Positions 1-64,000 of a stretch of 64,000 bases of DNA are shown here, piece by piece. The DNA is taken from the IMG/VR virus record IMGVR_UViG_3300021431_000075, positions 192,001 through 256,000 of that record, one strand, 5' to 3'. The notes beneath the pieces were generated by a model, which had not been told where the DNA came from, searched no databases, and worked only from the letters and a program-made list of their open reading frames with translations. Source of the stretch: a virus (Duplodnaviria > Caudoviricetes). The translations under genes and the position numbers were made by a program. Within the stretch, counting starts at the first letter, position 1. Each line of letters opens with the position of its first letter.

Positions 1-6
1 CATAAT

Positions 7-699
7 CTACTGTTTCGAATCTGCAGTTCCGCAATTAGTTATGACCAAATTAATCCAGAAGTTGTCATATAAAATGTTCTGCAACTGATGCAAGAACCTT
101 ACGTGAACGCTATTGACTTCCGTGTTAATTGTCAAACCTTTCTTGTCAATAGACGCAACAGTCAGGTAATAGTTATGATTTGCCTTTCTGATGACAATGC
201 TGTATTTGTTACCGTCCATTCCGAATGCCTTCATAACATATTCCGGATCTGACCACATTCCGTCCTTGACTACATCGAATCCATAGTTGCTCAAATCAAT
301 CTCGCTCAAAGAAACTCTACACAACAACGATAAATTGAAAGTTTTTCCGATAAAATGATTACAATCGCAATATACAATCATTGAATCGCCTGTTTTATAG
401 AATCCGCTCACATTCACATATGTCTCCTGACCTCTCAAAAAGAATATGTCGCCGACTCTTATATCTTCAGCCATCACTTGGTCGTCCATTTTCATACAGA
501 ACTCTATGTTCAGCGAAGCTTTGTACTCGCCAGTGCAGAGATTATTGTCTCTTGCAAAATCTTTCAGAAAAACACTATTCTTATTGTCCGATTCACCGCC
601 TGCATATTCAAATATAGCATCATTGCGTGAAAAGACCTTAACTGTTCCTTCTATGACTTTCTTTGCGCAATCGTCTTCATTTTCAGCCATATAAATCAT
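7..699 (-). CDS. Hypothetical phage protein, paralog of 683..1318
   Basis: 230-aa ORF. C-terminal VRFLHQLQNIL matches VKFLHKLQNIL in the neighbour; DIRVG/DVRVG is also shared. Confidence 0.75.
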   Translation of the reverse strand: MIYMAENEDDCAKKVIEGTVKVFSRNDAIFEYAGGESDNKNSVFLKDFARDNNLCTGEYKASLNIEFCMKMDDQVMAEDIRVGDIFFLRGQETYVNVSGFYKTGDSMIVYCDCNHFIGKTFNLSLLCRVSLSEIDLSNYGFDVVKDGMWSDPEYVMKAFGMDGNKYSIVIRKANHNYYLTVASIDKKGLTINTEVNSVHVRFLHQLQNILYDNFWINLVITNCGTADSKQ

Positions 700-1318
700 T
701 TAGAATGTTTTGAAGCTTATGCAAAAATTTAACCTTTATGCCATCGAATGAATCCAAAGTCCTGTCATCATCTCTTGAAATCACGACGCCTTTCATTATC
801 ATAAAGTCATCAGAAGGAGTTAAAATGATTGAGACTTTGTTCATATGTCTATCATATGCATTAAACGCATAGTATCCGTCAGGCATAAATTCATTCTTCA
901 TAAATTTGAAACCGTATTCTTCAAGAACCGCATCGTCAAGACGTACAGCACGAATAGCATCTAATGGAGCACAACCTCCCTGAAAATAAATTCTGTTGCT
1001 CATAGACGTGTATTCAATTCCAGTCACCTTCTTGACTTCTCCACCATAATTGATAAATCTGAACGAAGTGCCAACACGCACATCTCCGTAATCGACCATA
1101 AGTTCTTTATCGACATCAACATCCAAAGTCAACGTCGCGCTATATGTCCCGACTTCATTCAATTGAGAAAACATGTTGCCAACCAAAGATATGCTGCACA
1201 TATGCGGTTCCTCGCAGTTCTCATCATAATACTCGAAATATCTGGAAAACCCAGATATAGTCTTATAGACTCTCACGGAACCATTGACTTGTATTTTTTT
1301 ATTCTCAAAGACGCACAT
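683..1318 (-). CDS. Hypothetical phage protein, paralog of 7..699
   Basis: 211-aa ORF overlapping the next gene, with the shared FLHxLQNIL motif. Confidence 0.75.
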   Translation of the reverse strand: MCVFENKKIQVNGSVRVYKTISGFSRYFEYYDENCEEPHMCSISLVGNMFSQLNEVGTYSATLTLDVDVDKELMVDYGDVRVGTSFRFINYGGEVKKVTGIEYTSMSNRIYFQGGCAPLDAIRAVRLDDAVLEEYGFKFMKNEFMPDGYYAFNAYDRHMNKVSIILTPSDDFMIMKGVVISRDDDRTLDSFDGIKVKFLHKLQNILNDLYG

Positions 1319-1340
1319 AATGAATCATAAAAACATTTGA

Positions 1341-1631
1341 TTAACTCCAGTCCATAAATCTCATCACGTTGTCCAAGAATATTCTCCACCTGCGCTCTTC
1401 AACATCACGGTCCTCCGCATGATTCTCTGCACACAAGTACCATTTTGCAAACGAGTCCTTGCCAAAAATCATATTTAGAACCGCGATATAGTAGCATTCC
1501 TCATCAGGTTCGATTCTTTGTCCCGTGCTGTCGCAGTATATAGTTTCATCAACACCGTATCCGGACTCGGAAAACTCCCGAGCCGGACCGAATGCTATTT
1601 TGAAACGCTTATCATTATTGAAAACTTTCAT
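1341..1631 (-). CDS. Hypothetical protein
   Basis: 96-aa ORF in a tightly packed minus-strand gene run. Confidence 0.65.
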   Translation of the reverse strand: MKVFNNDKRFKIAFGPAREFSESGYGVDETIYCDSTGQRIEPDEECYYIAVLNMIFGKDSFAKWYLCAENHAEDRDVEERRWRIFLDNVMRFMDWS

Positions 1632-1650
1632 TTTCGTAACCGTTTAATAA

Positions 1651-2052
1651 TTAGTATTTGGATGTCAATTCAGAGACCTGCTTCTCAAACTCGCGCTTCA
1701 TCTCCTCTATCTTCTCATGTTCCATCATGATCCTTTCCCGTTCTTCGAGCGGTATCCCATGATAGCCACTATGCCAACTCTTGAGATTGATATGGTTCCC
1801 TCCATAGTTCGCAATGAAGTTCTCATACTCATTCCATTCAAGAAACTCGTTATAAGACACATTGTTCTCGACAGAGTACTTGATGTTTTCCATCGTAATC
1901 GCATACTCGTCATTGAAACAATAAAGACCGCCTCTCTCTTCTGCGACCCAGTAACCATATGAAACATCCCACATAGCGTTGAGATGCTTCAAATACTTGT
2001 CGCAAATCTCGTCATACTGTTTGGACAGCTCCTGTATATCTTTATTTTCCAT
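1651..2052 (-). CDS. Hypothetical protein
   Basis: 133-aa ORF with an AT-rich start context and a coiled-coil-like C-terminus. Confidence 0.7.
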   Translation of the reverse strand: MENKDIQELSKQYDEICDKYLKHLNAMWDVSYGYWVAEERGGLYCFNDEYAITMENIKYSVENNVSYNEFLEWNEYENFIANYGGNHINLKSWHSGYHGIPLEERERIMMEHEKIEEMKREFEKQVSELTSKY

Positions 2053-2069
2053 ATCTTTTTCTTGATTAA

Positions 2070-2504
2070 TCAGAACCAGACAAAATCCTGCGCCGGAAGA
2101 AAATCAACGTCATCGCTTGGAATAACGATTTCATCGGGCACAGAAAGCAATTCAAGCATTCCATTGAGATCTTTCTCGAAGAAAAGACCGTCGTTGCTCT
2201 TGAGTGTAAGTTCGCGAGACGAATTTCCTCTCTGCGCACAAACTGTCACAAGCGAAACTATCTCCGTATCCTTTCTGAACAGGACTGTTATCCGAACATC
2301 AACATCCTTCCCTTTCTTGACAAGAATATAATGATCGTAAGTTCCGACCGTCCGTTTTACAAAACCGACTCTCTCAACAAAGTCTCGACAAACCCTGCCG
2401 GTCATCGTGTTTTCAGCATCCGAACCGCCGGCTGTTCCGGATGCGATGCTTGCGTCGTTAAAATACATAATGTTATTTTCGTTAGAATCTATTATTAAAA
2501 TCAA
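2070..2504 (-). CDS. Hypothetical protein
   Basis: 144-aa ORF; the start may lie at an internal Met. Confidence 0.55.
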   Translation of the reverse strand: MILIIDSNENNIMYFNDASIASGTAGGSDAENTMTGRVCRDFVERVGFVKRTVGTYDHYILVKKGKDVDVRITVLFRKDTEIVSLVTVCAQRGNSSRELTLKSNDGLFFEKDLNGMLELLSVPDEIVIPSDDVDFLPAQDFVWF

Positions 2505-4183
2505 GGAAACATTGGATAGTCGTCTATCTCGTCATAGATATTGCTGTCCGTATCAGTCGGATAATCTCCGGGCTTGCATGTGGAATCCTTGTCGTTATCT
2601 ATGATTCTTTTCATGCCAAACGCTGAACAAACACTACTGTAGCATCTATCAAGAGTCTCTTTGAAACTCTCGTCAGAACCGTTGTTCTCATAAAATCTCA
2701 ACGCGTACAGAACCGCATTCCCAGAAAGAGTCTTCACGACTTCTTCCATAGAGACAATATCATAGTATTGCTTATCCGAAACAGGAATGTCAGTGACATT
2801 ATCAGCACACAACCACCGTCCTTCCTTCATATCAACGGGCCAGACATGATAAACATCATCACATTTCTGCTGAATCCTGAAGATTTTCTCAGTTCTGCTA
2901 TCTTTGACAAACACTCCGGCATCGAAATCTGCAATCTTGATTTCATCCACCTTCTTTGTTTCCGGATTCCAGACATATCCTTCTTCTTTCAACATTTCAT
3001 TGAACGTATCAATGTCCTTGCTGGTTGCAGGGAACATCTGCACATCCTTTATGACCACGAACCCGCCGGCATCCAAGTCAAAGTTTTCATCTTCTTCCAT
3101 GTCATCGCTGGCGCAAATATAAAGCCGTATAACACCAGTTGTCTTGTTCCTGTCATGGTATGGACCGATAAACCGTTTCCCGTCTCTAATCAAAGAAACC
3201 ATATCTCCGTCCTTCAGCATATCAGAACTCCACAACTCTGTCACGCCGGAAAGCATATCATAAGTCTTTTCAAACTCGCTTCCATTCAAAGCAACCAGAT
3301 GATACTTTCCATCCTCCACATCCTTAACCTTGTACACGATTCCGTTAGGACAACCGCCGATGACGATAAAGTCATCTTTCTTGAAACGACAATCCTCATC
3401 ATCCGAATCGCTATGCCCCGCAATATCCATTCCCGCTTCTAACGAAATCTGAACAGGCTTCTTGGCTTGATCATCCCACTTGTACCCGTTAAAGAACATC
3501 GTTGCTCTATGATGAGCAATCTCGTGGCATTCCGCCATTGTAACAGACGGCGCAAAATAAGTTTCTTTCTCAACAGTAAATGTTTCTTTCTTTCCGATAG
3601 CAAGAACACACTCGCAACTCACCTTGTACATTCCGGAAAGAGAAATCTGTAGAATGTCAAGAATGCCTATGAACACATCGGAAGAACCCTTCGGGCTAAA
3701 CCGAACAACATCACCCGTCATTAGGTCGTCCTCGCTAAAAGCACGGAAATTCTCAGAAACTATCGCCGGAGAATAACTCAGGTCTATCAAGCAACCGTTA
3801 TACGGATTCTCGATGACATTGGCAAACTTGCACTTGAACACTGTTCCCTCCTTTGTATCATTAAACGGCTTCGTGCAAATATACCACTGTCCGGGAACCA
3901 GCGTCTTTATGACAGACTTGACTTCCGGTTTCTGTTCATGGCTTTCCTGCTTCTGAACCGCGTCCGTGTTTTCAAGATGATTATTATCGTCACATGCAAC
4001 CTTCTCTACATTCAAGAGAGCCATCATCTTGTGACTGCAAAACGGACAGTTGATTCTTGCGCCGGCAGCTCCGGAAATACCGTGTTCATTCTCGATATCT
4101 TCCGTGTCATACTCAAACACAGCACCGCACTCTGGACATGTAGCCCTGTATCTCATGCTTCCACACTTGATTAGTTTAATCAT
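2501..4183 (-). CDS. Hypothetical protein with N-terminal Zn-ribbon and repeated modules
   Basis: CPECG...CPFC at the N-terminus; two related modules ending GYKWD/GYVWN. Confidence 0.75.
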   Translation of the reverse strand: MIKLIKCGSMRYRATCPECGAVFEYDTEDIENEHGISGAAGARINCPFCSHKMMALLNVEKVACDDNNHLENTDAVQKQESHEQKPEVKSVIKTLVPGQWYICTKPFNDTKEGTVFKCKFANVIENPYNGCLIDLSYSPAIVSENFRAFSEDDLMTGDVVRFSPKGSSDVFIGILDILQISLSGMYKVSCECVLAIGKKETFTVEKETYFAPSVTMAECHEIAHHRATMFFNGYKWDDQAKKPVQISLEAGMDIAGHSDSDDEDCRFKKDDFIVIGGCPNGIVYKVKDVEDGKYHLVALNGSEFEKTYDMLSGVTELWSSDMLKDGDMVSLIRDGKRFIGPYHDRNKTTGVIRLYICASDDMEEDENFDLDAGGFVVIKDVQMFPATSKDIDTFNEMLKEEGYVWNPETKKVDEIKIADFDAGVFVKDSRTEKIFRIQQKCDDVYHVWPVDMKEGRWLCADNVTDIPVSDKQYYDIVSMEEVVKTLSGNAVLYALRFYENNGSDESFKETLDRCYSSVCSAFGMKRIIDNDKDSTCKPGDYPTDTDSNIYDEIDDYPMFP

Positions 4184-4238
4184 AATTTTCTTTCTTTTAT
4201 ATGTTAATAATAAAAAAACATCCCTTGTCGTTTTTCAA

Positions 4239-5126
4239 TTAGAACAATCCGTGCTCTTCCGGCTCATAGTTCAAGTACAAAGACTCGTACACCATCGTGT
4301 CCCTGGACTTGCCAATCACCCTACGGAAAGACGAGTTTCCGCTGATGATATACATATGCTTCTTATACAGACATGCGGGAACCTTGTACGTCAAGTCTTC
4401 GTCTCCAGCCTTCCCTGCATAGCTCATAGCCCACTTACACCTTTTCTTGTTCGCGTCATCCAGCCATCTAAACAGTTCTGCATTGTCAAACCCTCCGAAG
4501 TACATCCCCTTGGTATTCGCATAAGGCGGATCCAGATACACGAAATCACCATTCTGCGGACACACATCGGCAAACGTTCTGCATATGAACTCGACTTGGT
4601 TCCTGTTCAGCAATCTTGACCATTCCGTAACTATCCTTCCAAGACTATCCGGATGAATTCCGTCCCTTGTTATGTGGAACGAATTGTTAAAATCGCCGGC
4701 AGAATTGTATCTCGGCATCCCGTTCGTTGTCGTCCGCATGATGAACATAAAGTCCAGAGGACTATGTTCCTTGTTATACCGTTCTCTAATGCTGTTGAAG
4801 AACGAGCGCTTGAACGCCTTGTCATGGTTGCCGTCGTTCATCTGGTGCCATAAATCCGAATAATGCGAAACAACCATTCTTGGACAATCCCTAATAGACT
4901 TCCAGAGATTGATTAGACCGTCGTTCAAATCAGAAGCAATGAACTTTCCGACATGATGCTCGCCGGACTCCATCAAGCAGCGGAGTACGCTACCGCCACC
5001 AATGAACGGCTCATAGTAAGTGCTTATCGTGTCGGGAAACTTGGAAACTATCTCTCCGCACTGGCTCCGCTTAGAACCGGACCACTTGATGACCGGCTCG
5101 AAAGATGTGCTCGTGAACTGTCCCAT
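4239..5126 (-). CDS. Dam-like (D12 class) DNA adenine methyltransferase, orphan
   Basis: KWSGSKR, YYEPFIGGGSV (motif I) and VYLDPPY (motif IV). Confidence 0.9.
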   Translation of the reverse strand: MGQFTSTSFEPVIKWSGSKRSQCGEIVSKFPDTISTYYEPFIGGGSVLRCLMESGEHHVGKFIASDLNDGLINLWKSIRDCPRMVVSHYSDLWHQMNDGNHDKAFKRSFFNSIRERYNKEHSPLDFMFIMRTTTNGMPRYNSAGDFNNSFHITRDGIHPDSLGRIVTEWSRLLNRNQVEFICRTFADVCPQNGDFVYLDPPYANTKGMYFGGFDNAELFRWLDDANKKRCKWAMSYAGKAGDEDLTYKVPACLYKKHMYIISGNSSFRRVIGKSRDTMVYESLYLNYEPEEHGLF

Positions 5127-5127
5127 G

Positions 5128-5367
5128 CTATTCTGAAATTACTGTATCGTTTTCCGGTCTTGTACGGATTGACTCCATCTGAACAGAGATTTCATCTACC
5201 CGTGTTCCGAGTTCCCTGTTCACTGTCTCCAGCGAATCAATGACACTGTCTATACGCAACGCATCTTTCGCCTGTTCCCGGATGACCTGCTGCTGCATCA
5301 GGTTCACGATGATGCACATCAGCACCACGAGACCTGCTATTATAAGAATGATAGACTTCCTGTTCAC
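5128..5367 (-). CDS. Small membrane-anchored coiled-coil protein
   Basis: N-terminal hydrophobic helix IILIIAGLVVLMCIIV followed by a heptad-like region. Confidence 0.65.
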   Translation of the reverse strand: MNRKSIILIIAGLVVLMCIIVNLMQQQVIREQAKDALRIDSVIDSLETVNRELGTRVDEISVQMESIRTRPENDTVISE

Positions 5368-5765
5368 TGTTCTGCTGCTTTTTTGTTAGTAGATGGAAAG
5401 CGGAACTTGTCCGGACTCTCAACATCCTTCGGATCGTTCACCCGAGCCTCAACATAGTTATACTTTATTCTTGTAGACGGTCTCGACCAGCCGTTGATGT
5501 CACGCATCAGTCTGGTAGTCGTAAACTTGTACGTCTCATTCATACCAAGCATCTGCTGAATACCGTCCGAATTCATTTCAGACACGATGCCAAGCTTCGG
5601 CTGCACAGTGAACACTTTCTGCTTTGATGTGTCTCTATTGACAACGACTTTCCGAGAATAATAGGGAGACAACGTCTCTCTATCTATGCACCACTTTGTC
5701 ATGATGTCAATCGTTGATATATCAAGAACTGTCAATTCCTTCATTTTATCAAATATGTGTAACAA
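5364..5765 (-). CDS. Hypothetical protein
   Basis: 133-aa ORF downstream of a Bacteroidota-type promoter near 5812-5821; start uncertain. Confidence 0.6.
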   Translation of the reverse strand: MLHIFDKMKELTVLDISTIDIMTKWCIDRETLSPYYSRKVVVNRDTSKQKVFTVQPKLGIVSEMNSDGIQQMLGMNETYKFTTTRLMRDINGWSRPSTRIKYNYVEARVNDPKDVESPDKFRFPSTNKKAAEQ

Positions 5766-5897
5766 TTTATTAACGGCTCCTATATGAAAAGAGCTGTACT
5801 CTTTTTCAGGTTACAAATATAGTTCTTTTATTCGGAACCAGCAAGAAATATAAAAATAATTTAACATTTATTTGGATTGTCTCACATCTTTCAAATT

Positions 5898-5965
5898 AAA
5901 AAACCTGCGCGCTTCACAGCGCACAGGCACAAAAATAATCTAAATCTTAAATTACCATGAAAAAC
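5898..5965 (-). ncRNA. Putative sRNA unit A1 (GUGA-loop terminator family)
   Basis: -7 TAACTTTGCA (rc 5970-5979), -33 TTGCA (rc ~5998-6002), hairpin 5904-5927 with GUGA loop followed by a U-run. Confidence 0.7.
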
Positions 5966-6022
5966 ACTTTGCAAAGTTAATAACTTTATTTCATTCATGC
6001 AAGAAAAAATCAAAAAAATAAT

Positions 6023-6093
6023 AAAAAATCCGGCGCGCTGTCACAGCGAACCGGATTCAAAAAAAAACTTTTTAATATACTTGCAAAAATTCA
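6023..6093 (-). ncRNA. Putative sRNA unit A2
   Basis: -7 TATCTTTGCA (rc 6098-6107), -33 TTGTC (rc 6126-6130), hairpin 6027-6057 with GUGAC loop plus U-run. Confidence 0.7.
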
Positions 6094-6164
6094 TCGCTGC
6101 AAAGATAGTGATTATTTTTGAACCAGACAACATAAAAACAAGTCTTTTAACTTTAATTAACGCC

Positions 6165-6249
6165 AAAAAAATCTGGCTCGCTATCACAGCGAACCAGAAA
6201 CAAAAGTACTTTTTAAATTCAAATCAACATTATTAATTAAATAATCAAA
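6165..6249 (-). ncRNA. Putative sRNA unit A3
   Basis: -7 TATATTTGCA (rc 6254-6263), -33 TTGCA (rc ~6282-6286), hairpin 6172-6198 with GUGAU loop plus U-run. Confidence 0.7.
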
Positions 6250-6310
6250 ACTTTGCAAATATAGCGATTTTGATTTTTCTGTGCAAGAAAATAATACATT
6301 TTTATGAATT

Positions 6311-6388
6311 AAAAAAACCGGCGCGCTGTCACAGCGAACCGGCTAAAAACATAAAACCTAAGAGTAATGATAGTATGTTTGCCTTTCA
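6311..6388 (-). ncRNA. Putative sRNA unit A4
   Basis: -7 TATATTTGCA (rc 6393-6402), -33 TTGTC (rc 6421-6425), hairpin 6318-6342 with GUGAC loop plus U-run. Confidence 0.7.
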
Positions 6389-6444
6389 ACTCTGCAAATA
6401 TATAGACTTTTTTCGAAACTGACAAGAAAAAACAAAAAAATTTC

Positions 6445-6538
6445 AAAAAAAAAAAATGTCCGCGCGCTGTCACAGCGAACGGACACAACCAAATATGTAT
6501 TGTAATCGTTCACATATTTAATAGAAATATCCATCAAA
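6445..6538 (-). ncRNA. Putative sRNA unit A5 (imperfect promoter, abuts the IS607 left end)
   Basis: Hairpin 6457-6485 with GUGAC loop plus a long U-run; only an imperfect -7 element (ATTATTTGCA, rc 6543-6552). Confidence 0.55.
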
Positions 6539-6614
6539 AATATGCAAATAATTTTAAACTATTGTAGTAAAAATCAGTAACATTAATGGTTAAAACTTTT
6601 TAAACATAAATGTT

Positions 6615-7205
6615 ATGGATTACTACATAAAGTTATCAGACTATGCGAAGCGTTTCGGAGTGACATACCGGACTGCATGGAACCGCTACAAGCGCGGACA
6701 GTTTCCAGATGCTATAATAGACGAGACGAATCACATTTGCATACCAATCAAGCATTTTGTAAGCGATGAAAACATCTCTGTTGCAGTGTATGCACGCGTA
6801 TCTTCGTCAGAGAATAAGAGTAATCTTGACAGCCAAGCAGAACGTCTTGTGAACTATTGCATGGCTCGCGGCTACAAGGTTTCAAAGGTCGTAAAGGAAG
6901 TCGGTTCGGGGTTGAACGACGAGCGACCGAAGCTTGACAGTTTATTGAAGGACAGAAGCATAAAAATCATAGTCGTTGAACACAAGGACCGCTTCTCAAG
7001 ATTCGGTCTCAATTACATACAGACTCTGTTGAGCATGGATGACAGGAAGATAGAGATAGTTAACGAGTCTGGCGATGACAAGGAAGACTTGATGCAGGAC
7101 TTTGTCTCTATAGTGACTTCATTTTGTGCAAGGCTCTATGGGTTGCGTAGGAATAGAAGAAGGACAGAGAAGTTGATTCAGGAACTTCAGAATGAAGATA
7201 AATAA
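6615..7205 (+). CDS. tnpA: IS607 serine-recombinase transposase TnpA
   Basis: N-terminal HTH (LSDYAKRFGVTYRTAWN), YARVSS catalytic motif, EVGSGLN, VEHKDRFSRFG, SFCARLYG. Confidence 0.95.
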   Translation: MDYYIKLSDYAKRFGVTYRTAWNRYKRGQFPDAIIDETNHICIPIKHFVSDENISVAVYARVSSSENKSNLDSQAERLVNYCMARGYKVSKVVKEVGSGLNDERPKLDSLLKDRSIKIIVVEHKDRFSRFGLNYIQTLLSMDDRKIEIVNESGDDKEDLMQDFVSIVTSFCARLYGLRRNRRRTEKLIQELQNEDK

Positions 7206-7266
7206 TAATAGAATAATATAGAAATCTTTATCGAAGATAAATAATATAGAACAATATAGAAATCTT
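7194..7266 (+). repeat. ~35-bp imperfect tandem direct repeat between tnpA and tnpB
   Basis: GAAGATAAATAATAATAGAATAATATAGAAATCTT (7194-7228) versus GAAGATAAATAATATAGAACAATATAGAAATCTT (7233-7266). Confidence 0.85.
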
Positions 7267-7279
7267 CATATAAAATATA

Positions 7280-8977
7280 GTGTCTGAACATAAGCATCAT
7301 AGAAGAAAAGTAGAAAAGAAGTCACAAAGAAAGATTTCTTCAAGTTCTTCTGTCTCTAATTCAAAGAATAAGAAGAAAAGACAGCCAAAGAAGCAGACTT
7401 TTGATGCTATGGGAATAATGCTTCGGATTTATCCGAACAGCAAGACACAGGAAGACTATATACTTCGTTCTTGTGGATGCGCTCGTCTTGTCTACAACAA
7501 GATAGTTGCGGACTATGAGTTGAAGAAAGAGCAAAGCTTAAGAGAATGGAAGAACAGTGAAACAGAGCATAAGTATCCGAAATACGGTTCGAAAGAAGGA
7601 AATGCTGTTTTGAACATGCTTAAAACCAATGAAGATTACTCGTTTCTTAAGGATGTCCATTCGAAGATGCTTCAGCAGGCAGTCTTGAATTTCTCGACCG
7701 CATTGTCAAACCATATAAGGTTCCCAGAGGATTTTGACGAGCCTGTGTTCAAGAAGAAAAGTAGACACAATGATTCGTTCCGCATTCCTATAGATGCGAT
7801 TCCCGGAAGCAATGGCAAGAAAGGAATACAATGTGTATATGGAAACAGAATATCGATTTGCTCTGAACTGACGGACGTTCTGTTTAAGTGCTCAAGACGT
7901 GACGAGAAGTATCTGAACAAGAACCAGAAGAAGATACGAAGCATAACAGTTTCTGTTGCTCCGGACGGGAAGATGTATGCTTCTGTTCTTATCGTTCCGC
8001 GCAATATAGACGTTGAAGATTGCGATATGATATGCGGTCTTGACTTGGGGCTTAAGGAGCATACGATTGAGCATCATCAGAAGATGTTCATTGATGATGA
8101 CGGCTTTGTTTCTCTTGCAGATAGTAATGTTGAGTATGTTCATATGCCGAACTTGAACAACTACAAGGATGAGAACGAAAAAGAACGAATGTTCAACAAG
8201 AACGGCGTTACAAGGCTTGAGCACTACAATAAGAAGTATATACACTGGCAGAAAGTTCTTTCAAGGACAGAGTATAATGCAAATACAAGAACTACATCAA
8301 GAAATAAAGACAACGATAAGAAACGAAACTATGACAGGGATAGTTTTCTAAACAAGAGAAGACTGAAGAATCTTGCACAATACAAGTTGAAGAGGGCAAC
8401 AACCAAGCCGTTCGGCAAGAAGCGCAAGAAGAATACATCCAAGCAAAATACAAATGTTGTATCTGAATGCAACAGACCCGTATGGCAGTACTCATCAAAC
8501 CGCCACGAGCGAATAAGGAAGCGCGCGGCGAAGTGGTCTGCGAAGATAGCGAACAAGAGAAGCGACTACAACCATAAGATTACGACAAGGCTTGTCAGAG
8601 AGAACAAGATGATAGTAACTGAGAACTTGAACGTGAGCGGTATGGTAAAGAACGGGAATCTGTCTAAAGCAATAATGAATGCTGGATGGAGCCAGTTCAC
8701 TCAGTTCTTGTCATACAAGGCTGAACGGTACGGAAGAATATACTACAAGATTGGAACATTCGCTGCATCTTCAAAGACCTGTCCGGTATGCGGGCACAAG
8801 TACAAGGAACTTACGCTTGCAGAGCGTGTGTGGACTTGCAAGAACTGCGGTGCTGTCATAAACAGGGATGAGGGTGCAAGTGACAACATAGTTTCGTTCG
8901 GAATAGAAGGATACAACGAGAAGCATCGAGCAGAACTTGACGAGCTTCGAATGAAAGACAGAGAACCAGAACTCTAA
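7280..8977 (+). CDS. tnpB: RNA-guided endonuclease TnpB (IS607), enlarged by insertions
   Basis: RIYP/GCARLVYN N-terminus, RuvC-I GLDLG, RuvC-II VTENL, Zn finger CPVC..CKNC, RuvC-III NRDEGASDNI. Confidence 0.93.
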   Translation: MSEHKHHRRKVEKKSQRKISSSSSVSNSKNKKKRQPKKQTFDAMGIMLRIYPNSKTQEDYILRSCGCARLVYNKIVADYELKKEQSLREWKNSETEHKYPKYGSKEGNAVLNMLKTNEDYSFLKDVHSKMLQQAVLNFSTALSNHIRFPEDFDEPVFKKKSRHNDSFRIPIDAIPGSNGKKGIQCVYGNRISICSELTDVLFKCSRRDEKYLNKNQKKIRSITVSVAPDGKMYASVLIVPRNIDVEDCDMICGLDLGLKEHTIEHHQKMFIDDDGFVSLADSNVEYVHMPNLNNYKDENEKERMFNKNGVTRLEHYNKKYIHWQKVLSRTEYNANTRTTSRNKDNDKKRNYDRDSFLNKRRLKNLAQYKLKRATTKPFGKKRKKNTSKQNTNVVSECNRPVWQYSSNRHERIRKRAAKWSAKIANKRSDYNHKITTRLVRENKMIVTENLNVSGMVKNGNLSKAIMNAGWSQFTQFLSYKAERYGRIYYKIGTFAASSKTCPVCGHKYKELTLAERVWTCKNCGAVINRDEGASDNIVSFGIEGYNEKHRAELDELRMKDREPEL

Positions 8978-9110
8978 AAACTGGCTGCCCTTGAGTTCAG
9001 GGAGACGGGACGTGGAGATGACCTATAGGAAAACGCATTCTTTGAATGGACATGTGAGTACCAAGTCACCGATGAATCGTCAAAAGAAAGTAAACATACG
9101 GGATTCTATG
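8978..9110 (+). ncRNA. Putative TnpB omega/reRNA scaffold
   Basis: Lies directly 3' of tnpB; CCCTTGAGTTCAGGG hairpin, then GTGGAG ... CGATGAA motifs that resemble IS607 TnpB reRNAs. Confidence 0.6.
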
Positions 9111-9297
9111 AATTTCTATGTTCTACAGAACTATAGAACACAAAAATTGAAAATTCCCAAATCAATCAATCAGTAATCTCAAGATATCTTCTCACATCAT
9201 CCTTCTTGTAATGGCTCATGATGTAGCCATCTATCTTGTCATACAACTCTGAATAAAGAGCCGAGAACTTATTGCCATTCTTGATTACAGATGACCA

Positions 9298-9506
9298 TGC
9301 TGGCAGAGAAGCACAGCACCGCCAAGATAAGGACTTTGATAAAATGAGGATTATCGGAGCAAAGCCCACTCGAAGCGGTGCTGAACAGTGGGAAACTGAG
9401 CGAATACATACCTACATGAAGAATCATAGAGGTAAACCCACACATTATTGTGCTGGAACACAATAATGACTCTTACCAAGCGACTGGCGTTTTAGGCTCT
9501 GCAGCA
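9298..9506 (+). ncRNA. Candidate structured ncRNA with pseudoknot, family unknown
   Basis: Closing stem 9298-9308/9496-9505; stem 9314-9322/9375-9383 crossed by 9365-9370/9387-9392; further hairpins; G-U pairs favour the + strand. Confidence 0.5.
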
Positions 9507-9554
9507 GTTGCTTTTCTTAAATAACGATGAAAAGATTTTTATAATTAACTTTGA

Positions 9555-10646
9555 CTATTCAGACTCTCTCATCAAGTCGTGCAACCCGGGGATTTCATCG
9601 ACAACAAGCTTGTCAAGAAGCTCCATCTCGCATCCGGACTGCATAATATGCTTGTCATAAGCATCGATTTCTTCATGCTTCATCAGACGTGTCAGATACT
9701 TGTGGAACGGAAGCGGCATACCTTTGTATATACCTTCACGGTCGATGCTCTTATGATAGAACTCTCCCAACTTGTGCTTGGAATTGTCAGAAAACCTGAC
9801 AGCGCTGAACTCATATCCCTGCAGTACGAACCACTCTACCTTAAGATCAAGCGCCGTCTCGAACATTCCGTCATTGCAGATATCAAGAATCTTTCCATAC
9901 AAAGAGTCATCACCATCAAAGTAATACACAATCTCATCCGAGTTGAATGCCGCCATCTTCAAATCATTCGGACAACAAAGCATATGATCGATATACTCAG
10001 CAAGCGACTTCATCAGGTTCTTCTCTACAGATATGGTCCTTGCTGGATTCAGCTTACCGAAGATGACCTGACGGCTGTACTTCGACTCTGAAATGTAATC
10101 GAGCATGAAGCCGGAACAGAACTGTGCCAAAAAATCCCGGTATGTTTTCTGCTTGATAACCCCACACTTGCACAAAGTCTGGAAGTTCGCGTTCCTCATG
10201 TCAATGGAAATGAAACGCTTTCCGACATTCTGCATATTATAGATTCCCTTGCTTCCACAAACAGGCTTCACGACATAGTTTGTCTGGAACGGCAACACCT
10301 TCAAATTGTTAAACTCCTTGTACGCATCGGACTGCTCTACTGAGCGAATAACGCTATCCCGCGTCTCATAGTACTCCTGAAGAAACTTGGAAGCCTTCTC
10401 CGCAAAGTCTTGACCTTCATAGAGCCTGTTGATGTTGCACACGAGATTGCACCATTTCGTCTGTGCTCCGTACGTGTCTTCATACAACGACAAAGAATGG
10501 CGAAAATTCGCCTCGTCGCATCCGTCAATCGGAATCTTGTAGTCGCTTGCGAACCTTGCCGCAAGATTGAAATCATAAAACATATACCAGTTGTCGGAAT
10601 AGTTACTCACCTTGGTGATATCTATCAAATCACTATTTTTGCTCAT
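9555..10646 (-). CDS. Hypothetical protein, possible polymerase-palm-like fold
   Basis: 363 aa; ISIDMRNANF and AFNSDEIV resemble palm motifs A and C (weak). Confidence 0.65.
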   Translation of the reverse strand: MSKNSDLIDITKVSNYSDNWYMFYDFNLAARFASDYKIPIDGCDEANFRHSLSLYEDTYGAQTKWCNLVCNINRLYEGQDFAEKASKFLQEYYETRDSVIRSVEQSDAYKEFNNLKVLPFQTNYVVKPVCGSKGIYNMQNVGKRFISIDMRNANFQTLCKCGVIKQKTYRDFLAQFCSGFMLDYISESKYSRQVIFGKLNPARTISVEKNLMKSLAEYIDHMLCCPNDLKMAAFNSDEIVYYFDGDDSLYGKILDICNDGMFETALDLKVEWFVLQGYEFSAVRFSDNSKHKLGEFYHKSIDREGIYKGMPLPFHKYLTRLMKHEEIDAYDKHIMQSGCEMELLDKLVVDEIPGLHDLMRESE

Positions 10647-10727
10647 ACTAATAATAGTTTAAATTGTTTAATTTCCACTCAAAGCCATTATCATTTTTTA
10701 AAACAGAGTCGAAAACACTCATACCGT

Positions 10728-10985
10728 TTAGCCAATGCTTTTTTCATGTTTCAATAATTTCTCAAACTCCTGTAGAGATGTTTCTATTTGTTCAAGATTA
10801 TAGTTTAACTCTTCATTTTCCGGACAATCTACAAGAACGCCATACAGCACAGTCGCAATATAATTGAATATCTCTATAAGAGTTCCATTATGCACATAAG
10901 GAATGTATGGCTGAAAATCAGCAACCAATTGTCGCAATCTGTCCAAATTTTTTCTTTGTCTTTTAGTCATAATTCTTTTAGTCAT
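10728..10985 (-). CDS. Hypothetical protein
   Basis: Start moved to MTKRIM at 10985 to avoid overlap with the upstream gene. Confidence 0.55.
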   Translation of the reverse strand: MTKRIMTKRQRKNLDRLRQLVADFQPYIPYVHNGTLIEIFNYIATVLYGVLVDCPENEELNYNLEQIETSLQEFEKLLKHEKSIG

Positions 10986-11026
10986 AATTAATTCATTACC
11001 CGTATCATCTATCTCGGAAAACAAGT

Positions 11027-11818
11027 TCACGGCTTCTCCACAGTGAACCTCTCGATGTAGAATGCATCTTCCTTCCGATTGTACGAAATGGTTGCCAGAA
11101 TCGTCTTGTACTTGACTCTCTTTGCCTTGCCGTTCACGCATGGCATATAGTATGTCCAGCCGTCATAGTATCTCTCCACGACTTCTCTGAAGAAGAAACG
11201 AACATTGTCCGTGTTCAAGTATCCTTCTTCTTTCGGATTGCTGACAAACACACAACCATCCTCGTCCGGATTGCGCTCGATGTACAGACGAACCTGCTCT
11301 CCGCTATTTGCGGCAGAGATAATACGCTCCTTTGCATCCTTTGCTTCTGCCATCTTCTTCTGTGCTTCAGGAGAGTAAACAAGCCCACCATCTACAAGAT
11401 AGCCCCTGCTACGGAGCACGTCTGCGACATACTCACGATGTTCTTCACTAACGCACCCGTAATACCACTCCAGATAATCTGTGTCCGTGCAAGCTTCGAT
11501 TGCACCGCCCTTGTACTTTCCGAAACGGAACGTATCCACATTATCCCATACATACTCGTAGTGTGTCCATGAGCGGGTCTTTCCGCGCAGGCTCTCGTCA
11601 ACCTTGCATCCGGGGTACTTGCTCATCGCAGTCTCCTTTGAGGTGGATATCTTTCCGTGATACGTGTACTCTGTGATATGAAGCGTCTGACCGCCGCCGG
11701 CATCAACAACCTTCTTGTTCTCTGACCACAATGTGTAGAACTTGGTCGCGAAACCGATGACATATCCAGTAGTATCGGTATTCTCGTTTGTTTCTTTTGC
11801 TGCAATAGATGTGTTCAT
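11027..11818 (-). CDS. Hypothetical phage protein with FGKYKG motif
   Basis: 263 aa; FRFGKYKG...YLEW motif; Bacteroidota promoter immediately upstream. Confidence 0.75.
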   Translation of the reverse strand: MNTSIAAKETNENTDTTGYVIGFATKFYTLWSENKKVVDAGGGQTLHITEYTYHGKISTSKETAMSKYPGCKVDESLRGKTRSWTHYEYVWDNVDTFRFGKYKGGAIEACTDTDYLEWYYGCVSEEHREYVADVLRSRGYLVDGGLVYSPEAQKKMAEAKDAKERIISAANSGEQVRLYIERNPDEDGCVFVSNPKEEGYLNTDNVRFFFREVVERYYDGWTYYMPCVNGKAKRVKYKTILATISYNRKEDAFYIERFTVEKP

Positions 11819-11848
11819 GACTTATATTTGGCTTTGTTGTTAAACGGT

Positions 11849-11883
11849 ATGCAAATATAATTATTAGCTCAACTCCATGCAAG
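11849..11883 (-). promoter_or_regulatory. Bacteroidota sigma-A-type promoter
   Basis: TATATTTGCA (-7) and TTGCA (-33) on the minus strand, upstream of 11818. Confidence 0.7.
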
Positions 11884-11980
11884 AAAAATCCTGAAAAACT
11901 TTCTTCAACAAGTGATTTTTAACTCTCATTAACAAACTGATGACATATATGTTGCAAAACAACAACCACAAAAAACAAAA

Positions 11981-12014
11981 CAGACCATAGAACCAAAACG
12001 GCATCTATGGTCTG
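11981..12014 (-). terminator. Intrinsic terminator
   Basis: CAGACCATAGA/TCTATGGTCTG stem with a T-rich tail on the minus strand. Confidence 0.7.
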
Positions 12015-12069
12015 AACAAAATAATAATTATTGAAACAACAGCTAAAATCTGTACATTTTAATCAAGTT

Positions 12070-12207
12070 CTAATAGAACTGCGCGACGTATTTCTTGTAA
12101 TCATCGTCTATAATCATTCTCACATATCCTTCATCCGCATTCAACATTTCCGCAATCTCTTGGACAGAGGTTCCGCAACGCCATAGCATTAAAATCTGAT
12201 CATCCAT
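12070..12207 (-). CDS. Small HTH DNA-binding protein
   Basis: MDDQILMLWRCGTSVQEIAEMLNADEGYVRMII fits an HTH pattern; start reassigned to 12207. Confidence 0.6.
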   Translation of the reverse strand: MDDQILMLWRCGTSVQEIAEMLNADEGYVRMIIDDDYKKYVAQFY

Positions 12208-12279
12208 TTGTTCTATATATTTAAGAGTTAAAAACAATACAATGTCTATATATTGTACTACTACATCACAAAATAGTTT

Positions 12280-12352
12280 AAAAAAACTGCGGATGCTATC
12301 ACAGCACCCGCAGCCCAACATACTTTTAAAATTATAATGAAAAAATCAAATG
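12280..12352 (-). ncRNA. Putative sRNA unit B1
   Basis: -7 TATCTTTGCA (rc 12357-12366), -33 TTGCA (rc ~12385-12389), hairpin 12287-12313 with GUGAU loop plus U-run. Confidence 0.7.
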
Positions 12353-12399
12353 TTGCTGCAAAGATATGAACTTTTTTTCATCCGTGCAAGAATTTATAT

Positions 12400-12484
12400 A
12401 AAAAAAAAAAGCGATCGTTATCACAACGACCGCTCACGAAAATCAAATTGCATAATCACTTAATAAATGCTACAAAAGCTTTAC
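12400..12484 (-). ncRNA. Putative sRNA unit B2
   Basis: -7 TATCTTTGCG (rc 12489-12498), -33 TTGCA (rc ~12517-12521), hairpin 12410-12434 with GUGAU loop plus U-run. Confidence 0.7.
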
Positions 12485-12553
12485 TCGCCGCAAAGATATG
12501 AACTTTTCACAAAATATGCAAGAGTTTGCTTCATTTTTTTCCAAACAATCAAC

Positions 12554-12630
12554 AAAAAAGCCGCTACTTATCACAAGCAACGACTCTCCCTTTTTTAACA
12601 ATTAACAAAATTATAACACCACGATTTATA
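12554..12630 (-). ncRNA. Putative sRNA unit B3 / terminator of the upstream MTase gene
   Basis: Hairpin 12559-12585 (AGUCGUUGCUU GUGAU AAGUAGCGGCU) with three G-U pairs on the minus strand; no clear promoter of its own. Confidence 0.55.
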
Positions 12631-12648
12631 GCAAAAAAGTTTTCATCA

Positions 12649-13401
12649 TCACAATAAAGTGTTCAACCTGTTGCTCATAATGTCGAAGAACTTCTCATCC
12701 AGTTCTATACCGATGAACTTCATTCCACAGTTAAGAGCAGCAACTCCAGTACTTCCGCTACCGGCAGTGAAGTCAAGAACGGTCCCTCCGACCGGACAAT
12801 AAGACTTACACAGGAACTCCATCAGCTCTATCGGCTTCTGTGTAGGATGCAGCTGGTCCTGTCTTCTCCACTTCTGAGGAAAGTCAAGCACGCTGTCAGG
12901 ATGCCTCGTCCCCTTGTTGTCAGTCTCAACACCTCGGATTCCGTAGTTCATATTGTTGGTCTTGTTCGGAGTGTACGCACGCTTGTAGGGTTCACCATCT
13001 CTCATCTGCGGACAATAATACGCCGCCGAGTTTCCGAACACAAGAATGTTCTCATGCTTCTTCATCGGCATGTACTTTGCCGTGAACGGGGAACCGCACT
13101 TGCTTTTCTTCCATATGAGCTCGTATCTGTACTTCTTCTCGTTGCTCAAAGCAAGTTTGTGCGTGAAAATGCCGCCGGAAAACAGGACTATGTTCCCGTT
13201 ATCGACAACAAGAGAGTCAAGACACTTCCACATGTCAGTGAAGTCTATGATGCTCTTGTCGAACTCCGAAGAAAAGATTCCATAAGGCGGATCGCATATG
13301 ACAGCATCGACCTTGACTCCCTGCTCGATAAGAATTTTCATCTCCTCGATACAGTCTCCGTTTATAATCGTATATCTCGGATCCTCTATCTTCTGTCTCA
13401 T
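12649..13401 (-). CDS. N4/N6 DNA methyltransferase (beta class), orphan
   Basis: CDPPY, HPTQKP, VLDFTAGSGSTG; ATGA overlap with the upstream gene places the start at 13401. Confidence 0.9.
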   Translation of the reverse strand: MRQKIEDPRYTIINGDCIEEMKILIEQGVKVDAVICDPPYGIFSSEFDKSIIDFTDMWKCLDSLVVDNGNIVLFSGGIFTHKLALSNEKKYRYELIWKKSKCGSPFTAKYMPMKKHENILVFGNSAAYYCPQMRDGEPYKRAYTPNKTNNMNYGIRGVETDNKGTRHPDSVLDFPQKWRRQDQLHPTQKPIELMEFLCKSYCPVGGTVLDFTAGSGSTGVAALNCGMKFIGIELDEKFFDIMSNRLNTLL

Positions 13402-14279
13402 TTGCATTTTCGATTTGTTTTTCCTTTTTTGTGCCACCGGTTCATCATCTTGCATTCCTTTGTTTCATCGCCGCTGTTTTTTTGATTCTCTTTCAAATCT
13501 TCCATATCGCTTGTCCATCTATTCTTGTCGATAGTGCTCGACAAGACACCAAGAACAAAAAGCCACATATTAATGAATTTTCTAAAACACATAATCGCGC
13601 TTATATCATTCCTGAACCACAACGGACTAATGAAAGCCTGCCCACTATAAAAGAAACCCAAATTCTGTTGCGTAATCGCGCTGACGAACACATACTGCGG
13701 ATACAAGCCGTCTGACGACTTGGTCTTATGCATGCCAAGCGACGAGCAACTCATCAGAACAACCGGACCCTTGATTATTGACAAACTCTCGACAATCAAT
13801 TCCGGACTCTTCGCAAGCATTCCTGCATACAGATACCAGTTGCGCACATCTTGAGGATTGTCTGTCACCCCCTTCTCAACCGCACGGCTATCCCATGTAT
13901 TGTTATACAAATTGCAAATCATCTCAAGTCGCGCAAAACACTTGGCTGTATATGACCGGATTCTTTCGCAGTGCAAAGCATACTCGGAAGTTCTGGTCAA
14001 CATATCGACAGAGCTATCATCCGGCGTCATGGTGTCAGAACCGAAACTCCCTTGAAATATGCTGCAAGTGCAAAACTTAACACTGAACTCAGCCAAAATT
14101 GTCGATTCCACGCATTCATAGTCCTCAGGCTTCGCACGCTTCAGTTCAGCAGAGGTATCGACATCAACCATGAATATGCCTGTAGAACCGCAGTTCCGGA
14201 AAACGAACCTGTGCTTCGACATCATGGACAAAAAGTACTCACACTGTCCTGTATTCTTAACCGATATTGCGACTCTCAT
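13398..14279 (-). CDS. Hypothetical protein
   Basis: 293-aa ORF translationally coupled to the MTase. Confidence 0.65.
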   Translation of the reverse strand: MRVAISVKNTGQCEYFLSMMSKHRFVFRNCGSTGIFMVDVDTSAELKRAKPEDYECVESTILAEFSVKFCTCSIFQGSFGSDTMTPDDSSVDMLTRTSEYALHCERIRSYTAKCFARLEMICNLYNNTWDSRAVEKGVTDNPQDVRNWYLYAGMLAKSPELIVESLSIIKGPVVLMSCSSLGMHKTKSSDGLYPQYVFVSAITQQNLGFFYSGQAFISPLWFRNDISAIMCFRKFINMWLFVLGVLSSTIDKNRWTSDMEDLKENQKNSGDETKECKMMNRWHKKGKTNRKCK

Positions 14280-14487
14280 GTTGTAGAAAATAACAAAGAT
14301 TGCAGTTTGGTTCTCGTGAACCGACCAAAATCTTTGGCAAATTTATGATGTTTTCTCGAATTAAGCAAGAAAAATATAAAAAATTATACAGTTGGTGCAA
14401 ATATTGCCCAAACTATAAGTGCTACTATCCAAATACCGATAGAAATGCATTCCCAGTACTTTTCAGTAAAATAACTATACGAACTTT

Positions 14488-14691
14488 TCATGTAAATTTG
14501 TAAAGTACGATGAATAAATATACTGCAAACGTAATAAGGAATAGCGTTACATACGACACTATTAATAAATCATCTCCAGTATCTATCACTTTAACGAGAA
14601 ATGCGAAAAATACCATAAGTGCTACTATTGCAATTACAAATGCAATTGCACCCTTATATCTCTCATAAAAATACTTTCTACTGCTTATCAT
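14488..14691 (-). CDS. Small two-TM membrane protein
   Basis: Two hydrophobic helices; AT-rich segment. Confidence 0.55.
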   Translation of the reverse strand: MISSRKYFYERYKGAIAFVIAIVALMVFFAFLVKVIDTGDDLLIVSYVTLFLITFAVYLFIVLYKFT

Positions 14692-14806
14692 ATAATCTGA
14701 CTAAAATTAAGTAAATAATTAGGAGCGCGATTACGTACGGTACAACCCAAACCCACAACGGTTCAATCCTCGTTACTGTTGGTAGATAAACACACCATAC
14801 AAAAAA

Positions 14807-15061
14807 TTATTCGATTTTCTTGAAAAAATACTCAATCGCGCTGTGAACGTATATGAAATGCGTAGGGGTCTCCGCACACAAGTCGCCATATGGATTGTAC
14901 AAATCAGGTTTGTCAATCACGAGCTTCTTCGCAATACCCGGACAATATTTGTTTATCAGAACACGTAGTTCTTTTTCTGGATACGGAGTCGAATTTCGCG
15001 TCAAGCGTTCCCATTCTTCTACCGTTATTTCTGCACTATTACAATCATATCTAATTTTCAT
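14807..15061 (-). CDS. Hypothetical phage protein
   Basis: 84 aa with a YNPY...THFIYVHSAIEYFF C-terminal motif. Confidence 0.7.
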   Translation of the reverse strand: MKIRYDCNSAEITVEEWERLTRNSTPYPEKELRVLINKYCPGIAKKLVIDKPDLYNPYGDLCAETPTHFIYVHSAIEYFFKKIE

Positions 15062-15115
15062 TTCATTCTCTACAGTTTTTATGAAATCATTATCGTCAAA
15101 TTTATCACAAACCGA

Positions 15116-16042
15116 TTATTTGTTCGCATTTCTGCTCATTGCCACCAGATAATCAAGATTAGATCTCAACTCATCTATTTCATCCATGATTTCATCGAAC
15201 GAAAGATTGTCCAGAACAAGACTCAAATTGAGTTGTCCAAAATAAGAACTATTGTGCTTGTCATTCAGACCGCTTTTCTTTCTGTTATATCTTGTTCGAA
15301 TTTCATTATAAATCGAACGGTTAACCGTTTTTGGAATCCAGACCGTGATTTCAAGAACATCATGGTTCTCATTATCTTCGTTCGGAATCACGTAGAAACT
15401 ACCATATGCAAAATCTTGATTACCAAGATTTTTCAAGGAACCGCCTCTATAATTAAACAGCTGCATCATCCATCTGTCGTCATCGGCAATGCATCTAACT
15501 TCAATCTGGACGTTGATTTTGCCGTCTCTTTTCCTCTCGTCTCGCTGTGCATAAGGAAACAATCTCGATGCTACGCATTCCATGGTATATGACAGTTTTC
15601 TGTCCTCAAAGAACTTCTTTGCCGCATTGAACTTCTGTGCTGGAGTCATATCGGAATACTTGGATGTTGTCAAATCTGAATATGCATACTCATCCTCATC
15701 CTCATCTTCTTCATCCACATCCAGACAATCATCATCGTATTCGTTATCTACCATCGTTTCAGCAGATGCGAACCCGCTTAACTTAGCCCAATAAGGAGTG
15801 TCTCCGTCATAATCAACTTTTTCAGCACGGTCAATCTCGTTTTCATATTCCCTTTTGGAGTCCGCGAACTTGCTTCGCTTGACGCTGTAAGGAGTGCCGC
15901 CGTCATAATCAAATTCATATTCAGACTCGTCATCTTCATCATATGAAGACTCATCCAGCCTTCTCTTGACAATCTTGGAAACGTTCTCCATGATTGCATT
16001 ATATTTCTCATGCTTCTGTCGCGCGCTCAAACGTCTCATCAT
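15116..16042 (-). CDS. Acidic hypothetical protein with N-terminal KY-x-x-IM...VK..LDES motif
   Basis: 308 aa; internal duplication DYDGGTPY/DYDGDTPY; N-terminal motif shared with other genes in the window. Confidence 0.75.
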   Translation of the reverse strand: MMRRLSARQKHEKYNAIMENVSKIVKRRLDESSYDEDDESEYEFDYDGGTPYSVKRSKFADSKREYENEIDRAEKVDYDGDTPYWAKLSGFASAETMVDNEYDDDCLDVDEEDEDEDEYAYSDLTTSKYSDMTPAQKFNAAKKFFEDRKLSYTMECVASRLFPYAQRDERKRDGKINVQIEVRCIADDDRWMMQLFNYRGGSLKNLGNQDFAYGSFYVIPNEDNENHDVLEITVWIPKTVNRSIYNEIRTRYNRKKSGLNDKHNSSYFGQLNLSLVLDNLSFDEIMDEIDELRSNLDYLVAMSRNANK

Positions 16043-16076
16043 ATTACTTACCGCTCATATTATAAGATATTTATTT

Positions 16077-16502
16077 TCAAAACAGCGCGAACTCCTCTGG
16101 CTTCTTCTCCTTCTTATCAGGATAAACCGGATACTCCTGAATGTCAAGCCCCGGCATCTTCTCGTTCAGCCATTCCGCAAGAATATGCCTGTGACAGAAG
16201 TCCTCAGGTCTCTCGTAGCAGAGCATCGCGACATCCCTGCCGCCTGAAATCTGCTCAAGGAATTCCGTGATGTACTCCGGATGGAACCTGTACGCGCACA
16301 GAATCTCGTTGATATACCGTTCCTTATACTTCTCGTCGTCATGGTCCTTCTTGTGTTCCATCAGAATCGAACCGCTCGGAGCGACAGACGCAAGGTTCGG
16401 TCCTTCGAAGAACGAAGGAACTTTTAGACAAATAGCGCAGCAAGCGATTCCTGCCTTCTCAAGATTCGGAATGTTGCTAAAATACGATGTGTAAATCTTC
16501 AT
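16077..16502 (-). CDS. DUF488-like protein
   Basis: KIYTSYF, LASVAPS, LCYERPEDFCHRHILAEWL. Confidence 0.75.
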   Translation of the reverse strand: MKIYTSYFSNIPNLEKAGIACCAICLKVPSFFEGPNLASVAPSGSILMEHKKDHDDEKYKERYINEILCAYRFHPEYITEFLEQISGGRDVAMLCYERPEDFCHRHILAEWLNEKMPGLDIQEYPVYPDKKEKKPEEFALF

Positions 16503-16521
16503 TTTCTTTCTTTATTAAAAA

Positions 16522-18753
16522 TTAAACAAAACTTATATATTTGCCAGAATAGTCAACATATGCAGCAGGACCTATACGGACAACGCCATCCCTGTCAACA
16601 ACAGGTCTGAACCTTATCCACTCGTCAAGCAGCTGCTTGCCTCCAGCATCAAATATGTTGTACATAAAATAGTCATAACTTCCGGTTTTCTCTATGGCAA
16701 CCAGCTCGTCAGGAACAAGCGTGTATATCTGCGTCAGTCTTTCTCTTTCGCCAATCTTCGGACTCATTAGTTTTCCGCTCTTGTATGCAAGGACATCACA
16801 ATAAATCTTCGGACTCATTAGCGTTCCGCCCTTGTATGCAAGCACATCACCGTCGTTCTTGTCAAGCCGCGTGACGAACACGAAACCGTTTTCAGCCTTT
16901 CCTTTATATAAGAACCATTCATCGGAAACCAGCCTTAATGTCTTGTCATTAATGAAGTTGAGCATCCTTCCGCTATAACCACTGTCCAACGAGTCGTCGC
17001 CGGACTTTGCAACCGTCAAGAAACCGTCATCGCAGACATCACAGTACTTCAGATTGTCCTGAACAATCCCCTTTCCCCATTCTATCACCATAGTAGGGCT
17101 TCCAAGTTCACGCACAGCAGCAACAAGATTCGGACCTACGCAGTTTACAGAATAGAACCATTCATCAGAGCATTTCACTCCGGTACTGCTTACAAGTGTT
17201 TTCTTTGCATCATTCTTGAACCACTTCATGACTTCATAGAATTTGAAGTCGCCAAACCCCAAGTTAACCGAAACGTCATCGAAGCATTCCCCGCCAAAAA
17301 GCACTTTTCCGGACCCGGTGTCCATGAACTGCCAGCAACCGTTCTTCTTGAAAGCGTATATTCCACACTCTGGCCAGCCGCAGACATCGTCGAACCATTC
17401 ATCGGAAACAGGAGTTCCGTCTTCTCTCACAAACCTGCATGTGAAATCTGTGCCGTATGCGACTTTCGCGAAACCATTCTCCATAGCGTTGCTCTTTCCG
17501 GGAATCCAATTCTCCAACACAAGAGTGCCGTCCCTGTGGACGTAGTTGCTCTTTTTCCGAACCGGAATCCCGTGCTCATTGTAACACTCTCCTTCCTTAC
17601 AAGATCTGCAGACCAGTGCGACATCGCGCTTCTTTCCATGTCCAAAATCAATAAACTCATACCACTCGCTACATACGGGCTTTCCTGTCTTGTCAATGAA
17701 GTTGTACAATTTGTCCTTCATCACAACCGCGACACCATCAACGAAGTTCTCCATCCAGTCATAATTCTCCTTGCACAAAAACGTCCCGTCCGTTGACAAG
17801 AAATTGAACTCCTTGGAACCGCCGCGCTTGACCCATGCATATCCTTCGAAAAACAAAGGAGAACAACCCAAGAAATCTTCATTCGATAGAACTCTGCCGT
17901 CCATCGTGATATAGTTGCAGCATCCTTCCGTGAACTTGACATACAGCAAACCATCGGCGCAGAACTTAGGTCCGTACTTGAATTTCGGCAATACCACGCC
18001 GATGTCGCTCAATATGGTTCCGGACGAGTCAACCAGCGACATGCTCTCGCTCCCGACCCCTGTTCCGAAAGTTGTCACCACATATCTGCTGCCGGCTTCG
18101 TCAACCGCATCCATAAGCCTGATGCGGGAAGCGGCACGGACAAAGCTTCCCTGGAGCTTGCTGACATTCTCCTTGTTCAGAACCCCGTCATCGCCACCTG
18201 CATAGAAGGACCATATGTTCTCGTCGTACGCGATGCATATTGCATATCCGGTCCGCTCATGGTTGTCCCGGCTTACCAGCTCGCTTGCAACCATGCGCAC
18301 GTTGCGGTTTTTCATACACACATTGCTTGACATGAGAACATCAATCATGGATGCAGCCATGAACGCGAATGAATCTTCATCAGAATGGTCATTGCACACA
18401 TACATGACAAATCCAAGATTCTTTGCCCGGCATAACATCACGGACGCGTCCTGACGAGAACGGCTTGTTGAATAAACGCCGATAATCTTCGAGCAATCGT
18501 TATCAAGAAACTCCATATCCGCATCCCATCCGTCAACATATCCGAGATTCTTCATTCTTTCAAGAACCGGCTCCATGACAGAACCATAAAAAATCTCATT
18601 GATTGCGGACTTGTCATTATCGTCAACATCGAAACTGAAAACGAACTCATAGCACGAGCCGGACTGTTCCTGCATATCGTCCACAACTTCATCAGTTTCC
18701 ACATCACCAAGCAGGGACTCGTTCATGCATATGATTTCCGGATGTTCTTTCAT
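16522..18753 (-). CDS. WG-repeat protein, paralog 1 of 8
   Basis: Start reassigned to MKEHPE (18753). NESLL N-terminus; repeats F.EG.A.V...YNFI...G...WF. Confidence 0.85.
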   Translation of the reverse strand: MKEHPEIICMNESLLGDVETDEVVDDMQEQSGSCYEFVFSFDVDDNDKSAINEIFYGSVMEPVLERMKNLGYVDGWDADMEFLDNDCSKIIGVYSTSRSRQDASVMLCRAKNLGFVMYVCNDHSDEDSFAFMAASMIDVLMSSNVCMKNRNVRMVASELVSRDNHERTGYAICIAYDENIWSFYAGGDDGVLNKENVSKLQGSFVRAASRIRLMDAVDEAGSRYVVTTFGTGVGSESMSLVDSSGTILSDIGVVLPKFKYGPKFCADGLLYVKFTEGCCNYITMDGRVLSNEDFLGCSPLFFEGYAWVKRGGSKEFNFLSTDGTFLCKENYDWMENFVDGVAVVMKDKLYNFIDKTGKPVCSEWYEFIDFGHGKKRDVALVCRSCKEGECYNEHGIPVRKKSNYVHRDGTLVLENWIPGKSNAMENGFAKVAYGTDFTCRFVREDGTPVSDEWFDDVCGWPECGIYAFKKNGCWQFMDTGSGKVLFGGECFDDVSVNLGFGDFKFYEVMKWFKNDAKKTLVSSTGVKCSDEWFYSVNCVGPNLVAAVRELGSPTMVIEWGKGIVQDNLKYCDVCDDGFLTVAKSGDDSLDSGYSGRMLNFINDKTLRLVSDEWFLYKGKAENGFVFVTRLDKNDGDVLAYKGGTLMSPKIYCDVLAYKSGKLMSPKIGERERLTQIYTLVPDELVAIEKTGSYDYFMYNIFDAGGKQLLDEWIRFRPVVDRDGVVRIGPAAYVDYSGKYISFV
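16753..16850. repeat. 51-bp in-frame tandem duplication
   Basis: Encodes DVLAYKGGTLMSPKI / DVLAYKSGKLMSPKI. Confidence 0.9.
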
Positions 18754-18766
18754 ATCTTGTCTATAA

Positions 18767-20956
18767 TTATATAATGCTTGTGAAATTTCCAGAGTAGTCA
18801 ACAAACGCCGCAGGACCCACTCTTACAATGCTGTCCCTATCTGCCACAGGCCGGAACCTTGTCCATTCAGAAAGCAGTTGCCTTCCGTCAGCGTCGAACA
18901 GGTTGTACAGCATGGACTTGTTATCGTCGTCAAAAATCTCTACAACGACCAGCTTGTCCGGAACGACTGTGTATATCCGGTTCAACTTCTTTCTTTCCTT
19001 TCCGAACAACAGCACACCATTGCAAGTCAGCACGTTGTTAGTATTCACGACCACGAACCCGCTCTGCATCTTTCCGGATCGATCAAGCCAAGAATCAGAA
19101 ACAAAACTTCCATCCGGCCTGATATAATTGATTTTTTCATCCCCGTGCTCATCCTTCATCTTCACTTTCGCATATCCGCCGATAAAATGTTCACAATCGG
19201 TCAGGTTGTCAACAATAACACCGCCGCCCCACTTGGCAACCGTGCGCATTCCGTATAGTATATTACTATAGCAAACACAATCATAACCGATATATTTCAC
19301 AAAGGGCTTATAGTCATCCACGCACTTCTTTCCATCATCAGAAACAAGATTGTACATGTTCCTGTTGTCAGTTCCGCTACCGATACTCGTCACCAAATAG
19401 AAAGTCTTGTTGAAATCCTTGCTATACACCTCACGATCAACGTCATCGAACATCTCGCCGTCAAAGAGAACCTTGTTCGTACCAGCATCCATAAACTGCC
19501 ACATGTCATATCCGTTGGACTGTCTCTTCTCGAAAGCAAAGACTCCGTTCTGCGGATAGCCGCACACGTTCTTGAACCACTCCTTCGACACGAGGCTTCC
19601 GTCCGCCCTCATGAAATTATAGAGACCGTCATTGTTGCTCAACTTCGCGAACCCATTCGCCATATTTCTGGACGATTTCGAAACCCACTCGTCCAGAAGA
19701 AGGTTGCCGTCCACGTCAGCATAGTTGCTGACAAAACCGAGATTGTTAGAAGAACCGTCATGCTTGTAGACATGCATGATGCCGTTGTCTCCGATTTCGA
19801 CGAGGTCGTACCAAGTGCTCCACCTCAGGACGCCCTTGTTGTCGATGATGTTCTTTTTATCGTTGTACCCGACAACCGCATATCCGTTCTTAAAATCGGA
19901 AGCATATGAAAACTGCTTTCCGCCAAGTACGTTTCCGTCCTTGTCAAAGAAAGACCAAACGCCGGGCCTGATATTCACCCACACATATCCGTCGTTGAAG
20001 CAAAATCCGCATCCGATACAGTTCTTTCCCAAAAGCAGCGAGCCGTCCTTCCTGATGAAGTTATATGATTCGGAGAAAAATGATATGCGCATAAGACCGT
20101 TGTCGAGGAACCTGCCCCATATAAACTGCCTGATGCTGTTGCACGGATATCTGCCCAGCACTTCCCCTTCCGAAGAAAGCAGCATCGCTGCAAGACTATC
20201 AACAGATTCGCCGAAAGTCAATGCCATATACCTGCTTCCCTCGTCATCATCGGCTTTCATGAGACCTATCATGCCGGCGGTCCTGACAAACTTGCCAGCA
20301 AACGACTCACAAACATCCCGGTCCAGATTTCCGCCATAATCACCAGCATAGAACAGCCACTTGTGCCTGAACATATCCTTCTGTACTTTCTGGAAATCTA
20401 TGTCGCCGACATCATCACTATCAAGACTTCCCACATAGCGGCGGATGACACAGAACTGCATGACCGCAGAGTCGTCAACCAGCTTGTCAACAACAAGACG
20501 AACTCCGGCATGCAAATCACAAAGACCGCCGAGAACAAGAGCATGAATCAGACTCGCGCAAACCGTTCCGAAAGAGTCTCCGCGCGCATCAGAGTTGTCA
20601 AGCCAGATGTCCATCGCGAACGTCGAGGAACCCCTCTTCTTATCCTTGTTCTCCATAAAGCACTTCGAATAAGTCTTGAGAATATCAAACCGAGATATAG
20701 ACTCAATCTTCTTATAGAACTTCCACGACTTGACAAAACCCTTTCCTCGCATCCTCTGAAGCCCGGATTCCATCAACTCGAAGAATATGTTCTTAATCAT
20801 CTGCGTTGTAAAAGAATGAATAGAATAAGTATTGAAGTCGAAAGTGAACCTGAAGCACACGTTGTCTGCAAATTCATTCTCATCAACATCAAGCACTTCG
20901 TCGCTGCCGATGTTGTCAAGCAGAGACTCGTTCAGATATATCGGTAACTTTTCCAT
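18767..20956 (-). CDS. WG-repeat protein, paralog 2 of 8
   Basis: LNESLLD N-terminus, WG-like repeats, shared C-terminus YNLFDADG..LL.EWT.F...VGP..VDYSG. Confidence 0.85.
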   Translation of the reverse strand: MEKLPIYLNESLLDNIGSDEVLDVDENEFADNVCFRFTFDFNTYSIHSFTTQMIKNIFFELMESGLQRMRGKGFVKSWKFYKKIESISRFDILKTYSKCFMENKDKKRGSSTFAMDIWLDNSDARGDSFGTVCASLIHALVLGGLCDLHAGVRLVVDKLVDDSAVMQFCVIRRYVGSLDSDDVGDIDFQKVQKDMFRHKWLFYAGDYGGNLDRDVCESFAGKFVRTAGMIGLMKADDDEGSRYMALTFGESVDSLAAMLLSSEGEVLGRYPCNSIRQFIWGRFLDNGLMRISFFSESYNFIRKDGSLLLGKNCIGCGFCFNDGYVWVNIRPGVWSFFDKDGNVLGGKQFSYASDFKNGYAVVGYNDKKNIIDNKGVLRWSTWYDLVEIGDNGIMHVYKHDGSSNNLGFVSNYADVDGNLLLDEWVSKSSRNMANGFAKLSNNDGLYNFMRADGSLVSKEWFKNVCGYPQNGVFAFEKRQSNGYDMWQFMDAGTNKVLFDGEMFDDVDREVYSKDFNKTFYLVTSIGSGTDNRNMYNLVSDDGKKCVDDYKPFVKYIGYDCVCYSNILYGMRTVAKWGGGVIVDNLTDCEHFIGGYAKVKMKDEHGDEKINYIRPDGSFVSDSWLDRSGKMQSGFVVVNTNNVLTCNGVLLFGKERKKLNRIYTVVPDKLVVVEIFDDDNKSMLYNLFDADGRQLLSEWTRFRPVADRDSIVRVGPAAFVDYSGNFTSII

Positions 20957-20973
20957 CTCTTGTCTAATTCACA

Positions 20974-23133
20974 TTATATCAAGCATGCGATCTCACCAGA
21001 GCAGTCAACATAAGCACCAGCGCCGACCCTTATGATTCCGGACTTGTCAGCAGCAATCCAGAAATTCGTCCATTTGTCAAGCAACTGGTCACCTTCGCAG
21101 TCGAATATGTTGTACAGTCGACCCTTTTTGACTTCCTTCTCCACAATGACAACCTTGTCCGGGACAACCGCCTGCACCCTTTTCAATATGCCGTCGCAAC
21201 CGTCAAGCAGAAGTTTGCCGTTACTGCACAGCACGTTGTATTCCAGTTTTCCGGACTGCGCATAATTCACTATGCAAAAACCGTCATTCAACGTTTCTTC
21301 TGTATACAAGAACCACTTATCCGACACAAGCCGGCATTCCTTGTCGATAAAGTTGTACTCGATGTCCCCGACGCCCTTTCTGCGTCGCTCAACCCTTGCA
21401 TATCCTCTTTTGTAACATCCGATATTCTTGATGTTCTCAAGCATCACGTCGCCGCCCCATTTAGCGACCATCGTCGGAGACGTCTCATACATCCTTGCGG
21501 CAACCATGCCGTTTCCAATATCCTGCATATACTCAAACATACCGTCCATAGCCTTGACACCGTCCTTCGAAATCAAGTTCATGGCAAAAGACCGGCTTCT
21601 TCTTTTATCGCCATCATGCAAAGTATAATTTTCAACAGTATAGTTATCTTCACCCACGCCCAAGTGAACATTGTCAAACTCCTCTCCGCCGAACAGAGGC
21701 TCCAGCGTATCCACGTCCATAAACCTCCACTTATCATCAGGCGCATATTTGTACGCTATCACGCCACGTTCCGGACAGCCGAGAACTTGCGCGAACCATC
21801 GTCTGGACAAAAGATTTCCATCTTGCTTCAGATAGTTGTAAGCATCCCTTCTCTTATCCCAAAGCAATGCGAAACCGTCCTCCATAGGCTCGCAATCATA
21901 GTCAACCCATTTTCTCATAATCGTCTTGCCGTCCATGTCTATGTAATTATACAACGAATCGCCTTTGACTTTCTTTCCAACTCTGAATATCATACCAGAA
22001 GTTCCTGTTCCGGGTTCTATATCTTCATACCACTTTCTAAAGATGGTCTTTCCGCTCGTGTCGATGACGTTTTCCTTGCCATTGTCGTTGACCACGGACA
22101 ATCCGCCATCAAACTCGCTCATATGGCTAAACCATTTATTACATAGAATATTTCCGGCGGCATCAACCATGTTGTTGTGCGAGTTGCCGTCTTCAACCAG
22201 CGCGTATCCGTCTGAGAAAGTCTTGCTACACTCGTTATAATCCCTATCCGACAACAGGGTTCCGTCCTTGCGGATAAAATTATATAAACATCTTTCGAAT
22301 TTCACATATAGCAAGCCGTTGTCAAGAAACTTCGGACCGTAATCAATTTCGTCCAGATTCCCAGGATAAGATGCAATCATTCTGCCGTCCCGTCCGAACA
22401 TATAAAATTTATCATTATTGTTCATATCATAATGCAATAGCGCGAACAGCACTATGTATATGCCAGTCTCATCATCGACCGCCGACATCAATCCTGAGGA
22501 AGAAGCTGTCCTAACAAAGCCGCCGGCAAATGAAACGCATGCGCTCCGGTCAATATTCATGTCATCTTTTCCCGCATAAAAATACCATTCCTTGTTTTCA
22601 AAATACACGCACCGGATTTCATCTGTTTCGCTACCGTTCTCGAATCTTGTCAATCCGAGCCTTACCCCATAATCCCCCGACATGATGCCACTTGACTTAA
22701 ATGAAAATAACAGCACTCCGCTAACATATCCAAGCACATCCTCACTGAACGAACGACTGTCAAAAACAACATGCACGGAAAATGTGTCTGTATTCTTGTA
22801 GTATTTCTTTGCAGGTTGATAATTATGCATGTACCTTGAAAACCTATCAATAAAATTCGAAAGAGCGGACGAGCCGAACTTATTGTCAACCTTCTTGATG
22901 CAAGTCCACGACCTGACAACTCCCTTCCTCGCCATTGTTGCAAGCACAGGCTCTATGACCGTGTCGAAGAACATGCTCTTGACATTCAAAATGTCACTTC
23001 TGAAATTGAACGAGAACTTATACTCGACTACGTTTCCGTTGTCAAAATCGTCATTGTCGTCAGTCACCTCGTCTATGCCGATGCCGTCAAGCAGGGACTC
23101 GTTCAAATATGCGCTATATGGATAATCTCTCAT
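20974..23133 (-). CDS. WG-repeat protein, paralog 3 of 8
   Basis: Same architecture as the neighbouring paralogs. Confidence 0.85.
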   Translation of the reverse strand: MRDYPYSAYLNESLLDGIGIDEVTDDNDDFDNGNVVEYKFSFNFRSDILNVKSMFFDTVIEPVLATMARKGVVRSWTCIKKVDNKFGSSALSNFIDRFSRYMHNYQPAKKYYKNTDTFSVHVVFDSRSFSEDVLGYVSGVLLFSFKSSGIMSGDYGVRLGLTRFENGSETDEIRCVYFENKEWYFYAGKDDMNIDRSACVSFAGGFVRTASSSGLMSAVDDETGIYIVLFALLHYDMNNNDKFYMFGRDGRMIASYPGNLDEIDYGPKFLDNGLLYVKFERCLYNFIRKDGTLLSDRDYNECSKTFSDGYALVEDGNSHNNMVDAAGNILCNKWFSHMSEFDGGLSVVNDNGKENVIDTSGKTIFRKWYEDIEPGTGTSGMIFRVGKKVKGDSLYNYIDMDGKTIMRKWVDYDCEPMEDGFALLWDKRRDAYNYLKQDGNLLSRRWFAQVLGCPERGVIAYKYAPDDKWRFMDVDTLEPLFGGEEFDNVHLGVGEDNYTVENYTLHDGDKRRSRSFAMNLISKDGVKAMDGMFEYMQDIGNGMVAARMYETSPTMVAKWGGDVMLENIKNIGCYKRGYARVERRRKGVGDIEYNFIDKECRLVSDKWFLYTEETLNDGFCIVNYAQSGKLEYNVLCSNGKLLLDGCDGILKRVQAVVPDKVVIVEKEVKKGRLYNIFDCEGDQLLDKWTNFWIAADKSGIIRVGAGAYVDCSGEIACLI

Positions 23134-23152
23134 CGCCTTTTCGTCAATTCAA

Positions 23153-25372
23153 TTATATTATGCTTATCGTTTTTCCGGAATAGTCAACATACGAGCACGA
23201 ACCGACCTTTATGATTCCGCTTCCCGCATCGGCTATCCTGAACTTTGTCCACTCGCCAAGCAGCTGCTTTCCGTCAGCATCGAACAGGTTGTACACGACA
23301 TTGCTGCCCCTGTCCATCGCCTTGACAACAACCAGCTCGTCAGCAACCACCGCATATATATGTAGTAGTGCCATCTTCGACGACTTGCAGTCGAATATGA
23401 TGTTTCCGCTCCTGCAAGCCAGCACTCCGACACTGGCGCTGTCCCGAGTCATCCTGACAACAGCGAAGCCGCCGTGCGAGACTTCGTAAACACGTTCGAA
23501 CCAGACACCGGACACGAGTTTTCCGTCCTCTCCTATGAAGTTGTACTTGCCTTCGAGAGATTTCACCTTCGCATAACCATCAGAGAACTCTTCCATACCT
23601 ATGACATTCCTGTCAATGAATACTCCGTTGGAACCCCACTTCAAGAGCATAATCGAACGGCATTCCGCGCTCATCAAGACAGACGCGAATCCGTTGCCCA
23701 TATACTTGACTTGCATGAAGCCGGAACCGCTGCAGCACATGACACCGTCTGCGGAAATCAGGTTGCACAACTTTCTGCCCGGATGTTTCGGATCATTAAG
23801 CGTCACTTCATAGTACATGAATCCGTCTTTCCCGCTCTTGGTACACACGCTCCAAAAAGCGGTTCCGCCGAACAAGACACTGTTCGTTTCTGAACTCCTG
23901 AACTCCCACATCAACAATCCGTCTTCATGCTGGACGAGAGCGGCAAATACTCCATGTTCAGGCCATCCGCACACGCCTTTGAACCAGTCTTCAGACACAA
24001 TGCTTCCGTCAGACCTCATGTAGTTGTAAACTTTATATGTTCCATCAGACTTGCACAACTTCGCGAAACCGTTCTTCATCACATCGCAGTCTCCGAGAAT
24101 AAACTTGTCAAGAAGGAGTTTGCCGCTACGGTCAATGAAATTGCACCCGCGTCTGTCGCTGTCATTGCCGATATCTACCACCAGCGCGACGTCACGCCTG
24201 CAACTGACTCCCGGTTCGGGAGAATCATAACTGATACTGTCATACCACTCTCTGGAAATGAACTTGCCGCTCGTGTCAACAACGTTCATCTTCATTTTCG
24301 AGTCGGTTGAACCGCTGCCGAACAGTCTGGTCACCAGAGCGAGTCCGTCCACGAAGTTGCCGACATGCCAGCACCACTCGTCAAGCAGCGTGTTTCCGTC
24401 ACTGTCTATCAGGTTGTACTCGTTCAACACACCTCCAGTTTTCCGGCTGACAGCGGCATAGCCGTCAGGAAAGCTCTCCGAACCGCTGGCAAGATTCCCC
24501 TCAATCAACATGCTCCCGTCCATCTTCAGGTAGTTCACCCTGTTCTCTTCCAGCTTCACGTACATCAGTCCGTTGTCAAGGTACCTCCCGTTCTTTGCAT
24601 TGTAAAGCTCGACCATGTACTGCTCGAGAACATTGCCGCCGGAATCGATGACGAACATGTTCTCGTCGCCCGTGTTCTTTCCGAACGAGTATGCAACATA
24701 CCGGCTCGCATTGTCATCCACAGATTCCATGATTCCGAGCGTCCTTGCAATCCTGACGAAGCATCCAGCAAGCCTCGAACTGCCGAAGTTCTCGTTGTTT
24801 CCGTCCTCTCCGCAATGGAAGATCCACCTGTTACCAGAATCATAGAACACGCAGTAGTTATATTGATGCGAAGAATTGTCATTGTCCGTCTTCCAGAATG
24901 CCATCCTCACGAAACCGTTGTCCGAGACGCCGCTTGCAATGACATACTGCATCATGCGCGCTGCAATCTCGCAAAGGCACTCGGCATTCTCATCATCCGT
25001 CGGAACACAGACGCGAACAGACCGGACTACCGCCTTCCTGTTGTATGCTGCTTTCGCAGACATGCCGTAAATCCGTTCCGCATACGCGTCGATGAGCGGA
25101 AACTCATCCTGAACGTAATTCATATCGTCCAAAGACCATGAACCGACATTCCCTCTTGACCTCAGCATATCAAGAACAGGCTCCATGCAGGTGCCGAAGA
25201 ATATGTTATTGACAGCATGGGTTCCATACTCGCTCTTGGAGTTGAAATGGAACATGAACCTGTACTCGGCAGTCCGTTCATGACCGTTCGATTCGTCATT
25301 CACCTCGTCGGTCTCCACCTTGTCAAGCAGGGTCTCGTTCAGCGCGTATATGTCATTCAAAAACCTTCTCAT
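23153..25372 (-). CDS. WG-repeat protein, paralog 4 of 8
   Basis: Same architecture as the neighbouring paralogs. Confidence 0.85.
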   Translation of the reverse strand: MRRFLNDIYALNETLLDKVETDEVNDESNGHERTAEYRFMFHFNSKSEYGTHAVNNIFFGTCMEPVLDMLRSRGNVGSWSLDDMNYVQDEFPLIDAYAERIYGMSAKAAYNRKAVVRSVRVCVPTDDENAECLCEIAARMMQYVIASGVSDNGFVRMAFWKTDNDNSSHQYNYCVFYDSGNRWIFHCGEDGNNENFGSSRLAGCFVRIARTLGIMESVDDNASRYVAYSFGKNTGDENMFVIDSGGNVLEQYMVELYNAKNGRYLDNGLMYVKLEENRVNYLKMDGSMLIEGNLASGSESFPDGYAAVSRKTGGVLNEYNLIDSDGNTLLDEWCWHVGNFVDGLALVTRLFGSGSTDSKMKMNVVDTSGKFISREWYDSISYDSPEPGVSCRRDVALVVDIGNDSDRRGCNFIDRSGKLLLDKFILGDCDVMKNGFAKLCKSDGTYKVYNYMRSDGSIVSEDWFKGVCGWPEHGVFAALVQHEDGLLMWEFRSSETNSVLFGGTAFWSVCTKSGKDGFMYYEVTLNDPKHPGRKLCNLISADGVMCCSGSGFMQVKYMGNGFASVLMSAECRSIMLLKWGSNGVFIDRNVIGMEEFSDGYAKVKSLEGKYNFIGEDGKLVSGVWFERVYEVSHGGFAVVRMTRDSASVGVLACRSGNIIFDCKSSKMALLHIYAVVADELVVVKAMDRGSNVVYNLFDADGKQLLGEWTKFRIADAGSGIIKVGSCSYVDYSGKTISII

Positions 25373-25385
25373 TTCGCATATTCGA

Positions 25386-27647
25386 TTATATCAGACCGGC
25401 TATCTTGCCGGAACGGTCAACATATGAGCACGGACCGACCTTCAGCAGTCCGCTCCTGTCAAGAGCGATACGGAACGCGGTCCACTCGTCAAGCAGCTGC
25501 TTTCCGTCAGCGTCGAACAGGTTGTACTTCTTGTCACCCTTTTCATCCGCGCACTCGACAACGACCAGCTCGTCCGGAACGGCTTCATACAGCCGAATCA
25601 GATTCAAGCCAGAACCGGCCAATCTGGAACCGTTCGTGCCGAACACGCGCTTTCCGGTCTTGCAGACAAGAACATCCGACACATTGTCATTCTTGACGGC
25701 GACAAAGCCGCCTCTCATGTATGTGCTTATGTTTTCGAACCAGATGTCTGAAACAAGATTGCCGTCCCTGTCTATGATATTCTCTTTCATGTCTCCGGAC
25801 GACACGACCCGCGCGTATCCGTATTCGTCAAACCTGTTTATGAACGAGACCTGCATGCCGAGATCAACCGGTCCGGCTCCCCACTTCCACAGCACCGTGT
25901 CTCCGGACCGCAACTGGACAGAAGCGAACCCGTTCCCGACATACTGTATTCTGGTGGCGTCATCCATGCCGCAGCACGCCTTGCCGTCAGCGGAAACCAT
26001 GTTCTGAAAAGTCTTCATGGAATACCCGTTCTGATAGCCGTGAAACGTCCACGTCCCGTTCTCTTTCGAATATATATGGTCGACATGGTACATCTTGGCG
26101 CCGTCATCCGCTTCGATGACATCAAGCTTGCCGAACTTGTATCCCTCAAGCACCGTCCTGCCGGTCTCCGTTTCCATGAACCGCCACTCGTCACAGCCTC
26201 TAACGAAAGCGAATACTCCGCACTCGGGCCAGCCGCACACGTCATCGAACCACTCTTCCGAAACAAAACTTCCGTCCTCCCTTATGTAGTTGTATGTTTT
26301 TGTTCCGTCCTCGTTTATGCACACGCTGGCGAACCCGTTCGACATGCAACCGCAGCCGCCATTGAACCATTCCTTAAAGAGCATCTTTCCACTCCTGTCC
26401 ACATAGTTGTACTCCCAACAATTGGACAGGCTGTCATACCTTCCGACCTTCGCGACATCGCGCTTCCGGTTCGGATTCACGGCTCTCTTCCTGTTTGCAG
26501 AATCATCGAACGCGACATACTCGTACCAGTCGTCAAGAATCGGCTTTCCGCTCCTGTCTATGATATTGCTATTGCATATCTTGCGTTCATCGTCGTATCT
26601 GGTTATCACGGAAAGACCGTCAACGAAGTTCTCCGCGCCCAAAATCCAGTCTCCAAGCAAAGAATTGCCATCCTTGTCTATCAACTTGGCACTCGTCGTA
26701 CCTGACTTGTTCTTTATCCGGATCGAGATGAATCCCTCCGAGAAACTGTCCTCGCATTCGTCAAACATATAGTCCAGCAGGAAAGTTCCGTCCATCTTCA
26801 GGAAATTCATCTCTCTGTTAAAGTTCATGTACATAGACACTGCCATCAGTCCGTTCTCATCGAATCTTCCGAACTTCGAGTCTGTTATGCCGGCTTCATG
26901 CTCGAACAGCAATCCGCCGGAAGAGTCAAACATGTACATCCTTTGCTGCGAAGCCATCCTGCTGAAACCGTATGCCACATACCTGCTTCCGGCGTCGTCG
27001 ACCGGCTCGATGATTCCCATGCGACCCGCAATCCTGATGAAGCTTCCGGCGAACTTCACGCAGCCCTTTTCGAGGTTGTACCCTTTCCGACCGCAATGGA
27101 ACACCCATTTCGCACCGTCGTCGCAGAACACGCAGCAAACGTTATCATCGCCGATTTTCCAGAAAGCCATCCGGACCCCGCCCTCCGTGCATATCCCGCC
27201 CGCCATGACTGACCGCATCATATGCGCGGCTATGGTCACGAGACCGTCAGCGGTCTCGGAATCCTTCGGGATGCTGACATCGACAGACAGCACGCTCGAA
27301 TCCTTGAACTTCCTCTTCGCGCTCCCGTACATGTCCTTCGAATAGAAGTCGAGGTTCGGAAAGTCGTCAGGCTTGCCGAGCTTCCTGATGAACTTCCAAG
27401 AATCGGCAAGCTCCATGTTCTTCAGTCTGCAGAGCGCCGGCTCCATGCACGTGTCGAAGAACATGCTCTTGACAGCGGCAGCTCCCAGGCCGCTCTTGAA
27501 ATGGAACATGAACCTGTACTCGACAGGACCGTCGATGCTGGCATCCTCGTCATCCCTCACTTCATCATTCTCGACGCTGTCAAGAAGCGACTCGTTCACT
27601 GCGTATATGCCATTCGGAAACTTTCCCATTGCCTGTTTCGTTTTCAT
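25386..27647 (-). CDS. WG-repeat protein, paralog 5 of 8
   Basis: Same architecture as the neighbouring paralogs. Confidence 0.85.
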   Translation of the reverse strand: MKTKQAMGKFPNGIYAVNESLLDSVENDEVRDDEDASIDGPVEYRFMFHFKSGLGAAAVKSMFFDTCMEPALCRLKNMELADSWKFIRKLGKPDDFPNLDFYSKDMYGSAKRKFKDSSVLSVDVSIPKDSETADGLVTIAAHMMRSVMAGGICTEGGVRMAFWKIGDDNVCCVFCDDGAKWVFHCGRKGYNLEKGCVKFAGSFIRIAGRMGIIEPVDDAGSRYVAYGFSRMASQQRMYMFDSSGGLLFEHEAGITDSKFGRFDENGLMAVSMYMNFNREMNFLKMDGTFLLDYMFDECEDSFSEGFISIRIKNKSGTTSAKLIDKDGNSLLGDWILGAENFVDGLSVITRYDDERKICNSNIIDRSGKPILDDWYEYVAFDDSANRKRAVNPNRKRDVAKVGRYDSLSNCWEYNYVDRSGKMLFKEWFNGGCGCMSNGFASVCINEDGTKTYNYIREDGSFVSEEWFDDVCGWPECGVFAFVRGCDEWRFMETETGRTVLEGYKFGKLDVIEADDGAKMYHVDHIYSKENGTWTFHGYQNGYSMKTFQNMVSADGKACCGMDDATRIQYVGNGFASVQLRSGDTVLWKWGAGPVDLGMQVSFINRFDEYGYARVVSSGDMKENIIDRDGNLVSDIWFENISTYMRGGFVAVKNDNVSDVLVCKTGKRVFGTNGSRLAGSGLNLIRLYEAVPDELVVVECADEKGDKKYNLFDADGKQLLDEWTAFRIALDRSGLLKVGPCSYVDRSGKIAGLI

Positions 27648-29809
27648 TATATGATAGTCGCGACCTTTCCGCTGTAGTCGACATAAGAAGCCGGACCGAC
27701 CCTCATCAGCCCGTTATCAAGAGGCATGATGCGGAACTCTGTCCATTTGTCAAGCAGCCGGTTCCCGTCGCAGTCGAACATGTTGTACTTAAGGGTATTG
27801 GAAATCCATGCCTCGACAATGACCAGCCTATCCGGAACCGCGACATATATCTTGTTGATGCCGAGACCCTCCGGACCGAACAGCATCTTCCCTGTCTTGC
27901 AGACAACCACGTTCGCAACCTTGCATTCCCCCTTTCCGGTCCAACACACTGCGAATCCGTCCTTGCAATATCCGATGCCGTCAAACCATTCATCCGAAAC
28001 CTGCTTTCCGTCCTTGCCGACAATATTATGCTTGGAATCCTTTGACGCGACCAGCGTATATTCGCTATCGCCAAACATCGATGCACCTGAAATATTCCTG
28101 TCCAGTCTCACGGGACCTGTTCCCCATTTCCATAGGACGGTGTCTCTTGTGAATTGCTTCCGGACTGTCGCGAAACCGTTCCCTATGTAGCTCACGTCCC
28201 ACGAGTCCGTCTTGTCGCAGCACATCACTCCGTCCGCGGAAATCAGGTTGCTATATCTCTTGCCTCTGACAACATCATAGACTTCCACGTCATAATACTT
28301 GAAACCGTCATTCGCGACCTCGTGGTTAACTTTTCTGAATACCTCACCGCCGAACAGCAGTTTCCCGCTGCCGGTTTTCCTGAACTTCCAGCCGCCTCCC
28401 GGATTGACAAACGCGAACAGCCCGCATTCAGGCCAGCCACAAACCGCACCGAACCACTTTTCTGAAACGAAGCTTCCGTCCTCTCTCATGAAGTTATATC
28501 TGTACCGGTTGTTCTCGAACTCACCCACCGCCGCAAAACCGTTCCTCATGACACCGCAGCCTCCAGACAGCCATTTCCCAAGAAGCAACTCGCCTTTCCT
28601 GTTCACGTAGTTGTACTTCCACGAACCGTCAGCAGACCTGCATATGACTCTTGCAACGGTCCGCCTTCCAGTATTCGCATCATCTTCAAAATCTATGTCC
28701 TTGTACCATTCCGAAAGAACCGGCTTTCCGCTCCTGTCTATGAAGTTCTTGTTGTTCTTGTCGTTGGAATCTGGCATACGCTTCGATATTACCGCAAGAC
28801 CGTCAGAAAAGTTCTCGACATCCGCATACCAGTCTTTCAGCAGCAGGTTCCCGTCCTTGTCAATCAGGTTCGATTCCGAACACCTGTCTTGGTTGAGCCT
28901 TGTCACTCTTGCATACCCCTCGGAGAACGTTTCCGAGCAAGCAAAGAAATCATCAGGCGACAGTTTCGTTCCGTCCATCTTCATGTAATTCTCACGACCT
29001 CTTGAGAATTTGACATACATCAGACCGTTCTCAAGATACTTTCCGTTTTCTGTCCCTGACTCAAGCTCGACCTCGTAATCCGCCAAGCAATTTCCGTCCG
29101 ATGTGATGACGAACATCATCCAGTCCTTGGTCAATTCTCCATAACTGTATGCCACATATCTTGTTCCCGCTTCGTCAACAGGCTCTATTATACCGAGTCT
29201 CTTCGCAATCCTGACGAAGATTTCTGCAAGTTTTCTACACCCCACCGGATACATGGCACCGAATTGTCCGCAATAGAACAGCCACTTGCCGCCTGCGGCA
29301 TAGCACGCGCTGTACACGACGTCGGCATCCGTGTTCCAGAACGCCATTCTAATGTCTTTGCCTGTATTCAATCCGCACATAAGGACAGCCTGCATCAAAT
29401 GCGCCGCTATCGGTACAACCGTTTCTGCGGTTTCCGAAGAAGCGTCTATCCGGACATCTACAGACAACGTGAACGGACTCTTGAACACCTCGTCCGCGCC
29501 AACTCCGTGCAAGCAGTACGAGTACGCGTCGATGTTGGGAAAGTCGCCAAGTTTGCCGAGCTTCTTGTTGAACGACCACGAAACCAGAACACCGCGGCTC
29601 CTCATCCTCTCAAGCGCCGGCTCCATGGCGGAGCCGAAGAACACGTTCTTGACCTGCTTGGATTTCTTGTCGGACTCGAAACTGAACATGAACCTGTACG
29701 TTACTGTCTGTTCAGCACCGGCAGCCTCGTCGTCAACAACCTCGTCCGCATCGACCTTGCCAAGCAAGGACTCGTTCAACATGTATATGTCATTTCCATA
29801 ACTTCTCAT
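27647..29809 (-). CDS. WG-repeat protein, paralog 6 of 8
   Basis: Same architecture as the neighbouring paralogs. Confidence 0.85.
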   Translation of the reverse strand: MRSYGNDIYMLNESLLGKVDADEVVDDEAAGAEQTVTYRFMFSFESDKKSKQVKNVFFGSAMEPALERMRSRGVLVSWSFNKKLGKLGDFPNIDAYSYCLHGVGADEVFKSPFTLSVDVRIDASSETAETVVPIAAHLMQAVLMCGLNTGKDIRMAFWNTDADVVYSACYAAGGKWLFYCGQFGAMYPVGCRKLAEIFVRIAKRLGIIEPVDEAGTRYVAYSYGELTKDWMMFVITSDGNCLADYEVELESGTENGKYLENGLMYVKFSRGRENYMKMDGTKLSPDDFFACSETFSEGYARVTRLNQDRCSESNLIDKDGNLLLKDWYADVENFSDGLAVISKRMPDSNDKNNKNFIDRSGKPVLSEWYKDIDFEDDANTGRRTVARVICRSADGSWKYNYVNRKGELLLGKWLSGGCGVMRNGFAAVGEFENNRYRYNFMREDGSFVSEKWFGAVCGWPECGLFAFVNPGGGWKFRKTGSGKLLFGGEVFRKVNHEVANDGFKYYDVEVYDVVRGKRYSNLISADGVMCCDKTDSWDVSYIGNGFATVRKQFTRDTVLWKWGTGPVRLDRNISGASMFGDSEYTLVASKDSKHNIVGKDGKQVSDEWFDGIGYCKDGFAVCWTGKGECKVANVVVCKTGKMLFGPEGLGINKIYVAVPDRLVIVEAWISNTLKYNMFDCDGNRLLDKWTEFRIMPLDNGLMRVGPASYVDYSGKVATII

Positions 29810-29827
29810 CTTTCCATATCGTCTCGA

Positions 29828-32032
29828 TTATATCAGGCATACCGTATTTCCAGAACAGTCAACATAAGCGGAAGGTCCGACCCTCAGCACTCTGCCGTCT
29901 TCCGTAGCGCAAATGCGGAAATCAGTCCACTCGTCCAGCAGCATGTTCCCGTCACAGTCGAATATATTGTACTTAAGAACAGAATCCTGTTTCTCGACAA
30001 TCACAACCTTGTCGGGAACGGCGCCGCATATCCGGCACGGAAGTTCCTCGCCGGTTCTGAACAGCAGTTTTCCGCTCTTACACGAAAGGATGTTCATCAT
30101 CTTCTCGATGTGGCGTCCGTCGCCGTAAGACCAGACTTCGACAAAGCCGCCTCTCATGTATGTGCTTATGTGTTCGTACCAGATGTCTGAAACAAGATTG
30201 CCGTCCTTGTCTATGACCGTGTACTTGTCAACTGACGTGACGACCGCGTATTCGCTGTCGCCGAGCCTGCATGCATGGGAGACAAGCCTGCCAAGCTCGA
30301 CCGGACCCTTTCCGAACTTCAATATTTCCTTTTTACTGAAGTACGACTTGCTGGCAAGCACGAGTCCGTTCCCTACATAATTCATATCCCACATATCTGT
30401 CTTGTCGCGGCACATCACTCCGTCAGACGAGACCAAGTTGCAGTAAGCATTCATATCTTTGCCGTCACTGCCGGCAGTGCGCACGACATAGTACCTGAAT
30501 CCGTCAGCACACACATTCTTGGCAACGCTACCAAACACGCATCCTCCGAACATGACCTTTCCGGTTTCCGTATCCATGAACTGCCAGTGTCCGTTCTTCT
30601 TGGACTTGAACGCGAAGATTCCATCCTCCGGCCATCCGAGAACACGTTCGAACCAATTCTTGGACATAAGACTTCCATTCTCCCTCATGTAGTTCCAAAT
30701 CGTATCTCCGTCCACTGTTATCTTACTCAGTTCGGCAAAGCCGTTCACCATGCATCCACAATGTCCGTCGAACCATTCCTTGGATAACAGATTTCCGCTC
30801 CTGTCCACATAGTTCCATATAAGGGATCCGCTGCTGGACTTCCGGACTCTTGCCACAGTCCTCTTGCACCCATCATCCGGTTCGCCGTCCGCTTCCTCGA
30901 ACCTGATATCATCATACCATTCTTTGAACAGCAGGTGTCCTTCTGTATCGACGACATTATGCTTTCTCTCAGTGCGCCAGTCACGGCGCATTTCCTTGAC
31001 CACGATTGCAATGCCGTCCACGAACCTCTCTGTCCGTTTGCACCATTCGTCCAGCAGGGGGTCTCCGTCCTTGTCGAGAAAGTTCCCCTCCGCATAGCCG
31101 TCCGCTCCTGTTCTCATCACGGACACGAAGCCCTCAGAGAACACGCTGTCGCACATGTATCCATATTCCTGCCATGTCGTGCCGTTCATCCTCAGGTAGT
31201 TCTTGTACCGTCCGCTGAAATCCACGTACATCAGGCCGTTGTCAAGGAACCTTCCGTGCGCCGCCACTGCGAGAACCACGGTGAATTCGTTCAGACAGGT
31301 ACCGTCCGACGCGATGAAGTACATCATCTGGTTTCCAGCATCCTTTCCGAAACTGTACACGACATATCTCGTGCCTGCATCATCAACAGGCTTCACGATA
31401 CCCAGCTTTCCGGATTTCTTGACAAAGCACCCTGCAAACGTTTCGCACAAGTCAAGCGAATTAGAACAGTCCCTGCCGCAATGAAATACCCACTTTTCCC
31501 AGTCGCCGCTTGTTGTTTTCCTCTTATCGATTTCATAGAACACGCTGTAAACCAGACTGTCGCCGGTTCTCCAGAACGACTCCATCATGTTCCCGTCCAT
31601 GCTGATTCCGGATGAAAGCGCGTACTGCATCAGAACCGCAGACACGGTTCCGAGGAACTCCGTGCTTTCTTCCGGCTCAGGAAACCTCACGGCGAGCGAC
31701 AGTACGAAAGAAGGCATGTCGCTTGAAGACACAGACTCGTTGTACATGCAATCCATGAACAAGCCGATAAGCGGAAAGTCCTCAATGCGTCCGTTGGTCC
31801 TGTCGAAATCCCAGGATTCCAGAAGCCCCCTCGACTTCATCATGTCAAGAGCAGGCTCCATGACAGAACCGAAGAAAGTATCCATGACAATCTTCGGGTT
31901 CTTGTCGCTGTTGAAATAGAACAAGAACGTGTACTCAGCGACCGATTCATCCTCATCGGAGACCTTGTCCGCTTCCACTGCATCAAGCAGATTCTCGTTC
32001 ATTGCATATATCACATTCGGAAATCTTCCCAT
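29828..32032 (-). CDS. WG-repeat protein, paralog 7 of 8
   Basis: Same architecture as the neighbouring paralogs. Confidence 0.85.
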   Translation of the reverse strand: MGRFPNVIYAMNENLLDAVEADKVSDEDESVAEYTFLFYFNSDKNPKIVMDTFFGSVMEPALDMMKSRGLLESWDFDRTNGRIEDFPLIGLFMDCMYNESVSSSDMPSFVLSLAVRFPEPEESTEFLGTVSAVLMQYALSSGISMDGNMMESFWRTGDSLVYSVFYEIDKRKTTSGDWEKWVFHCGRDCSNSLDLCETFAGCFVKKSGKLGIVKPVDDAGTRYVVYSFGKDAGNQMMYFIASDGTCLNEFTVVLAVAAHGRFLDNGLMYVDFSGRYKNYLRMNGTTWQEYGYMCDSVFSEGFVSVMRTGADGYAEGNFLDKDGDPLLDEWCKRTERFVDGIAIVVKEMRRDWRTERKHNVVDTEGHLLFKEWYDDIRFEEADGEPDDGCKRTVARVRKSSSGSLIWNYVDRSGNLLSKEWFDGHCGCMVNGFAELSKITVDGDTIWNYMRENGSLMSKNWFERVLGWPEDGIFAFKSKKNGHWQFMDTETGKVMFGGCVFGSVAKNVCADGFRYYVVRTAGSDGKDMNAYCNLVSSDGVMCRDKTDMWDMNYVGNGLVLASKSYFSKKEILKFGKGPVELGRLVSHACRLGDSEYAVVTSVDKYTVIDKDGNLVSDIWYEHISTYMRGGFVEVWSYGDGRHIEKMMNILSCKSGKLLFRTGEELPCRICGAVPDKVVIVEKQDSVLKYNIFDCDGNMLLDEWTDFRICATEDGRVLRVGPSAYVDCSGNTVCLI

Positions 32033-32047
32033 CTTCTCTATTGTCGT

Positions 32048-34246
32048 TTATATGATGCTTACCGGCTTTCCTGAACAGTCCGCAAACGAGTTCGGTCCTA
32101 TCCGGACAAGACCGTCGCATGCCGGCGCTATCGGGAAAGTCGTCCATTCATCAAGCAGCCGTTTTCCGTTCACGTCGAACATGTTGTACACGAAGCGGTT
32201 GTCCTTGACAGACTGGACAGCAACAACCTCGTCCGGAGAAATCACGTAGTGCTTATGGATGAATGTCGTTCCGCTGCCTCCGAATATCAGGACTCCTGTC
32301 TTGCACGCAAGCAAGTCCCAGACATCGGACTTGTCCCCGTCATCGCTCTTGACTTGAACTCCGACAAATCCGCCGTCGATATCTCCGACATATCCGAACC
32401 AAGTATCCGAAACAAGATTGCCGTCCGCATCAATCAGATTTTTCTGCTCACGCGAAAAAACCATTGCATAGTTTTCACGGAAAGGATTGATTGACGTAAG
32501 TCCCTTGTCGATTTCAACAGGACCTGCACCCCATTTCCATAGAATGGATTCTGAGAAAATTTTCTTGCGGACATCAGCAAAACCGTTTCCGACATAGGTT
32601 ATGCTGGCGTATTCCATCTTGTCGCAGCACATCGTTCCGTCCGGACTTATCAGGTTTACAAATCCGTTCAAGAAAGAAAACTCCGGAAAAGTCTGAACCT
32701 TATAGTAATCGAAACCGTCAGTTCCGGTATTCTCTTCGACATACTTGAACACGGTTCCGCCAAACAGCGCATCGCAAGTGCCAGTGTCCATGAACACCCA
32801 GCCGTCGCCGGTCTGTGCCGCGAACATGCCGCGTTCCGGCCAACCGGCAAGACCGTTGAACCAAGTCTTGCAGACAAGGCTTCCGTCCTCTCTCATGTAG
32901 TTGTACTTGTTGCTGGTCGAGCTTTCGGTCTCTGTGAACCTGCATACCTTTGCGAACCCGTTCACCATGACGCCGCAGTCTCCGCGCAGCCAGTCTGTCA
33001 GGAGGATATTTCCGTTTCTGTCAGCATAGTTGTAATAGCGCGTCCGCGCTTCCCTGTCATACTTGCTGATTCTTGCGACAACGCGCTTGCGGTTAGGATC
33101 GAGAGCGCTGGGACCTATGTTCGGAGAATCGAAATCGACAGAGTCATACCAGTCCGAAAGGACAGGCTTTCCGCTCTTGTCAATGAAGTTGTTTACGCAT
33201 TTCTGAAGCTCATCGTCATATCTGGATATCTCGGCAATACCGTCAACAAAGTTCCCGATAAAAACACACCAGTCTTTCAACAGCAGGTTCCCGTCCTTGT
33301 CAATCAGGTTATACTCGGTACCGCCGCTATTTTTCCTTTTTGATATCTGGAAGTATCCTTCCGAGAACTCTGAATAATCTGTATCGAAGTCATACGTCAG
33401 CTTGCTTCCGTCCATCTTCAGGAAATTATATTCCGATATTGCGAACTGTACCAGCAGCAGTCCGTACTTGTTGAACTTTCCGAAACTGGCTCTATACAAG
33501 TCAACATCCCTCTCGAACATGCAATTCCCGTCAGAGTCGAACATGAACATCTTCTCATCGCCGTCCGACAAGCCGAAACTATATGCAACGAATCGACTCC
33601 TTGCGTCATCGACCGCTTCCATGAATCCCATGTTTCTTGCCATCCTGACAAACATTCCCGCAAACTTATTGCATCCGCTATTCGAATTCCAGCCGCGCCG
33701 ACCGCAATGGAACGTCCACCGCCATCCCCTTTCAAAGAATACGCTATATATGGTTTCGCTATCCTGTTTCCAGAAAGCCATTCTCAATCCGCCGTCGCTG
33801 TCCAGCCTGCATCCCACGGCACACTGAAACAAACGCGCTGATATTGTTACAATGGATTCCGCATTCTCGGCAGACTTCGGGATGGTCACATCCACTGACA
33901 AAACCGCGCCCTTGCCGTATATCTGCTTCAGGTTATTCGTATTCCTTACCCTTCTTGCATAGGTATCCAGATTCGGAACATCTTCAGCCTTTCCGCTCTT
34001 CTTGATGAAACTCCACGACTCGACCAGACCCGAAGACTTCAGCCTGCCGAGCGCAGGTTCCATTGCCGTTTTGAAGAATACGTTCTTGACAATAGCGACT
34101 GAATAGTCGCATTTGAAATGGAACATGAACCTGTACACGACACTCTCCTCGACGACGTCATCGTCTGCGACCTCGTCAGCATCGGCATCGTCAAGCAGAC
34201 TCTCGTTCAATGCATATATGCTATCCGGAAATCCTCCCATTGTCAA
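32048..34246 (-). CDS. WG-repeat protein, paralog 8 of 8
   Basis: Same architecture; the start is probably MGGFPD at 34240. Confidence 0.85.
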   Translation of the reverse strand: MTMGGFPDSIYALNESLLDDADADEVADDDVVEESVVYRFMFHFKCDYSVAIVKNVFFKTAMEPALGRLKSSGLVESWSFIKKSGKAEDVPNLDTYARRVRNTNNLKQIYGKGAVLSVDVTIPKSAENAESIVTISARLFQCAVGCRLDSDGGLRMAFWKQDSETIYSVFFERGWRWTFHCGRRGWNSNSGCNKFAGMFVRMARNMGFMEAVDDARSRFVAYSFGLSDGDEKMFMFDSDGNCMFERDVDLYRASFGKFNKYGLLLVQFAISEYNFLKMDGSKLTYDFDTDYSEFSEGYFQISKRKNSGGTEYNLIDKDGNLLLKDWCVFIGNFVDGIAEISRYDDELQKCVNNFIDKSGKPVLSDWYDSVDFDSPNIGPSALDPNRKRVVARISKYDREARTRYYNYADRNGNILLTDWLRGDCGVMVNGFAKVCRFTETESSTSNKYNYMREDGSLVCKTWFNGLAGWPERGMFAAQTGDGWVFMDTGTCDALFGGTVFKYVEENTGTDGFDYYKVQTFPEFSFLNGFVNLISPDGTMCCDKMEYASITYVGNGFADVRKKIFSESILWKWGAGPVEIDKGLTSINPFRENYAMVFSREQKNLIDADGNLVSDTWFGYVGDIDGGFVGVQVKSDDGDKSDVWDLLACKTGVLIFGGSGTTFIHKHYVISPDEVVAVQSVKDNRFVYNMFDVNGKRLLDEWTTFPIAPACDGLVRIGPNSFADCSGKPVSII

Positions 34247-34277
34247 GAATATAATTTGTCAAGATATTATAAGATAT

Positions 34278-35096
34278 TTATTTCCCGGAAAGCGTACGGG
34301 CTATCCTGTCCATGCATGTCCGGTAGTAGTCCGCGTCCTTCTCGAATCCGACAAACCTTCTTCCGGTCTCTATGCACGCGACCGCTGTCGTCCCGCTTCC
34401 AATGCAGTTGTCAAGGACCAAGTCTCCCTCGTTCGTGAACGTCTTGACCAGTTCCTTGACCAAGTCAAACGGCTTCTGCGTCGGATGCAGGTTGCTTGTC
34501 AGGATATCCCTCTTGAACCTCCAGACCTGCGTGGGGTACCGCTTGCCGGTGTCCTTGTACTCGAACGGCTTCTTGGTTCCGTTGTCTGTCAACACCCCAA
34601 GTCTGCCGCTGCCAATCTTGTTGGTTCTCTTCGGACCTGTGTATTCAATCATCTGCGGATTGTACGTGCATTGCTTCCTGTAAAATACGGATATGCACTC
34701 GACATCCTTTCCGACCCTGCGCTTGACCTGCTGAATATTCGTGAGTCTTTCCTTCTGCCAGTATATGTCATACTTGTAGTCGCTGATGTTACTGACTCTC
34801 AGATAAGACGAGAACGGTTCCTGCCCGAACAATAGCACGGCTCCGTTCTCATTGACTATCCTGCGGTAGCAACTCCATAGCCTGTCAAACGGAATCACGG
34901 TATCCCACGGACAAGCGGTCGTCCCGTATGGCAAGTCGCAAATGACGCAGTCCACGGAACCGTCCGGAATGAACTCCATCCCGTCCAGACAATCGCAGTT
35001 GTACACAGAATCCGGATCAACCACTCCGGTCTCTTTAAGATAATCCAAGTCCTTGACCGGACAGCAGCATTCATTATTGTCTATAGTGCCGTTCAT
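34278..35096 (-). CDS. N4/N6 DNA methyltransferase (beta class), orphan
   Basis: CDLPYG, HPTQKP, VLDNCIGSGTT. Confidence 0.9.
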   Translation of the reverse strand: MNGTIDNNECCCPVKDLDYLKETGVVDPDSVYNCDCLDGMEFIPDGSVDCVICDLPYGTTACPWDTVIPFDRLWSCYRRIVNENGAVLLFGQEPFSSYLRVSNISDYKYDIYWQKERLTNIQQVKRRVGKDVECISVFYRKQCTYNPQMIEYTGPKRTNKIGSGRLGVLTDNGTKKPFEYKDTGKRYPTQVWRFKRDILTSNLHPTQKPFDLVKELVKTFTNEGDLVLDNCIGSGTTAVACIETGRRFVGFEKDADYYRTCMDRIARTLSGK

Positions 35097-35332
35097 TGCT
35101 CCGGAAGAAAGGAAGCCGTATCATAGATGAACTCGAACTTGCACTCCTCGAACGGCTTTCCGCTTTTCTCATGGAATTCCTTCATTTCATTATACGCTGT
35201 CTTGAAATCCTCAACGGCATCTTCCGGCGTGTTCCCGGTTCCTGTGATCAGATATCCTGTCGCGTTCGGATCCATATACACGCTGAACGTTCCGTCAGAC
35301 GCGCGCTCGACTATCGCATTCACTATTCTCAT
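35093..35332 (-). CDS. HicB-like antitoxin N-terminal domain, lacking the C-terminal HTH
   Basis: AIVERASDG.FSVY...TGTGNTPEDAVEDF...EFIYDTASFL resembles Bacteroidota HicB-family proteins; ends at 79 aa. Confidence 0.7.
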   Translation of the reverse strand: MRIVNAIVERASDGTFSVYMDPNATGYLITGTGNTPEDAVEDFKTAYNEMKEFHEKSGKPFEECKFEFIYDTASFLPEQ

Positions 35333-35366
35333 AATCCTTATATAAAACTTAAACTTATTTATATCT

Positions 35367-36629
35367 TCAAATCAGCGGTTCGCATCTGTCCGGAAACTGC
35401 TCCCTGAAAGAGAATCTCCGCACGATGTCCTCATCACCCAGCATGAACCTTGCAAAGAGCTCGGCAACTGATACGTTGATGCTGTTGCCGAACTGCCTGT
35501 ACGCGACAGCGTCGCTGCCGTTCATGATGAAGGAATCCGGAAACGACTGTATCCTTGCGCACTCCCTCGGCGTCATGAAGCGCCGTCTCCATCCGATGAT
35601 GCTTGTCTGCGTTATGGCGACCAGAGCCGGGAAGTAAGTCGGCGGCTTCACCCTCAGTCCGCTCGGCCTGAACTGCATGATGTTGTTCCATATATCGCTA
35701 TCCGAATCTATCACGCCAGCCTGCCACTCCAGCTTCGCCTTGGCTCCGAAGAACTTCGGACACTTCCTCGACTCTGCAAGCCATCTGTCGATGAACTTCC
35801 GGTTCCTTGCGTACAGTTCCGCATTTTTTGCAGTGATGTTCCGCTTCCAGACCGGCATCGCTTCCAGCTCGCTGTTGTCAAACTTCCGGAATGCTTCAGT
35901 CCAGACCGGAAAAGACAGGTTCTCTGTCGTTCCGAGTTCCCTTATGAACATGTTCCAGTCGTCTATCAGTTCGACTAAGGAATCCTTTAGTCTGTACCTG
36001 TCTATATTCACTATCTCGCTGTCGGCATGCAATACGGACTCTACACTGCATTCAGGAATGTTCTCCGGATTGAAGCAGAAATCCGGCACTTTGCCAAGGT
36101 CGTTCCTCCTGCACACGATGAACACCCTTTCCCTGTGCTGCGGGATTCCAAGATAATGCGGACTGAATATGACAGGCTCCCTGCCGAGCGAGTACCCGAG
36201 TCCGGTCAATGTCTCGTATATGACCCTCCATGTGTTTCCGCGGTCGTGCGACGCAAGGTTCCTCACGTTCTCAAGGATGACGAACCTCGGCTTGTGCCGC
36301 TTTATGATCCTGCACACGTCGAAGAAAAGGGTTCCCTTGGTCTCGTCCGCGAAGCCGAGCCTCTTTCCGGCCTTGGAGAACGCTTGGCACGGAAAGCCCG
36401 CGCACAGCACGTCATGCTCCGGGATGTCGTTCTCGTCAACGGCGGTTATGTCAGCGGCAGGCTCGATTCTGTAGTTCTCCGCATAAGTCTTCCTGCACTG
36501 CGGGTCTATGTCGCACGCGAACACGCACTCTCCGCCGAGCCGCGTCATCGCCTGATGGAACGCGCCGACTCCGCAGAACAGGTCTATGAACCTAAAGTCT
36601 CCATTCATCTGTTGTCGTCGATTAAGCAA
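35367..36629 (-). CDS. C5 DNA cytosine methyltransferase, orphan
   Basis: FIDLFCGVG, GFPCQ, ENV, PQHRERVF, TPRECARIQSFP, QFGNS. Confidence 0.95.
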   Translation of the reverse strand: MLNRRQQMNGDFRFIDLFCGVGAFHQAMTRLGGECVFACDIDPQCRKTYAENYRIEPAADITAVDENDIPEHDVLCAGFPCQAFSKAGKRLGFADETKGTLFFDVCRIIKRHKPRFVILENVRNLASHDRGNTWRVIYETLTGLGYSLGREPVIFSPHYLGIPQHRERVFIVCRRNDLGKVPDFCFNPENIPECSVESVLHADSEIVNIDRYRLKDSLVELIDDWNMFIRELGTTENLSFPVWTEAFRKFDNSELEAMPVWKRNITAKNAELYARNRKFIDRWLAESRKCPKFFGAKAKLEWQAGVIDSDSDIWNNIMQFRPSGLRVKPPTYFPALVAITQTSIIGWRRRFMTPRECARIQSFPDSFIMNGSDAVAYRQFGNSINVSVAELFARFMLGDEDIVRRFSFREQFPDRCEPLI

Positions 36630-36662
36630 AAAGAAGTTTCAATTTTTCCTGTCAAGACCGAG

Positions 36663-37610
36663 TCAGACGTTAGACGGGTCCATATATTTACAGAGCGTCC
36701 AGTTAGACGGGTCCTTATATGCGCAGAGCGTCCTGAAGTACTCCGGCCTGTGCATTCCGAGCTTTCCGGACACGTACCGGTAAACCATGGTTCCGAGCAT
36801 GTCGCTGATTTCGTCATGCGAAGTCCATGCCGCCTTGTTGCCGGGACCTATCAGCAGGTACCGTATGGAGCCGTTCCTGTACTGTAGAAGGTATACGCAG
36901 AAGTCCCCTGTACCGGTATCTTCCGTCCACCTGTACTCGAACTTGCCGCACGTGACGAGACCGTCCGTCGGCATGAACGTCTCAACCTGCTGCCTCGACG
37001 GCTTCGCGATTCTGCAAGTCAGCTTCCATCCGTATTTCCGTATGTCAAGCAGGCAGTTCCTGTAGAGCCTGTCCATGATTTCGACAAGGTCGCTCTCCCT
37101 TCCGGGTATCTCCGAGCGCTTGACATACTTGCTCGTCACCATGTAGTAGTCATGGTCCTTGTCGAACGGACAGTTATAGTCAGCGAACAAGTACGGGATG
37201 TACATGTTCTCAAGGACGCCTCCATATGCGTACATCTGCACGTCCGAGTACATGTTGGAGTCCCCCGATGTGCTGAAGTGCAGGCAGGTCCTGTTGTCGA
37301 GCTCGTTCATGCAGTCAACCAGAGCCTCGAACTTGTCAGTACGGAAGTCGAAACTGTAGTCCCGCTCCCCGTCCTCCGTGTAGAAGTCGTCCTCCTCCTT
37401 GAAGAGAACAATCTTCATCCAGTCCTCGTCTCCGCTTGTCTGGTACCTCTTTGTCCGGTACCTCTTGGCGAACTGGCTGGTCATGAACACGCTCACGCCG
37501 AACTTGCGGCATATCCTCCTGACCCTGCGCAGCTCGTCATCGGGGACGCTGTCCCTCGTCATGTTCTCGACCCTGAACCGGTTCGACGGAACCGTGTCAA
37601 ACTCCTTCAT
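36663..37610 (-). CDS. Unknown-family paralog 1 of 6
   Basis: ICRKFGV...DCMNELDNRTCLHF motif. Confidence 0.8.
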   Translation of the reverse strand: MKEFDTVPSNRFRVENMTRDSVPDDELRRVRRICRKFGVSVFMTSQFAKRYRTKRYQTSGDEDWMKIVLFKEEDDFYTEDGERDYSFDFRTDKFEALVDCMNELDNRTCLHFSTSGDSNMYSDVQMYAYGGVLENMYIPYLFADYNCPFDKDHDYYMVTSKYVKRSEIPGRESDLVEIMDRLYRNCLLDIRKYGWKLTCRIAKPSRQQVETFMPTDGLVTCGKFEYRWTEDTGTGDFCVYLLQYRNGSIRYLLIGPGNKAAWTSHDEISDMLGTMVYRYVSGKLGMHRPEYFRTLCAYKDPSNWTLCKYMDPSNV

Positions 37611-37628
37611 TGCTATCTTCTATTCCGT

Positions 37629-38606
37629 TTATTCATTTATCTGCCGATTTGCCGCATGCATCCCTATGCGTTCCTCGACATTCTTCCTGACTTCATCAGG
37701 ACCGTACATGGCAAGCTCGCCTTCCAAGCGCAGGTTCAGCATCTGAACCGCGTACAAGCCTTTCTTGCAGTGACCGCGTCCTGATTTGTCAACCAGCAGA
37801 TTGAACACGGTGCCGGAAGAATACTGGAACACGTATATGCAGAAGTCCCAGGTCCCGGCTCCGGGACCGCATATGAAGTCAATCCTCCGGCAGAACGCGA
37901 TTCCGCCGAGTGGAGCGAACCGGGACAAGAGATGCATATCCGGCTTCGCCAGCCTGCATGCGATGCCGGTAGGACCCGAGCATATCTTCCCGACAACCAC
38001 CGCGTATGTCTCGTCGAACCTGCTTGCAAGATAGCGCTTATCCACAAGACTTGCCTTGACGTTCCTGCACCTCGCCATGACATAGTTGTCGCACTCGCTG
38101 CTGAACGGGCAGTTTCCGTACTCGCTGCGGACAACCCTCCTTCCGGGTCCGCCGCCCACGATGCCGAGCAGATCGTCGTAGGAAACCCATCCTAACCTCT
38201 CATAGTACAGCATCACGTTGCCGCCGCCCCAGTCCTCGGTTTTCGTCTCGAAGCGCAGGCTCGTCCTGCAGTCGATTTCGTGGATGCAGTCCGCAAGCTC
38301 GTCAACCCCGTCCCTTCCGTCAGGAACCGTGCCCAGCACGTCCGCGGAAAAGTCCGCAAGCTCGGTAAAGAATACGATCTCGAACTCGTCGCTTCTGTCA
38401 TATGTCTCGGCATACTCCGCGACCATCACGAAGTTGACGCCGTGCCTGCGGCAAGTTTTCCTGACAACGTCCCATTCCCTCTCGGGGATGTCGCCGCGCA
38501 TCCTTTGCCCGTACGAGGTCGTCTTATCCGCAGACGGAACTATGTCATAGTCAATCTTGAATTCCATCAGCATATGTCCATATAGTTTTCTATCCTTGAC
38601 CTGCAC
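37629..38606 (-). CDS. Unknown-family paralog 2 of 6
   Basis: TCRRHGV...DCIHEIDCRTSLRF; the start is probably ~38573. Confidence 0.8.
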   Translation of the reverse strand: MQVKDRKLYGHMLMEFKIDYDIVPSADKTTSYGQRMRGDIPEREWDVVRKTCRRHGVNFVMVAEYAETYDRSDEFEIVFFTELADFSADVLGTVPDGRDGVDELADCIHEIDCRTSLRFETKTEDWGGGNVMLYYERLGWVSYDDLLGIVGGGPGRRVVRSEYGNCPFSSECDNYVMARCRNVKASLVDKRYLASRFDETYAVVVGKICSGPTGIACRLAKPDMHLLSRFAPLGGIAFCRRIDFICGPGAGTWDFCIYVFQYSSGTVFNLLVDKSGRGHCKKGLYAVQMLNLRLEGELAMYGPDEVRKNVEERIGMHAANRQINE

Positions 38607-39481
38607 TCGTCCGGACCCGTCATTCCCTCAATGCAGAAGCTTCCGCCAGACATGTAGTCGCCAAACAGCATGGAGACTGTCAGGTTCGTGATGTCCATAT
38701 CTTCCCCGAACATGTTCACTCCGCACTTACCGTCGCTTCCGATAAGCACGACCGCCTTGTCCCCGCATCCGTACTGAAGCATGTAGACGCAGAAGTCCGC
38801 GACTTTCGATTCTGGACCGCAGATGAAGTCTATCTTCCTGCAGAACGTGATTCCGTCCACCGGCGCGCACTTGGAAATCTGGATTCTCGACGGCTTCGCG
38901 ATTCTGCATACGATGTCATATCCCTTGACGCGTATCGTCCTGATACACTTCCCGTATATCCTTGCGAACTCGTCTTCCATGATACTGCCTGCGCTCACCG
39001 CCGTCTTGAAGCGCGTGCAAAAAGCAACCATGTACTGGTACTGCCTGTCCATTGGACAGTTTCCCAGCTCTGACAAAACCACGCTGCTCTCGTCAAGCTC
39101 CGCAAGCACGTCGTCATATGTTGCGAACTCGATGCAACCGTATACCTTTCTGGCGGCATCCTGCAATCTGTCCATGCGTGCGTTTTCTGTCTTGAAGAAC
39201 AGGCTTGTCCTGCAGTCGATGTCGTTGACAAGCCCGGCAATGTCCGCTATGCTTCTCTTCGGATACGAATCGCCGCGGTACACGCAAATCAGCACAATCT
39301 TGTACAGGCATCTGGACGTGCCTGTCTTGCAAACCGCATAGTTCGCCCCGTGCATGCGGCACAGCCTCTTGACTGCAAGCATGTCTCTCTCGCACGGTTC
39401 CCTGTCAATCAGGCTACCGTGCAGGGACCTGTCCGCGGACGGCATTGTATATCTACGATAAGTAGAAATTATGTCAGTCAT
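38567..39481 (-). CDS. Unknown-family paralog 3 of 6
   Basis: LCRMHGA...LVNDIDCRTSLFF. Confidence 0.8.
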   Translation of the reverse strand: MTDIISTYRRYTMPSADRSLHGSLIDREPCERDMLAVKRLCRMHGANYAVCKTGTSRCLYKIVLICVYRGDSYPKRSIADIAGLVNDIDCRTSLFFKTENARMDRLQDAARKVYGCIEFATYDDVLAELDESSVVLSELGNCPMDRQYQYMVAFCTRFKTAVSAGSIMEDEFARIYGKCIRTIRVKGYDIVCRIAKPSRIQISKCAPVDGITFCRKIDFICGPESKVADFCVYMLQYGCGDKAVVLIGSDGKCGVNMFGEDMDITNLTVSMLFGDYMSGGSFCIEGMTGPDECRSRIENYMDIC

Positions 39482-39496
39482 AAAAAGATTATGTCA

Positions 39497-40474
39497 TTAA
39501 AAGATTATAGAACGCTCTCTGTCAAGAATTTCCGCTGCCAGTTCGGCGCATATTCCGTGAGGATTACGGAAATCGACATCGCCGAGCATGCACTTGTCAA
39601 CAAGGTCCGCGACAACGTCCCCTGCCGTGTCCGGATATGTTCCGCAAGGCTCGATGTGAACCGTTCCGTCAGCACGGACAAGGACCGCAAGCTTAACGCC
39701 GTCCGCGTACCGGACAACCGCCAGGGAGAAGTCGGGAACGTTCCTGCAATGCGTGAACTCGAACATGCACGCGCCGCCGATGCCATCCAGAGGAACATGC
39801 ATCCTTAGCCATTCAATCGTGCACCTGCGGATTCTGCAAACCGCATGACAGTTCCTCGCAACCGTGACAAGCCTTCCGTACAGTTCCGCTATATCGCTAC
39901 CGATGCCGGCATTGACCGGTTCCGTCCCGCGCTCGACAGGCTTCATTTGGTCGCATTCCACAGCCATGAAAACTTTTTCATTCCGGCATAGCTCGACAAA
40001 CGACTCCTTGCCAGCATCATCTCCATCAAATTCGGAGAATATGACCGGTTCGTGCATGAACAACTGCAGATTGGTTCTCGTCGTGAGCGACGGGTCCATA
40101 TACGACTCACGGTTTCTCGTCTCGCGGGCGAACATCAGTCCGGTGCGCAGGTCCAGCTCGTGAATGCAGTCCATCAGCCTTATGTAACGCTCGTCGCTGT
40201 CCTTGTCCATGACACCATCTGCGCTTACAAAGAACAAGAAGTGGAACCTGCTGTCAGCATCCCCGGTGCCATGCTCGGCAGTATCAAACTCCTTGCACAT
40301 CAGGAAATGAACGCCATGCTTCCGGCATGTCTTCCTGACTATGGCGGCATCCCGAGACGAGACGCTGTTCATGTATATCGGTCTCCCGCTCCCGATCCGC
40401 CACTTCGACGCTATGATGTCATACTCTCTCATCCGCGTACAGAACCATCTTTTTCCTCTCGTTGTCCATGACAA
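39497..40474 (-). CDS. Unknown-family paralog 4 of 6
   Basis: TCRKHGV...DCIHELDLRTGLMF; the start is probably MREYD (~40432). Confidence 0.8.
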   Translation of the reverse strand: MSWTTRGKRWFCTRMREYDIIASKWRIGSGRPIYMNSVSSRDAAIVRKTCRKHGVHFLMCKEFDTAEHGTGDADSRFHFLFFVSADGVMDKDSDERYIRLMDCIHELDLRTGLMFARETRNRESYMDPSLTTRTNLQLFMHEPVIFSEFDGDDAGKESFVELCRNEKVFMAVECDQMKPVERGTEPVNAGIGSDIAELYGRLVTVARNCHAVCRIRRCTIEWLRMHVPLDGIGGACMFEFTHCRNVPDFSLAVVRYADGVKLAVLVRADGTVHIEPCGTYPDTAGDVVADLVDKCMLGDVDFRNPHGICAELAAEILDRERSIIF

Positions 40475-41351
40475 CCTTTGCTACCTGCTCCCTCTCCTCG
40501 TCACCGAACGGAATGACGGCAAGCTCTCCGGACATGTACCTCTCCACAAGCATCGTCACGAAGTCGAACATGTATATGCTGCATCCCCTGACATCGGCGC
40601 ATCCGTCTGAACGGACAACCGCGACAAGCATGCTGCCGTCCGCGTACTGGACAACCGCAAGCGAGAAGTCGTCCACGTCCGCGCATCCGCTGAACCCGAA
40701 CCTGAACGCCCTGACGACTCCCTCGGCAGGAACATACCTCCGCAGCCATCCGGGCTGGCACCTGAGGATTCTGCATTCCGCGCGGAATTTCCTCGCGACC
40801 TCGACAAGCCTTCCGTACAGCTCGCCGACGGCGCTGCCGAGATTGATGATCCTGTGCTTTTCCGGCTTGTCACCCGGCTTCATGGCATCGCACGTGACGA
40901 CAAGGTACCTTCTCGACGCGTCATAGAAGCCTTCCGCCTTCAGCGCGTCTTCGGTCATGACCGAACCGCCTGCAAGACAGCAGACGACCGGCTTGAGCGT
41001 GCATGTCTCCAGAAGGAACCCGCTCTGATATTCCGGCTCCTCGTACATGCTGCCGGTCAGATGCGAGACCTCGAACAGCAGCCCTGTGCGCAGGTCCAGC
41101 TCGTGGATGCAGTCCATCAGCCGGTCCGCCTGCTCGTTGCTATCCGTGCCCGGACCGGTCCTGACGAAAAACCTGAACCTGAACCTGTCCATTTCCGCAT
41201 TCCCGGTACCCTTGCTGCTGAATATGAAATCAACCCCGTGCTTCCGGCAGACCTTCACCACGGTATCCATCTCCGCTTCCGTGACGCTGTCCGCGTGGAT
41301 GTCCCGTCCTGCAAAGTCCGTCCGGGACGCTATGATGTCAAACATTCTCAT
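40419..41351 (-). CDS. Unknown-family paralog 5 of 6
   Basis: VCRKHGV...DCIHELDLRTGLLF. Confidence 0.8.
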   Translation of the reverse strand: MRMFDIIASRTDFAGRDIHADSVTEAEMDTVVKVCRKHGVDFIFSSKGTGNAEMDRFRFRFFVRTGPGTDSNEQADRLMDCIHELDLRTGLLFEVSHLTGSMYEEPEYQSGFLLETCTLKPVVCCLAGGSVMTEDALKAEGFYDASRRYLVVTCDAMKPGDKPEKHRIINLGSAVGELYGRLVEVARKFRAECRILRCQPGWLRRYVPAEGVVRAFRFGFSGCADVDDFSLAVVQYADGSMLVAVVRSDGCADVRGCSIYMFDFVTMLVERYMSGELAVIPFGDEEREQVAKVVMDNERKKMVLYADERV

Positions 41352-41367
41352 AACCGTACAATATTCA

Positions 41368-42249
41368 TCATGGTTTCTTTGTCCGCGGCTCCCTCAGCAG
41401 TCCGTCAACCGCGTGGGTGATGTACATCCGGATCAGGTACGTCAGCACGTTTTCACTGAAGTTCTTCGAATCGATGGAATATCCGAGACCGTCCCTGGTC
41501 ACAAGAAGGTACGTGAACTGTCCATCACTCTTCTGGACGACATACAGCGAGCAGTTGTCGCGGAGCGGAACCTTTCCGAACCTTATCCGGACCTTGCACG
41601 CTGACACGACATCCCCGGCATCCACGAATCCGCCGAGCTCCCCGGCGTCAACCCTCGCGCCGGACGCAACGGTGTCGTATCCGTTTGCGAAGAACCACCG
41701 GGACAGCCTCTCCAACACTCCGCCGGTTCCGGATGCAAGAATGTCATTGTCTGTTCTCGGAACCATCCAGTACTTGCTCTCGACATATATGTACAAATAT
41801 CTGCAGTTGAACGGACCGTTCATGAACTCTCTGACCGGATAGCGGATATAGTCCTTCAGCGTCCTGTATGACACGGTGAACGGCTCCACGTACCTGTTTC
41901 CGCCAGAAGCCTCCACGCACGGAAAGTTCAGCGGAGTCCTGTTGTCAAGCTCGTTGACAAGGTCTGTCAGCCGCTTGGACTCGTCATCCGAATCCGCAGG
42001 CGCATCCGCGGGCGCGTCCGGATCCAGGTTCAGGAAGAACACGTACGAGAACACTGTTCCGGATTCGTCGAGCCTGTTCAGGATGCAGTTCACGCCGTGC
42101 TTTCTGCAGCACCTGCCGACAAGGGCGTTGAACGGCTCGCTCGACGCGATTTCCCTGCCGATCCGCCTTGTCTCGAAAGCGGTCTCGCCGTTCCTCCACG
42201 ACGACGGGACAGACTCGTACTCTATTCGTGATGCGATAGCCATTAGCAA
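41368..42249 (-). CDS. Unknown-family paralog 6 of 6
   Basis: CCRKHGV...DLVNELDNRTPLNF. Confidence 0.8.
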   Translation of the reverse strand: MLMAIASRIEYESVPSSWRNGETAFETRRIGREIASSEPFNALVGRCCRKHGVNCILNRLDESGTVFSYVFFLNLDPDAPADAPADSDDESKRLTDLVNELDNRTPLNFPCVEASGGNRYVEPFTVSYRTLKDYIRYPVREFMNGPFNCRYLYIYVESKYWMVPRTDNDILASGTGGVLERLSRWFFANGYDTVASGARVDAGELGGFVDAGDVVSACKVRIRFGKVPLRDNCSLYVVQKSDGQFTYLLVTRDGLGYSIDSKNFSENVLTYLIRMYITHAVDGLLREPRTKKP

Positions 42250-42276
42250 AGTTTTCCGTTTATGCCTATAAGATAT

Positions 42277-43026
42277 TTATGCCGGCTGCTGCTGTTCTTC
42301 CTTGATTGACTTGAATATGCCATTCAATGCAGGATCGCTCATGTAGCTGTCATAGAAGTCGCCGTTCCTCGTGAAGAAATCACGGATATCCGTGATTGTC
42401 CGGCTATCATAATAATAGTCCGGTTCCATGTTGTCATAGACCGTTTCAGATATGCGCAGGACCTTCGCCGAGACGGCCGGCTTGCTTGCAAGGCTCATCG
42501 CGGCGTTTACCGCGGAACCGGTGAATACAACCACATGCTCGTCCGGTTTGGCAGCCGGCGCGAACGACACGGTGACAGGACCGTAATCTGCTCCCATACG
42601 GCATCGTACAGTACCCTTGTAGTCCAGCGTTGACCATGCTGTCGCGTTAACAATCGCTATCGCTGAATATATCTTTGACATGACAATCACCGCATTCGCG
42701 AATGCGTACTTGAAAACCGTCTCGAACACCGCGATGACTATGTTTCCGCAAACGCTTATGTCAACACAAAACTGCTCCAGCAGCGCAATAGCCTCATGGA
42801 TGGCGCACAACATGACCTTGTCGTCAGTGTCCGCGTTATCGGTTCCCTTATCAAGGTCGATAATGACACAGACTGCCGTGCATTTGCCGCGTTTCATTCC
42901 GCACGGAGTTTTCTCCAGTTCCCTGGCATTAGGAACATCGTCGCTCTTTTCAAATCGATCATACAAGACAGCCCTGACTCTTTTCTGGATGTCTGTCTCG
43001 TAATAATCCAACGGTATCGGTCTCAT
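42277..43026 (-). CDS. Class III nucleotide cyclase-like protein with degenerate active site
   Basis: VIIDL, CGN (for GD), RMGADYGPV, GSAVNAAMSL, LRISETVY follow the class III cyclase motif order. Confidence 0.7.
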   Translation of the reverse strand: MRPIPLDYYETDIQKRVRAVLYDRFEKSDDVPNARELEKTPCGMKRGKCTAVCVIIDLDKGTDNADTDDKVMLCAIHEAIALLEQFCVDISVCGNIVIAVFETVFKYAFANAVIVMSKIYSAIAIVNATAWSTLDYKGTVRCRMGADYGPVTVSFAPAAKPDEHVVVFTGSAVNAAMSLASKPAVSAKVLRISETVYDNMEPDYYYDSRTITDIRDFFTRNGDFYDSYMSDPALNGIFKSIKEEQQQPA

Positions 43027-43076
43027 ATCCGGTTGTCTTTAATAAAATAAATAGTTCAAAACAAGAAAGATTCTAA

Positions 43077-43862
43077 ATGAAAAAACTATGGGACTGGCTT
43101 CTCTCCCTGTTCAGGAAGAAGCCTGCTGAAAATACGGAACCCGAGAGTCCGCAGACGGCATCCGACAGCGGTAATGGCTGCAGTTCCGGCACGGTTGATG
43201 ACGTCGATGACAATGAACCGTGGCCTGCGTTCCCGGATGAACCGGACATTCAGGAAAACGGAGTCACAGAACCTGAAACAGAGCACCTGCACGAGCCTGA
43301 CATCGCGCCCGGCATCATCGTCACGGAAGAGTCCAAGGTCGAGGTGCATGACGCTCCGTCATCAGAGCCTGACGTGCTGCAGGCGTCCCCGAAGAGCATC
43401 ATGCTCTCTCCGCACTTCTCACTGCACGAGCTGACCAACAGCGCGACCGCCGTCAGATACGGAATCGACAACACGCCGAACGACACGCAGACCGCGAACC
43501 TCGTCCTGCTCTGCCAGAAGGTGCTTGAGCCTATAAGGGTCAAGTACGGAAAGCCTGTCGTGGTGAGTTCCGGGTTCAGGTGTCCGGCTCTCAACAGGAA
43601 GGTCGGCGGCGCGTCGACAAGCCAGCACGTATCCGGACAGGCGGCTGACATCCACAGCGTGTCTGACACGCTTGCGGACAACAAGAAGCTGTACGACCTG
43701 ATAGTCAGGAGCGGCATCGTGTTCGACCAGCTCATATACGAGTACGGAAACTCGGCAGGTCCGGACTGGATACACGTGTCGTTCAGCTCGAAGGGGAACC
43801 GCAGGCAGAAGCTCAGGGCGACCAAGTCCGGTTCCAAGACCGTATACACGGTCGTCAAGTAG
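43077..43862 (+). CDS. Peptidase M15 family Zn-metallopeptidase (endolysin-like) with acidic N-terminal extension
   Basis: LSPHFSLHEL, SSGFRC, SQH..GQAADI, WIHVS. Confidence 0.88.
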   Translation: MKKLWDWLLSLFRKKPAENTEPESPQTASDSGNGCSSGTVDDVDDNEPWPAFPDEPDIQENGVTEPETEHLHEPDIAPGIIVTEESKVEVHDAPSSEPDVLQASPKSIMLSPHFSLHELTNSATAVRYGIDNTPNDTQTANLVLLCQKVLEPIRVKYGKPVVVSSGFRCPALNRKVGGASTSQHVSGQAADIHSVSDTLADNKKLYDLIVRSGIVFDQLIYEYGNSAGPDWIHVSFSSKGNRRQKLRATKSGSKTVYTVVK

Positions 43863-43886
43863 CATCCATGCATATCCTGAATAAGC

Positions 43887-43925
43887 AAAAACACCACACG
43901 ATGTTCGACCGTGTGGTGTTTTTTT
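43887..43925. terminator. Bidirectional intrinsic terminator between convergent genes
   Basis: AAAAACACCACACG / CGTGTGGTGTTTTT stem. Confidence 0.8.
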
Positions 43926-43930
43926 CTTTG

Positions 43931-44752
43931 TCATTCAATCTCCTTTCCACAGAACGGACAGAACCTGAACTTCGTCTTGACTTTCCTTCCGCAGTACGGG
44001 CAGTACATCTTCGCAAGGTCCCTGGAGCCGACAGGCTTCCTCGACCTCGGGAGAATCCTCATCGTCTCGGTATGGAACGGAACCGAGAAGAAGTTCGCGT
44101 CCACTTGGTTCATCTGCTGCGACGACCAGTCTCCCTTGCCGACCTTTCCGGTCTCCATCGCCTGACTCCCGGCTAATGCCGAATTGTAGTACGCCGCGTT
44201 TTCCGCGGTTTCAGTGGGTTCCGCCGCGTCGCAGCAGCAGCTCGTGAACGACTGGCAGATCTTGGCGTCAAGCGTGATGTCTGAAGGATTGTAGTTCCCG
44301 GAATCGTTCTTGAGATAGATGGCGGAACCGTTTCCTCCTGTCCCGTGATAGAAGTCGAAGCCCTTTCCGCCGTCGAACGACTGGATGAACGCAGGTCTGT
44401 GCGAATAGTCCTTCCATTCCCTGAAGAACTCCACCTTGACCGTTCCGTTCTCTCGAATCGCATTGACCGCATCCTTGTCGCTTCCGTCAATCTCGTAGGT
44501 CGAGAACTTGAACTTCCTGCTGGTTCCGACATAGCGCTCCAGCCACACCCTCTCTCCGGGCCTCAGCACGATGAGTCCGCCGATGCTCTCGCCCTCTATG
44601 ACGACGTTCGCTCCGACAGTGCATGTTTCCGGATTGAAAAGCTGAATCTGGAACTGGTCGCCGTCCTGCATATAGACGGTCCTGTCTGTTCCGTACTCCT
44701 TAAGGAGACTCTTGTTGATGGCGATCTTCGCCATCGGTTTCTGATTGCTCAT
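43931..44752 (-). CDS. Hypothetical protein with C-terminal double Zn-ribbon
   Basis: VLRPGERVWLERY, ETGKVGKG, CPYCG...CPFCG. Confidence 0.8.
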   Translation of the reverse strand: MSNQKPMAKIAINKSLLKEYGTDRTVYMQDGDQFQIQLFNPETCTVGANVVIEGESIGGLIVLRPGERVWLERYVGTSRKFKFSTYEIDGSDKDAVNAIRENGTVKVEFFREWKDYSHRPAFIQSFDGGKGFDFYHGTGGNGSAIYLKNDSGNYNPSDITLDAKICQSFTSCCCDAAEPTETAENAAYYNSALAGSQAMETGKVGKGDWSSQQMNQVDANFFSVPFHTETMRILPRSRKPVGSRDLAKMYCPYCGRKVKTKFRFCPFCGKEIE

Positions 44753-44781
44753 TAGTCTAAAAATTGATTTTTATAAACTAC

Positions 44782-44852
44782 CCGGAACTGTCGTCGCATC
44801 TTCATAATCCAATGCTCATGGGACGTGATTGCTCGCGTCTCGACAGAACCGG
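44782..44852 (-). promoter_or_regulatory. Structured 5' leader upstream of the Zn-ribbon gene
   Basis: CCGG..CTGTCG / CGACAG..CCGG long-range stem enclosing ~45 nt. Confidence 0.5.
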
Positions 44853-44877
44853 ACATCGCATCTTGTCATTCAAACGG

Positions 44878-46770
44878 TCACTCCGCCATGAGTCCGATGA
44901 GGGAGTCCTTCGACAGATTTCCGAAGTCTATGTCAACCTCCCCGTCATAATCGGGACCCACAATCCTGAAGCCGGCAGCCTCAAGAAGCGGCACTGAATC
45001 CGCGTAGCACCCGCTCTCCAAGATAAGGGAGTCGAGCCTCTTACTTGTCCACCCGCCGTATCTGGAGACTGCGGAGTTTCCGTTGTTCGTATTTATCAAT
45101 GTGAAACTGTCTGCATTGACGATTCCCACTGAAATATCGCGGCAGTTCTCATGCTCGATCTCGACATCAAGCCTGATGCTGTTCGGATCGACCATGTAGT
45201 TGCTGTGCATATGCTCGATGTTCTCCTGACCGAATATCATGCGGAACTTCGACTTGCTGTTTCCGGAGTACTGGTTCACGGTGACGAAGCCGTTCGGACA
45301 TTCCTTCCTGACGAACAGCAGCTCTGTCGCCTCAGGTTCCGCGTTCGTCATGTCCCCGGAGAACACGACCTTATGATTGTCGTCATAGTAACTGCTGTTC
45401 CAGCCGATCTTCCGCCCGTTCTCGTCAAGGAAGGACAGGTCGTAGTCGTTAGTTCCCCACTCGTTGCGCCAGTAGCATCCGATGAAGTTGTTCTCCGTCA
45501 TCCTGTATCTGGTTCCGCACGGATAGTTCCCGATGAACGCCTTCTCCGATACGGGAAGCGGAACGGTGACATCCCTCGCGGTCCTGACAACGACCGGCAC
45601 GACGGCAGGTCTTGTAGTCTCGTCGCACTCCTCGTCCACGACAGTCTTCGTGCTGTGCCTCCTCAGTGTATCCACGATAGAGTCGGTAAGGACCTTGGAC
45701 AGCATGCCGATTCTATCCATGCTTGTCTGCGGACAGTAGTTCTCCCTGATGAATGTCTTCCTGTTCCTGATGGTGTACATCTGCATGGGAACCTGCCTCA
45801 TGCGCCTGTTGCACAGGTTCAGCAGGGAGACCTTCCTGTAAGCGGTCAGCTCGCCGATATGACTCTTGAGTTCGTCTTCCGTATGGTCGGTGTCGAACAC
45901 TGTCTGCCAGAAGCCCTTTGCAAGTGGCTTGTGGTTCCTGACTGCAAGCTTGCGTATCTTGTTGACAACCGGACCGTTCGAATGGTGGTTCTTCTTCAGC
46001 GCGCAGAACAGCATCTTGAAGCGGTAGAACAATGTAGATAGTCCGGCAACCTGCCCGTCGTCGAGAACAGACATGTCGAAAGTGTTCGTTCCATATGAAA
46101 TCTTCTTGAACGTCTCGTTGTTCTTGACAACCATGGTATCGCCTGTCGTCTTGAGCATGATCAGGCGGAACAGCGCCATCGGATTGCGCGGAAAGATTCC
46201 GAGCCTGTCGCAGATGTACACCTGCGCCTCGCGGTTCCTGATGGAATCAATGTCCAGACCGGTTCTGTAGTCCATGCAATAGGCAATGACATAGTCGGCA
46301 AGCGCGGTCATCGTGTTCTTGTTCAGCGCGATTCCGCTGACAAGCATCCCGACGCACTTGTCATATAGTTCCGACTCGGAAATCGGATTGATAGCCTTGA
46401 ACTGGGTCCAGTCCGGAACTTCCGAGAAGTCCATGTCGTTCGGCACGAAGCCGTTGCCCAGAGAGAAGTCCGTCCCGTATGTTGTCATGTAATGGACAAT
46501 CTGGTCTATGAGCAGCTCGTACCGGTTCTTGGACACGACATCCTCGACGGTCTTGTAGAAGGTAGCGTTCGGGTTCACCGCGACTTCCTTGACAAACTTG
46601 AGCACATGCTCGTTGCAGACATCCGGATGCACGACATAGCCTCTTGACATCGCGTATTCGTTAACGACTTCCGGATTGACCGCGCACGTGTCGTCCACGA
46701 TGCACACGTTGAACATCTTGATGAGCGGAGCGTAATCGACCGATTTGATTTTTCCCATTGTCTTGTCCAT
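44878..46770 (-). CDS. Large helical protein with C-terminal TerD-like domain
   Basis: Start reassigned to MDKTMG (46770). DYDLS...GWN...FSGDMTNA..A.E resembles TerD-like Ca-binding motifs. Confidence 0.75.
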   Translation of the reverse strand: MDKTMGKIKSVDYAPLIKMFNVCIVDDTCAVNPEVVNEYAMSRGYVVHPDVCNEHVLKFVKEVAVNPNATFYKTVEDVVSKNRYELLIDQIVHYMTTYGTDFSLGNGFVPNDMDFSEVPDWTQFKAINPISESELYDKCVGMLVSGIALNKNTMTALADYVIAYCMDYRTGLDIDSIRNREAQVYICDRLGIFPRNPMALFRLIMLKTTGDTMVVKNNETFKKISYGTNTFDMSVLDDGQVAGLSTLFYRFKMLFCALKKNHHSNGPVVNKIRKLAVRNHKPLAKGFWQTVFDTDHTEDELKSHIGELTAYRKVSLLNLCNRRMRQVPMQMYTIRNRKTFIRENYCPQTSMDRIGMLSKVLTDSIVDTLRRHSTKTVVDEECDETTRPAVVPVVVRTARDVTVPLPVSEKAFIGNYPCGTRYRMTENNFIGCYWRNEWGTNDYDLSFLDENGRKIGWNSSYYDDNHKVVFSGDMTNAEPEATELLFVRKECPNGFVTVNQYSGNSKSKFRMIFGQENIEHMHSNYMVDPNSIRLDVEIEHENCRDISVGIVNADSFTLINTNNGNSAVSRYGGWTSKRLDSLILESGCYADSVPLLEAAGFRIVGPDYDGEVDIDFGNLSKDSLIGLMAE

Positions 46771-46785
46771 TGCCTTATAGTTATT

Positions 46786-46858
46786 AAAAAAGGATGCGTC
46801 GGAGTGTAAAACAAAGCCTAACATTATTATAAAAAAGGAACACTCTATGACGCATCCG
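46786..46858 (-). promoter_or_regulatory. Leader hairpin plus U-tract (attenuator-like) between promoter and start codon
   Basis: GGATGCGTC..AGAGTGT / ACACTCC.GACGCATCC followed by T6, ~15 nt before the ATG; promoter TATATTTGCA at rc 46881-46890. Confidence 0.6.
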
Positions 46859-46960
46859 TGTAGAGAAGAAAAATTACAGGTGCAAATATATGGATTTATT
46901 TTCAACCGTGCAAACTTTTTCCTGAAAAAATAAAGAAATTAAACAAAATTTAGGAAAAGC

Positions 46961-46992
46961 AAAAGGCATCCTGCATTTTCGGATGCCTTTTT
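46961..46992. terminator. Intrinsic terminator
   Basis: AAAAGGCATCC / GGATGCCTTTT stem just after the 47002 stop. Confidence 0.8.
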
Positions 46993-47001
46993 CAAAGTCA
47001 A

Positions 47002-47631
47002 TCAGAGTCGATTAACCGAGATTATGAACCTGACCATGGTCTCTATATCTTCAAATACAACCTGACCGAGTTCGTCCTCGTAGTAAGAACCGTCCGGCGG
47101 ATTGTCGCTGTCAATGTCCATGAAAGGAACCCAGCAGTCATACTCGTCGTCATAGTAGAACGGAACCTTCTTCTTGACATGGCAGCCCTGGAATATTATC
47201 TCGTCATTGCCGTCGCCCCTGTGGTAAGCCCTGACGCCGTCCGTGCATAGAACGAACCCGAAGTCTCCATAACCGCGGTCCTCTCCGAGATACTCGGAAT
47301 CAACCGGCAACGCGAAGTTCCATCCTGCTCCGCGCTTCGTGCCATCGCCGTAATAGGTTGCAGAATAAGCCAGTTCGTCATAATTTGAAACGCCGATGAC
47401 GAAGCCGTCCTTGTTGATGCCTTCATAGCCTTCCGCATTGGTAAAGTGGACGCACCATTCGTCACGGACTATGGCTTTCGGCTCGAAGTAGTTGTATGCC
47501 TTGTATAGCGGGTTCAGGGAACCGTCATTGTCATATATGTCATCTGTCGGTTCCTGACTCAGATAATCGAACAGGTCACGGAGCAGCCGCTCCTGCTCAT
47601 GCAGACTCTTATACTCGTTCAATAAAATCAT
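47002..47631 (-). CDS. Hypothetical acidic protein, possible ADP-ribosyltransferase-like fold
   Basis: WCVHFT...I.KDGF motif; N-terminal LLNE. Confidence 0.65.
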   Translation of the reverse strand: MILLNEYKSLHEQERLLRDLFDYLSQEPTDDIYDNDGSLNPLYKAYNYFEPKAIVRDEWCVHFTNAEGYEGINKDGFVIGVSNYDELAYSATYYGDGTKRGAGWNFALPVDSEYLGEDRGYGDFGFVLCTDGVRAYHRGDGNDEIIFQGCHVKKKVPFYYDDEYDCWVPFMDIDSDNPPDGSYYEDELGQVVFEDIETMVRFIISVNRL

Positions 47632-47655
47632 ATCCGGATTGCCAGATTATTTCAC

Positions 47656-48132
47656 CTACCAGATCCACATGTTCCAAGGATCCTCGAAGCTTCCGCCGCC
47701 GTAGTTTCCGTACTCGTCGCGCATCTCCGACGAAGTGTTGTAGAAGTCGTCTGTGGTGTCTGACCTACCGCTCGCCTCTTCCATGTCCCAGCATCCCTCG
47801 CCGCGGTCGTAGAACACGGCAACGCGGACCTTTCCGTTCGAGAAAGCCTCCGCGCCGTACTGGTCGTATCCGTCACGCGTGAAGCCGAGAGCCTTCAGCG
47901 CAGCCTTGTAGTGGGTCTTGCCACTCTCCAGATCGCCGGGCCAGTTCCTTTCCGCGTAGTCATATACAGCATCCGAGACTTCCATGTACGTCCGGAGAAC
48001 CGGAGCATTGTCACTACTGCTCTCGTCGATGCGTCGCCTGCCCGTTCTTCCTGCAGGCTTCCTGCTCTCGTATATGTGCTTCTTTATTATTTTCCGCAGT
48101 TCCGCGTCTGACATTATCGAACTTCTTCTCAT
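47656..48132 (-). CDS. Hypothetical protein with IYES/IDES N-terminal motifs
   Basis: 158-aa ORF; ELRKIIKKHIYES. Confidence 0.7.
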   Translation of the reverse strand: MRRSSIMSDAELRKIIKKHIYESRKPAGRTGRRRIDESSSDNAPVLRTYMEVSDAVYDYAERNWPGDLESGKTHYKAALKALGFTRDGYDQYGAEAFSNGKVRVAVFYDRGEGCWDMEEASGRSDTTDDFYNTSSEMRDEYGNYGGGSFEDPWNMWIW

Positions 48133-48150
48133 CTATTATGCGTTTAAGGT

Positions 48151-48666
48151 TTATATTATTATTGATTCAGTGAGCGGTCCGTACTTCTTCCTGACCCAGT
48201 CCTTGAGCCTCATCCTGTACGTGTCCCCGTACTTGCTGTACACGTAGAAGCCGTTGCGGTAGAACAGCGACACGGCGCCGCGGTTCCTCTTTGCGACCGA
48301 GAGCGTGTCGCAGCCCTTGGACACCGCCTTGCGGATGAGCTTGGTGGCGAAGCCGAGACGCATGAAACTCTCCGAAGTCTCCAAGGAAACCAGTTTGTTC
48401 TTATCGACCGCTATGAAAGCGACGAACTCGCTGCCCTTCATGATAATCCATCCATATGTGTTCTTTCCGATGCGGACCGACTTCAACGCCTTGCAGTGAC
48501 TTCCGTACTGCTTCTGGGTTTCTTCCGTGAGGTCGAGCCACTTCACCCTGTCCCTCGACTCGTTCAGCGTTGACGCCGGATGCTCGGAGCGGAGCCTGCG
48601 TTTCACATATGTGGAAAGGGTCCTCATCACGGACTCGTAAAGCATCACCTTCTCTTTCTTGTTCAT
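48151..48666 (-). CDS. GNAT-family acetyltransferase with N-terminal LYESVM motif
   Basis: FMRLGFATKLI (motif A) and NRGAVSLFYRNGF. Confidence 0.75.
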   Translation of the reverse strand: MNKKEKVMLYESVMRTLSTYVKRRLRSEHPASTLNESRDRVKWLDLTEETQKQYGSHCKALKSVRIGKNTYGWIIMKGSEFVAFIAVDKNKLVSLETSESFMRLGFATKLIRKAVSKGCDTLSVAKRNRGAVSLFYRNGFYVYSKYGDTYRMRLKDWVRKKYGPLTESIII

Positions 48667-48750
48667 CTCTGGTGAAATTTCATTTCCTTATTTATTTTCA
48701 GAAAACGATGATTGACAAATAAATATAGAAGAAAACTGGCGAAGCAGAAG

Positions 48751-49305
48751 ATGAGACACAGAACCACAAACCGTTCGGTATACGAAGACATACTGAAGGA
48801 TGTCAGGAAGATTGTCCGCAGACACCTGAACGAGATAAACATAATGGGAGTCGAGGTTGACTCCGCAATCCAGGGAAAGATGAGCGACCTTGACGACATA
48901 GACAAGGAGGTTCCGTTCAAGGACAGGAAGATAACCGAGACCGTGCAGGGAATCTACAAGAAGATGTTCCTCGGCAAGTACGCGTACTTCATGAAGCAGA
49001 ACAAGATGCAGGACACGATAGAGTGGTCGTACAAGATGAACAGCGCATGCACCGACGGGTTCGAGGGAAGGCTGGTCATGAATCCGGAATTCGCGACGTT
49101 CATATACGAGAACACCGGAGAACTCGGAATCCAGTTCATCATCCTGCACGAGACGATGCACAACTACTACAACAACGTGAGGCACGCGCAGAAGGTGGAC
49201 TCTGTCGCAGCGAACATATCCGTGGACAGGAGAATCAACGGGGAAATCATCAGCAGGTGGCCGGAGTTCAAGGAGATTCCGGAGAAGATTGGCGCGCTGC
49301 TGTGA
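48751..49305 (+). CDS. HEXXH metallopeptidase-like protein (DUF2201-like)
   Basis: SACTDG, NPEF, ILHETMH, ANISVDRRIN; start assigned to MRHRT. Confidence 0.75.
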   Translation: MRHRTTNRSVYEDILKDVRKIVRRHLNEINIMGVEVDSAIQGKMSDLDDIDKEVPFKDRKITETVQGIYKKMFLGKYAYFMKQNKMQDTIEWSYKMNSACTDGFEGRLVMNPEFATFIYENTGELGIQFIILHETMHNYYNNVRHAQKVDSVAANISVDRRINGEIISRWPEFKEIPEKIGALL

Positions 49306-49334
49306 TTAAGACAGACAAGACATATATTCAAGTA

Positions 49335-49385
49335 GCAGCATATGCACAGGTTTCATAAAGCCGAGCATATGCTGCCTTATTTTAT
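49335..49385 (+). terminator. Intrinsic terminator
   Basis: GCAGCATATGC / GCATATGCTGC stem followed by a T-rich tail. Confidence 0.7.
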
Positions 49386-49548
49386 TATGTACAGGTACAT
49401 TATTTGTTATCATATATTGAAAATTATATAAAATATATGATTGTTTAACATCATTTAACAAGTAATATTACAATCCTGATTTCTTTTATTGCTATATTTG
49501 CATCATGTTTTTAAATCAAAACAATATGAACAGTTGCTATGACATAAT

Positions 49549-49648
49549 AAAAAAGAAAGAATCGCTCAATGAACGACTCTCTCTAATGCGAAAACGCAAC
49601 GGTAAAATTCGTAAAGAATAAACCTTATTGCGAATCACTTGCATACAT
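49549..49648 (-). ncRNA. tracrRNA
   Basis: 5' anti-repeat AUGUAUGCAAGUGAUUCGCAAU complementary to the CRISPR repeats, then AAGG nexus, hairpins and terminator plus U6. Promoter TACCTTTGCA (rc 49651-49660) with TTTG ~20 bp upstream. Confidence 0.88.
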
Positions 49649-49728
49649 GGTGCAAAGGTAAGCATATTGTTCGGTTCATGCAAATATAATTACAAGAATA
49701 TTTCATTCATTAATAATTTTTAACAAAA

Positions 49729-52700
49729 ATGAAAAAAATCATCGGTCTTGACCTCGGCACGACGACTGTCGGATGGTCTTATCTGAAAGTGCCGGAGAAT
49801 GAAAATGAAACACTGGAAGTCGTCGACTCTGATCCCAGAATCATACCGACAGCGTTGAACAAGACGGAATTCGACGCATACCAGCAAGGAAACGCTGTTA
49901 CGATAAACGCAGACAGACGGAAGTATAGAAGTTCAAGAACTGTCAAGAAAAGATACAAGGAACGCAGGAGAGACCTGACAAACCTGTGCATATCATGCGG
50001 CTTCATAAAAGACAAATCCGAACTCACATCATGCGAGTCTACGAAATTCTTCCAGACACTGAAAGTAAGAGCTGCTGCTGTTACAGAGCAAGTTTCCCTT
50101 CAGGACCTTGCTCGTATTCTTGTCCAGATAAACAAGAAGCGTGGATACAAAAGCAGCAGGAAACTGAACAAGGCTGACACTGAATCGACCGGAAGCGTCG
50201 ATGTTGCCATGAAAATCCGAACCAGCGGGATGACTCCGTCGCAATACACGTACAGCAGGATGCAGTCAGGCAACTTTGCCGTTCCGTCATACTTCAAGTC
50301 GGATTTGGTGAACGAGCTTGATAGAATATGGAACTTCCAGAAAAGGTTCTATCCGGATATTCTGACAGACGAGTTGTGGAAAGAGATGGATGGGAAGAAG
50401 CAGAGGGATACGATTTCAATTTTTAAGAAACATGGCATCATGCAGGACGACTGCAAGGAAGCAAGCGCGAATGAGAAAAAAATGAATATCGCGAAATGGG
50501 GTGTTGATGCCATTAGCGAACAGATTCCGCTATCCAGACTTGCGACAGTCATCGCAGTCCTGAAAGGCAAGATAGGCGCGACAAGCGAGATGCTTGACAC
50601 TCTTGGCGATCACACAATAATCCTCACAATCAACAACTGGTCTATCGGACAGTACTTGATGGACATCGTCAAGAAAAACAGCAATGCGAGAATCAGCAAC
50701 ATCAGGTTCTATAGAAACGACTACGACAATGAGTTCAGCATGATATGGAACAAGCAGGCTGAATTCTATCCGGAACTGACCGATGAGCTAAAGAAGAAGT
50801 TCCATGACATCATATTCTTCCAGAGACCCCGTCCGAGCATGAAGTACCTTGTCAACTACTGCGAGCTTGAGAGCAAAGAAATCGAGGTCGTCAAGAACGG
50901 AAAGAAGATAAAGGTAACTACTGGGAGCAAGGTCTGTCCGAAATCATCGCCGCTGTTCCAAGAATTCAGATTGTGGCAGACGTTGAACAACATACAGGTG
51001 AAGGATACCAAGACGAAAGATTCCAGACGGCTTTCTGTCGATGAGATGAACATCCTTGCATCCGAACTTGAGACCAGAGAGAAACTGGACAAGAGCGAAA
51101 TACTCAAGATTCTGGATATAAACCAGAACGACTTCGATATCAACTACAAGAAGATACCCGGAAACAAGACACAGACCGCGCTGCTCAACGCATACTTATC
51201 CGTAATAGAGTCTATGGGGAACGAACCATTTGATGTTGAAAATGCAAGCGGTTCACAACTGATGGACTATGTCAAGAACTCGTTTGAAAAGAACGGATTC
51301 AACGCAAGCGTCCTACACTTCAACTCCGACACGAACGACATCTCGAAAGACAGCATGTACATGCTATGGCATCTTCTGTATTCATATGCAGGAGACAACT
51401 CCAGACTCGGTTTTGAATCGCTCATCACGAAAGTAAGGGAGATGCTCAACTTAAACAACGATGACCAAGCAAAGGCTGTCGTGGGAGTGATGCTCGAAGA
51501 AGACTACGGAAACCTAAGCGCGAAAGCGATGAAGAAGATTCTTCCGTTCATGAAGAAAGGGCTTGAATACGACAAAGCTTGCGAGCAAGCCGGATACAAT
51601 TTCTCGAAAACATCAATCCGGAAGTCGGAATACAGCAATCAGGTTTTGCTTGAACATCTTGAACTGCTGCGAAAGAACAGTCTCCGCAATCCGATAGCCG
51701 AGAAAATCATCAACCAGATGATCAATGTCGTGAACATGCTGATTGACAAGTACGGAAAGCCGGACGGTTTCTGCGTAGAGCTTGCACGCGAACTGAAGAA
51801 CAGCATAAAGCGCAGAAAGGAAATATACGAACAGAACCAGAAAGCCGAAGAATACAACAACAAAATCAAAGATATTATATCAAAGCCTCCGTTCAACTGC
51901 CCATATCCGTCGGAACAGAAGAACATCGACAGATACAAGTTGTACGAAGAACTTGAGCCGAACGGGTTCCGAACTCTGTACTCAGGAACCCTGATAAAGC
52001 CGGAAGAACTGTTTTCCAATAAGTTCAATAGGGAGCATATCATCCCACAGGCAAGGACGACAGACAACAGCCTGTCCAACTTGACACTTGAACTTGAGAC
52101 ATCAAACAGCGACAAAAGCAGCATGACTGCATATGACTATGTCCGGTCAATCGGCAAGACAGAAGAGTATGAGCAAAACGTGAAACGGATATTCGAGAAC
52201 TATTCTCCGGCATTGCTTAAGAAGCGCGGGCTTCCTGAAAACTACGGAAAGACGAAGGCGAAGAACCTCATGACAACATCAGAAGAGATACCGTCCGGAT
52301 TCATCGAGAGAGACCTCAAGCTCACCCAGTTCATCACGAAGAAATGCGCGGAGATTCTTCAGCAACTTGTCGGCATAGAGAACGTAAGGTTCACGACAGG
52401 ACAGGTGACGTCGCAGCTTCGGGAAGACTGGGGTCTCAACGATATGATGAAGGAACTGAACATGGAAAGGCTTGAGGCTTCCGGAAACGTGTATGAAGTG
52501 ACATACGCGAACGGGAACACAGTGAAGAAAGTGAACAACTTCACGAAGCGCAACGATCACCGGAACCATGCCCTTGATGCAATCATCATTGCATGCACTA
52601 CACAAGAGCATATCGTATACATGAACAACAAGAGTTCAAAAGGCAAGAAGAACGGGCAGATATACAAAATCATCAAAACGAAAATGCATAGGGATGGCGA

Positions 52701-54066
52701 GGGAAAACTGCGGTTCAACCCTCCGGTTCCATATGATGTTTTCCATTCCGTTGTCAAGAACGCGATGGAGAATATGATTGTATCCCACAACAAGAAACTG
52801 TCTCCAGTGACTACCGGCAAGAGCGTATCCAAAGACGGAACCGTTACAAAGAACGTAGTTCCGCGCGGTCCGCTCCATGACGACACGTTGTACGGTCAAA
52901 GAACCGTGAACTCGATAAGGTATGTCATGGTCTCTGAAGGCAAGGACGGTTTGTCAAACAGCATCATCGACTGTATAGCGAACCAGTCATACAGAGACGC
53001 AGTCAAGCAAAGGCTTGCGGATTACTCTACGTTGAAGAAGGCGTTCGGAAAAGACAACAACGTCATCGACAATCCGATATGGCTGGACAAGATTCACTCT
53101 GCAAAAGTTCCGCCGTTCGTGAAGATAGTCGAGACAGAAAAGATATTCACCATCAGAAAGAAGCTGGATAAAAAGGATATGTTCAAACTGCACACGTTCA
53201 AAATCAACGGCACTGAACTGGTAGAAGGCAAAAGCAAGAAACACATCAGCGACGCGTTCTGTGAGCCATATGCGAGCCATATCAAGTGCTTGATGCTATC
53301 AGGAACATGCAAGACTCTCAAATGCGCCATAGAAAGAAGCGGAGCCGACTTCATCCACTGGATAGACGAAGACACGTTCATATCATTCAAGTCCGTAAGA
53401 GAACTTGTTATTGACAAGGCATGCGCGGATGCAATCATCAGAAGGATTGTAGATAGCAAATGTGACTTGAAAGCAGCATTCGAGAACATAGACAATAATC
53501 CGATATGGATTGATGACAAGCACACGAGATTCGTAAGCAGAGTGACTATGAAAGCATTCATCACAGACAACAGCTCTGTTCAAATACGGAACGGAAAAAC
53601 CAGCGTGAAAACGAACAACAACCATACTGCCGCTTTGTATATGAAACCGAACGGAACTGTAGAGATGGTCGTGGTATCTTTCTTTGATTCTGTCAACAAG
53701 TCCGTGTGCAGGAAGCCTGTCATAGACAAGGAGTTCAACAAGGAACTCGGATGGAAGTTCATCATGTCATTCGTGAAGAACGATATACTCATTCTCAAGA
53801 ATGACGAGACCGGATTCGACCCGAAAAAGATAGACTTGACCGACAGAAGCAACAACTCTTTGATTGCTCCGAATGCATATAGAGTCCAGAAGTTTTCGGA
53901 TGACATGTGCATGCTAAGGCATATCAATGATACTACAACCGAAATCGGTCCTGCTGGAAACTTCAAGTCATTATACGGAAAGAAAAATCTGAGGATTTTA
54001 GCAGATGCGGTGAAAGTCAAGGTCGATAGCATCGGACACATTTGTTTAGAAACTGATTGCATGTAA
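49729..54066 (+). CDS. cas9: Type II-C Cas9 (Bacteroidota-type)
   Basis: RuvC-I GLDLGT, Arg-rich bridge helix, KKRGYKSSRK, RuvC-II VELAREL, HNH EHIIPQ..DNSLSN..N, RuvC-III NHALDA. Confidence 0.97.
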   Translation: MKKIIGLDLGTTTVGWSYLKVPENENETLEVVDSDPRIIPTALNKTEFDAYQQGNAVTINADRRKYRSSRTVKKRYKERRRDLTNLCISCGFIKDKSELTSCESTKFFQTLKVRAAAVTEQVSLQDLARILVQINKKRGYKSSRKLNKADTESTGSVDVAMKIRTSGMTPSQYTYSRMQSGNFAVPSYFKSDLVNELDRIWNFQKRFYPDILTDELWKEMDGKKQRDTISIFKKHGIMQDDCKEASANEKKMNIAKWGVDAISEQIPLSRLATVIAVLKGKIGATSEMLDTLGDHTIILTINNWSIGQYLMDIVKKNSNARISNIRFYRNDYDNEFSMIWNKQAEFYPELTDELKKKFHDIIFFQRPRPSMKYLVNYCELESKEIEVVKNGKKIKVTTGSKVCPKSSPLFQEFRLWQTLNNIQVKDTKTKDSRRLSVDEMNILASELETREKLDKSEILKILDINQNDFDINYKKIPGNKTQTALLNAYLSVIESMGNEPFDVENASGSQLMDYVKNSFEKNGFNASVLHFNSDTNDISKDSMYMLWHLLYSYAGDNSRLGFESLITKVREMLNLNNDDQAKAVVGVMLEEDYGNLSAKAMKKILPFMKKGLEYDKACEQAGYNFSKTSIRKSEYSNQVLLEHLELLRKNSLRNPIAEKIINQMINVVNMLIDKYGKPDGFCVELARELKNSIKRRKEIYEQNQKAEEYNNKIKDIISKPPFNCPYPSEQKNIDRYKLYEELEPNGFRTLYSGTLIKPEELFSNKFNREHIIPQARTTDNSLSNLTLELETSNSDKSSMTAYDYVRSIGKTEEYEQNVKRIFENYSPALLKKRGLPENYGKTKAKNLMTTSEEIPSGFIERDLKLTQFITKKCAEILQQLVGIENVRFTTGQVTSQLREDWGLNDMMKELNMERLEASGNVYEVTYANGNTVKKVNNFTKRNDHRNHALDAIIIACTTQEHIVYMNNKSSKGKKNGQIYKIIKTKMHRDGEGKLRFNPPVPYDVFHSVVKNAMENMIVSHNKKLSPVTTGKSVSKDGTVTKNVVPRGPLHDDTLYGQRTVNSIRYVMVSEGKDGLSNSIIDCIANQSYRDAVKQRLADYSTLKKAFGKDNNVIDNPIWLDKIHSAKVPPFVKIVETEKIFTIRKKLDKKDMFKLHTFKINGTELVEGKSKKHISDAFCEPYASHIKCLMLSGTCKTLKCAIERSGADFIHWIDEDTFISFKSVRELVIDKACADAIIRRIVDSKCDLKAAFENIDNNPIWIDDKHTRFVSRVTMKAFITDNSSVQIRNGKTSVKTNNNHTAALYMKPNGTVEMVVVSFFDSVNKSVCRKPVIDKEFNKELGWKFIMSFVKNDILILKNDETGFDPKKIDLTDRSNNSLIAPNAYRVQKFSDDMCMLRHINDTTTEIGPAGNFKSLYGKKNLRILADAVKVKVDSIGHICLETDCM

Positions 54067-54109
54067 ATATCAAAATACGGAAGATACAAAATCAATTTCT
54101 ACTTTGTGT

Positions 54110-54715
54110 GTTGCGAACCGCTTGCATATATACATTAAACATCAAAGGATGTCATTCAGGCTGTTGCGAACCGCTTGCATACATACACATTAAACACATA
54201 AGTTCACATGGCGAAGAATACAACTTTTGTTGTGAACCGCTTCCATACATACACATTAAACACCAGCCGAGTATGAGAGGATCCTGATTATGTTGTGATT
54301 TGCTTGCATACATACACATTAAACACCCACTAACGTGCTCTCTTGCACTATGCAGTTGTGATTCACATGCATACATACACATTAAACACCGGCATCGTTC
54401 TTCACTTTTATACACGTTGTGTTTCACTTGCATACAGATACATAAAACACCAGCGGAGAAACTTTCCTCATCAAGTTCTACGTTGTGTTTCACTTGCATA
54501 CAGATACATAAAACACCTTAATGCATCTTGGAGCAAAATAAACTCGAGTTGTGTTTCACTTGCATACAGATACATAAAACACCTTCATCCGGGTCTGTAG
54601 TCGTAGCCCAATTGTTGTGTTTCACTTGCATACAGATACATAAAACACCATAGCCTTGTTCCTGAAAATGCGCTGCAAGGTTGTGTTTCGCTTGCATACA
54701 GATACATAAAACACC
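54110..54715 (+). CRISPR. CRISPR array, 10 repeats / 9 spacers, 36-bp repeat GTTGTGTTTCACTTGCATACAGATACATAAAACACC
   Basis: Repeats start at 54110, 54163, 54229, 54292, 54355, 54416, 54482, 54548, 54614 and 54680. Spacers are 19, 30, 27, 27, 25, 30, 30, 30 and 30 nt. Repeats degenerate toward cas9. Confidence 0.97.
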
Positions 54716-54865
54716 ACACTTCTTATAACTGTGTGGTGTTTAATATTTTATGAGCAATATTGGATTTATAAAATGATAATATATAAATATCAATTACATA
54801 AAAATTCTATTTTTTAATTTCTATTTATATACAATAAAAAGACAATACGTAAAAACACATACAAG
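54716..54865. promoter_or_regulatory. Putative CRISPR leader (AT-rich) at the cas9-distal end
   Basis: Very AT-rich and adjacent to the most uniform repeats, consistent with type II-C reverse orientation. Confidence 0.65.
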
Positions 54866-54869
54866 TGCA

Positions 54870-55160
54870 TCACAACACTTGTTTATTATTTTTCCTTATA
54901 TACTCCCGGACATCCTTCCAGAACTCCAGCAAGTCAAGCGTTCCGTTGATAGTCTCGTATGTTTCACTGTCAAGGCACATAAGCGTGTCATCAAAACTGT
55001 CGAGCCTATCCTCGCACCTGCGGATAAACGTGTCAACCTCGGCGGCTGTGTACTGCTTGGCATGGTCCCTGATGCACAGTGCATAGTCTGCCTTGACAAG
55101 CAGGAGAACCAGCAACCCGACAAAAGCCAGCACGAGAAAGAGGATTACGAAGAAGCCCAT
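54870..55160 (-). CDS. Small membrane-anchored protein
   Basis: N-terminal hydrophobic helix. Confidence 0.65.
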   Translation of the reverse strand: MGFFVILFLVLAFVGLLVLLLVKADYALCIRDHAKQYTAAEVDTFIRRCEDRLDSFDDTLMCLDSETYETINGTLDLLEFWKDVREYIRKNNKQVL

Positions 55161-55232
55161 AGCACAGATTGACGTTTATAAGTTACAATTATTATACAAC
55201 AAAAGTTCCGGATAGTTTAAAATAAGTCCAAG

Positions 55233-55306
55233 TGATCCGGACAGGATTCGAACCTGCGACCCGCAGTTTAGGAAACTGCCGCTCTATCCTGCTGAGCTAC
55301 CGGACC
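55233..55306 (-). tRNA. tRNA-Arg(CCU), CCA not encoded
   Basis: GGTCCGG acceptor stem, TAGCTCAGCAGGATAGAGC D-arm, anticodon loop TTCCTAA, GGTTCGAATCC T-loop. Confidence 0.95.
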
Positions 55307-55500
55307 GTATCATCTTGCATCATCGGAATTTCCGGACATCGGATTCTCGCATTTCGATTTTCATCTGTCGCAACAATTGAAGGTCGTCGACAGACCCCGG
55401 TTTCCGATATTCAATTATCCCCGATATTCAAATATCCGAAGCAGCGATACTCAAATATCCGGATACTGATTCTGAAGAATTAAACATAAACAAAAACATC

Positions 55501-55881
55501 TTAGTCAATGTTTACAAACAGACCATATTTGTTGGCGAATTTTTCAATCATCTCGTCTAATATCTTTCCAAATACATGATAATGAAAATGATTCGCATCA
55601 GTACTTGGCTTTGGCTTATTATCATAACTTTCATACAACAATCCACGAATCTCTTGTATTTCGCCAGCCTCTTTAACAAAATCTTCAAATATAAAGTCTT
55701 TATCGCTGAATGCATCTTTAAGGAAATAAGCAATTCCTTCAACAACTGGCAGACAGTGTATTTCTGAATACCAATACTTTGTATTATCGCTTTGCTTTTG
55801 GTTATACTCTATATCAAACAGAGTATAACCTCTGCTCTTGTTTTCTTCTCCTTTCGGAATGTAATATATCTGATATGTCAT
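55501..55881 (-). CDS. Hypothetical protein (AT-rich segment)
   Basis: Start reassigned to MTYQIY after an A-rich leader. Confidence 0.65.
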   Translation of the reverse strand: MTYQIYYIPKGEENKSRGYTLFDIEYNQKQSDNTKYWYSEIHCLPVVEGIAYFLKDAFSDKDFIFEDFVKEAGEIQEIRGLLYESYDNKPKPSTDANHFHYHVFGKILDEMIEKFANKYGLFVNID

Positions 55882-55963
55882 ATCTTTAATTTTTTTATGT
55901 TTGTGTTTCTTATTATTTCTTTTGTTCTTGCTGAATACAGTCTGACAATGAAACCTGCAATCT

Positions 55964-56356
55964 TTAAGTATCCGAAATCCGATTTCCATAAATCTTTCGG
56001 ATTTCATCACGGAGCCTTCGACACACTGTTACATTCCTGATCGTCTCGACGTTTTCCTTTCCATCAAACATGACTACTCCCGTGTATGAAGGGTAGTCGT
56101 CTCTCTTGCTGCGGTCGTTCATGTAGTGCATCGCCCTCAGGTTCTCAACCCGGTCATCGCCACCAAGCTTTTCCGGATACACGAGACCGGGAACCCAGCC
56201 GAACGGATTCGTCTTGCCGTACTTGTCCCGCATAATCAGCGCGCCGACCGGATCCAGCCTGAACATATCCGGACTCAAGCCCGCGGCTTCGCGAGCCTTG
56301 CTCCAGACCGCATCCACAGTCTCATCGGAATATCTCATATTGCTGCCGTCCATCAT
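55964..56356 (-). CDS. HNH endonuclease-like protein with degenerate active site
   Basis: D.VGA.I.RDKYG...FGW....YP..LGGDD..ENLRAMH..N..SK.DDYP; the expected DH is replaced by GL. Confidence 0.75.
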   Translation of the reverse strand: MMDGSNMRYSDETVDAVWSKAREAAGLSPDMFRLDPVGALIMRDKYGKTNPFGWVPGLVYPEKLGGDDRVENLRAMHYMNDRSKRDDYPSYTGVVMFDGKENVETIRNVTVCRRLRDEIRKIYGNRISDT

Positions 56357-56364
56357 GCGTTTTC

Positions 56365-56850
56365 TTATTCAAGTCCGAGAGCCTCGCGCCTAATTTTCTC
56401 GTATATGTAGTCATAAGCCCTGATTCTATCGGCTTCCATGATTTCGTCAAGCGTCATCCAAGCGTACTTCTCTATTTCCGGATACGTGAAGCCGTCTTCC
56501 CACTTGAAGGTGTTCGACCTGCAACTGTCCGGGTCTATGTCGTCATCCACCAGCTCTATCGAGAACACGTGGACCCTCTTGTTGTTCCGCTGCCTGACCC
56601 CGCCGTGCCACTCGTAGTCGTTCCTGTTGATGCTCGGACATCTTATGCCGGTCTCTTCCTCGAACTCCCTGCACGCTGCCCCGAACTCGGACTCGCCGTC
56701 CTCGACATGCCCCTTGGGGAAGCACCACAGTTCTCTGTCGCGGTACAGAGGTCCGCCCGGAGAGCACAGGAAGAACTGCACGTCCCCGTCCTTTCTTTTC
56801 CATACTATGATTCCAGCAGATGTTTCCATTTCGTCATCTATAAACTGCAT
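56365..56850 (-). CDS. NUDIX hydrolase
   Basis: PKGHVEDGESEFGAACREFEEETG Nudix box. Confidence 0.92.
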   Translation of the reverse strand: MQFIDDEMETSAGIIVWKRKDGDVQFFLCSPGGPLYRDRELWCFPKGHVEDGESEFGAACREFEEETGIRCPSINRNDYEWHGGVRQRNNKRVHVFSIELVDDDIDPDSCRSNTFKWEDGFTYPEIEKYAWMTLDEIMEADRIRAYDYIYEKIRREALGLE

Positions 56851-56990
56851 TTTTCAATCGCCCGGCATTGCTTCCGGACTGCAAATTTACAGATTTATTT
56901 CGTTCCGTGCAAGCATTCCGCCACATATTTTCATTTTCGGCGCCGAATGGACCGTAAGATAAATACATCAAACCATTGTTGCTCTTATAG

Positions 56991-57917
56991 ATGGTCAAAG
57001 ACAATGAAAAGATATGGAAGGACGAGCGGTACAATCCGTCAAGGGATGAAATCATCAGCATGGCCCGCGCAGCCATCACGGTCCTGTACAACAAGAACAG
57101 GAAGATTGTGACCGCATTCGACAAGATAATCGACAGCGGTGACTTCGACTCCGACGACGACTACCGGAAGCTGTTTTCCGGAATCTATACCGGAATCCAG
57201 TACTACAGGGATAAGAGTCCGCTGACCGAAATCATAGACAAGAGCGGCTTCGACCGCAAGGTCCTGTTCAGGAAGGAGATTCCGCACAAGAGCAGGAGGG
57301 CCGACGAGGAAATCATATGGAAGGTCGGATACTACATCGTGCAGATAGCGATGGCCAACCGCTCGACAAGGAGGCTGCGCCTGTTCTTCAACCTGTACGC
57401 CTCATCGAACGCGGTGGCGAAGCCGAAGAACTGGTCCCTTGCAGACGCGGAGAAGAAGTTCATAGAGCTGTTCAAGAAAGGAATCGGAAAGGTGGCTGAC
57501 AAGATAAACGGAACCGTGGAAGACAAGGCGGAATCGAGAGTCACCCTGCGCGACATCGCCGTTGACATCAATGTTCCGCAGCACTCCTACGAGACATACC
57601 TGCGCCTGTCGGACAACAATCCGGGAAACGTGAAAGAGCTGGCGAAGGTGTTCAGCGTGAACGGATACGACGATGACGATCTGGACAAGAAGAACAACAT
57701 CGTGCTCACCAAGGACTGCTCATACGCAATATCCCTCGTGACGAACGGAAACGACGCGTACATGTTCCTGTCAGGAAAGACCGGGCACTACTGGAAGGCG
57801 CTTCTTCTCGGCGGAAAGATTCCGTTCATCATGTACAACTTCACGAGAACGTTCAACGACAACCTGCAGGCACTGCTCAGGTTCCATGAGAACATATTCC
57901 CGATCAGACTAAAATAA
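56991..57917 (+). CDS. Hypothetical protein
   Basis: 308-aa ORF with consistent codon bias. Confidence 0.75.
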   Translation: MVKDNEKIWKDERYNPSRDEIISMARAAITVLYNKNRKIVTAFDKIIDSGDFDSDDDYRKLFSGIYTGIQYYRDKSPLTEIIDKSGFDRKVLFRKEIPHKSRRADEEIIWKVGYYIVQIAMANRSTRRLRLFFNLYASSNAVAKPKNWSLADAEKKFIELFKKGIGKVADKINGTVEDKAESRVTLRDIAVDINVPQHSYETYLRLSDNNPGNVKELAKVFSVNGYDDDDLDKKNNIVLTKDCSYAISLVTNGNDAYMFLSGKTGHYWKALLLGGKIPFIMYNFTRTFNDNLQALLRFHENIFPIRLK

Positions 57918-57932
57918 TCAACAGGAACTGAA

Positions 57933-59969
57933 ATGTACGTCAACATACTCACAAGGCTCGACGAGTCTTACGAAATCAACAGAAACCAGGAGCTCGAGAA
58001 GATGTTCTCGAAGCTTGACATGTACGGAAGGAACAGGAGGCTCGTAGCCGAGGGATACTCCGGCGGCATAGCGAGGGACATAGTGTTCGGAAGCGCGGAA
58101 AGGACCGCGGCAACCAATGCGATATCCTGCTTGGAGTACCAGCTCCTTGAGACATACATGACCAACGAGGACCTGAAGTCCTTCTTGGACAAGACAAAGA
58201 ACGCGGCGAGAAAGACCGCAAGCAATGTCATCGACCTGACCAAGAAGGGCATCGAAAAGGCGGGCAGCGCGATGAAGTCCATAGCGGACCTGCTCAAGAC
58301 GCTTCCGCAGAGGATAAGGACCGCGGTCGAGTTCATAGAGAAGGTGCTGAAGTCCGGAATCAGCAAGGCTTCCGACTTCGTCAGGTTCATGGCAGGACTC
58401 TTCGCAAGGCTCGGTGACTCCCTTAAGGAAGCGGTCCTGTCGTTCGGGGTGTTCAACAGCGAGAAGGTGGTGAACGGCGCGCCTGACATGCTCCGCGGAA
58501 AGCTGTCCAAGCTCCATGAGACGGACAAGGTATCCGACGCCACGTTCAACTATGTTCTCGAATACGTGCTCGCAAGGTGCAAGGACGGATCATACAAGAA
58601 GCTGAACGAGGAAGCGGAAGGCGAGTATGAGGACAGCACGCAGAAGCTGGACAACTGGTTCCTCAGCCACAAGGATGAATGGACAGAGAAGTCGAAGAGC
58701 AACTTCCTCTTCCGCACCTTCATATCAGGAACGAACGCCAAGGGAGAGAGGCTCGGATTCTTCCGCGTTCTGCTGTACTCCATCATAGGCTCGTTCATCG
58801 TGTGCACGCTCGTTCCGCTCATCGCGTCATCCGTGTTCGGTCTCGCAGGCACAGGCCTTGTAATCCTTGTCATCGCCTGCAAGGCTCTCTGGATGGTGAA
58901 GAACGTGATGAGAATCATCGTGAACAGGACCCTCACGTACAAGCAGTCGTTCAAGTACAAGAACGGAGTGGTGAAGCACTCGCACCTGTTCGACCTGAGG
59001 ACCATACTCTGCCTTGTCATCGCCGTCCTGACGCCGACGCTGTTCTACATCTACGCGGACCAGATCAACGACTGGTTCCACAGCCTGTTCCATACGGACA
59101 AGGAAATCCCTGCGGAGATAGCGCAGCATGACGACCCGGAAGAGATAGAGAAGGTCATAGACGAGGTTGTCGTGAACCCGGCTCCCGAGATTCCGAAGCC
59201 GTCTGTTCCGGTCGTTCCGGACGGACCGAAGGTGTCTGATGTCGATACGGAGGACATGATGCTTGCTATAGCGGAGACGGAGCCGGTTGAAATAGATCCG
59301 CTTGAGCCGACCACCATCGCTCCGCCGGAAGGAGATGTCCTTGTTGCGAAGCTTCCGGACTTGGAACCTAAACTGGAAATGCCCGAGACTGTGAACGCGG
59401 ACGAGGTCAAGGAAGTGGTCGATACGATGCAGAACCAGATTACGGACTCGAACGTGCAGGGAAGCATCAACCAGTACGCAATCACCAATACGGGCAGCGG
59501 GGACGTGACCATCAACAACAACGAGGTCGTGAACGTCTACAACGGAACGATGGCAAGAACCGGCGGCACCGCGACAGGAGTCGTGGTGATGCACGACTAC
59601 GGAAGACCTGTCCAGTTCGTGAACCACGTACACAGCTGCGGAGGCAGGGTCATCTATGCGTCTGGACACACCTACGGAGTCAGGATTCCGCCGCACGGAG
59701 GACACTATCCGAGGTTCGGTGCGACAGGCAATCCGCATCCTATCGTGCACACTCCCGGTCACGCGCATGGACCGCACGCAGGCGGACACATGGAGTACGA
59801 CCTCAACTACAAGGGACACGGACACCACGGGTTCGGAAGCGGTCCGAATCCGCACGGTGGCGGCGGACCGAAGCCTGGGTTCGGAGTCAATTCGAGAGTT
59901 GTGAGCGGAAGCAGACCGTCAGGCGGTGGCGGAAGCAGACCGATGTTCGGCTCAAGAGGAAGAAGATAA
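57933..59969 (+). CDS. Multi-TM protein with acidic Pro-rich linker and His/Gly-rich C-terminal tail
   Basis: About three hydrophobic helices at aa ~275-370; several L-x-E motifs in the N-terminal part. Confidence 0.8.
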   Translation: MYVNILTRLDESYEINRNQELEKMFSKLDMYGRNRRLVAEGYSGGIARDIVFGSAERTAATNAISCLEYQLLETYMTNEDLKSFLDKTKNAARKTASNVIDLTKKGIEKAGSAMKSIADLLKTLPQRIRTAVEFIEKVLKSGISKASDFVRFMAGLFARLGDSLKEAVLSFGVFNSEKVVNGAPDMLRGKLSKLHETDKVSDATFNYVLEYVLARCKDGSYKKLNEEAEGEYEDSTQKLDNWFLSHKDEWTEKSKSNFLFRTFISGTNAKGERLGFFRVLLYSIIGSFIVCTLVPLIASSVFGLAGTGLVILVIACKALWMVKNVMRIIVNRTLTYKQSFKYKNGVVKHSHLFDLRTILCLVIAVLTPTLFYIYADQINDWFHSLFHTDKEIPAEIAQHDDPEEIEKVIDEVVVNPAPEIPKPSVPVVPDGPKVSDVDTEDMMLAIAETEPVEIDPLEPTTIAPPEGDVLVAKLPDLEPKLEMPETVNADEVKEVVDTMQNQITDSNVQGSINQYAITNTGSGDVTINNNEVVNVYNGTMARTGGTATGVVVMHDYGRPVQFVNHVHSCGGRVIYASGHTYGVRIPPHGGHYPRFGATGNPHPIVHTPGHAHGPHAGGHMEYDLNYKGHGHHGFGSGPNPHGGGGPKPGFGVNSRVVSGSRPSGGGGSRPMFGSRGRR

Positions 59970-59993
59970 AGAACGTATCCATTACAAACAAAC

Positions 59994-60035
59994 GAAGCAG
60001 GGTTGATATCGCATCAGTCCTGCTTCTTCTGTTTC
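59994..60035 (+). terminator. Intrinsic terminator
   Basis: GAAGCAGGGTTGAT / ATCAGTCCTGCTTC stem. Confidence 0.75.
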
Positions 60036-60116
60036 AGCATCTGGAAAAAAATATAATAAAAAACCAGATACTGATGAAAAAAAAACATACAAAATTCAAA
60101 ATATTCTGCCACTTTA

Positions 60117-60329
60117 CTATCCAGTTTGTTTATCCTTTTCCTTTTTCCACCGAGCAATAAGTTCGTCAGCCGTAGGATGACTCTTTAATGGTGGAAAATA
60201 ATACTTGCAACCGCGTTTGCATACAGTATCATCTTCATCAAAATAATTTGCGCAACCGGTACACCAATATCCACGATTTAATTTAAACTCAGGATCAATT
60301 TTACCAGTATCAACATTAATAGACGCCAT
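60117..60329 (-). CDS. Small Cys-containing hypothetical protein
   Basis: Start reassigned to MASINV; CTGC...C...C pattern. Confidence 0.55.
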   Translation of the reverse strand: MASINVDTGKIDPEFKLNRGYWCTGCANYFDEDDTVCKRGCKYYFPPLKSHPTADELIARWKKEKDKQTG

Positions 60330-60340
60330 ATCTTTTCCGT

Positions 60341-60673
60341 TTATTCTATAATGTCGTAATGTTTTTCGATTTGCTCGAATGACAATACGCTGCCGTTCGA
60401 GCATTCGAACTCATCACCATGGCAATCGTCAGAAATAATCCTCAGAATCACATCCGGGTTTGTCTTTGATCTGATTATGGTTCCAATAGCAATTCGATGG
60501 TTGTCTGACGTGTGGTTGCATATGCACTCAGGTTCTTTGTCCAAAGAGTCGATATAGTTCAGCAGTTCCCTATAAGCATCACTTCTTGCAAAGAAATACA
60601 TATTGTCTTTTTCTTTGTCAGCCAATGCTTTCCGCCTTTTTATCTCGGCTTTGATTTTTTCTACATTGTCCAT
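60341..60673 (-). CDS. Hypothetical phage protein
   Basis: 110-aa ORF; EKIKAEIKRR...AYRELLNYIDSL. Confidence 0.65.
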   Translation of the reverse strand: MDNVEKIKAEIKRRKALADKEKDNMYFFARSDAYRELLNYIDSLDKEPECICNHTSDNHRIAIGTIIRSKTNPDVILRIISDDCHGDEFECSNGSVLSFEQIEKHYDIIE

Positions 60674-60684
60674 GCAATTATGGT

Positions 60685-61149
60685 TTATAAACTGACAGTC
60701 AGTTCCTTTCTCTTCGGAGAGTACTCAATCTTGTCGAACTGACCCAGTATGTTCATTCCGATAATCCTTGTCCTGCTGCTCTTGCTGGAGGTGTCGAAGA
60801 TGACCACGACGTTGTCAAGTCGGAATCCGAGGAACTCGAAGCCGTCCACCCGGTAGCTTTCCCTGCGGGCGACAGTGTTCGCGCTCGTGCGGATGTTCAC
60901 GTATCCGGCGAAGTTGTCCCTTGATATGATTCCGCGCCGCTTCATCTCGACATAGTCCGTGTATGACAGGAGAGACTTGTTGCTGCCGGTGTCGACGATG
61001 ACGTTGTCCATCCTGTAGCCGGACACGGAGGCTTCTATGTACAGCAGGTCGTTTCCGTTGTTCCTTACGGCAACGGTTCTCGACTGCGCAGACACCGTAG
61101 TGGATGCCGATAGCACCGTCAGCAATATGGCAGCAACAATCCTTCTCAT
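60685..61149 (-). CDS. Secreted retropepsin-like aspartic protease
   Basis: Signal peptide MRRIVAAILL..VSA/Q, IVDTGS, IIGMNIL; start reassigned to 61149. Confidence 0.8.
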   Translation of the reverse strand: MRRIVAAILLTVLSASTTVSAQSRTVAVRNNGNDLLYIEASVSGYRMDNVIVDTGSNKSLLSYTDYVEMKRRGIISRDNFAGYVNIRTSANTVARRESYRVDGFEFLGFRLDNVVVIFDTSSKSSRTRIIGMNILGQFDKIEYSPKRKELTVSL

Positions 61150-62261
61150 TTCTCTTCTGCGAAAATGTGTTTCACTTTCTTTCCTGTTGTCTTCTCCGCG
61201 GTCTTGAACATACCGGAGAGGTTCTCCCTGCACTGCGCGGTGAACTCGTCGTCGATCGATATGACATTGTAGCGCTCCGAGTTGAAAACCGCGTCCGACA
61301 GCACTATCGGAGAATGGGAAACCGATATGATCTGGATTCCCGTGCGCTCTATGAGCGTCGGAAGGAACTCTCCGTACAGCTGGATGTTCGTGGCGATGTC
61401 GAAGTTCTGGTCAAGCTCGTCGAGCAGCAGGGTGCAAGGCTTCTTGACAGAGAAGTTGCGGAACTTTCCGTAGTGCCTGCGCTGCGCCTCGAACGTGTTC
61501 ATCCACACGTCGTTCACGCGCTTGCTGTCATATGCGAACAGCTCGTCGTAGCTGACTGTCCTGTTGACTGTCTCGTACAGGTTCTGCAGCATGTACACGG
61601 CGCGCTCTCCTCCGCACATCTGTCCCTTGTTGATGTGCCACATCGCCTCTTCCGCGCAGTTGCTGATGAAGCCGCCGCCACCCTGGATGCTTCCGAACGA
61701 GTTGCCTGCACGCTCAAGCCTCGCGCTGAAGTTGTGGAAATAGACCGGGGTTCCGTCCCAGTCAATCCTGCACGGGTTCTTCATCTCTTGGATAATGGTC
61801 TTCTCTATCTGGTCGTCGTAGTCCTCTTCCGTCGAGGCGCCGGTGATGACATATTTGAGCATGCTCGGCTCCTTCAGCACCGGGAATCCGTCAAGCCCGC
61901 ATCCGGCATATGCCGCGATAGCCCTGATAATCGTGCTCTTTCCGCATCCGTTCGGACCGACGATGACGTTGACCCTGTTGTCGGAGAAGCGGATCTTCCG
62001 GTTGATGAGGCACTTCGCAAGGTACGGGTTCTCATATTCGCCCTTCTTCTTGTTGTACTCCTCAAGCTCCTTCTCGTACTGCTCGTTGAGCATGCGCTTC
62101 TTCTCGTTCCACTCTTCCAGCTTCCTATCCCTCTCTTCCGGATCGCGGCGGAAGATGAACGGTCTCGGTCCGATGTCCCTGACTGAAGGGCGCACCGGCT
62201 TCATCACCTTCGCGTTGACGTATCCGTACTTTCCGGTAGTGAACTCTATTGAACTAATCAT
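61146..62261 (-). CDS. ABC/SMC-type ATPase
   Basis: Walker A GPNGCGKS, signature-like MCGGE, Walker B LLLDE, H-loop SHS. Confidence 0.85.
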   Translation of the reverse strand: MISSIEFTTGKYGYVNAKVMKPVRPSVRDIGPRPFIFRRDPEERDRKLEEWNEKKRMLNEQYEKELEEYNKKKGEYENPYLAKCLINRKIRFSDNRVNVIVGPNGCGKSTIIRAIAAYAGCGLDGFPVLKEPSMLKYVITGASTEEDYDDQIEKTIIQEMKNPCRIDWDGTPVYFHNFSARLERAGNSFGSIQGGGGFISNCAEEAMWHINKGQMCGGERAVYMLQNLYETVNRTVSYDELFAYDSKRVNDVWMNTFEAQRRHYGKFRNFSVKKPCTLLLDELDQNFDIATNIQLYGEFLPTLIERTGIQIISVSHSPIVLSDAVFNSERYNVISIDDEFTAQCRENLSGMFKTAEKTTGKKVKHIFAEEK

Positions 62262-62291
62262 TGTTGCGTTGAATTAAAAATATCGTAAAAC

Positions 62292-62702
62292 TCATCTGGA
62301 TTCATTCCCTCGGCTGACATGCGCCGTGGACACGTAGTCCGCGTCCTTCGAGAAGAACAGGCGGAAGTGGTACTCCGGCTCCCTAAACAGGATTCCGGTC
62401 TCGACCACGTCGTCCATGCTGGTGAACCTCGCCACCATCTTCACCCTGTCCATGTACAGTATCTGGATTGTGCCCGTGATTCCGTTCACGTTCGAGTCGT
62501 AGGTAATCTTGAGCAGGTCCCCCGAGTCCCTATGGAACAGGTACGCGAAGCCCTCGACCTCGTCGTCGATGTAGAGGGAGTCCCTCGTGAACGTGTAGAC
62601 GATGTTGTCTATCCTCCAGGATCCGTAGATGCCGCCCTCCTGGGAGCGTGCCGACGACGGCGCGAGAAGCGCAATCACGGCGATGACCAGATAACGTCCC
62701 AT
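62292..62702 (-). CDS. Secreted hypothetical protein
   Basis: Signal peptide, IYGSW; promoter TAATTTTGCA at rc ~62727-62736. Confidence 0.7.
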   Translation of the reverse strand: MGRYLVIAVIALLAPSSARSQEGGIYGSWRIDNIVYTFTRDSLYIDDEVEGFAYLFHRDSGDLLKITYDSNVNGITGTIQILYMDRVKMVARFTSMDDVVETGILFREPEYHFRLFFSKDADYVSTAHVSRGNESR

Positions 62703-62884
62703 GGCATATCAGTTTTGGTGATTCGCTGCAAAATTACGATTTCTAAAGATTCCGCGCAAGAAAACCGGTTGTTATTTTCCGGTTTTTAACATTGTTTAAC
62801 CAAAGCAATGACGTTTCTATAATGATTCCGCATAATCAGGCGCGGAACCGCAGTCTCCATGTGCCAACAGAAGCAACTGTGCAT

Positions 62885-63133
62885 CTACGAGTTGAGCGCT
62901 TCCGGATTCCCGGCAGGCTTCCTGAGCACATAGCAGTAGTCGAACTCCTCGGCCTGCTTCTCGTTCATCCTGCTCATGTAGACATTGGAAGTCTTTGTCA
63001 CGACGCACTTGCTGAACACGACGTCGTATCCGCCGGCTACAAGCTTCGCAACGTCGCTCTCCGCCTTCCTCATGTCAGCGACCTTCGGTCCGTACTCCAT
63101 GGTGCATATGGTGACTGTATCATATCTTTCCAT
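62885..63133 (-). CDS. Hypothetical protein
   Basis: Start reassigned to MERYD. Confidence 0.55.
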   Translation of the reverse strand: MERYDTVTICTMEYGPKVADMRKAESDVAKLVAGGYDVVFSKCVVTKTSNVYMSRMNEKQAEEFDYCYVLRKPAGNPEALNS

Positions 63134-63322
63134 AATTGTTATCCAAAATAGCGTTTGTCCGGAACCGGCAACCATACAAGCAATAAGCAATAAGCATCAG
63201 AAAACAAAAAGCGCGAACCATCGTCCAAGACGGTCGCGCCTTCCGACAGTATCCGTCATTGCCGGTCCATCTGTCTCTATTTATCATTATGGAAAAAAAG
63301 AGTGTTCCTTGCAGGGTTGATT

Positions 63323-63733
63323 CTACATCTCCAGAACGTTCATGACCTTGTGCTCCATGCAGAAGCCGACAACCTCGCTCATCGTCCGGACAGTCCGCGC
63401 GAACAGCCTGTCGATGAACATCGGCGAATAGACCAGCTGGTCTATGGACATGCATACCATTCCGCGCAGGATGAACGTCTTGACCAGCTTGAACTTGGTG
63501 TTCATGTGGTTCACGAACATCTCCGCGTCGTCCCCGTACTGCGCAATGTGGACCACGTTCATCGCAACAATCTTGAAAAGGGAACTGTCTCTGCCGTCAG
63601 CCACGAACGCCATGTCGACGCCGCCCGCGCTGAACGATACCTTACCGTCCGGCTTCTCCTGAACGGCCAGTCCGCGGTCCCTTGCGAACTCCAGAAAGCA
63701 TTCCCGGAGAAAGTTTGCGTCAAAGGTACTCAT
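63323..63733 (-). CDS. YbjN-like / T3SS-chaperone-fold protein (tentative)
   Basis: Start MSTFD; VNHMNTKFKLVKTFI pattern. Confidence 0.55.
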   Translation of the reverse strand: MSTFDANFLRECFLEFARDRGLAVQEKPDGKVSFSAGGVDMAFVADGRDSSLFKIVAMNVVHIAQYGDDAEMFVNHMNTKFKLVKTFILRGMVCMSIDQLVYSPMFIDRLFARTVRTMSEVVGFCMEHKVMNVLEM

Positions 63734-64000
63734 ATATCGTCTCGGTCTCGTCACCGTCTCTTTCATCGCACTCGTACAGCCTGCGGAACCTGTCGTCGGA
63801 CAACAGGTTGTCCACCGCATCCTTCATCGTCTCGGCAGGCTTCGTCTCCATCACCACTATGCAGTCCATGTATATGATGTCGTAGTGGATCTGCTTAAGA
63901 AGCGGGTTGAGCTTCCGCACGACCTTGAACTTTCCGCATGTCCGCGACACGAAGTCCGCAGCCTCTCCGACAGTCGGCGCCGGAATCAGGAAGTTCCTGT
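63720..64000 (-). CDS. Hypothetical protein, 5' end probably outside the window
   Basis: The reading frame stays open to the window edge. Confidence 0.5.
   Translation of the reverse strand, partial: RNFLIPAPTVGEAADFVSRTCGKFKVVRKLNPLLKQIHYDIIYMDCIVVMETKPAETMKDAVDNLLSDDRFRRLYECDERDGDETETIYEYL

What the first reader, a model, noticed from the sequence alone, without database searches (positions are those of the whole stretch)
5898..6552. Array of five modular small-RNA cassettes (promoter, variable body, conserved-loop terminator): best candidate for an undescribed system
Seen in sequence: ~125-150-bp units on the minus strand. Each has a Bacteroidota -33/-7 promoter (TTG..TAnnTTTGCA; imperfect in A5), a ~40-55-nt U-rich body that differs between units, and a GC hairpin plus U-run. 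Stems change with compensatory pairs (CCUGUGCGCU/AGCGCGCAGG, UCUGGUUCGCU/AGCGAGCCAGA, UGUCCGUUCGCU/AGCGCGCGGACA) while the loop stays GUGA(N). There is no credible ORF. Established: Bacteroides thetaiotaomicron has a tandem paralogous sRNA cluster (FopS, bound by RbpB) that represses translation. Inference: the phage carries its own bank of guide-like sRNAs, with a constant protein-binding handle and a variable seed, transcribed by host RNAP.
Basis: partly seen in the sequence, partly recalled or inferred. Interest (0 to 1): 0.9.

Follow-up and report, generated by a model that had tools for sequence, protein, structure and literature searches.

The report
Phage rows of small-RNA genes
A 673-kb rumen phage carries two rows of tiny stand-alone RNA genes built like its host's FopS regulatory RNAs. 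One keeps that family's target-recognition end, so the phage probably blocks translation of chosen host genes, but no transcript or target has been shown.

Summary
The feature is real but needs correcting. Window 5895-6425 (minus strand) holds four complete cassettes, A1-A4: a Bacteroidota promoter, a 37-53-nt U-rich body, a covarying hairpin and a U-run.

The fifth unit, A5, is not a cassette. Its hairpin is the terminator of an upstream gene, cut off from that gene by a 2,634-bp IS607 insertion (6498-9131). Its "promoter" and "body" are IS DNA.

A second row of two or three units lies at 12276-12634. A covariance model of the hairpin finds only these eight sites in the 673-kb genome.

- **A1 is FopS-like.** It has the R1 seed, 15 of 15 nt, but scores 37.8 bits against an Rfam cut-off of 56. 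A relative with about 75% identical flanks keeps that seed while the linker diverges.
- **The bodies look constrained.** Among close relatives they vary less than the spacers (6/258 against 30/238 sites).
- **The repertoire turns over.** The more distant clade has the same architecture with different bodies.
- **The loop is G-N-G-A** across relatives, not a fixed GUGA handle.

Best reading: host-RNAP-transcribed, FopS-scaffold small RNAs that act on translation starts. This is a new variant of a known kind. Expression and targets are untested. This scan has noted similar arrays in other Bacteroidota jumbo phages.

The parts
5814..5844 (-). Promoter of the downstream early operon (133-aa and 79-aa proteins, D12 methyltransferase, 560-aa protein)
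   Evidence: Pattern match. Highly conserved in relative L178.
5972..6002 (-). Promoter of A1
   Evidence: The -33 and -7 boxes are conserved in L178.
5895..5967 (-). A1: 73-nt FopS-like sRNA with the R1 seed at its 5' end, an AU-rich linker, a GUGA-loop terminator and a U-run
   Evidence: Rfam RF04319: 37.8 bits over model positions 1-71. Fold. Seed 15/15 conserved in L178. Identical in L207-L209.
6100..6130 (-). Promoter of A2
6022..6095 (-). A2: candidate sRNA of about 74 nt, seed unrelated to FopS
   Evidence: Present in L207-L209. Truncated by an IS200/605 element in L040.
6256..6286 (-). Promoter of A3
6165..6251 (-). A3: candidate sRNA of about 87 nt
   Evidence: One body substitution and one pair-preserving stem change among relatives.
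6395..6425 (-). Promoter of A4
6310..6390 (-). A4: candidate sRNA of about 81 nt
6447..6486 (-). 'A5' hairpin plus U-run: a terminator of the same hairpin family that belongs to the upstream gene, not to an sRNA cassette
   Evidence: L040 and L207-L209 place it directly after a small gene. Joint 6497->9132.
6498..9131 (+). IS607-type insertion (serine-recombinase TnpA 6615-7205, TnpB 7280-8977) that splits the gene from its terminator
   Evidence: Pfam. Absent in L040, L207-L209 and a sheep-gut contig.
12606..12634 (-). Promoter-like site of B3, directly after the stop codon of the N6/N4 methyltransferase gene
12553..12601 (-). B3: 49-nt unit. Ambiguous: either a very short sRNA or the terminator of the methyltransferase gene.
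12491..12521 (-). Promoter of B2
12398..12486 (-). B2: candidate sRNA of about 89 nt
   Evidence: Body identical in L207 and L209; loop GUGA becomes GGGA there.
12359..12389 (-). Promoter of B1
12276..12354 (-). B1: candidate sRNA of about 79 nt with an internal U-rich stretch followed by CAU (anti-start-codon-like). Weak FopS likeness.
   Evidence: Rfam FopS 24.3 bits, E 0.32. The unit at the same position in L178 starts with a 10-nt R1-like seed.

Best explanation
The two rows are banks of independently transcribed, protein-less small-RNA genes in the host-RNA-polymerase-transcribed early region of a 673-kb rumen phage. The phage has a terminase gene and direct terminal repeats, and probably infects Prevotella-like Bacteroidales.

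Each gene has the build of the host FopS/GibS sRNAs: a sigma-ABfr-type promoter, a single-stranded U-rich 5' part, a GNRA-type-loop intrinsic terminator and a U-run.

Unit A1 keeps the FopS/GibS R1 seed. By analogy with FopS, it should pair with the start-codon region of host mRNAs (in B. thetaiotaomicron, those of SusC-like outer-membrane transporters) and block translation initiation. The other units (A2-A4, B1, B2, perhaps B3) use the same scaffold with different 5' parts and would act on other mRNAs.

The repeated promoter and terminator modules also make the rows recombination-prone. Units, genes and insertion sequences come and go between relatives.

Shown: the anatomy, hairpin covariation, FopS likeness of A1, seed conservation, and lower variability of bodies than spacers. 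Inferred: transcription, action in trans, anti-start-codon mechanism, and host targets.
For: - Promoters and terminators are clustered far above chance.
- The hairpin family is confined to the two rows. CM R1 gives 8 hits of 42-52 bits and the next best is 21.6. Of 82 predicted terminators in the genome, 9 have a (G)UGA loop and 8 of those are in the rows.
- Covariation is strong.
- A1 matches RF04319 over all 71 model positions, and its first 15 nt are identical to the consensus.
- FopS occurs above cut-off in rumen Prevotella genome bins (MAGs), which also share the inner hairpin sequence.
- BLAST of the array against 301 genomes of that host family hits mainly the A1 promoter plus seed.
- In L178 (flanks 70-80% identical) the last unit keeps the seed 15/15, the promoter boxes and the hairpin, while the linker and spacers diverge.
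- Among relatives about 94-97% identical, variable sites are 6/258 in bodies against 30/238 in spacers (Fisher p = 8e-6). The A1, B1 and B2 bodies are identical although the flanks differ by about 6%.
- The anti-start triplet CAU is enriched in 14 bodies: 14 against 6.9 expected, P about 0.006.
- FopS biology is taken from PMC11697453.
Against: - There is no expression evidence. The RNA-run contigs that were laid do not cover the rows, and contigs could not show small RNAs anyway.
- A1 is below the Rfam gathering score (37.8 against 56) and departs from the extended R1' seed after nt 15.
- Bodies other than A1 do not align between clades, so long-term constraint on them is unproven.
- No target was found, either in phage translation starts or by simple anti-seed patterns in candidate hosts.
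- Units are individually dispensable. L040 has lost the A1 seed and the A2 terminator, and L180 lacks row A.
- The variation statistic rests on only three lineages, and much of the spacer variation sits in one tract.
Confidence: 0.6

Rival explanations
1. PeSL-like regulatory modules. The selected things are the repeated terminator-promoter composites, which insulate and drive early transcription and serve as recombination sites for module shuffling. Only A1, and perhaps B1, is a working sRNA. The other 'bodies' are empty or residual cargo.
For: - The same junction (A2 terminator to A1 promoter) is empty here, holds a promoter plus a 314-aa gene in L207-L209, and holds an IS200/605 element in L040.
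- Unit number differs between clades: 4, 6 or 0.
- Non-A1 bodies do not align between clades.
- Another phage lineage (L010, L025, L036) uses the same inner hairpin in a repeated terminator-promoter module between genes.
- The PeSL concept comes from PMC2839356.
Against: - Bodies are the least variable class among close relatives (2.3% against 12.6% in spacers).
- CAU is enriched in the bodies.
- This hairpin family flanks no ordinary ORFs elsewhere in the genome, unlike the roughly 50 PeSLs per genome that sit mostly in front of ORFan genes (ORFs with no known homologs).
- Every unit keeps a full promoter and a strong terminator about 40-55 nt apart.
Confidence: 0.2
2. Cis-acting control of the downstream operons. 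The tandem promoter-terminator units act as attenuators or an antitermination ladder, like the short terminated transcript from lambda pR' that Q reads through, or as an RNA-polymerase sink that tunes early expression.
For: Both rows are co-oriented with an operon and lie directly upstream of it. Each unit ends in a strong terminator.
Against: - The operons have their own conserved promoters after the last terminator.
- No antiterminator or conserved leader element was found.
- The conserved FopS seed in A1 has no role in this model.
- L180 runs the same operon without row A.
Confidence: 0.1
3. DNA-level repeats only: REP-like palindromes, or preferred landing sites for TnpB-carrying insertion sequences.
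For: Two different insertion sequences sit in or beside the row in two close relatives.
Against: - All copies have one orientation.
- Each is followed by a U-run and preceded by a promoter at a fixed short distance.
- There are only eight copies, in two places.
- G-U pairs and compensatory changes fit an RNA hairpin read on the minus strand.
Confidence: 0.05
4. Micro-protein genes: each unit encodes a very short peptide.
For: A2 has a 17-codon frame starting 1 nt after the presumed transcript start and ending at the TGA in the hairpin loop.
Against: - Other units have only 3-10-codon frames.
- A 2-nt insertion in A2 of L207-L209 shifts the frame.
- No frame is shared between units or clades.
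Confidence: 0.03

Closest known systems
FopS (family of paralogous sRNAs, Rfam RF04319) and GibS (RF04182) of Bacteroides thetaiotaomicron; PMC11697453
   Same: - Canonical Bacteroidota promoter.
- Length about 65-75 nt.
- Single-stranded 5' seed followed by an intrinsic terminator whose loop is of the GUGA type.
- A1 has the R1 seed, identical over 15 nt.
- Multicopy.
- Presumed pairing at start codons.
   Different: - A1 is below the Rfam cut-off and departs from the extended R1' seed.
- The middle part and hairpin sequence are different.
- The other five or six units have unrelated 5' parts.
- The genes are tandem and phage-borne, whereas the 14 FopS genes are dispersed on the chromosome.
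- RbpB binding is untested.
Single canonical FopS copies on phage or prophage contigs (one noted in PMC11697453; at least 109 IMG/VR contigs)
   Same: A host-family sRNA gene carried by Bacteroidota viruses, with its own promoter and terminator.
   Different: - Those are single, near-consensus FopS copies, mostly on 30-70-kb human-gut contigs.
- Here there are rows of units with one divergent FopS-like member and several different seeds, on a 673-kb rumen phage.
PeSL (promoter-early stem-loop) cassettes of T4-type phages; PMC2839356, PMC4122927
   Same: - Repeated composites of a strong host-type early promoter and a terminator stem-loop in a plastic early region.
- Gain, loss and replacement of modules between close relatives at these junctions.
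   Different: - PeSLs number about 50 per genome and mostly precede ORFan genes, with the stem-loop within or next to the promoter.
- Here the hairpin family occurs at eight sites only.
- The cargo is 37-53 nt of conserved non-coding sequence.
- One cargo is a recognisable sRNA seed.
Multicopy sibling sRNAs such as Qrr, OmrA/B and LhrC1-7 (as listed in PMC11697453)
   Same: Several paralogous, separately transcribed sRNAs with a shared scaffold.
   Different: Siblings usually share the seed and differ elsewhere. Here the scaffold is shared and the seeds differ.

Membership tests
FopS (Rfam RF04319) | Score at or above the Rfam gathering cut-off (56 bits) | tested here: not met
   A1 37.8 bits, E 8.7e-4 and 1.3e-4 genome-wide. 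B1 24.3 bits. Other units gave no FopS hit. Host genome bins reach 56.5-77.4 bits with the same model.
FopS (Rfam RF04319) | R1 seed at the very 5' end of the transcript | tested here: met
   A1 only. Its first 15 nt equal the family consensus and start 5 nt after the -7 box, as in host copies. The seed is conserved in L178. Not present in A2-A4, B2 or B3.
FopS (Rfam RF04319) | Extended seed R1' (about nt 1-21) that pairs with susC start regions | tested here: inconclusive
   A1 departs from the consensus at nt 16-21. No susC-type match was found with a 16-nt anti-seed pattern at up to 2 mismatches in two candidate host bins.
FopS (Rfam RF04319) | About 65-70 nt: unstructured 5' stretch plus Rho-independent terminator, canonical sigma-ABfr promoter, no ORF | tested here: met
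   A1 is 73 nt. Fold, promoter, no conserved ORF.
FopS (Rfam RF04319) | Bound by RbpB in the 5' part; represses SusC translation | not testable with these tools
   Needs EMSA, CLIP and reporter assays. The phage itself has no RRM_1 protein.
PeSL regulatory cassettes | Composite of a host-type early promoter and a terminator stem-loop, repeated in a plastic region | tested here: met
   Each terminator is followed within about 25-45 nt by the next promoter. The region differs between relatives by insertions of whole modules.
PeSL regulatory cassettes | Dozens per genome, mostly immediately upstream of ORFan genes | tested here: not met
   The CM finds the hairpin family at eight sites in two rows only. 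Cargo between modules is 37-53 nt without an ORF. One relative does carry a 314-aa gene as cargo at one junction.
CRISPR-type repeat-spacer array | Identical direct repeats flanking spacers, transcribed as one precursor | tested here: not met
   Every unit has its own promoter and terminator. The repeats are hairpins of varying sequence.

The most novel reading that the evidence does not exclude
The rows are a fast-turnover 'seed library'. A fixed promoter and a fixed GNRA-loop terminator act as exchange points, so that whole seed modules are swapped between phages and hosts. That would give each phage clade its own set of anti-start-codon RNAs aimed at different host mRNAs (surface transporters, receptors or defence genes), with the FopS-type unit as the conserved founding member. 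Giant Bacteroidota phages would then reprogramme host translation with a multi-guide RNA battery rather than with proteins.
Probability: 0.25. Interest if true: 0.8.

Novelty: new variant of a known kind. Interest (0 to 1): 0.6.

Why it matters
Regulatory RNAs of gut and rumen Bacteroidota have only recently been charted, and FopS is their best-understood family. It shuts off SusC-type glycan transporters.

A giant phage with a conserved FopS-seed RNA plus several scaffold-sharing RNAs with other seeds would mean that phages use the host's own post-transcriptional control of the cell surface and of nutrient uptake. SusC-like proteins are also plausible phage receptors, so one candidate purpose is exclusion of superinfecting phages, or avoiding loss of progeny to lysing cells. 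That purpose is my inference.

The rows also give a compact, testable set of natural seed variants on one scaffold. They show how promoter and terminator modules make an early region recombine.

If the units prove silent, the finding reduces to a PeSL-like plastic region with one captured host sRNA.

Tried and rejected
- **Expression.** Two metatranscriptome runs (X19, X20) were laid as contigs. They cover phage genes and IS copies but not the rows. Contigs cannot show small RNAs, so this says nothing either way. The very high depth at 6304-6554 comes from short low-complexity or hairpin matches of other organisms.
- **Phage self-targets.** RNAduplex of six bodies against 640 predicted phage translation starts gave minima of -16 to -24 kcal/mol, no better than 9 shuffles each. 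Short-word BLAST of the bodies against the genome gave only 12-15-nt chance matches.
- **Host targets.**
  - The B1 anti-seed pattern (18 nt, up to 2 mismatches) gave counts that look similar, by eye, to those of its reversed control in 81 host-family genomes.
  - The A1 anti-seed in two rumen Prevotella bins hit mainly the FopS genes themselves and no SusC start.
  - A first Pfam call failed on wrong coordinates.
- **Host homologs of A2-A4.** BLAST in 301 genomes gave only promoter-like and AT-rich chance matches. Three apparent A3 matches have no promoter or terminator context.
- **Relatives.** There was no blastn match in INPHARED phages. Protein-pattern scans of IMG/VR found nothing. Most exact-pattern hits for the hairpin core are chance matches in GC-rich genomes.
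- **Neighbouring proteins.** No PHROG or Pfam function was found for the genes next to the rows, apart from the methyltransferases. The phage has no RRM protein.
- **UUAA+G motif.** It occurs 11-28 nt before the hairpin in 6 of 7 bodies against 1.2 expected. I chose the motif after seeing the sequences, so it is only a lead.
- **SrcF of Segatella copri.** The preprint text gave no sequence to compare.

Full report
**What the DNA is.** The window is bases 192,001-256,000 of a 673,114-bp virus record with direct terminal repeats and 40.6% G+C. The record encodes a large terminase. Near-identical DNA occurs in sheep, cattle and goat gut metagenomes. The flagged stretch lies between a minus-strand operon and a plus-strand pair of genes. 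The operon encodes 133-aa and 79-aa proteins, a D12 adenine methyltransferase and a 560-aa protein. The plus-strand pair is an IS607-type serine recombinase and a TnpB.

**Checking the observation.** On the minus strand I confirm five G+C-rich hairpins, each followed by a U-run. I also confirm five Bacteroidota-type promoters (TTG, 17-23 nt, TAnnTTTG) within 612 bp; the whole genome has only 176 such matches on both strands.

- Four promoters each precede a hairpin by 37-53 nt (units A1-A4). The fifth drives the operon.
- The stems covary strongly: 93.8% of cells pair against 65% in shuffles, 10 of 12 pairs change on both sides, and slid controls give 28-46%.
- A crude genome-wide terminator scan finds 82 terminators. 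Nine have the (G)UGA loop and eight of those lie in the two rows described here.
- A covariance model of the hairpin scores those eight at 42-52 bits and nothing else above 21.6 bits.
- A second row of three units (B1-B3) lies at 12276-12634, upstream of a 45-codon ORF and the next operon.

**The fifth unit is not a cassette.** Contig L040 is 96-97% identical to the window, and it joins window 6500 to 9132. A sheep-gut contig shows the same joint, 6497->9132, skipping 2,634 bases. Relatives L207-L209 show it too. So 6498-9131 is an IS607 insertion. A5's 'imperfect promoter' and most of its 'body' are the left end of that element. In the uninterrupted form the hairpin directly follows a small gene and is its terminator. 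B3 may likewise be the terminator of the methyltransferase gene that ends just before it.

**What the units are.** A sensitive Rfam search matches A1 (5967-5895) over the whole FopS model at 37.8 bits. The cut-off is 56, and E is 8.7e-4 for the 1-kb search. Its first 15 nt, GUGUUUUUCAUGGUA, equal the FopS/GibS R1 seed and begin 5 nt after the -7 box, as in host genes.

FopS RNAs are 65-70-nt sRNAs of B. thetaiotaomicron. They have canonical promoters, a single-stranded 5' seed and an intrinsic terminator. They block translation of SusC-like transporters by pairing at the start codon. RbpB footprints their 5' part and counteracts them.

Rumen Prevotella genome bins carry FopS above the cut-off (56.5-77.4 bits). 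They also share the inner hairpin sequence of the phage units, with different outer stems. BLAST of the row against 301 genomes of that family hits mainly the A1 promoter plus seed. No other unit matches FopS or any Rfam family convincingly; B1 reaches 24.3 bits.

**Evidence from relatives.** Three depths of comparison were available.

1. *Close relatives* (L040 and L207-L209; 94-97% identical flanks).
   - All units are present. The junction between A2 and A1 is empty here, holds a promoter plus a 314-aa gene in L207-L209, and holds an IS200/605 element in L040. That element has removed the A1 seed and the A2 terminator.
   - Variable sites: 6/258 in bodies, 10/246 in promoters, 9/204 in hairpins, 7/53 in U-runs and 30/238 in spacers. 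Bodies against spacers gives p = 8e-6.
   - The A1, B1 and B2 bodies are identical although the flanks differ by about 6%.
   - An A2 indel breaks the only plausible micro-ORF.
   - One loop changes from GUGA to GGGA.
2. *A more distant clade* (L178, L210, L212; flanks 70-80% identical).
   - The same positions hold six and two units respectively.
   - The loops are GUGA or GCGA.
   - The last unit of row A keeps the promoter boxes, the seed (15/15) and the hairpin, while the linker and spacers diverge.
   - The last unit of row B starts with a 10-nt R1-like seed.
   - All other bodies fail to align above shuffles. With the tight conservation within the clade, this points to replacement of whole modules rather than slow drift.
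3. *Still more distant relatives.* One clade at 68% protein identity lacks row A. Clades at 49% or less have no such units near the gene.

**Mechanism.** The best-supported reading is a set of trans-acting sRNAs made by host RNA polymerase early in infection, on the FopS scaffold. For A1 the likely action is the FopS one: pairing across the start codon of host mRNAs. For the rest there is only indirect support. That support is the low variability of the bodies, a two-fold excess of the anti-start triplet CAU in 14 bodies (14 against 6.9, P about 0.006) and the shared architecture.

I found no targets. Phage translation starts pair no better than with shuffled RNAs, and simple anti-seed patterns in candidate hosts were uninformative. 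Expression could not be assessed.

**The loop.** Across relatives the loop is G-N-G-A with an optional pyrimidine, closed by U-A. That is what a stable GNRA-type terminator loop looks like. Together with RbpB's 5' footprint on FopS, it argues against the loop being a specific protein handle, though this is untested.

**Rivals.**
- The strongest rival treats the repeated terminator-promoter composites as PeSL-like regulatory and recombination modules, with only A1 functional as an RNA. The module-sized differences between relatives fit it. The conserved bodies, and the confinement of the hairpin family to the rows, do not.
- Cis attenuation, DNA-only repeats and micro-ORFs fit less well; see the rival entries.

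**Comparison and novelty.** A1 works like FopS and probably descends from it, but it fails the Rfam threshold and part of the extended seed, so I file it as FopS-like. Phage carriage of FopS is not new. The FopS paper mentions one phage, and I find a promoter plus canonical FopS on at least 109 IMG/VR contigs.

Three things are not described in the papers I could search: tandem rows, one scaffold carrying several different seeds, and module-wise turnover of units in a giant rumen phage. Earlier notes of this scan report similar rows in other Bacteroidota jumbo phages. Those notes are unchecked leads, not evidence. They do suggest the arrangement is recurrent.

**Verdict.** This is a new variant of a known kind, with interest 0.6.

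Noticed in passing
window 6498-9131: A complete IS607-type element (TnpA 6615-7205, 565-aa TnpB 7280-8977) is inserted between a small gene and its terminator. It is absent from close relatives and from a sheep-gut contig, so the insertion is recent. Many diverged copies of its genes occur in the gut RNA and DNA runs that were laid.
   Followed up: partly
L040:7836-9855 (replaces window 5956-6078); similar copy at genome 132847-134894: An IS200/IS605 element (Y1 TnpA plus a 470-aa TnpB-like protein) sits in the same row in a 96%-identical relative. It removes the A1 promoter and seed and the A2 terminator. Two different TnpB-carrying elements therefore landed within 600 bp in sister genomes.
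   Followed up: partly
L207:10684-11628, L209:10708-11652: In other close relatives a self-promoted 314-aa gene (faint phosphoribosyltransferase hit) sits between A2 and A1, at the junction that is empty in this window.
   Followed up: no
L010, L025, L027, L031, L036 (IMG/VR and ENA contigs, about 49% G+C): An unrelated phage lineage repeats a roughly 150-bp intergenic module between genes. The module is a terminator with the same 19-nt inner hairpin, followed by a promoter. It looks PeSL-like.
   Followed up: partly
L019 and L037 (human-gut Bacteroidales contigs): A very short FopS-like gene in which the R1 seed is followed almost at once by the same inner hairpin as in phage units A2, A4 and A5. 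This links that hairpin to the R1-seed family.
   Followed up: no
L050, L052 (rumen Prevotellaceae bin G002): Host sRNA-like genes with the FopS middle part and a GUGAU-loop terminator but a different 5' end. Hosts too have scaffold-sharing variants with other seeds.
   Followed up: no
window 12070-12207 (minus): A 45-codon ORF right after row B has weak likeness to sigma-70 region 4 / helix-turn-helix (E 0.006) and its own terminator at about 12020-11975. It is conserved in L207 and L209.
   Followed up: partly
window 49520-49720 (genome about 241,520-241,720, minus): A lone promoter, a 64-nt body and a terminator of a different hairpin type: a possible further sRNA gene.
   Followed up: no
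window 16522-34246 (minus): Eight tandem paralogous genes of 719-760 aa. A relative's copy has a faint WG beta-repeat hit.
   Followed up: no
genome 176-304 kb, minus strand: 36 of the 96 minus-strand host-type promoter matches fall in this 19% of the genome, many sharing a TTGCACGG-type -33 region. This is probably the host-polymerase-dependent early region.
   Followed up: no

Follow-up and report, generated by a model that had tools for sequence, protein, structure and literature searches.

A tandem array of predicted small-RNA genes in a rumen phage genome, with a FopS/GibS-type start-codon seed in one cassette and perhaps in a second

A window of 64,000 nucleotides, the whole stretch of DNA analysed and the one to which positions below refer, was taken from a 673-kb rumen phage genome and contains six promoter-bearing cassettes (A1-A4, B1 and B2), all on the minus strand and arranged in two tandem rows. 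Judging from its habitat and from a hairpin shared with rumen Prevotellaceae MAGs, the phage probably infects Bacteroidales, with hosts of the Prevotella type. Each cassette runs from a canonical host-type promoter (TTG-N18-21-TAnnTTTGC) through a U-rich 5′ part of 35-55 nt to a GC hairpin that has a GUGAY loop and is followed by a U-run. Sites of this promoter pattern number 64 in the 673 kb, seven of them within this locus and six of those seven driving cassettes, and the six cassettes make up 6 of the 10 promoter-short-terminator units found genome-wide. The hairpin carries compensatory changes in 8 of its 10 pairs, with 94.6% of cells paired, and the observed values were reached in 0 of 500 shuffles. 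The idea that a GUGAY loop is a general terminator habit was rejected, as the loop was specific to this hairpin family among the terminators scanned. Five open reading frames of 43-79 aa that overlap the cassettes gave no Pfam match, and the cassettes were therefore taken as not protein-coding. In architecture and hairpin covariation the cassettes have the make-up of stand-alone small-RNA genes, and their transcription is predicted from sequence; contigs from the RNA libraries of three metatranscriptomes (X7, X12 and X20), compared with 5500-13000, left the arrays without usable cover and are neutral on expression.

Two further copies of the hairpin at the locus have no promoter and were assigned to protein genes, which leaves six true cassettes. 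A5 (6445..6489, minus strand; 55 bits, hairpin model R1) has nothing beyond a terminator hairpin and its U-run. It terminates an upstream minus-strand gene whose stop lies at 9166, from which it has been cut off by an IS607-type insertion on the plus strand (6493..9138), the boundary of the element at 6493 being 8 nt from the base of the A5 hairpin. The element encodes a serine recombinase (6615-7205, Pfam Resolvase) and a TnpB (7280-8977, Pfam OrfB_IS605 and Cas12f1-like_TNB), and a second copy with 88% identity is present in the genome at G000:117441-120054. B3 (12546..12590, minus strand) is the terminator hairpin of an N6/N4 DNA methyltransferase gene (12649-13455). DNA methyltransferases are encoded in the same region as the cassettes. 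Megablast found nothing in the phage collection that matched the locus, the neighbouring 363-aa and 263-aa proteins were without relatives in viral contigs, no TnpB relatives were found in genome contigs, and no RRM protein was found to be encoded by the phage.

The A1 RNA (5898..5967, minus strand) is predicted to be about 70 nt long, with a 5′ seed, a weak AU hairpin, a GC terminator hairpin with a GUGA loop, and a U-run (U6). Its promoter (5972..6002, minus strand) reads TTG-N20-TAACTTTG and is followed by CAAA and the start G, the same promoter-to-start spacing as in host FopS genes (TTTG, four nucleotides, G). The seed GUGUUUUUCAUGGUA (5953..5967, minus strand) is identical to nt 1-15 of the FopS consensus, nt 1-15 are likewise the same in host and viral FopS genes, and the R1 seed GUGUUUUUCAU sits at the transcript start. 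Against the Rfam FopS model RF04319, A1 scored 37.8 bits (E 7e-4) over the full model (1-71), below the cut-off of 56 bits and compared with 56-77 bits for FopS copies of host MAGs; this match was the only one in the whole phage genome. In a BLAST of the query against Bacteroidaceae, 326 of 401 genomes gave a match; most of the matches listed fell on the promoter and seed of A1, the others on the A2-A4 promoters. On this sequence evidence, A1 is a diverged small RNA of the FopS/GibS group. Its divergence begins directly after the seed: over positions 16-33 only 5 of 18 nucleotides are identical, whereas 104 viral FopS copies average 15.2, and the R1′ extension (nt 12-21 and the following UUAAGGUUAA) is absent. 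Because A1 departs from FopS after nt 15, SusC targeting would not be simply inherited.

The partial likeness of B1 to this family is fainter. The cassette (12281..12389, minus strand; promoter 12359-12389) would give an RNA of 74 nt at about 12281-12354, in which a degraded R1-like string, UUUUUUCAU, lies at nt 10-18 and not at the transcript start. B1 scored 24.3 bits (E 0.16) with the FopS model, and the remaining cassettes other than A1 gave no match to it. The string ATGAAAAA occurs in two bodies; treating the bodies as independent gives P = 0.006, but A1 and B1 may share ancestry. From its sequence, B1 may carry the R1 seed in a decayed or re-tuned form.

The other four cassettes, A2, A3, A4 and B2, have only the promoter and terminator modules in common, and their bodies are mutually unrelated; no motif common to the bodies stood out above shuffles, and no homologue of these orphan bodies was present in any retrieved locus. 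All four lie on the minus strand. A2 (6023..6130; promoter 6100-6130; RNA about 6023-6095, 73 nt) has no ATG on the plus strand, no family and no homologue. A3 (6165..6286; promoter 6256-6286; RNA 6165-6251, 87 nt) also has no ATG on the plus strand and matched BTnc201 weakly (24 bits, E 0.05). A4 (6311..6425; promoter 6395-6425; RNA 6311-6390, 80 nt) and B2 (12400..12521; promoter 12491-12521; RNA 12400-12486, 87 nt) carry a CAU at RNA nt 22-24 and 18-20, respectively.

The initial annotation had proposed that the bodies are antisense to start-codon-like regions, quoting five plus-strand strings, all of which are present: 5937-5965 in A1 (ATG 5957), 12324-12348 in B1 (ATG 12337), 6353-6369 in A4 (ATG 6367), 6486-6497 in A5 (ATG 6495) and 12457-12469 in B2 (ATG 12467). 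For A1 this reading holds through the R1 seed, in which CAU (RNA nt 9-11) is complementary to the plus-strand ATG at 5957-5959; for B1 it is plausible, and for the rest the likeness does not exceed chance. A5 drops out as a small RNA antisense to a start region, since its quoted ATG (6495-6497) lies inside the IS607 element and A5 itself is a promoterless gene terminator. The six bodies contain 6 ATGs against 3.7 expected from dinucleotide shuffles (P = 0.11), and 4 of the 6 contain at least one (P = 0.29). With a weight matrix built from the start regions of 100 Prevotellaceae genes, P was 0.07 for A1, 0.05 for A4, 0.07 for B1, 0.62 for A2, 0.41 for A3 and 0.45 for B2; the sum over the six bodies gave P = 0.02, a weak excess carried by A1, A4 and B1, and this overall signal leaves some probability for anti-start pairing by A4. 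The ATGs of A4 and B2 are ordinary for A-rich DNA. Start-codon resemblance is thus genuine and accounted for in A1, plausible in B1 and elsewhere no stronger than expected by chance, and the plus-strand ATGs of A2, A3, A4 and B2, where present, are probably a chance product of A-rich sequence.

Searches of the phage genome, of 28 SusC-like start regions from rumen Prevotellaceae and of about 500 Bacteroidaceae genomes yielded no target. In a blastn-short comparison of the six bodies with the 673-kb phage genome, exact matches were 14 nt or shorter, with E values of 0.06 or higher. The complement of the A1 seed, ACCATGAAAAACAC, searched in three MAGs with at most one mismatch, recovered mostly the FopS genes and did not hit any SusC gene. 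Duplex energies were calculated for the full bodies of A1, A4 and host FopS and for 21-nt seeds of A1, B1 and host FopS, on the 28 SusC-like and 74 other start regions. No input showed a SusC excess, and the positive control, host FopS, failed likewise, so this test cannot decide SusC targeting. In the control set, the strong matches traced to FopS-like copies antisense to HU-HIG genes, present because the loci had been retrieved through FopS matches. On the SusC-like start regions, the B1 seed paired slightly better than its shuffles (z = -1.75; 2 of 60 shuffles). The seed-complement pattern of A4 was not enriched in a set of 101 genomes from the candidate host genus (14 vs 8 for the reversed control).

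Taken together, we consider it probable that the locus holds six stand-alone minus-strand small-RNA genes, with A1 acting as an anti-start RNA of the FopS/GibS type, B1 perhaps doing so, and the ATGs of the orphan bodies arising by chance. A broader reading, in which all six RNAs are anti-start regulators built as one scaffold with six seeds, each silencing another host mRNA, appears unlikely to us. A constant promoter and terminator around fully diversified bodies does fit a scaffold-plus-seed design, and the summed matrix P of 0.02, the individual values near 0.05-0.07 for A4 and B1, and the slight advantage of the B1 seed over shuffles on SusC-like starts point the same way. Against this, A2 and A3 are without any ATG, and ATGs are not over-represented in the six bodies; for A4, a pairing excess is absent on both SusC and control start regions and the seed complement does not rise above the reversed control in the 101 genomes; and neither homologues nor long complements of the orphan bodies turned up in any retrieved sequence.

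Still less likely is that only the shared modules matter, as insulators, host RNA polymerase sinks or decoys for a host RNA-binding protein, or that the cassettes are duplicates of a captured FopS gene undergoing decay. The same hairpin type does terminate protein genes, as in A5, B3 and other viral and MAG contigs, no body motif exceeds chance, and canonical FopS genes are common passengers of viral contigs. However, six promoters and hairpins have stayed intact despite full divergence of the bodies, which unselected decay would not yield, and simple hitch-hiking does not predict an array here, a tandem arrangement being seen at 0 of 104 other FopS-bearing viral loci. A third reading takes the units for CRISPR-like or anti-CRISPR RNA mimics (solitary repeat units), or for a repeat array of the type III antitoxin kind. 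It would account for a conserved hairpin adjoining a variable segment in a region with DNA methyltransferases, but the hairpin precedes a U-run and terminates protein genes, and every unit is driven by a promoter of its own, in contrast to processed repeat arrays; we regard this reading as highly improbable. In a scan for the exact core across 185,579 species genomes, the hairpin came up in single copies and in no repeat array. Matches also fell in unrelated phyla; in the Bacteroidales/Prevotellaceae contigs, the ones inspected, copies of the core lay at gene or small-RNA ends.

Under the preferred reading of six small-RNA genes with an anti-start seed in A1, host RNA polymerase would transcribe A1, whose single-stranded 5′ end, unpaired at nt 1-11 in the minimum-free-energy fold, would present the R1 seed, and the CAU of the seed would pair with a AUGAAAAACAC-type start codon. 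The RNA would stop ribosome loading on host mRNAs, as for FopS and GibS; base pairing by A1 and its targets are inferred here from that mechanism. The initial suggestion that these RNAs block translation agrees with a published mechanism for A1, where the seed is identical to the start-codon-pairing R1 and the effect may be expected by analogy; the SusC, capsule or defence targets it named are conjectural for this phage, and no support for the suggestion was found for the other bodies. A more far-reaching proposal, which we put forward tentatively and consider rather doubtful, is that the megaphage uses the host FopS scaffold as a programmable platform, with one ancestral seed and five newly evolved ones, whose host-type promoters would drive the early-infection silencing of several host mRNAs together. 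If the phage has multiplied a FopS-derived scaffold with new 5′ parts, phages would rework such RNAs and not just carry them, the reworked RNAs could reprogram host surface transporters or metabolism, and the array would offer natural cases of seed swapping on a fixed scaffold. Start-codon likeness is inherited in one cassette, perhaps two, and should not be extended to the whole array.

Understanding of small-RNA regulation in Bacteroidota is just starting, and FopS/GibS is its best-studied family. Phage-borne RNAs that pair at the start region of a host mRNA and block translation are familiar from small RNAs of enterobacterial prophages such as DicF, which belong to another phylum, are Hfq-dependent, occur as single genes and are not known to be related to the array in sequence. 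The R1 seed of GibS reportedly pairs with translation initiation regions, and A1 has GUGUUUUUCAU in common with GibS; GibS differs in its length of 142 nt, a second seed (R2) and a non-canonical promoter, and A1 scored 21.9 bits with the GibS model RF04182 (cut-off 115). FopS is a multicopy small-RNA family of Bacteroides thetaiotaomicron already noted in one phage, in which experiments showed R1 to base-pair at translation initiation regions, the start codon included, and to block translation of susC and other mRNAs, and in which the R1′ extension is linked to susC targeting (PMC11697453). By sequence, A1 resembles FopS in its predicted total length (70 nt against about 65-75 nt), a canonical Bacteroidota (sigma-ABfr) promoter, a 5′ seed and a terminator with a GUGA-type loop, and it differs in lacking the R1′ extension UUAGAUUUAAGGUUAA, whose conservation across 104 viral copies is 97-99%. 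RbpB binding, a further trait of FopS, would be a putative one in A1. More than 100 viral contigs carry a canonical FopS gene; none of the 104 other FopS-bearing viral loci has a tandem array. The new element is the tandem, seed-diversified array, in which six cassettes stand in two tandem rows and five of them carry unrelated 5′ parts.

Read on the minus strand, the locus resolves into repeated units, in which a Bacteroidota promoter (TTG-N18-21-TAnnTTTGC) is followed by ~35-55 nt of U-rich body and then by a GC hairpin (loop GUGAY) and a U-run. Promoters are present in six of them, and the predicted minus-strand RNAs of these six are A1 (5898-5967, 70 nt), A2 (about 6023-6095, 73 nt), A3 (6165-6251, 87 nt), A4 (6311-6390, 80 nt), B1 (about 12281-12354, 74 nt), and B2 (12400-12486, 87 nt). 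The canonical promoter pattern was found at 64 sites in 673 kb, seven of them in this locus, of which six drive the units, and a whole-genome detector for a promoter followed by 25-95 nt and then a terminator returned ten units, six being the array cassettes. The shared hairpin keeps 94.6% of its pairing, with compensatory changes in 8 of 10 pairs, a degree of pairing and covariation not approached by any of 500 shuffles or any slid register. The GUGAY loop was not general among the terminators scanned in phage or host loci, and a Pfam search with the ORFs overlapping the arrays gave no match. Contigs from metatranscriptomes gave no usable coverage of the arrays. Promoter rarity, the detector result, and hairpin covariation indicate that, at the sequence level, the six cassettes are real transcription units.

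Two further hairpins of this type were rejected as sRNA genes. B3 sits after the stop of an N6/N4-type DNA methyltransferase gene (12649-13455, minus strand), and A5 is the terminator of upstream minus-strand genes, split off by an IS607 element (6493-9138, recombinase and TnpB) that inserted 8 nt upstream of the hairpin and parted it from its gene. A second IS607 copy, 88% identical, lies at 117441-120054 of the whole phage record, which holds six TnpB-type genes (PF07282), including matches at 84546, 133011, 173991, and 309541 of that record. The methyltransferase beside B3 and a D12-class Dam-like DNA methyltransferase (4239-5126, minus strand) flank the locus on either side. Four inter-array genes (9555-11818 plus a small HTH gene) matched no Pfam or PHROG family. 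The listed 83-aa ORF at 12070-12321 (minus strand) runs through the B1 terminator; the real gene within it likely starts near position 12207 and encodes a ~45-aa helix-turn-helix protein whose C-terminus matches DUF6115 weakly. At 5847-6516, contigs from one sheep-gut DNA run have joints that leave out 5847-5953 as well as 6023-6516, the short sides measuring 20-27 nt; these could reflect differences between strains in the copy number of the A array, or an assembly artefact at repeats. Elsewhere on the minus strand, eight successive listed ORFs of 719-760 aa (16522-34246) apparently form a tandem paralogue family, and a further promoter-short body-terminator unit at 49549-49660 (TTACCTTTGCACC, ~90 nt, then a hairpin with a T-run) is possibly another sRNA gene, unrelated to the arrays.

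The initial annotation had described the bodies as antisense to start-codon-like regions, quoting plus-strand strings in A1, B1, A4, A5, and B2. All five strings were found, but the A5 example falls away because its ATG (6495-6497) belongs to IS607. The six real bodies contain 6 plus-strand ATGs compared to 3.7 in dinucleotide shuffles (P = 0.11), and four of the six have at least one (P = 0.29, dinucleotide shuffles). A start-region weight matrix spanning -18..+9 and derived from the starts of 100 Prevotellaceae genes gave P values of 0.07 for A1, 0.05 for A4, 0.07 for B1, 0.62 for A2, 0.41 for A3, and 0.45 for B2, with 0.02 for the sum. Given these counts and matrix results, start-codon likeness is weak as a property of the whole cassette class, and the accompanying caution that low complexity could produce chance similarity was well placed, as low-complexity composition accounts for most of the likeness. 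The observation is partly confirmed, standing for A1 through its FopS/GibS seed and possibly for B1, but not class-wide.

In an Rfam scan, A1 aligned to the whole BTncRNA_FopS model (RF04319) at 37.8 bits (E 7e-4), below the 56-bit cut-off, and was the sole RF04319 match in the phage genome; FopS genes of Prevotellaceae MAGs score 56-77 bits. Nucleotides 1-15 of A1, GUGUUUUUCAUGGUA, are identical to the FopS consensus and to the MAG FopS genes, TTTG and the start G are equally far apart in both, and fold prediction leaves the seed unpaired. In B. thetaiotaomicron there are 14 FopS sRNAs; their 5′ seed, made up of R1 (common to GibS) and an R1′ extension, base-pairs with susC and other genes heading polysaccharide utilisation operons, either spanning the start codon or adjacent to it (PMC11697453). 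FopS-10 blocks translation sequence-specifically in vitro, counteracted by RbpB (PMC11697453). Because the A1 5′ end equals R1 and this mechanism is described (PMC11697453), the A1 string …UUACC-AUG-AAAAACAC mirrors an anti-start-codon seed that is already known, and A1 appears to be a genuine FopS/GibS-type anti-start-codon sRNA. In B1, UUUUUUCAU lies deeper within the RNA and the match to FopS is weak (24.3 bits, E 0.16); B1 could be a relative that has decayed or been altered, and is possibly a second sRNA of this type. The proposal that the RNAs block translation of specific host mRNAs is, to this extent, partly supported. In two Prevotellaceae MAGs, FopS-like sequences (L036:1501-1581, L037, L039, and L087) run antisense to HU-HIG (PF18291) genes at their start or 5′ UTR, and one of these DNA-binding protein genes begins AACC-ATG-AAAAACAC, which mirrors the R1 seed exactly. 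This arrangement hints that the family in Prevotellaceae either originated as cis-antisense RNA or has a class of targets here.

The four remaining cassettes, A2, A3, A4, and B2, gave no convincing Rfam family, no homologue in 401 Bacteroidaceae genomes (promoter similarity aside) or any fetched locus, no long stretch of complementarity to the phage genome, and no common k-mer above chance. Sequence complementary to the 5′ end of A4 showed no enrichment relative to its reversed control across 101 genomes from the candidate host genus. That these four cassettes have kept intact promoters and covarying terminators argues for their expression and maintenance; nothing in the analysis shows that their sequences are aimed at start codons.

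The window spans bases 192,001-256,000 of the virus record, which is 673,114 bp long and has direct terminal repeats. Sheep, bovine, and goat gut metagenomes contain parts of the locus, and exact matches to the core of the shared hairpin are limited to a few genomes, among them MAGs of rumen Prevotellaceae and Prevotella and a Hadza Bacteroidales MAG, which makes a rumen Bacteroidales bacterium the probable host of the phage. An unrelated viral contig of 31 kb (IMGVR_UViG_3300012344_000052, at 3376-3420 and 6354-6398) and four MAG contigs (L015, L016, L019, and L023) carry an identical inner hairpin, GTTCGCTGTGACAGCGCGC, with different outer stems; there it terminates genes or sRNA-like transcripts, and it resembles a terminator module that is mobile or under strong selection.

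FopS genes in phages are already known: one Caudovirales phage with FopS has been mentioned (PMC11697453), and we found the canonical gene on at least 104 IMG/VR contigs. Past nucleotide 15, A1 departs from FopS, with 5 of 18 identities at positions 16-33 compared to an average of 15.2 for the 104 viral genes. Since the R1′ part is held responsible for the difference in targets between FopS and GibS (PMC11697453), A1 should share the mode of action of FopS but not necessarily its susC targets. In pairing tests against 28 SusC-like start regions, drawn from two rumen Prevotellaceae MAGs, A1 gave no excess, a result without power because the MAGs' own FopS gave none either. A tandem array was present in none of the 104 FopS-bearing viral loci among the matches listed, and sRNA arrays go unmentioned in a 2026 jumbo-phage review. 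What is new here is that a megaphage carries a tandem, seed-diversified array, in which A2, A3, A4, and B2 are paralogous cassettes.

Follow-up and report, generated by a model that had tools for sequence, protein, structure and literature searches.

Tandem arrays of predicted small-RNA genes on a FopS-like scaffold in a 673-kb megaphage of Bacteroidales

The choice of which glycan-uptake systems are translated in gut Bacteroides is made by the FopS sRNAs, a 'family of paralogous sRNAs' of the Bacteroidaceae (Rfam RF04319; PMC11697453). Bacteroides thetaiotaomicron has 14 FopS paralogues of 65-70 nt, which are transcribed from canonical sigma-ABfr promoters and consist of a single-stranded 5' seed and a Rho-independent terminator. 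FopS pairs at the start codon and represses susC-type mRNAs. Another sRNA, GibS (RF04182), is a trans-acting repressor at translation start regions (PMC11697453). FopS-type sRNAs are known from the host, and their carriage by a phage is mentioned once in the literature, in a single sentence on a FopS sequence in one Caudovirales phage (PMC11697453). Large phages of the T4 type are known to contain a different repeated element, the PeSLs, which are composite promoter-terminator motifs (PMC2839356, PMC4122927). A literature search found no paper on sRNA arrays in megaphages.

The DNA analysed here, a window of 64,000 nucleotides, comprises bases 192001-256000 of a 673,114-bp single-contig virus record. 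The record has direct terminal repeats, a G+C content of 40.7%, five tRNAs and no rRNA, and its genes are read normally with code 11. It is the complete genome of a 673-kb megaphage of Bacteroidales. Almost every gene around the two arrays described below is on the minus strand and most are ORFans, the exceptions being DNA methyltransferases and an inserted IS607-type element. The first array, at 12640-12280 on the minus strand, consists of three units in the transcription order B3, B2, B1. A sister array of five hairpin units, A5 to A1, is found on the same strand at 6500-5895, about 6 kb away (Table 1). B3, B2 and B1 are best explained as sRNA genes built on a FopS chassis and forming, together with the sister array, one battery of the phage, an explanation that is favoured with modest confidence. 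The megaphage would then probably make its own host-style sRNAs that re-tune gene expression.

Table 1. Coordinates of the features discussed (positions in the window unless another contig is named) and protein identity of the related contigs.
Feature	Position	Strand	Basis or remark
N6/N4 DNA methyltransferase gene, upstream flank of B array	12649..13455	-	Pfam PF01555, 9.4e-27
B3 promoter-like site, TTG-N18-TAATTTTG	12606..12634	-	regex scan
B3 terminator hairpin and U-tract	12554..12590	-	core 12585-12559; loop GUGAU 12574-12570
B2 promoter, TTG-N20-TATCTTTG	12491..12521	-	regex scan; identical in 96% relative L285
B2 predicted transcript, ~85 nt	12400..12486	-	AU-rich body; hairpin 12435-12409, loop GUGAU 12424-12420; 11-nt U-tract
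B1 promoter, TTG-N20-TATCTTTG	12359..12389	-	regex scan
B1 predicted transcript, ~75 nt	12279..12354	-	5' part; 14-bp hairpin 12316-12284, loop GUGAU 12302-12298; U-tract
45-aa gene, downstream flank of B array	12070..12207	-	called gene, ATG at 12207
IS607-type element	6493-9140	+	abuts sister array, directly upstream of its first hairpin
TnpB-like gene (565 aa) of the element	7280-8977	+	gene annotation
Serine recombinase gene of the element	6615-7205	+	gene annotation
Units A5-A2	6016..6490	-	four hairpins with CGCU-GUGAY-AGCG cores; full promoters in A4, A3 and A2
Unit A1	5895..6002	-	promoter 6002-5972; 73-nt RNA; GUGA tetraloop terminator
Cassettes of contig L001	3300-3460 and 6280-6440	-	
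Relatives L285, L286			96% protein identity
Relatives L287, L288			69% protein identity
Relative L281			59% protein identity
Relatives L289, L290			43% protein identity

Each unit of the B array is composed of a promoter motif, an AU-rich body, a GC hairpin with a U-GUGAU-A loop and a U-tract, the hairpin being followed in every case by a T-run of 6-11. In all three units the promoter motif lies 18-55 nt upstream of its hairpin. B2 and B1 carry TATCTTTGC with a TTG 20 nt upstream. The promoter-like site of B3, which lies 15 nt past the methyltransferase stop codon, is the weakest of the three, with a spacer of 18 nt as against 20 nt in B2 and B1. The original prediction had described three minus-strand GUGAU hairpins, and these are present with exactly the arms it quoted; it had also credited two units with a full promoter, which holds for B2 and B1, and had missed the promoter-like match of B3. 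Counted from predicted start sites (for B2, about 5 nt past the -7 box), the RNAs would be about 75 (B1), 85 (B2) and 50 nt (B3) long and are predicted to fold as an open AU-rich 5' part followed by a strong terminator. The folding energy is -17.4 kcal/mol for B3 (z = -5.0) and -23.7 kcal/mol for B1 (z = -4.4), and the 5' part of B1 is U-rich, mostly unpaired and contains UUUUUUCAU. B3 alone has three G-U pairs in its stem; G-U and U-G pairs are common across the family of 27 hairpins considered below. As the G-U pairs of B3 would be A-C mismatches on the plus strand, they fix the polarity of the RNA as minus, just as originally argued. The promoter motifs predict that the B units are transcribed independently. 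A blastn search with the region against 50,697 phage records gave no match.

A genome-wide terminator scan identified 141 distinct terminator-like loci, namely the eight of the arrays and 133 others. The GUGA loop is present in all eight array terminators and in three of the 133 other loci of the 673-kb genome (Fisher P = 5e-11), two of these three being plain gene terminators. The loop is not exclusive to the arrays, yet it is strongly concentrated there; the original prediction had named an equal frequency in ordinary gene terminators as one part of what would speak against it, and this is not what the scan found. Against 39-51 (about 45) occurrences in shuffled sequences, the genome has 118 copies of the full promoter motif, three of which fall inside one 380-nt stretch in the B array. 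Promoters with a terminator no more than 130 nt downstream comprise seven in the two arrays, one at a tRNA gene and a few at unrelated sites. A covariance model (R1) built from the array hairpins scores 44-56 bits on the eight array units (B3 44.0, B2 53.5, B1 47.8), and the rest of the 673-kb genome gives nothing above 22 bits. The pattern of the B array is far beyond chance. The original prediction had called the family dispersed, which is contradicted by the eight copies found with R1, all of them in two neighbouring arrays 6 kb apart. Rfam at its own thresholds yields only one tRNA in the window; a tRNA-like nature of the units was rejected, ARAGORN reporting only that same tRNA. Elsewhere in the window, at 49554-49683 (minus strand), a full TTG-N-TAnnTTTG promoter is followed after about 68 nt by a terminator with an AUU loop. 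This short unit adjoins, just upstream, a divergently transcribed 1445-aa gene and could be an unrelated sRNA or a leader.

Four of the five sister-array units have full promoters, and the regex scan found no promoter motif for A5. The predicted A1 RNA (5895-5967) begins with 15 nt identical to the R1 seed of FopS and GibS (15/15), and this is the sole copy of the FopS seed in the megaphage genome. RF04319 is the best specific Rfam match in this array at permissive thresholds, and A1 matches it with 37.8 bits (E = 6e-4) over the whole 71-position model. The IS607-type element that adjoins the array is missing at this site in every relative fetched. A second copy of the element, of 88-90% identity, is located at 117441-120054 of the genome, and two 154-nt copies of the end of the TnpB-gene region occur near 585.8 kb and 643.6 kb. 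The one long antisense match of the A5 body (31 nt) was discarded, being the end of an IS607 copy.

Syntenic megaphage contigs were reached through a flanking 263-aa ORFan in a large protein collection. An IMG/VR search with two flanking proteins gave no relatives, and the methyltransferase was rejected as a guide to synteny because its 70%-identical homologues sit in unrelated phage contexts. Both array sites are occupied in the 96%, 69% and 59% relatives, by two to three units at the B-array site and one to seven at the sister-array site, where relatives at 96% and at 69% identity retain the FopS seed in the last unit. At the B-array site, the same three units are found in the 96% relatives, where the loop of B2, GGGAU, keeps its GNRA-like character. 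Two units occur in the 69% relatives, one with a GCGAC and the other with a GCGAU loop; each of the two units in the 59% relative has GUGAU, and the 43% relative has one gene terminator with a U-GUGAA-A loop. When 27 hairpins of four related megaphages are aligned, compensatory changes appear in 10 of the 11 stem pairs, while U-G-N-G-A-(Y)-A is fixed. The closing U-A pair and the loop G, G and A are invariant, and the second loop base is U, C or G among the relatives. In this alignment, 92% of cells are paired, as against 30-44% when the partner is slid, and the covariation score is 0.738, as against 0.21 in shuffled and 0.07-0.16 in slid alignments. The original view that selection acts on structure and loop, and that the units do not reflect recent duplication, is borne out by the covarying pairs; as to the loop it needs amending, since what is kept is a GNRA-like loop and not GUGA as such.

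The third codon positions of three flanking genes differ by 10.8-12.1% from those of L285. Against the same relative the B array has eight mismatches in 373 positions (2%; P = 7.5e-11 against the flanking third codon positions), the sister array differs at 13 of 476 aligned bases, and the B1 transcript is identical (0/75). The B array is about five-fold more conserved than the third codon positions of its flanking genes, and this low divergence indicates purifying selection, at short range, on the whole array including the bodies. At longer range, the unit bodies are replaced. None of the bodies of B1-B3 significantly resembles a body in the 69% or 59% relatives, and that of A1 is the only one that does. 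The comparison of unit numbers and bodies among related phages, which the original prediction had suggested, shows counts that vary and bodies that are kept at 96% identity, with only that of A1 kept at 69% or 59%. An orthology between B1 and unit X2 of the 69% relative, which starts with GUGUUUUUCA, is plausible by eye; it was rejected as not significant.

The change of unit number and of bodies between relatives, and the lack of body conservation at 59-69%, also fit an account in which the units are PeSL-like terminator-promoter cassettes that insulate early transcription units and/or serve as recombination sites for gene shuffling, the short RNAs being mere by-products. The same hairpin type ends ordinary genes in this genome, in the distant 43% relative and in other phages, and both arrays open with a gene-ending hairpin, that of B3 after the methyltransferase gene, whose mRNA it may also end, and that of A5, in L285, directly 3' of a 102-aa gene. 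The identical 21-nt hairpin core recurs in an unrelated phage contig of 31 kb (L001), in a terminator-promoter cassette of about 150 nt made up of the hairpin, a T-run and then a TAccTTTG promoter; two copies of this cassette stand between protein genes, each after a different one. Between the A2 hairpin and the A1 promoter, L285 has a 314-aa gene, a single case of gene gain or loss at a module between close relatives that may be PeSL-like. A repeated intergenic stem-loop, a host-type early promoter and a location in a variable region of a large phage are properties in common with PeSLs. Such cassettes are nevertheless an unlikely explanation. The body of A1 is an exact host sRNA seed that both the 96% and the 69% relatives keep, conservation against the 96% relative is as high in the bodies as in the promoters and hairpins, and the spacing of 35-55 nt and the total RNA length match FopS. 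PeSLs flank protein ORFs and are sequence-conserved recombination substrates, whereas the arrays carry non-coding bodies of 35-55 nt, and their stems covary and are not identical.

The 314-aa gene (L285:11892-12836, also present in L286) has a faint likeness to phosphoribosyltransferases, its gain or loss falls exactly on the module boundary, and the outer stem of A2 is shortened in L285 and L286. No comparable gene indel between relatives was found in the B array. In three other IMG/VR phages (L002, L006 and L029), a conserved non-coding stretch of about 100 nt past a gene comprises two small hairpins and then a terminator with a UUCGCU-GUGAU-AGCGAG core, the outer stems of which differ. It has no Rfam match at E <= 0.05 and may represent another phage sRNA family with the same terminator. 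A 15-base pattern of the hairpin core gave more than 120 matches in bacterial genomes, most of which are random by the estimated chance frequency. Only a small number belong to real terminators, such as those in a Prevotella MAG and in a Bacteroidaceae MAG. In 201 genomes from the family of the Prevotella MAG, a BLAST search with the array matched only promoter-like stretches.

In design, the units correspond to the host FopS family. The best non-generic Rfam matches in both arrays are Bacteroides sRNAs. At permissive thresholds B1 scores 24.3 bits with RF04319 (model positions 1-71) and B3 scores 20.4 bits (12551-12619), and B2 has no match. All three, and A1, are below the RF04319 gathering threshold of 56 bits. 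FopS-like RNAs from Bacteroidales genomes also fall under it, with 55.3, 52.8, 40.7 and 37.4 bits, which indicates that the threshold is tuned to B. thetaiotaomicron; over five Bacteroidales genomes, including the Prevotella MAG, these RNAs score 21-55 bits. The generic L20-leader model ('AU-rich plus terminator') gives about 30 bits on B1 and B2, so that the Rfam matches of the B array are weakly specific. The RF04182 matches in the arrays are weak, 22-23 bits against a cut-off of 115. The best Bacteroides match of B2 (12407-12482, minus strand) is rteR, the sRNA of the Bacteroides conjugative transposon CTnDOT, with 29.9 bits (32.4 in L285; cut-off 72). The R1/R1' seed GUGUUUUUCAUGGUAUUAGAU at the 5' end is absent from B2 and B3, and B1 keeps only GAUUUUUUCAUUAUAAU of it after an extension of about 7 nt. 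B1-B3 would be seed-diverged sRNAs on the FopS scaffold that lie outside the formal sequence definition of the family.

The loops of the FopS-like RNAs from the five Bacteroidales genomes are GUGA, GCGA, GAGA, GUGAU or GUGAC, and the consensus terminator loop of RF04319 is GuGaa. The shared loop is, on this comparison, a hallmark of the host FopS scaffold, and the notion that it is special to the phage does not survive, as it is also found on ordinary gene terminators. At least 114 IMG/VR contigs contain the FopS seed, suggesting that phages commonly carry it. Viral contigs offer 18 clear terminators behind the seed: the loop as folded is GNRA(N) in 13 and reads GUGAY or GCGAY with a wobble closing pair in three more. 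At 145 other viral loci with the FopS seed, no adjoining tandem arrays were found within the flanks examined. In a Bacteroidaceae MAG (L152, L157 and L162), FopS-like genes begin a few bases past the 3' ends of tRNA genes. tRNA genes are common attachment sites of prophages, and such an arrangement may explain part of the seed matches in viral contigs.

The position of the B array between two genes admits a cis-acting role, with B1 as the attenuator leader of the 45-aa gene and B3 as the 3' UTR or terminator of the methyltransferase gene. The 45-aa gene, which is also called in the 96% relatives L285 and L286, resembles sigma-70 region 4 and further HTH domains below threshold (E = 0.006-0.04), and no TAnnTTTG box is present between the B1 terminator and its ATG at 12207, which leaves it without a promoter box of its own downstream of that terminator. 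B3 sits 60 nt past the methyltransferase stop codon, and FopS-14 of the host is itself derived from a 3' UTR (PMC11697453). The terminator of B1 is, however, very strong (14 bp and U7), no alternative anti-terminator fold was seen for B1, and the design recurs eight times, including at A1, where the next gene has its own promoter, all of which makes a cis-acting role improbable. The terminator 3' of the 45-aa gene (11975-12020, minus strand) is a long hairpin with an ordinary non-GNRA loop, which means that not all neighbouring genes use a GUGA-type loop.

GNRA tetraloops and pentaloops of GNRA-like form lend stability to hairpins and can act as handles for proteins. The loop of the arrays, G-N-G/A-A plus one additional base and a closing U-A pair, is compatible with a GNRA fold from which one base is extruded. 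Being GNRA-like with a free second base, it most simply serves hairpin stability and termination, and a function as a protein handle is possible. The boxB hairpin of lambda, to which the N protein binds, does not act as a terminator. An antitermination site of the boxB type was dropped by reasoning, as the hairpins here are themselves terminators. CRISPR-repeat mimics were likewise dropped, there being no repeat-like unit and every unit ending in a terminator, and so was an anticodon-loop mimic, position 33 not being U.

It is also conceivable that the RNAs are not guides and act as decoys that soak up RbpB or another loop-recognising host factor. RbpB binds the 5' part of FopS and counteracts FopS (PMC11697453), no RRM (RbpB-like) protein is encoded by the phage, and many tandem strong promoters together with an invariant closing pair and loop would suit such a role. 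Against this, the RbpB footprint lies in the 5' sequence of FopS, which is not common to B1-B3, and the loop is present on ordinary terminators too, so that decoys appear quite improbable. That the units encode micro-peptides is most improbable of all. A 10-codon ATG frame in B2 ends at a UGA inside the loop, and two sister-array units have short frames that end at the same loop UGA. These frames of 7-17 codons are missing from several units and are not conserved, and in L285, where the loop UGA has become GGA, the B2 frame ends differently. Short ORFs in the host family were excluded by the authors who described FopS (PMC11697453).

On the favoured explanation, that of sRNA genes on a FopS chassis, each unit would combine a sigma-ABfr promoter with an RNA of 50-85 nt that has an AU-rich, unpaired 5' region and ends in a Rho-independent terminator whose pentaloop is GNRA-like. 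The units would be transcribed by the host RNA polymerase, and the strong hairpin and the U-tract would end and stabilise each RNA. The unique 5' body would serve as the seed and pair with mRNAs in the way that FopS pairs at the start regions of susC. In B1, UUUUUUCAU is antisense to AUG followed by A-rich codons, the type of site used by FopS. Both arrays together would form a battery of host-style sRNAs with diversified seeds, one of which is an exact host FopS seed. A search for antisense targets of B1-B3 in the phage genome gave nothing beyond chance and no extended site. In 151 genomes of the family of the Prevotella MAG, the anti-B1 17-mer has 24 matches, about the same as its reversed control, in a test of low power because this family may not be that of the phage host. 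More tentatively, the clade may keep the arrays as a fast-evolving, re-programmable battery for the translational silencing of host mRNAs such as those of SusC-type outer-membrane transporters, with the loop as the handle of a factor. The FopS-type promoter and the GNRA-loop terminator would be fixed parts, one exact FopS seed would be retained and the other seeds would be swappable, and the invariant U-GNGA(Y)-A loop would be the handle for a dedicated stability or partner factor.

What appears to be new is the presence, in a clade of megaphages, of conserved, tandem and seed-diversified predicted sRNA genes on a FopS scaffold. A complete 673-kb phage and its relatives carry two conserved arrays, in this phage with one host seed and seven bodies of its own. 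If the arrays are expressed, large phages of the gut and rumen would rewire the post-transcriptional control of their hosts with host-style RNAs, which would bear on nutrient use, on surface proteins and possibly on phage receptors. The arrays, in which a single scaffold is combined with many seeds, also offer natural material for the study of sRNA function in a phylum without Hfq.

Of the known systems, lambda boxB differs from the array hairpins in having a partner protein, none being known or predicted for the array loop. GibS of B. thetaiotaomicron shares the R1 seed with FopS and A1, and is unlike the array units in its length of 142 nt, its second seed, its non-canonical promoter and its other terminator loop. 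With FopS there are several points in common. All three B units match the motif of its TTG ... TAnnTTTG sigma-ABfr promoter, their predicted length of about 50-85 nt is comparable with its 65-70 nt, with the same order of an open 5' stretch and a Rho-independent terminator, and their GUGAU pentaloop corresponds to its GuGaa consensus. B1 still has the UUUUUCAU core, a sequence antisense to an AUG-AAAAA start region, and the genes are multicopy like those of FopS, sister unit A1 having the identical 15-nt R1 seed. FopS genes, however, are scattered in the chromosome, whereas the phage genes stand in tight tandem arrays, and their seeds vary among the units and show turnover among related phages.

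Follow-up and report, generated by a model that had tools for sequence, protein, structure and literature searches.

Whether a phage can own, and keep in working order, a Cas9 system that lacks the genes for spacer acquisition, and what such a system would be directed against, is the question raised by a cas9 locus in the 64,000-nt window analysed here (positions 192,001–256,000 of the IMG/VR virus record IMGVR_UViG_3300021431_000075), to which all coordinates refer. A preliminary description of the sequence had read the locus as a phage-borne, minimal type II-C module. The complete record is circularly closed at 673,114 bp, with direct terminal repeats (127-bp end overlap) and a CheckV completeness of 100%, it encodes a Terminase_6N large terminase and the cas9 locus is located 240 kb inside it. 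We found the locus base for base the same in two further assemblies (ENA ERZ12302814 and Logan SRR873597) and with the same synteny in a sister strain, which is 93% identical at the nucleotide level and present on five contigs. The closed record with its terminase is thus a bona fide phage genome, namely that of a complete phage of gut-type Bacteroidota, and the claim of a phage-borne module stands, as the contig did not turn out to be bacterial. The flanking genes, described before as unrelated and of phage type, can be called so only tentatively: most are ORFans, and the others are a tRNA-Arg, a NUDIX hydrolase, a protein with HExxH and one with a weak match to GNAT. No hidden Cas protein was detected among the neighbouring ORFs using Pfam, PHROGs and PADLOC, the latter giving no accepted Cas or defence match and two chance-level matches (E 0.004–0.006).

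The cas9 gene (49729..54066, plus strand) encodes a protein of 1445 aa that matches the Cas9 profile TIGR01865 (E 4e-130, 435.9 bits at a cut-off of 100) as well as the Pfam families RuvC_III, HNH_4 and Cas9_a. As read from the sequence before, the RuvC residues D8, E684, H947 and D950 and the HNH residues H770, N784 and N793 are all present, and these seven are invariant in an alignment of 19 sequences; the protein therefore shows the split RuvC-like and HNH architecture with catalytic residues of a type II effector. Its nearest relatives are the large Bacteroidota type II-C Cas9s with an identity of about 40% (36–45%), the closest solved structure is that of the type II-C protein CbCas9 (PDB 8iyq), and a search of GenBank phages returned one distant 27% fragment only. 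About 73 aa ahead of the C-terminal domains (residues 1152–1224) are an insertion specific to the phage and absent from the large Bacteroidota type II-C Cas9s. Together with its sister-strain counterpart (94% identical) the phage Cas9 forms a very long branch of its own, the attachment point of which is not fixed by the tree, and such a long separate branch suggests that the capture is old and that the gene has been maintained. Between the two strains dN/dS is 0.10 over 1444 codons (dS = 0.275), showing that cas9 is under purifying selection. A motif scan identified a Bacteroidota-type −7 box (TAnnTTTG) at 49493..49500 on the plus strand, invariant in the sister strain, as a candidate cas9 promoter. 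A transcript starting from this box would cross the tracrRNA gene in antisense.

In the tracrRNA gene itself (49546..49673, minus strand, 5' end approximate) an anti-repeat is followed by two hairpins, one nexus-like and one small, and by a terminator. The anti-repeat (49626–49651, in the gene model about 49627–49648) lies in the same sense as the repeats, which places the tracrRNA on the minus strand and, in agreement with the preliminary description, divergent from cas9. The intrinsic terminator (49554..49584, minus strand) has a 14-bp stem followed by a U-run, and the stem is still paired in the sister strain despite base differences, via G-U pairs. The fold has a z-score of −4.7 and the duplex between the tracrRNA and the 5' end of the repeat is calculated to comprise 22 bp with −28.7 to −31 kcal/mol. 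At the level of sequence and predicted fold this RNA thus has the elements of a type II tracrRNA; no Rfam family matched the region. Two tandem TAnnTTTG boxes on the minus strand (49688–49681 and 49660–49653), found by motif scan and conserved in the sister strain, sit upstream of or at the anti-repeat and are candidate promoters, from which a long and a short form of the tracrRNA might be made.

On the other side of cas9 the array (54110..54715, plus strand) begins, as had been noticed before, 43 bp past the stop codon and contains ten repeats of 36 nt and nine unique spacers. The spacers measure 17–19, 30, 27, 27, 25, 30, 30, 30 and 30 nt, the first value depending on the end assigned to the degenerate first repeat. 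The array is divided, with five degenerate cas9-proximal repeats accompanied by short spacers and five cas9-distal repeats that are identical or one base apart and carry spacers of 30 nt. At its distal end the final repeat contributes its last 7 nt to a hairpin with conserved downstream sequence (54709..54741, plus strand; −16.2 kcal/mol, z-score −3.9), which is also conserved in the sister strain and is a candidate for a pre-crRNA terminator, for the leader end at which new units are inserted, or for both. Array and cas9 are co-directional and no TAnnTTTG box is present in the repeats; an array promoter was not identified. An antisense array with repeat-internal promoters is typical of type II-C, though not universal (Neisseria and Campylobacter systems). 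Reading the crRNA from the minus strand instead was discarded, as it would have the anti-repeat pair with the spacer-distal end of the repeat.

How far the label type II-C applies can be seen from the bacterial relatives. The near relatives of the phage Cas9 all come from Bacteroidota loci, in which the genes are ordered cas9-cas1-cas2, and wherever the locus of a relative, bacterial or from IMG/VR, reaches past cas9, cas1-cas2 is found. With these large type II-C systems, namely CbCas9 and Prevotella-family loci (L070, L072, L073, L023, L025), the phage module shares the domain order of Cas9, all its catalytic residues, its size (about 1370–1445 aa), the GTTGTG-type 5' end of the repeat, spacers of 29–30 nt and the addition of new units at the crRNA-downstream end. 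In contrast, the relatives possess 47-nt repeats, antisense arrays and cas1-cas2, whereas the phage has 36-nt repeats and a co-directional array without cas1-cas2, and the TAnnTTTG box missing from its repeats occurs in four of the five related bacterial repeats examined. The earlier assignment to type II-C therefore needs qualifying: it probably holds for the ancestry of Cas9, but not for the gene content, nor for repeat length, array orientation and promoter box.

That adaptation genes are lacking was confirmed for the rest of the genome, as neither Pfam searches for Cas1, Cas2 and Cas4 nor tblastn with Cas1 and Cas2 from the nearest bacterial loci gave a match in the 673,114 bp. RNase III was not found in the genome either. 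The module thus has the composition of the virus-encoded class with effector and array and without Cas1, Cas2 and Cas4.

The sister strain allowed us to see whether the parts of the module change together. Positions 6 and 11 of the anti-repeat are altered between the strains together with the repeats, and each tracrRNA is calculated to pair more strongly with the newest repeat of its own strain than with that of the other (−28.7 vs −19.2 and −26.9 vs −24.7 kcal/mol). None of the 9–10 spacers is common to both arrays, and in both strains degenerate repeats lie near cas9 and identical or near-identical ones at the leader-like hairpin end. That the arrays show polarity and have turned over implies that spacers are really acquired. 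Within the window strain the array is unchanged across the three assemblies; in the sister strain the terminal spacer is missing in one sample (L003) and present in three others (L001, L002, L004), and one spacer is duplicated. This lone polymorphism and the duplication could also result from recombination between repeats instead of acquisition. An apparent third copy of a spacer in L002 proved to be a scaffold gap of Ns. The two phages offer a clean natural strain pair that shows the joint evolution of Cas9, tracrRNA, repeat and spacers without resident adaptation genes.

Where, then, would new spacers come from? For a phage without Cas1-Cas2 the likeliest integrase is one supplied in trans by the host, and use of host Cas1-Cas2 by the phage array, as assumed in the preliminary description, is plausible. 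Acquisition as such is supported by the polarity and turnover of the arrays, but the host partner is not: arrays with the phage repeat were found nowhere else in 185,579 species genomes, IMG/VR and JGI metagenomes, apart from 9 + 1 single chance matches, and in the candidate host genus those species that carry Cas9 have type II-C systems with 47-nt repeats, which resemble the phage repeat at the two ends only.

The same description had proposed that the module is an active weapon against competing elements or host genes and had suggested searching with the nine spacers. No convincing protospacer of the window-strain spacers was found in any collection searched, and a target in a competitor element was not found for any spacer tested. 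GenBank phages gave only noise with both arrays; exact searches of IMG/VR were negative for window spacers 7, 8 and 9 and the duplicated sister spacer (a 22-mer of each) as well as for the host-matching sister spacer (a 26-mer), as was a search of JGI metagenomes with window spacer 9. No spacer matches the phage's own genome and, as the sister-strain spacers have no match in the 673-kb genome, mutual targeting of the strains is not seen over the sequence compared. In a sample of about 1,300 Bacteroidales genomes the matches to a single gene alone stand out, while other matches straddle repeat-spacer borders or fall into A/T-rich low complexity. This gene encodes a UPF0227 esterase on the core chromosome of an uncultured Bacteroidaceae genus. 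An old spacer of the sister strain (L001:14481-14510) matches it (L043:1500-1529) at 27 of 30 bases, all three mismatches being synonymous, and spacer 1 of the window, its oldest, agrees with this gene in 16 of 17; both spacers are old, imperfect and flanked by degenerate repeats. Judged by sequence matches, the only credible protospacers found thus lie in a chromosomal gene of the host and are imperfect matches to old spacers; the module as such looks functional. As one imperfect protospacer is too little to derive a PAM, none is proposed, in line with the expectation of a divergent Cas9 of uncertain PAM. Host-gene spacers provide a testable host assignment for this megaphage and a handle on array loading by host Cas1-Cas2.

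Taken together, we consider it probable (roughly 75%) that the 673-kb Bacteroidota phage owns, in this locus, a CRISPR-Cas9 module that works, is restricted to interference and descends from a large Bacteroidota type II-C system. The anatomy of the locus, the intact catalytic residues, purifying selection, the co-variation of repeat and anti-repeat, array turnover and polarity and the missing adaptation genes carry this reading. Transcription in the infected cell would cover cas9 together with the array, which has the same orientation, lacks a −7 box in its repeats and ends in a hairpin; the tracrRNA would be made from the opposite strand using Bacteroidota-type promoters. Each repeat would be paired over its first ~22 nt with the tracrRNA and the duplex would be processed by RNase III of the host, which is proposed because the phage genome encodes none. 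Cas9 with intact RuvC and HNH sites would then cut DNA matching a spacer beside a PAM, and new repeat-spacer units would enter at the cas9-distal end beside the conserved leader-like sequence. Likely targets would be competing mobile elements and, at least formerly, the host chromosome.

This last point leads to a different view of the module, in which it acts mainly on the host, by crRNA-guided cutting of the chromosome or silencing of genes during takeover, and not on rival elements. Credible protospacers were found only in the UPF0227 gene, with one spacer per strain, the sequence of this gene is also present in a metagenome from the cohort of the sister phage, and phage spacers against host genes have been reported (PMC7162821). 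The two spacers concerned are, however, the old and imperfect ones, the newest spacers match none of the ~1,300 Bacteroidales genomes, and host-derived spacers could be mere by-products of adaptation taking place inside a host cell; mainly host-directed action is thus unlikely. A combined proposal goes further: host type II-C Cas1-Cas2 would fill the phage array in trans, even with a repeat 11 nt shorter than that of the candidate host genus, and the UPF0227 gene would be a selected host target, the spacers against which both strains have kept independently. We regard this as quite doubtful, but if true, Cas9 would be a host-takeover tool and not solely a means of inter-phage warfare.

An anti-defence decoy, with phage Cas9 and tracrRNA soaking up crRNAs or tracrRNA of a host type II-C system and so disarming immunity, has been proposed in the literature for a phage Cas9 with inactivated RuvC and its tracrRNA (PMC11656645), and one repeat of the host genus and one phage repeat are identical over the first 14 nt. 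The present module has in common with this proposal a phage Cas9 with its own tracrRNA, but here RuvC is intact, both nuclease sites are conserved and the phage has its own array with repeats co-varying with its tracrRNA, which is calculated to pair weakly with the host 47-nt repeats (−11 to −16.5 vs −27 to −31 kcal/mol); a decoy is accordingly very improbable. Hardly more credible, and if anything less so, is a decaying, non-functional remnant of a captured bacterial locus. The absence of cas1-cas2, the degenerate cas9-proximal half of the array with its shortened spacers and window spacers without targets beyond imperfect matches would fit such decay, but not the low dN/dS, the retained catalytic residues, the compensatory changes in tracrRNA stem and anti-repeat, the complete array turnover between strains or a long Cas9 branch that speaks for an old and maintained capture. 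Finally, other IMG/VR contigs with a related Cas9 show the bacterial order cas9-cas1-cas2 and may be bacterial fragments, but that bacterial DNA was mis-assembled or mis-binned into the present record has a negligible chance given three independent identical assemblies, the syntenic sister strain and the position deep inside a closed genome with a terminase.

The phage-owned, interference-only module favoured here is not the first of its kind. Virus-encoded CRISPR-Cas systems lacking adaptation genes have reportedly been the subject of a 2022 paper in Cell by Al-Shayeb et al. Phages carrying effector and array with catalytic residues kept but without Cas1, Cas2 and Cas4 were described in 2020, the proposed roles being to compete with other elements or to act on the host (Al-Shayeb 2020, PMC7162821); the module is thus an added example of a described class. 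The type I-F system of Vibrio phage ICP1 is likewise phage-owned and offensive, but it has its own adaptation module, a class 1 effector and a known target, PLE (PMC11656645). Type IV-A plasmids lack adaptation genes and have their array filled by host type I-E Cas1-Cas2 in trans (PMC11656645); they are a precedent for adaptation in trans, although with another effector class and with the host partner identified only there. The Cas9 phages in the supplement of PMC7162821 are records of about 53–106 kb, at least one with a Cas9 annotated as Clostridium-like, whereas here a large Cas9 of probable II-C descent is found in a 673-kb Bacteroidota megaphage, so that a Cas9 system is now seen in a lineage that differs from the published Cas9 phages and the module is a new, very divergent case. 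Being only ~40% identical to anything else known and having an extra domain that is confidently folded, this Cas9 might recognise a new PAM and prove useful as a tool.

The 1445-aa ORF at 49729-54066 (plus strand) scores 436 bits against the Cas9 equivalog TIGR01865, whose cut-off is 100 bits, and matches RuvC_III, HNH_4 and Cas9_a of Pfam. As already read from the sequence alone, the RuvC residues D8, E684, H947 and D950 and the HNH residues H770, N784 and N793 are all present, and they are invariant among 19 aligned relatives. This is the only cas9 copy in the genome, a single contig of 673,114 bp of which the window covers bases 192001-256000. The two contig ends overlap by 127 bp; the IMG/VR entry is classed as viral, with direct terminal repeats and a CheckV completeness of 100%, and a large terminase (Terminase_6N, E 1e-12) is also encoded. 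The protein carries a phage-specific, four-cysteine insertion of about 73 aa (residues 1152-1224, about 53182-53400), which none of the 17 bacterial relatives in the alignment has and for which a compact small alpha/beta fold is predicted (pLDDT about 85-94). A sister strain, found on five ENA contigs with the gene order of the window, encodes a 94% identical Cas9 (dS 0.275, dN 0.028, dN/dS 0.10). All other best matches are from Bacteroidota, only 36-45% identical and about 1365-1410 aa long, and the best match with a solved structure is the type II-C enzyme CbCas9. Maximum-likelihood phylogeny places the two phage proteins roughly near the base of the clade, with a branch length of 1.36 substitutions per site; the gene is thus not a recent capture, and the divergence proposed in the preliminary description is borne out.

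Upstream of cas9, the stretch 49626-49651 resembles the array repeat in the same sense, so that a complementary RNA must be encoded on the minus strand. Its anti-repeat is predicted to pair with the 5'-most ~22 nt of the repeats (-28.7 to -31 kcal/mol) and is followed by an AAGG-type junction, a nexus-like hairpin, a small hairpin and a terminator with a 14-bp stem and U-run (49584-49554, minus strand). This predicted RNA (fold z -4.7) has the layout of a tracrRNA; Rfam recognised no family in the region. Two TAnnTTTG boxes (Bacteroidota-type -7) lie just upstream of it on the minus strand, in agreement with the earlier reading of a tracrRNA divergent from cas9 with its own promoter, and a third at 49493 on the plus strand could be the cas9 promoter. 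The tracrRNA regions of the two strains are 98% identical, and the few differences are either compatible with pairing of the terminator stem or located in the anti-repeat, where positions 6 and 11 have changed in step with the current repeat of each strain. Each predicted tracrRNA pairs better with the newest repeat of its own strain than with that of the other strain (-28.7 vs -19.2 and -26.9 vs -24.7 kcal/mol).

The array (54110-54715) consists of ten 36-nt repeats and nine unique spacers, its first repeat beginning 43 bp past the cas9 stop codon as originally described. It is identical across three assemblies and has no spacer in common with that of the sister strain. Adjacent to cas9 the arrays of both strains have degenerate repeats and short spacers, while the distal units have 30-nt spacers and repeats identical to one another. 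The terminal spacer is missing in one sister-strain sample (L003) and present in three others, and the end of the last repeat is predicted to fold into a hairpin with the conserved sequence directly following it (z -3.9). Such turnover, polarity and polymorphism are expected of polarised Cas1-Cas2-type insertion, by which new repeat-spacer units would enter distally, a reading tempered by the invariance of the window strain's array across the three assemblies. Relative to the crRNA, the arrays of related bacteria are polarised in the same way, as the degenerate repeat in them is remote from cas2. In three sister arrays (L001, L003 and L004) one 30-nt spacer occurs twice in succession (L001:14938-14967 and 15004-15033), which indicates duplication via recombination or slippage between repeats, so that recombination, too, shapes these arrays.

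The preliminary description had asked whether cas1 and cas2 lie elsewhere in the genome. Pfam searches for Cas1, Cas2 and Cas4 over the whole 673 kb found none, control genomes giving positives, and tblastn with Cas1 and Cas2 of the nearest bacterial loci gave no match. Pfam, PHROGs and PADLOC gave no accepted match to a Cas or defence protein among the ORFs neighbouring cas9, PADLOC yielding two chance-level matches only (E 0.004-0.006). In contrast, cas1 and cas2 directly follow cas9 in all relatives from bacteria or IMG/VR with a locus reaching past cas9. The arrays of the bacterial relatives have 47-nt repeats antisense to cas9, with a TAnnTTTG box in four of five. The phage repeat, which shares the first 14 and last 5 nt with one of these, is shorter by 11 nt, has no such box and is oriented with cas9, suggesting that the array would be transcribed together with cas9. 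RNase III was not found in the phage genome either, and crRNA processing would therefore rely on the host enzyme.

None of the spacers matched the phage's own genome, the available sequence of the other strain or GenBank phages. Nor was there a match in IMG/VR to exact 22-mers of window spacers 7, 8 and 9 and of the duplicated sister spacer or to a 26-mer of the sister spacer described next, or in JGI metagenomes to spacer 9. In a sample of about 1,300 Bacteroidales genomes a single match stood out: sister spacer L001:14481-14510 agrees at 27/30 positions with L043:1500-1529, across the GxSxG motif of a 194-aa UPF0227 (alpha/beta-hydrolase) gene. The estimated chance expectation is about 0.005, not counting that all three mismatches are synonymous. 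The oldest spacer of the window strain (54143-54159) matches the same gene at 16/17, ~150 bp downstream (rough estimate p about 1e-3). The 27/30 protospacer is carried by two species, both of one genus that comprises 59 species and shares its family with a Prevotella MAG. The gene is surrounded by the core genes aspS, oxaloacetate decarboxylase and Omp85, the neighbouring aspartyl-tRNA synthetase groups with MAG proteins listed at NCBI under Bacteroidaceae bacterium, and the same UPF0227 sequence occurs in a metagenome of the sister phage's cohort. Together these results indicate an uncultured member of the Bacteroidaceae as the host and show that host DNA has entered the phage array. As both matching spacers are old and imperfect, they bear on past rather than current host targeting. 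The two species with the match have no Cas9, other species of the genus carry type II-C loci with 47-nt repeats, and no array with the phage repeat was found in 185,579 species genomes. Adaptation in trans, in which host Cas1-Cas2 would fill the phage array, is proposed as the likeliest explanation.

Cas9-based type II systems have already been reported in phages (Al-Shayeb et al. 2020, PMC7162821), the Cas9 phages listed there being records of about 53-106 kb with at least one Cas9 annotated as Clostridium-like, whereas the present phage has 673 kb. Plasmid type IV-A systems are a case of adaptation in trans according to a 2024 review (PMC11656645), which also covers a proposed RuvC-dead phage Cas9 decoy; our protein differs from the latter as its RuvC residues are all present. 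According to a 2026 survey, jumbo-phage CRISPR systems mostly lack adaptation genes. The locus is hence a very divergent new example of a published type, set apart by its megaphage context, its rewired array and its spacers against a host gene. Profile, fold and genome-wide searches confirmed the initial observation of Cas9, tracrRNA and array without adaptation genes, and we put the probability of a functional interference-only Cas9 module at roughly three in four. The first interpretation is supported in part: the phage-borne interference module stands, and competing mobile elements are likely targets, along with the host chromosome at least in the past; the only credible matches obtained in the spacer searches were to a host gene.

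Directly 5' of the tracrRNA and cas9, on the cas9 strand, lies a 184-aa gene with an HExxH motif (48751-49305, plus strand). As 27 of its 41 substitutions against the sister strain are at third codon positions, this strand is coding and not an overlapping minus-strand ORF; the protein has no Pfam match, and the ESM Atlas points, as a lead only, to a DUF2201_N-like putative metallopeptidase (score 0.92). A second RNA-guided-nuclease-type gene of this phage encodes a 565-aa TnpB/Cas12f-like protein (7280-8977, plus strand; OrfB_IS605 and Cas12f1-like TNB domain) and comes after a 196-aa ORF (6615-7205, plus strand). A block of 46-57% GC (16000-48000; genome average 40.7%) contains eight tandem paralogues of ~720-760 aa with weak WG-repeat matches (16522-34246, minus strand), an N6/N4 DNA methylase (34278-35096), a C5 DNA methylase (35367-36629) and six paralogues of ~300-325 aa (36663-42249). 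The Peptidase_M15_3 protein at 43077-43862 (plus strand, E 1e-22), kept in the sister strain, is likely a cell-wall hydrolase or endolysin. A tRNA-Arg (CCT) is located ~500 bp 3' of the array (55232-55306, minus strand). Between a NUDIX gene and a 310-aa gene the sister strain has an additional 479-aa ORF and a serine resolvase (L001:19231-21292), both absent from the window strain, which look like a small mobile insertion.
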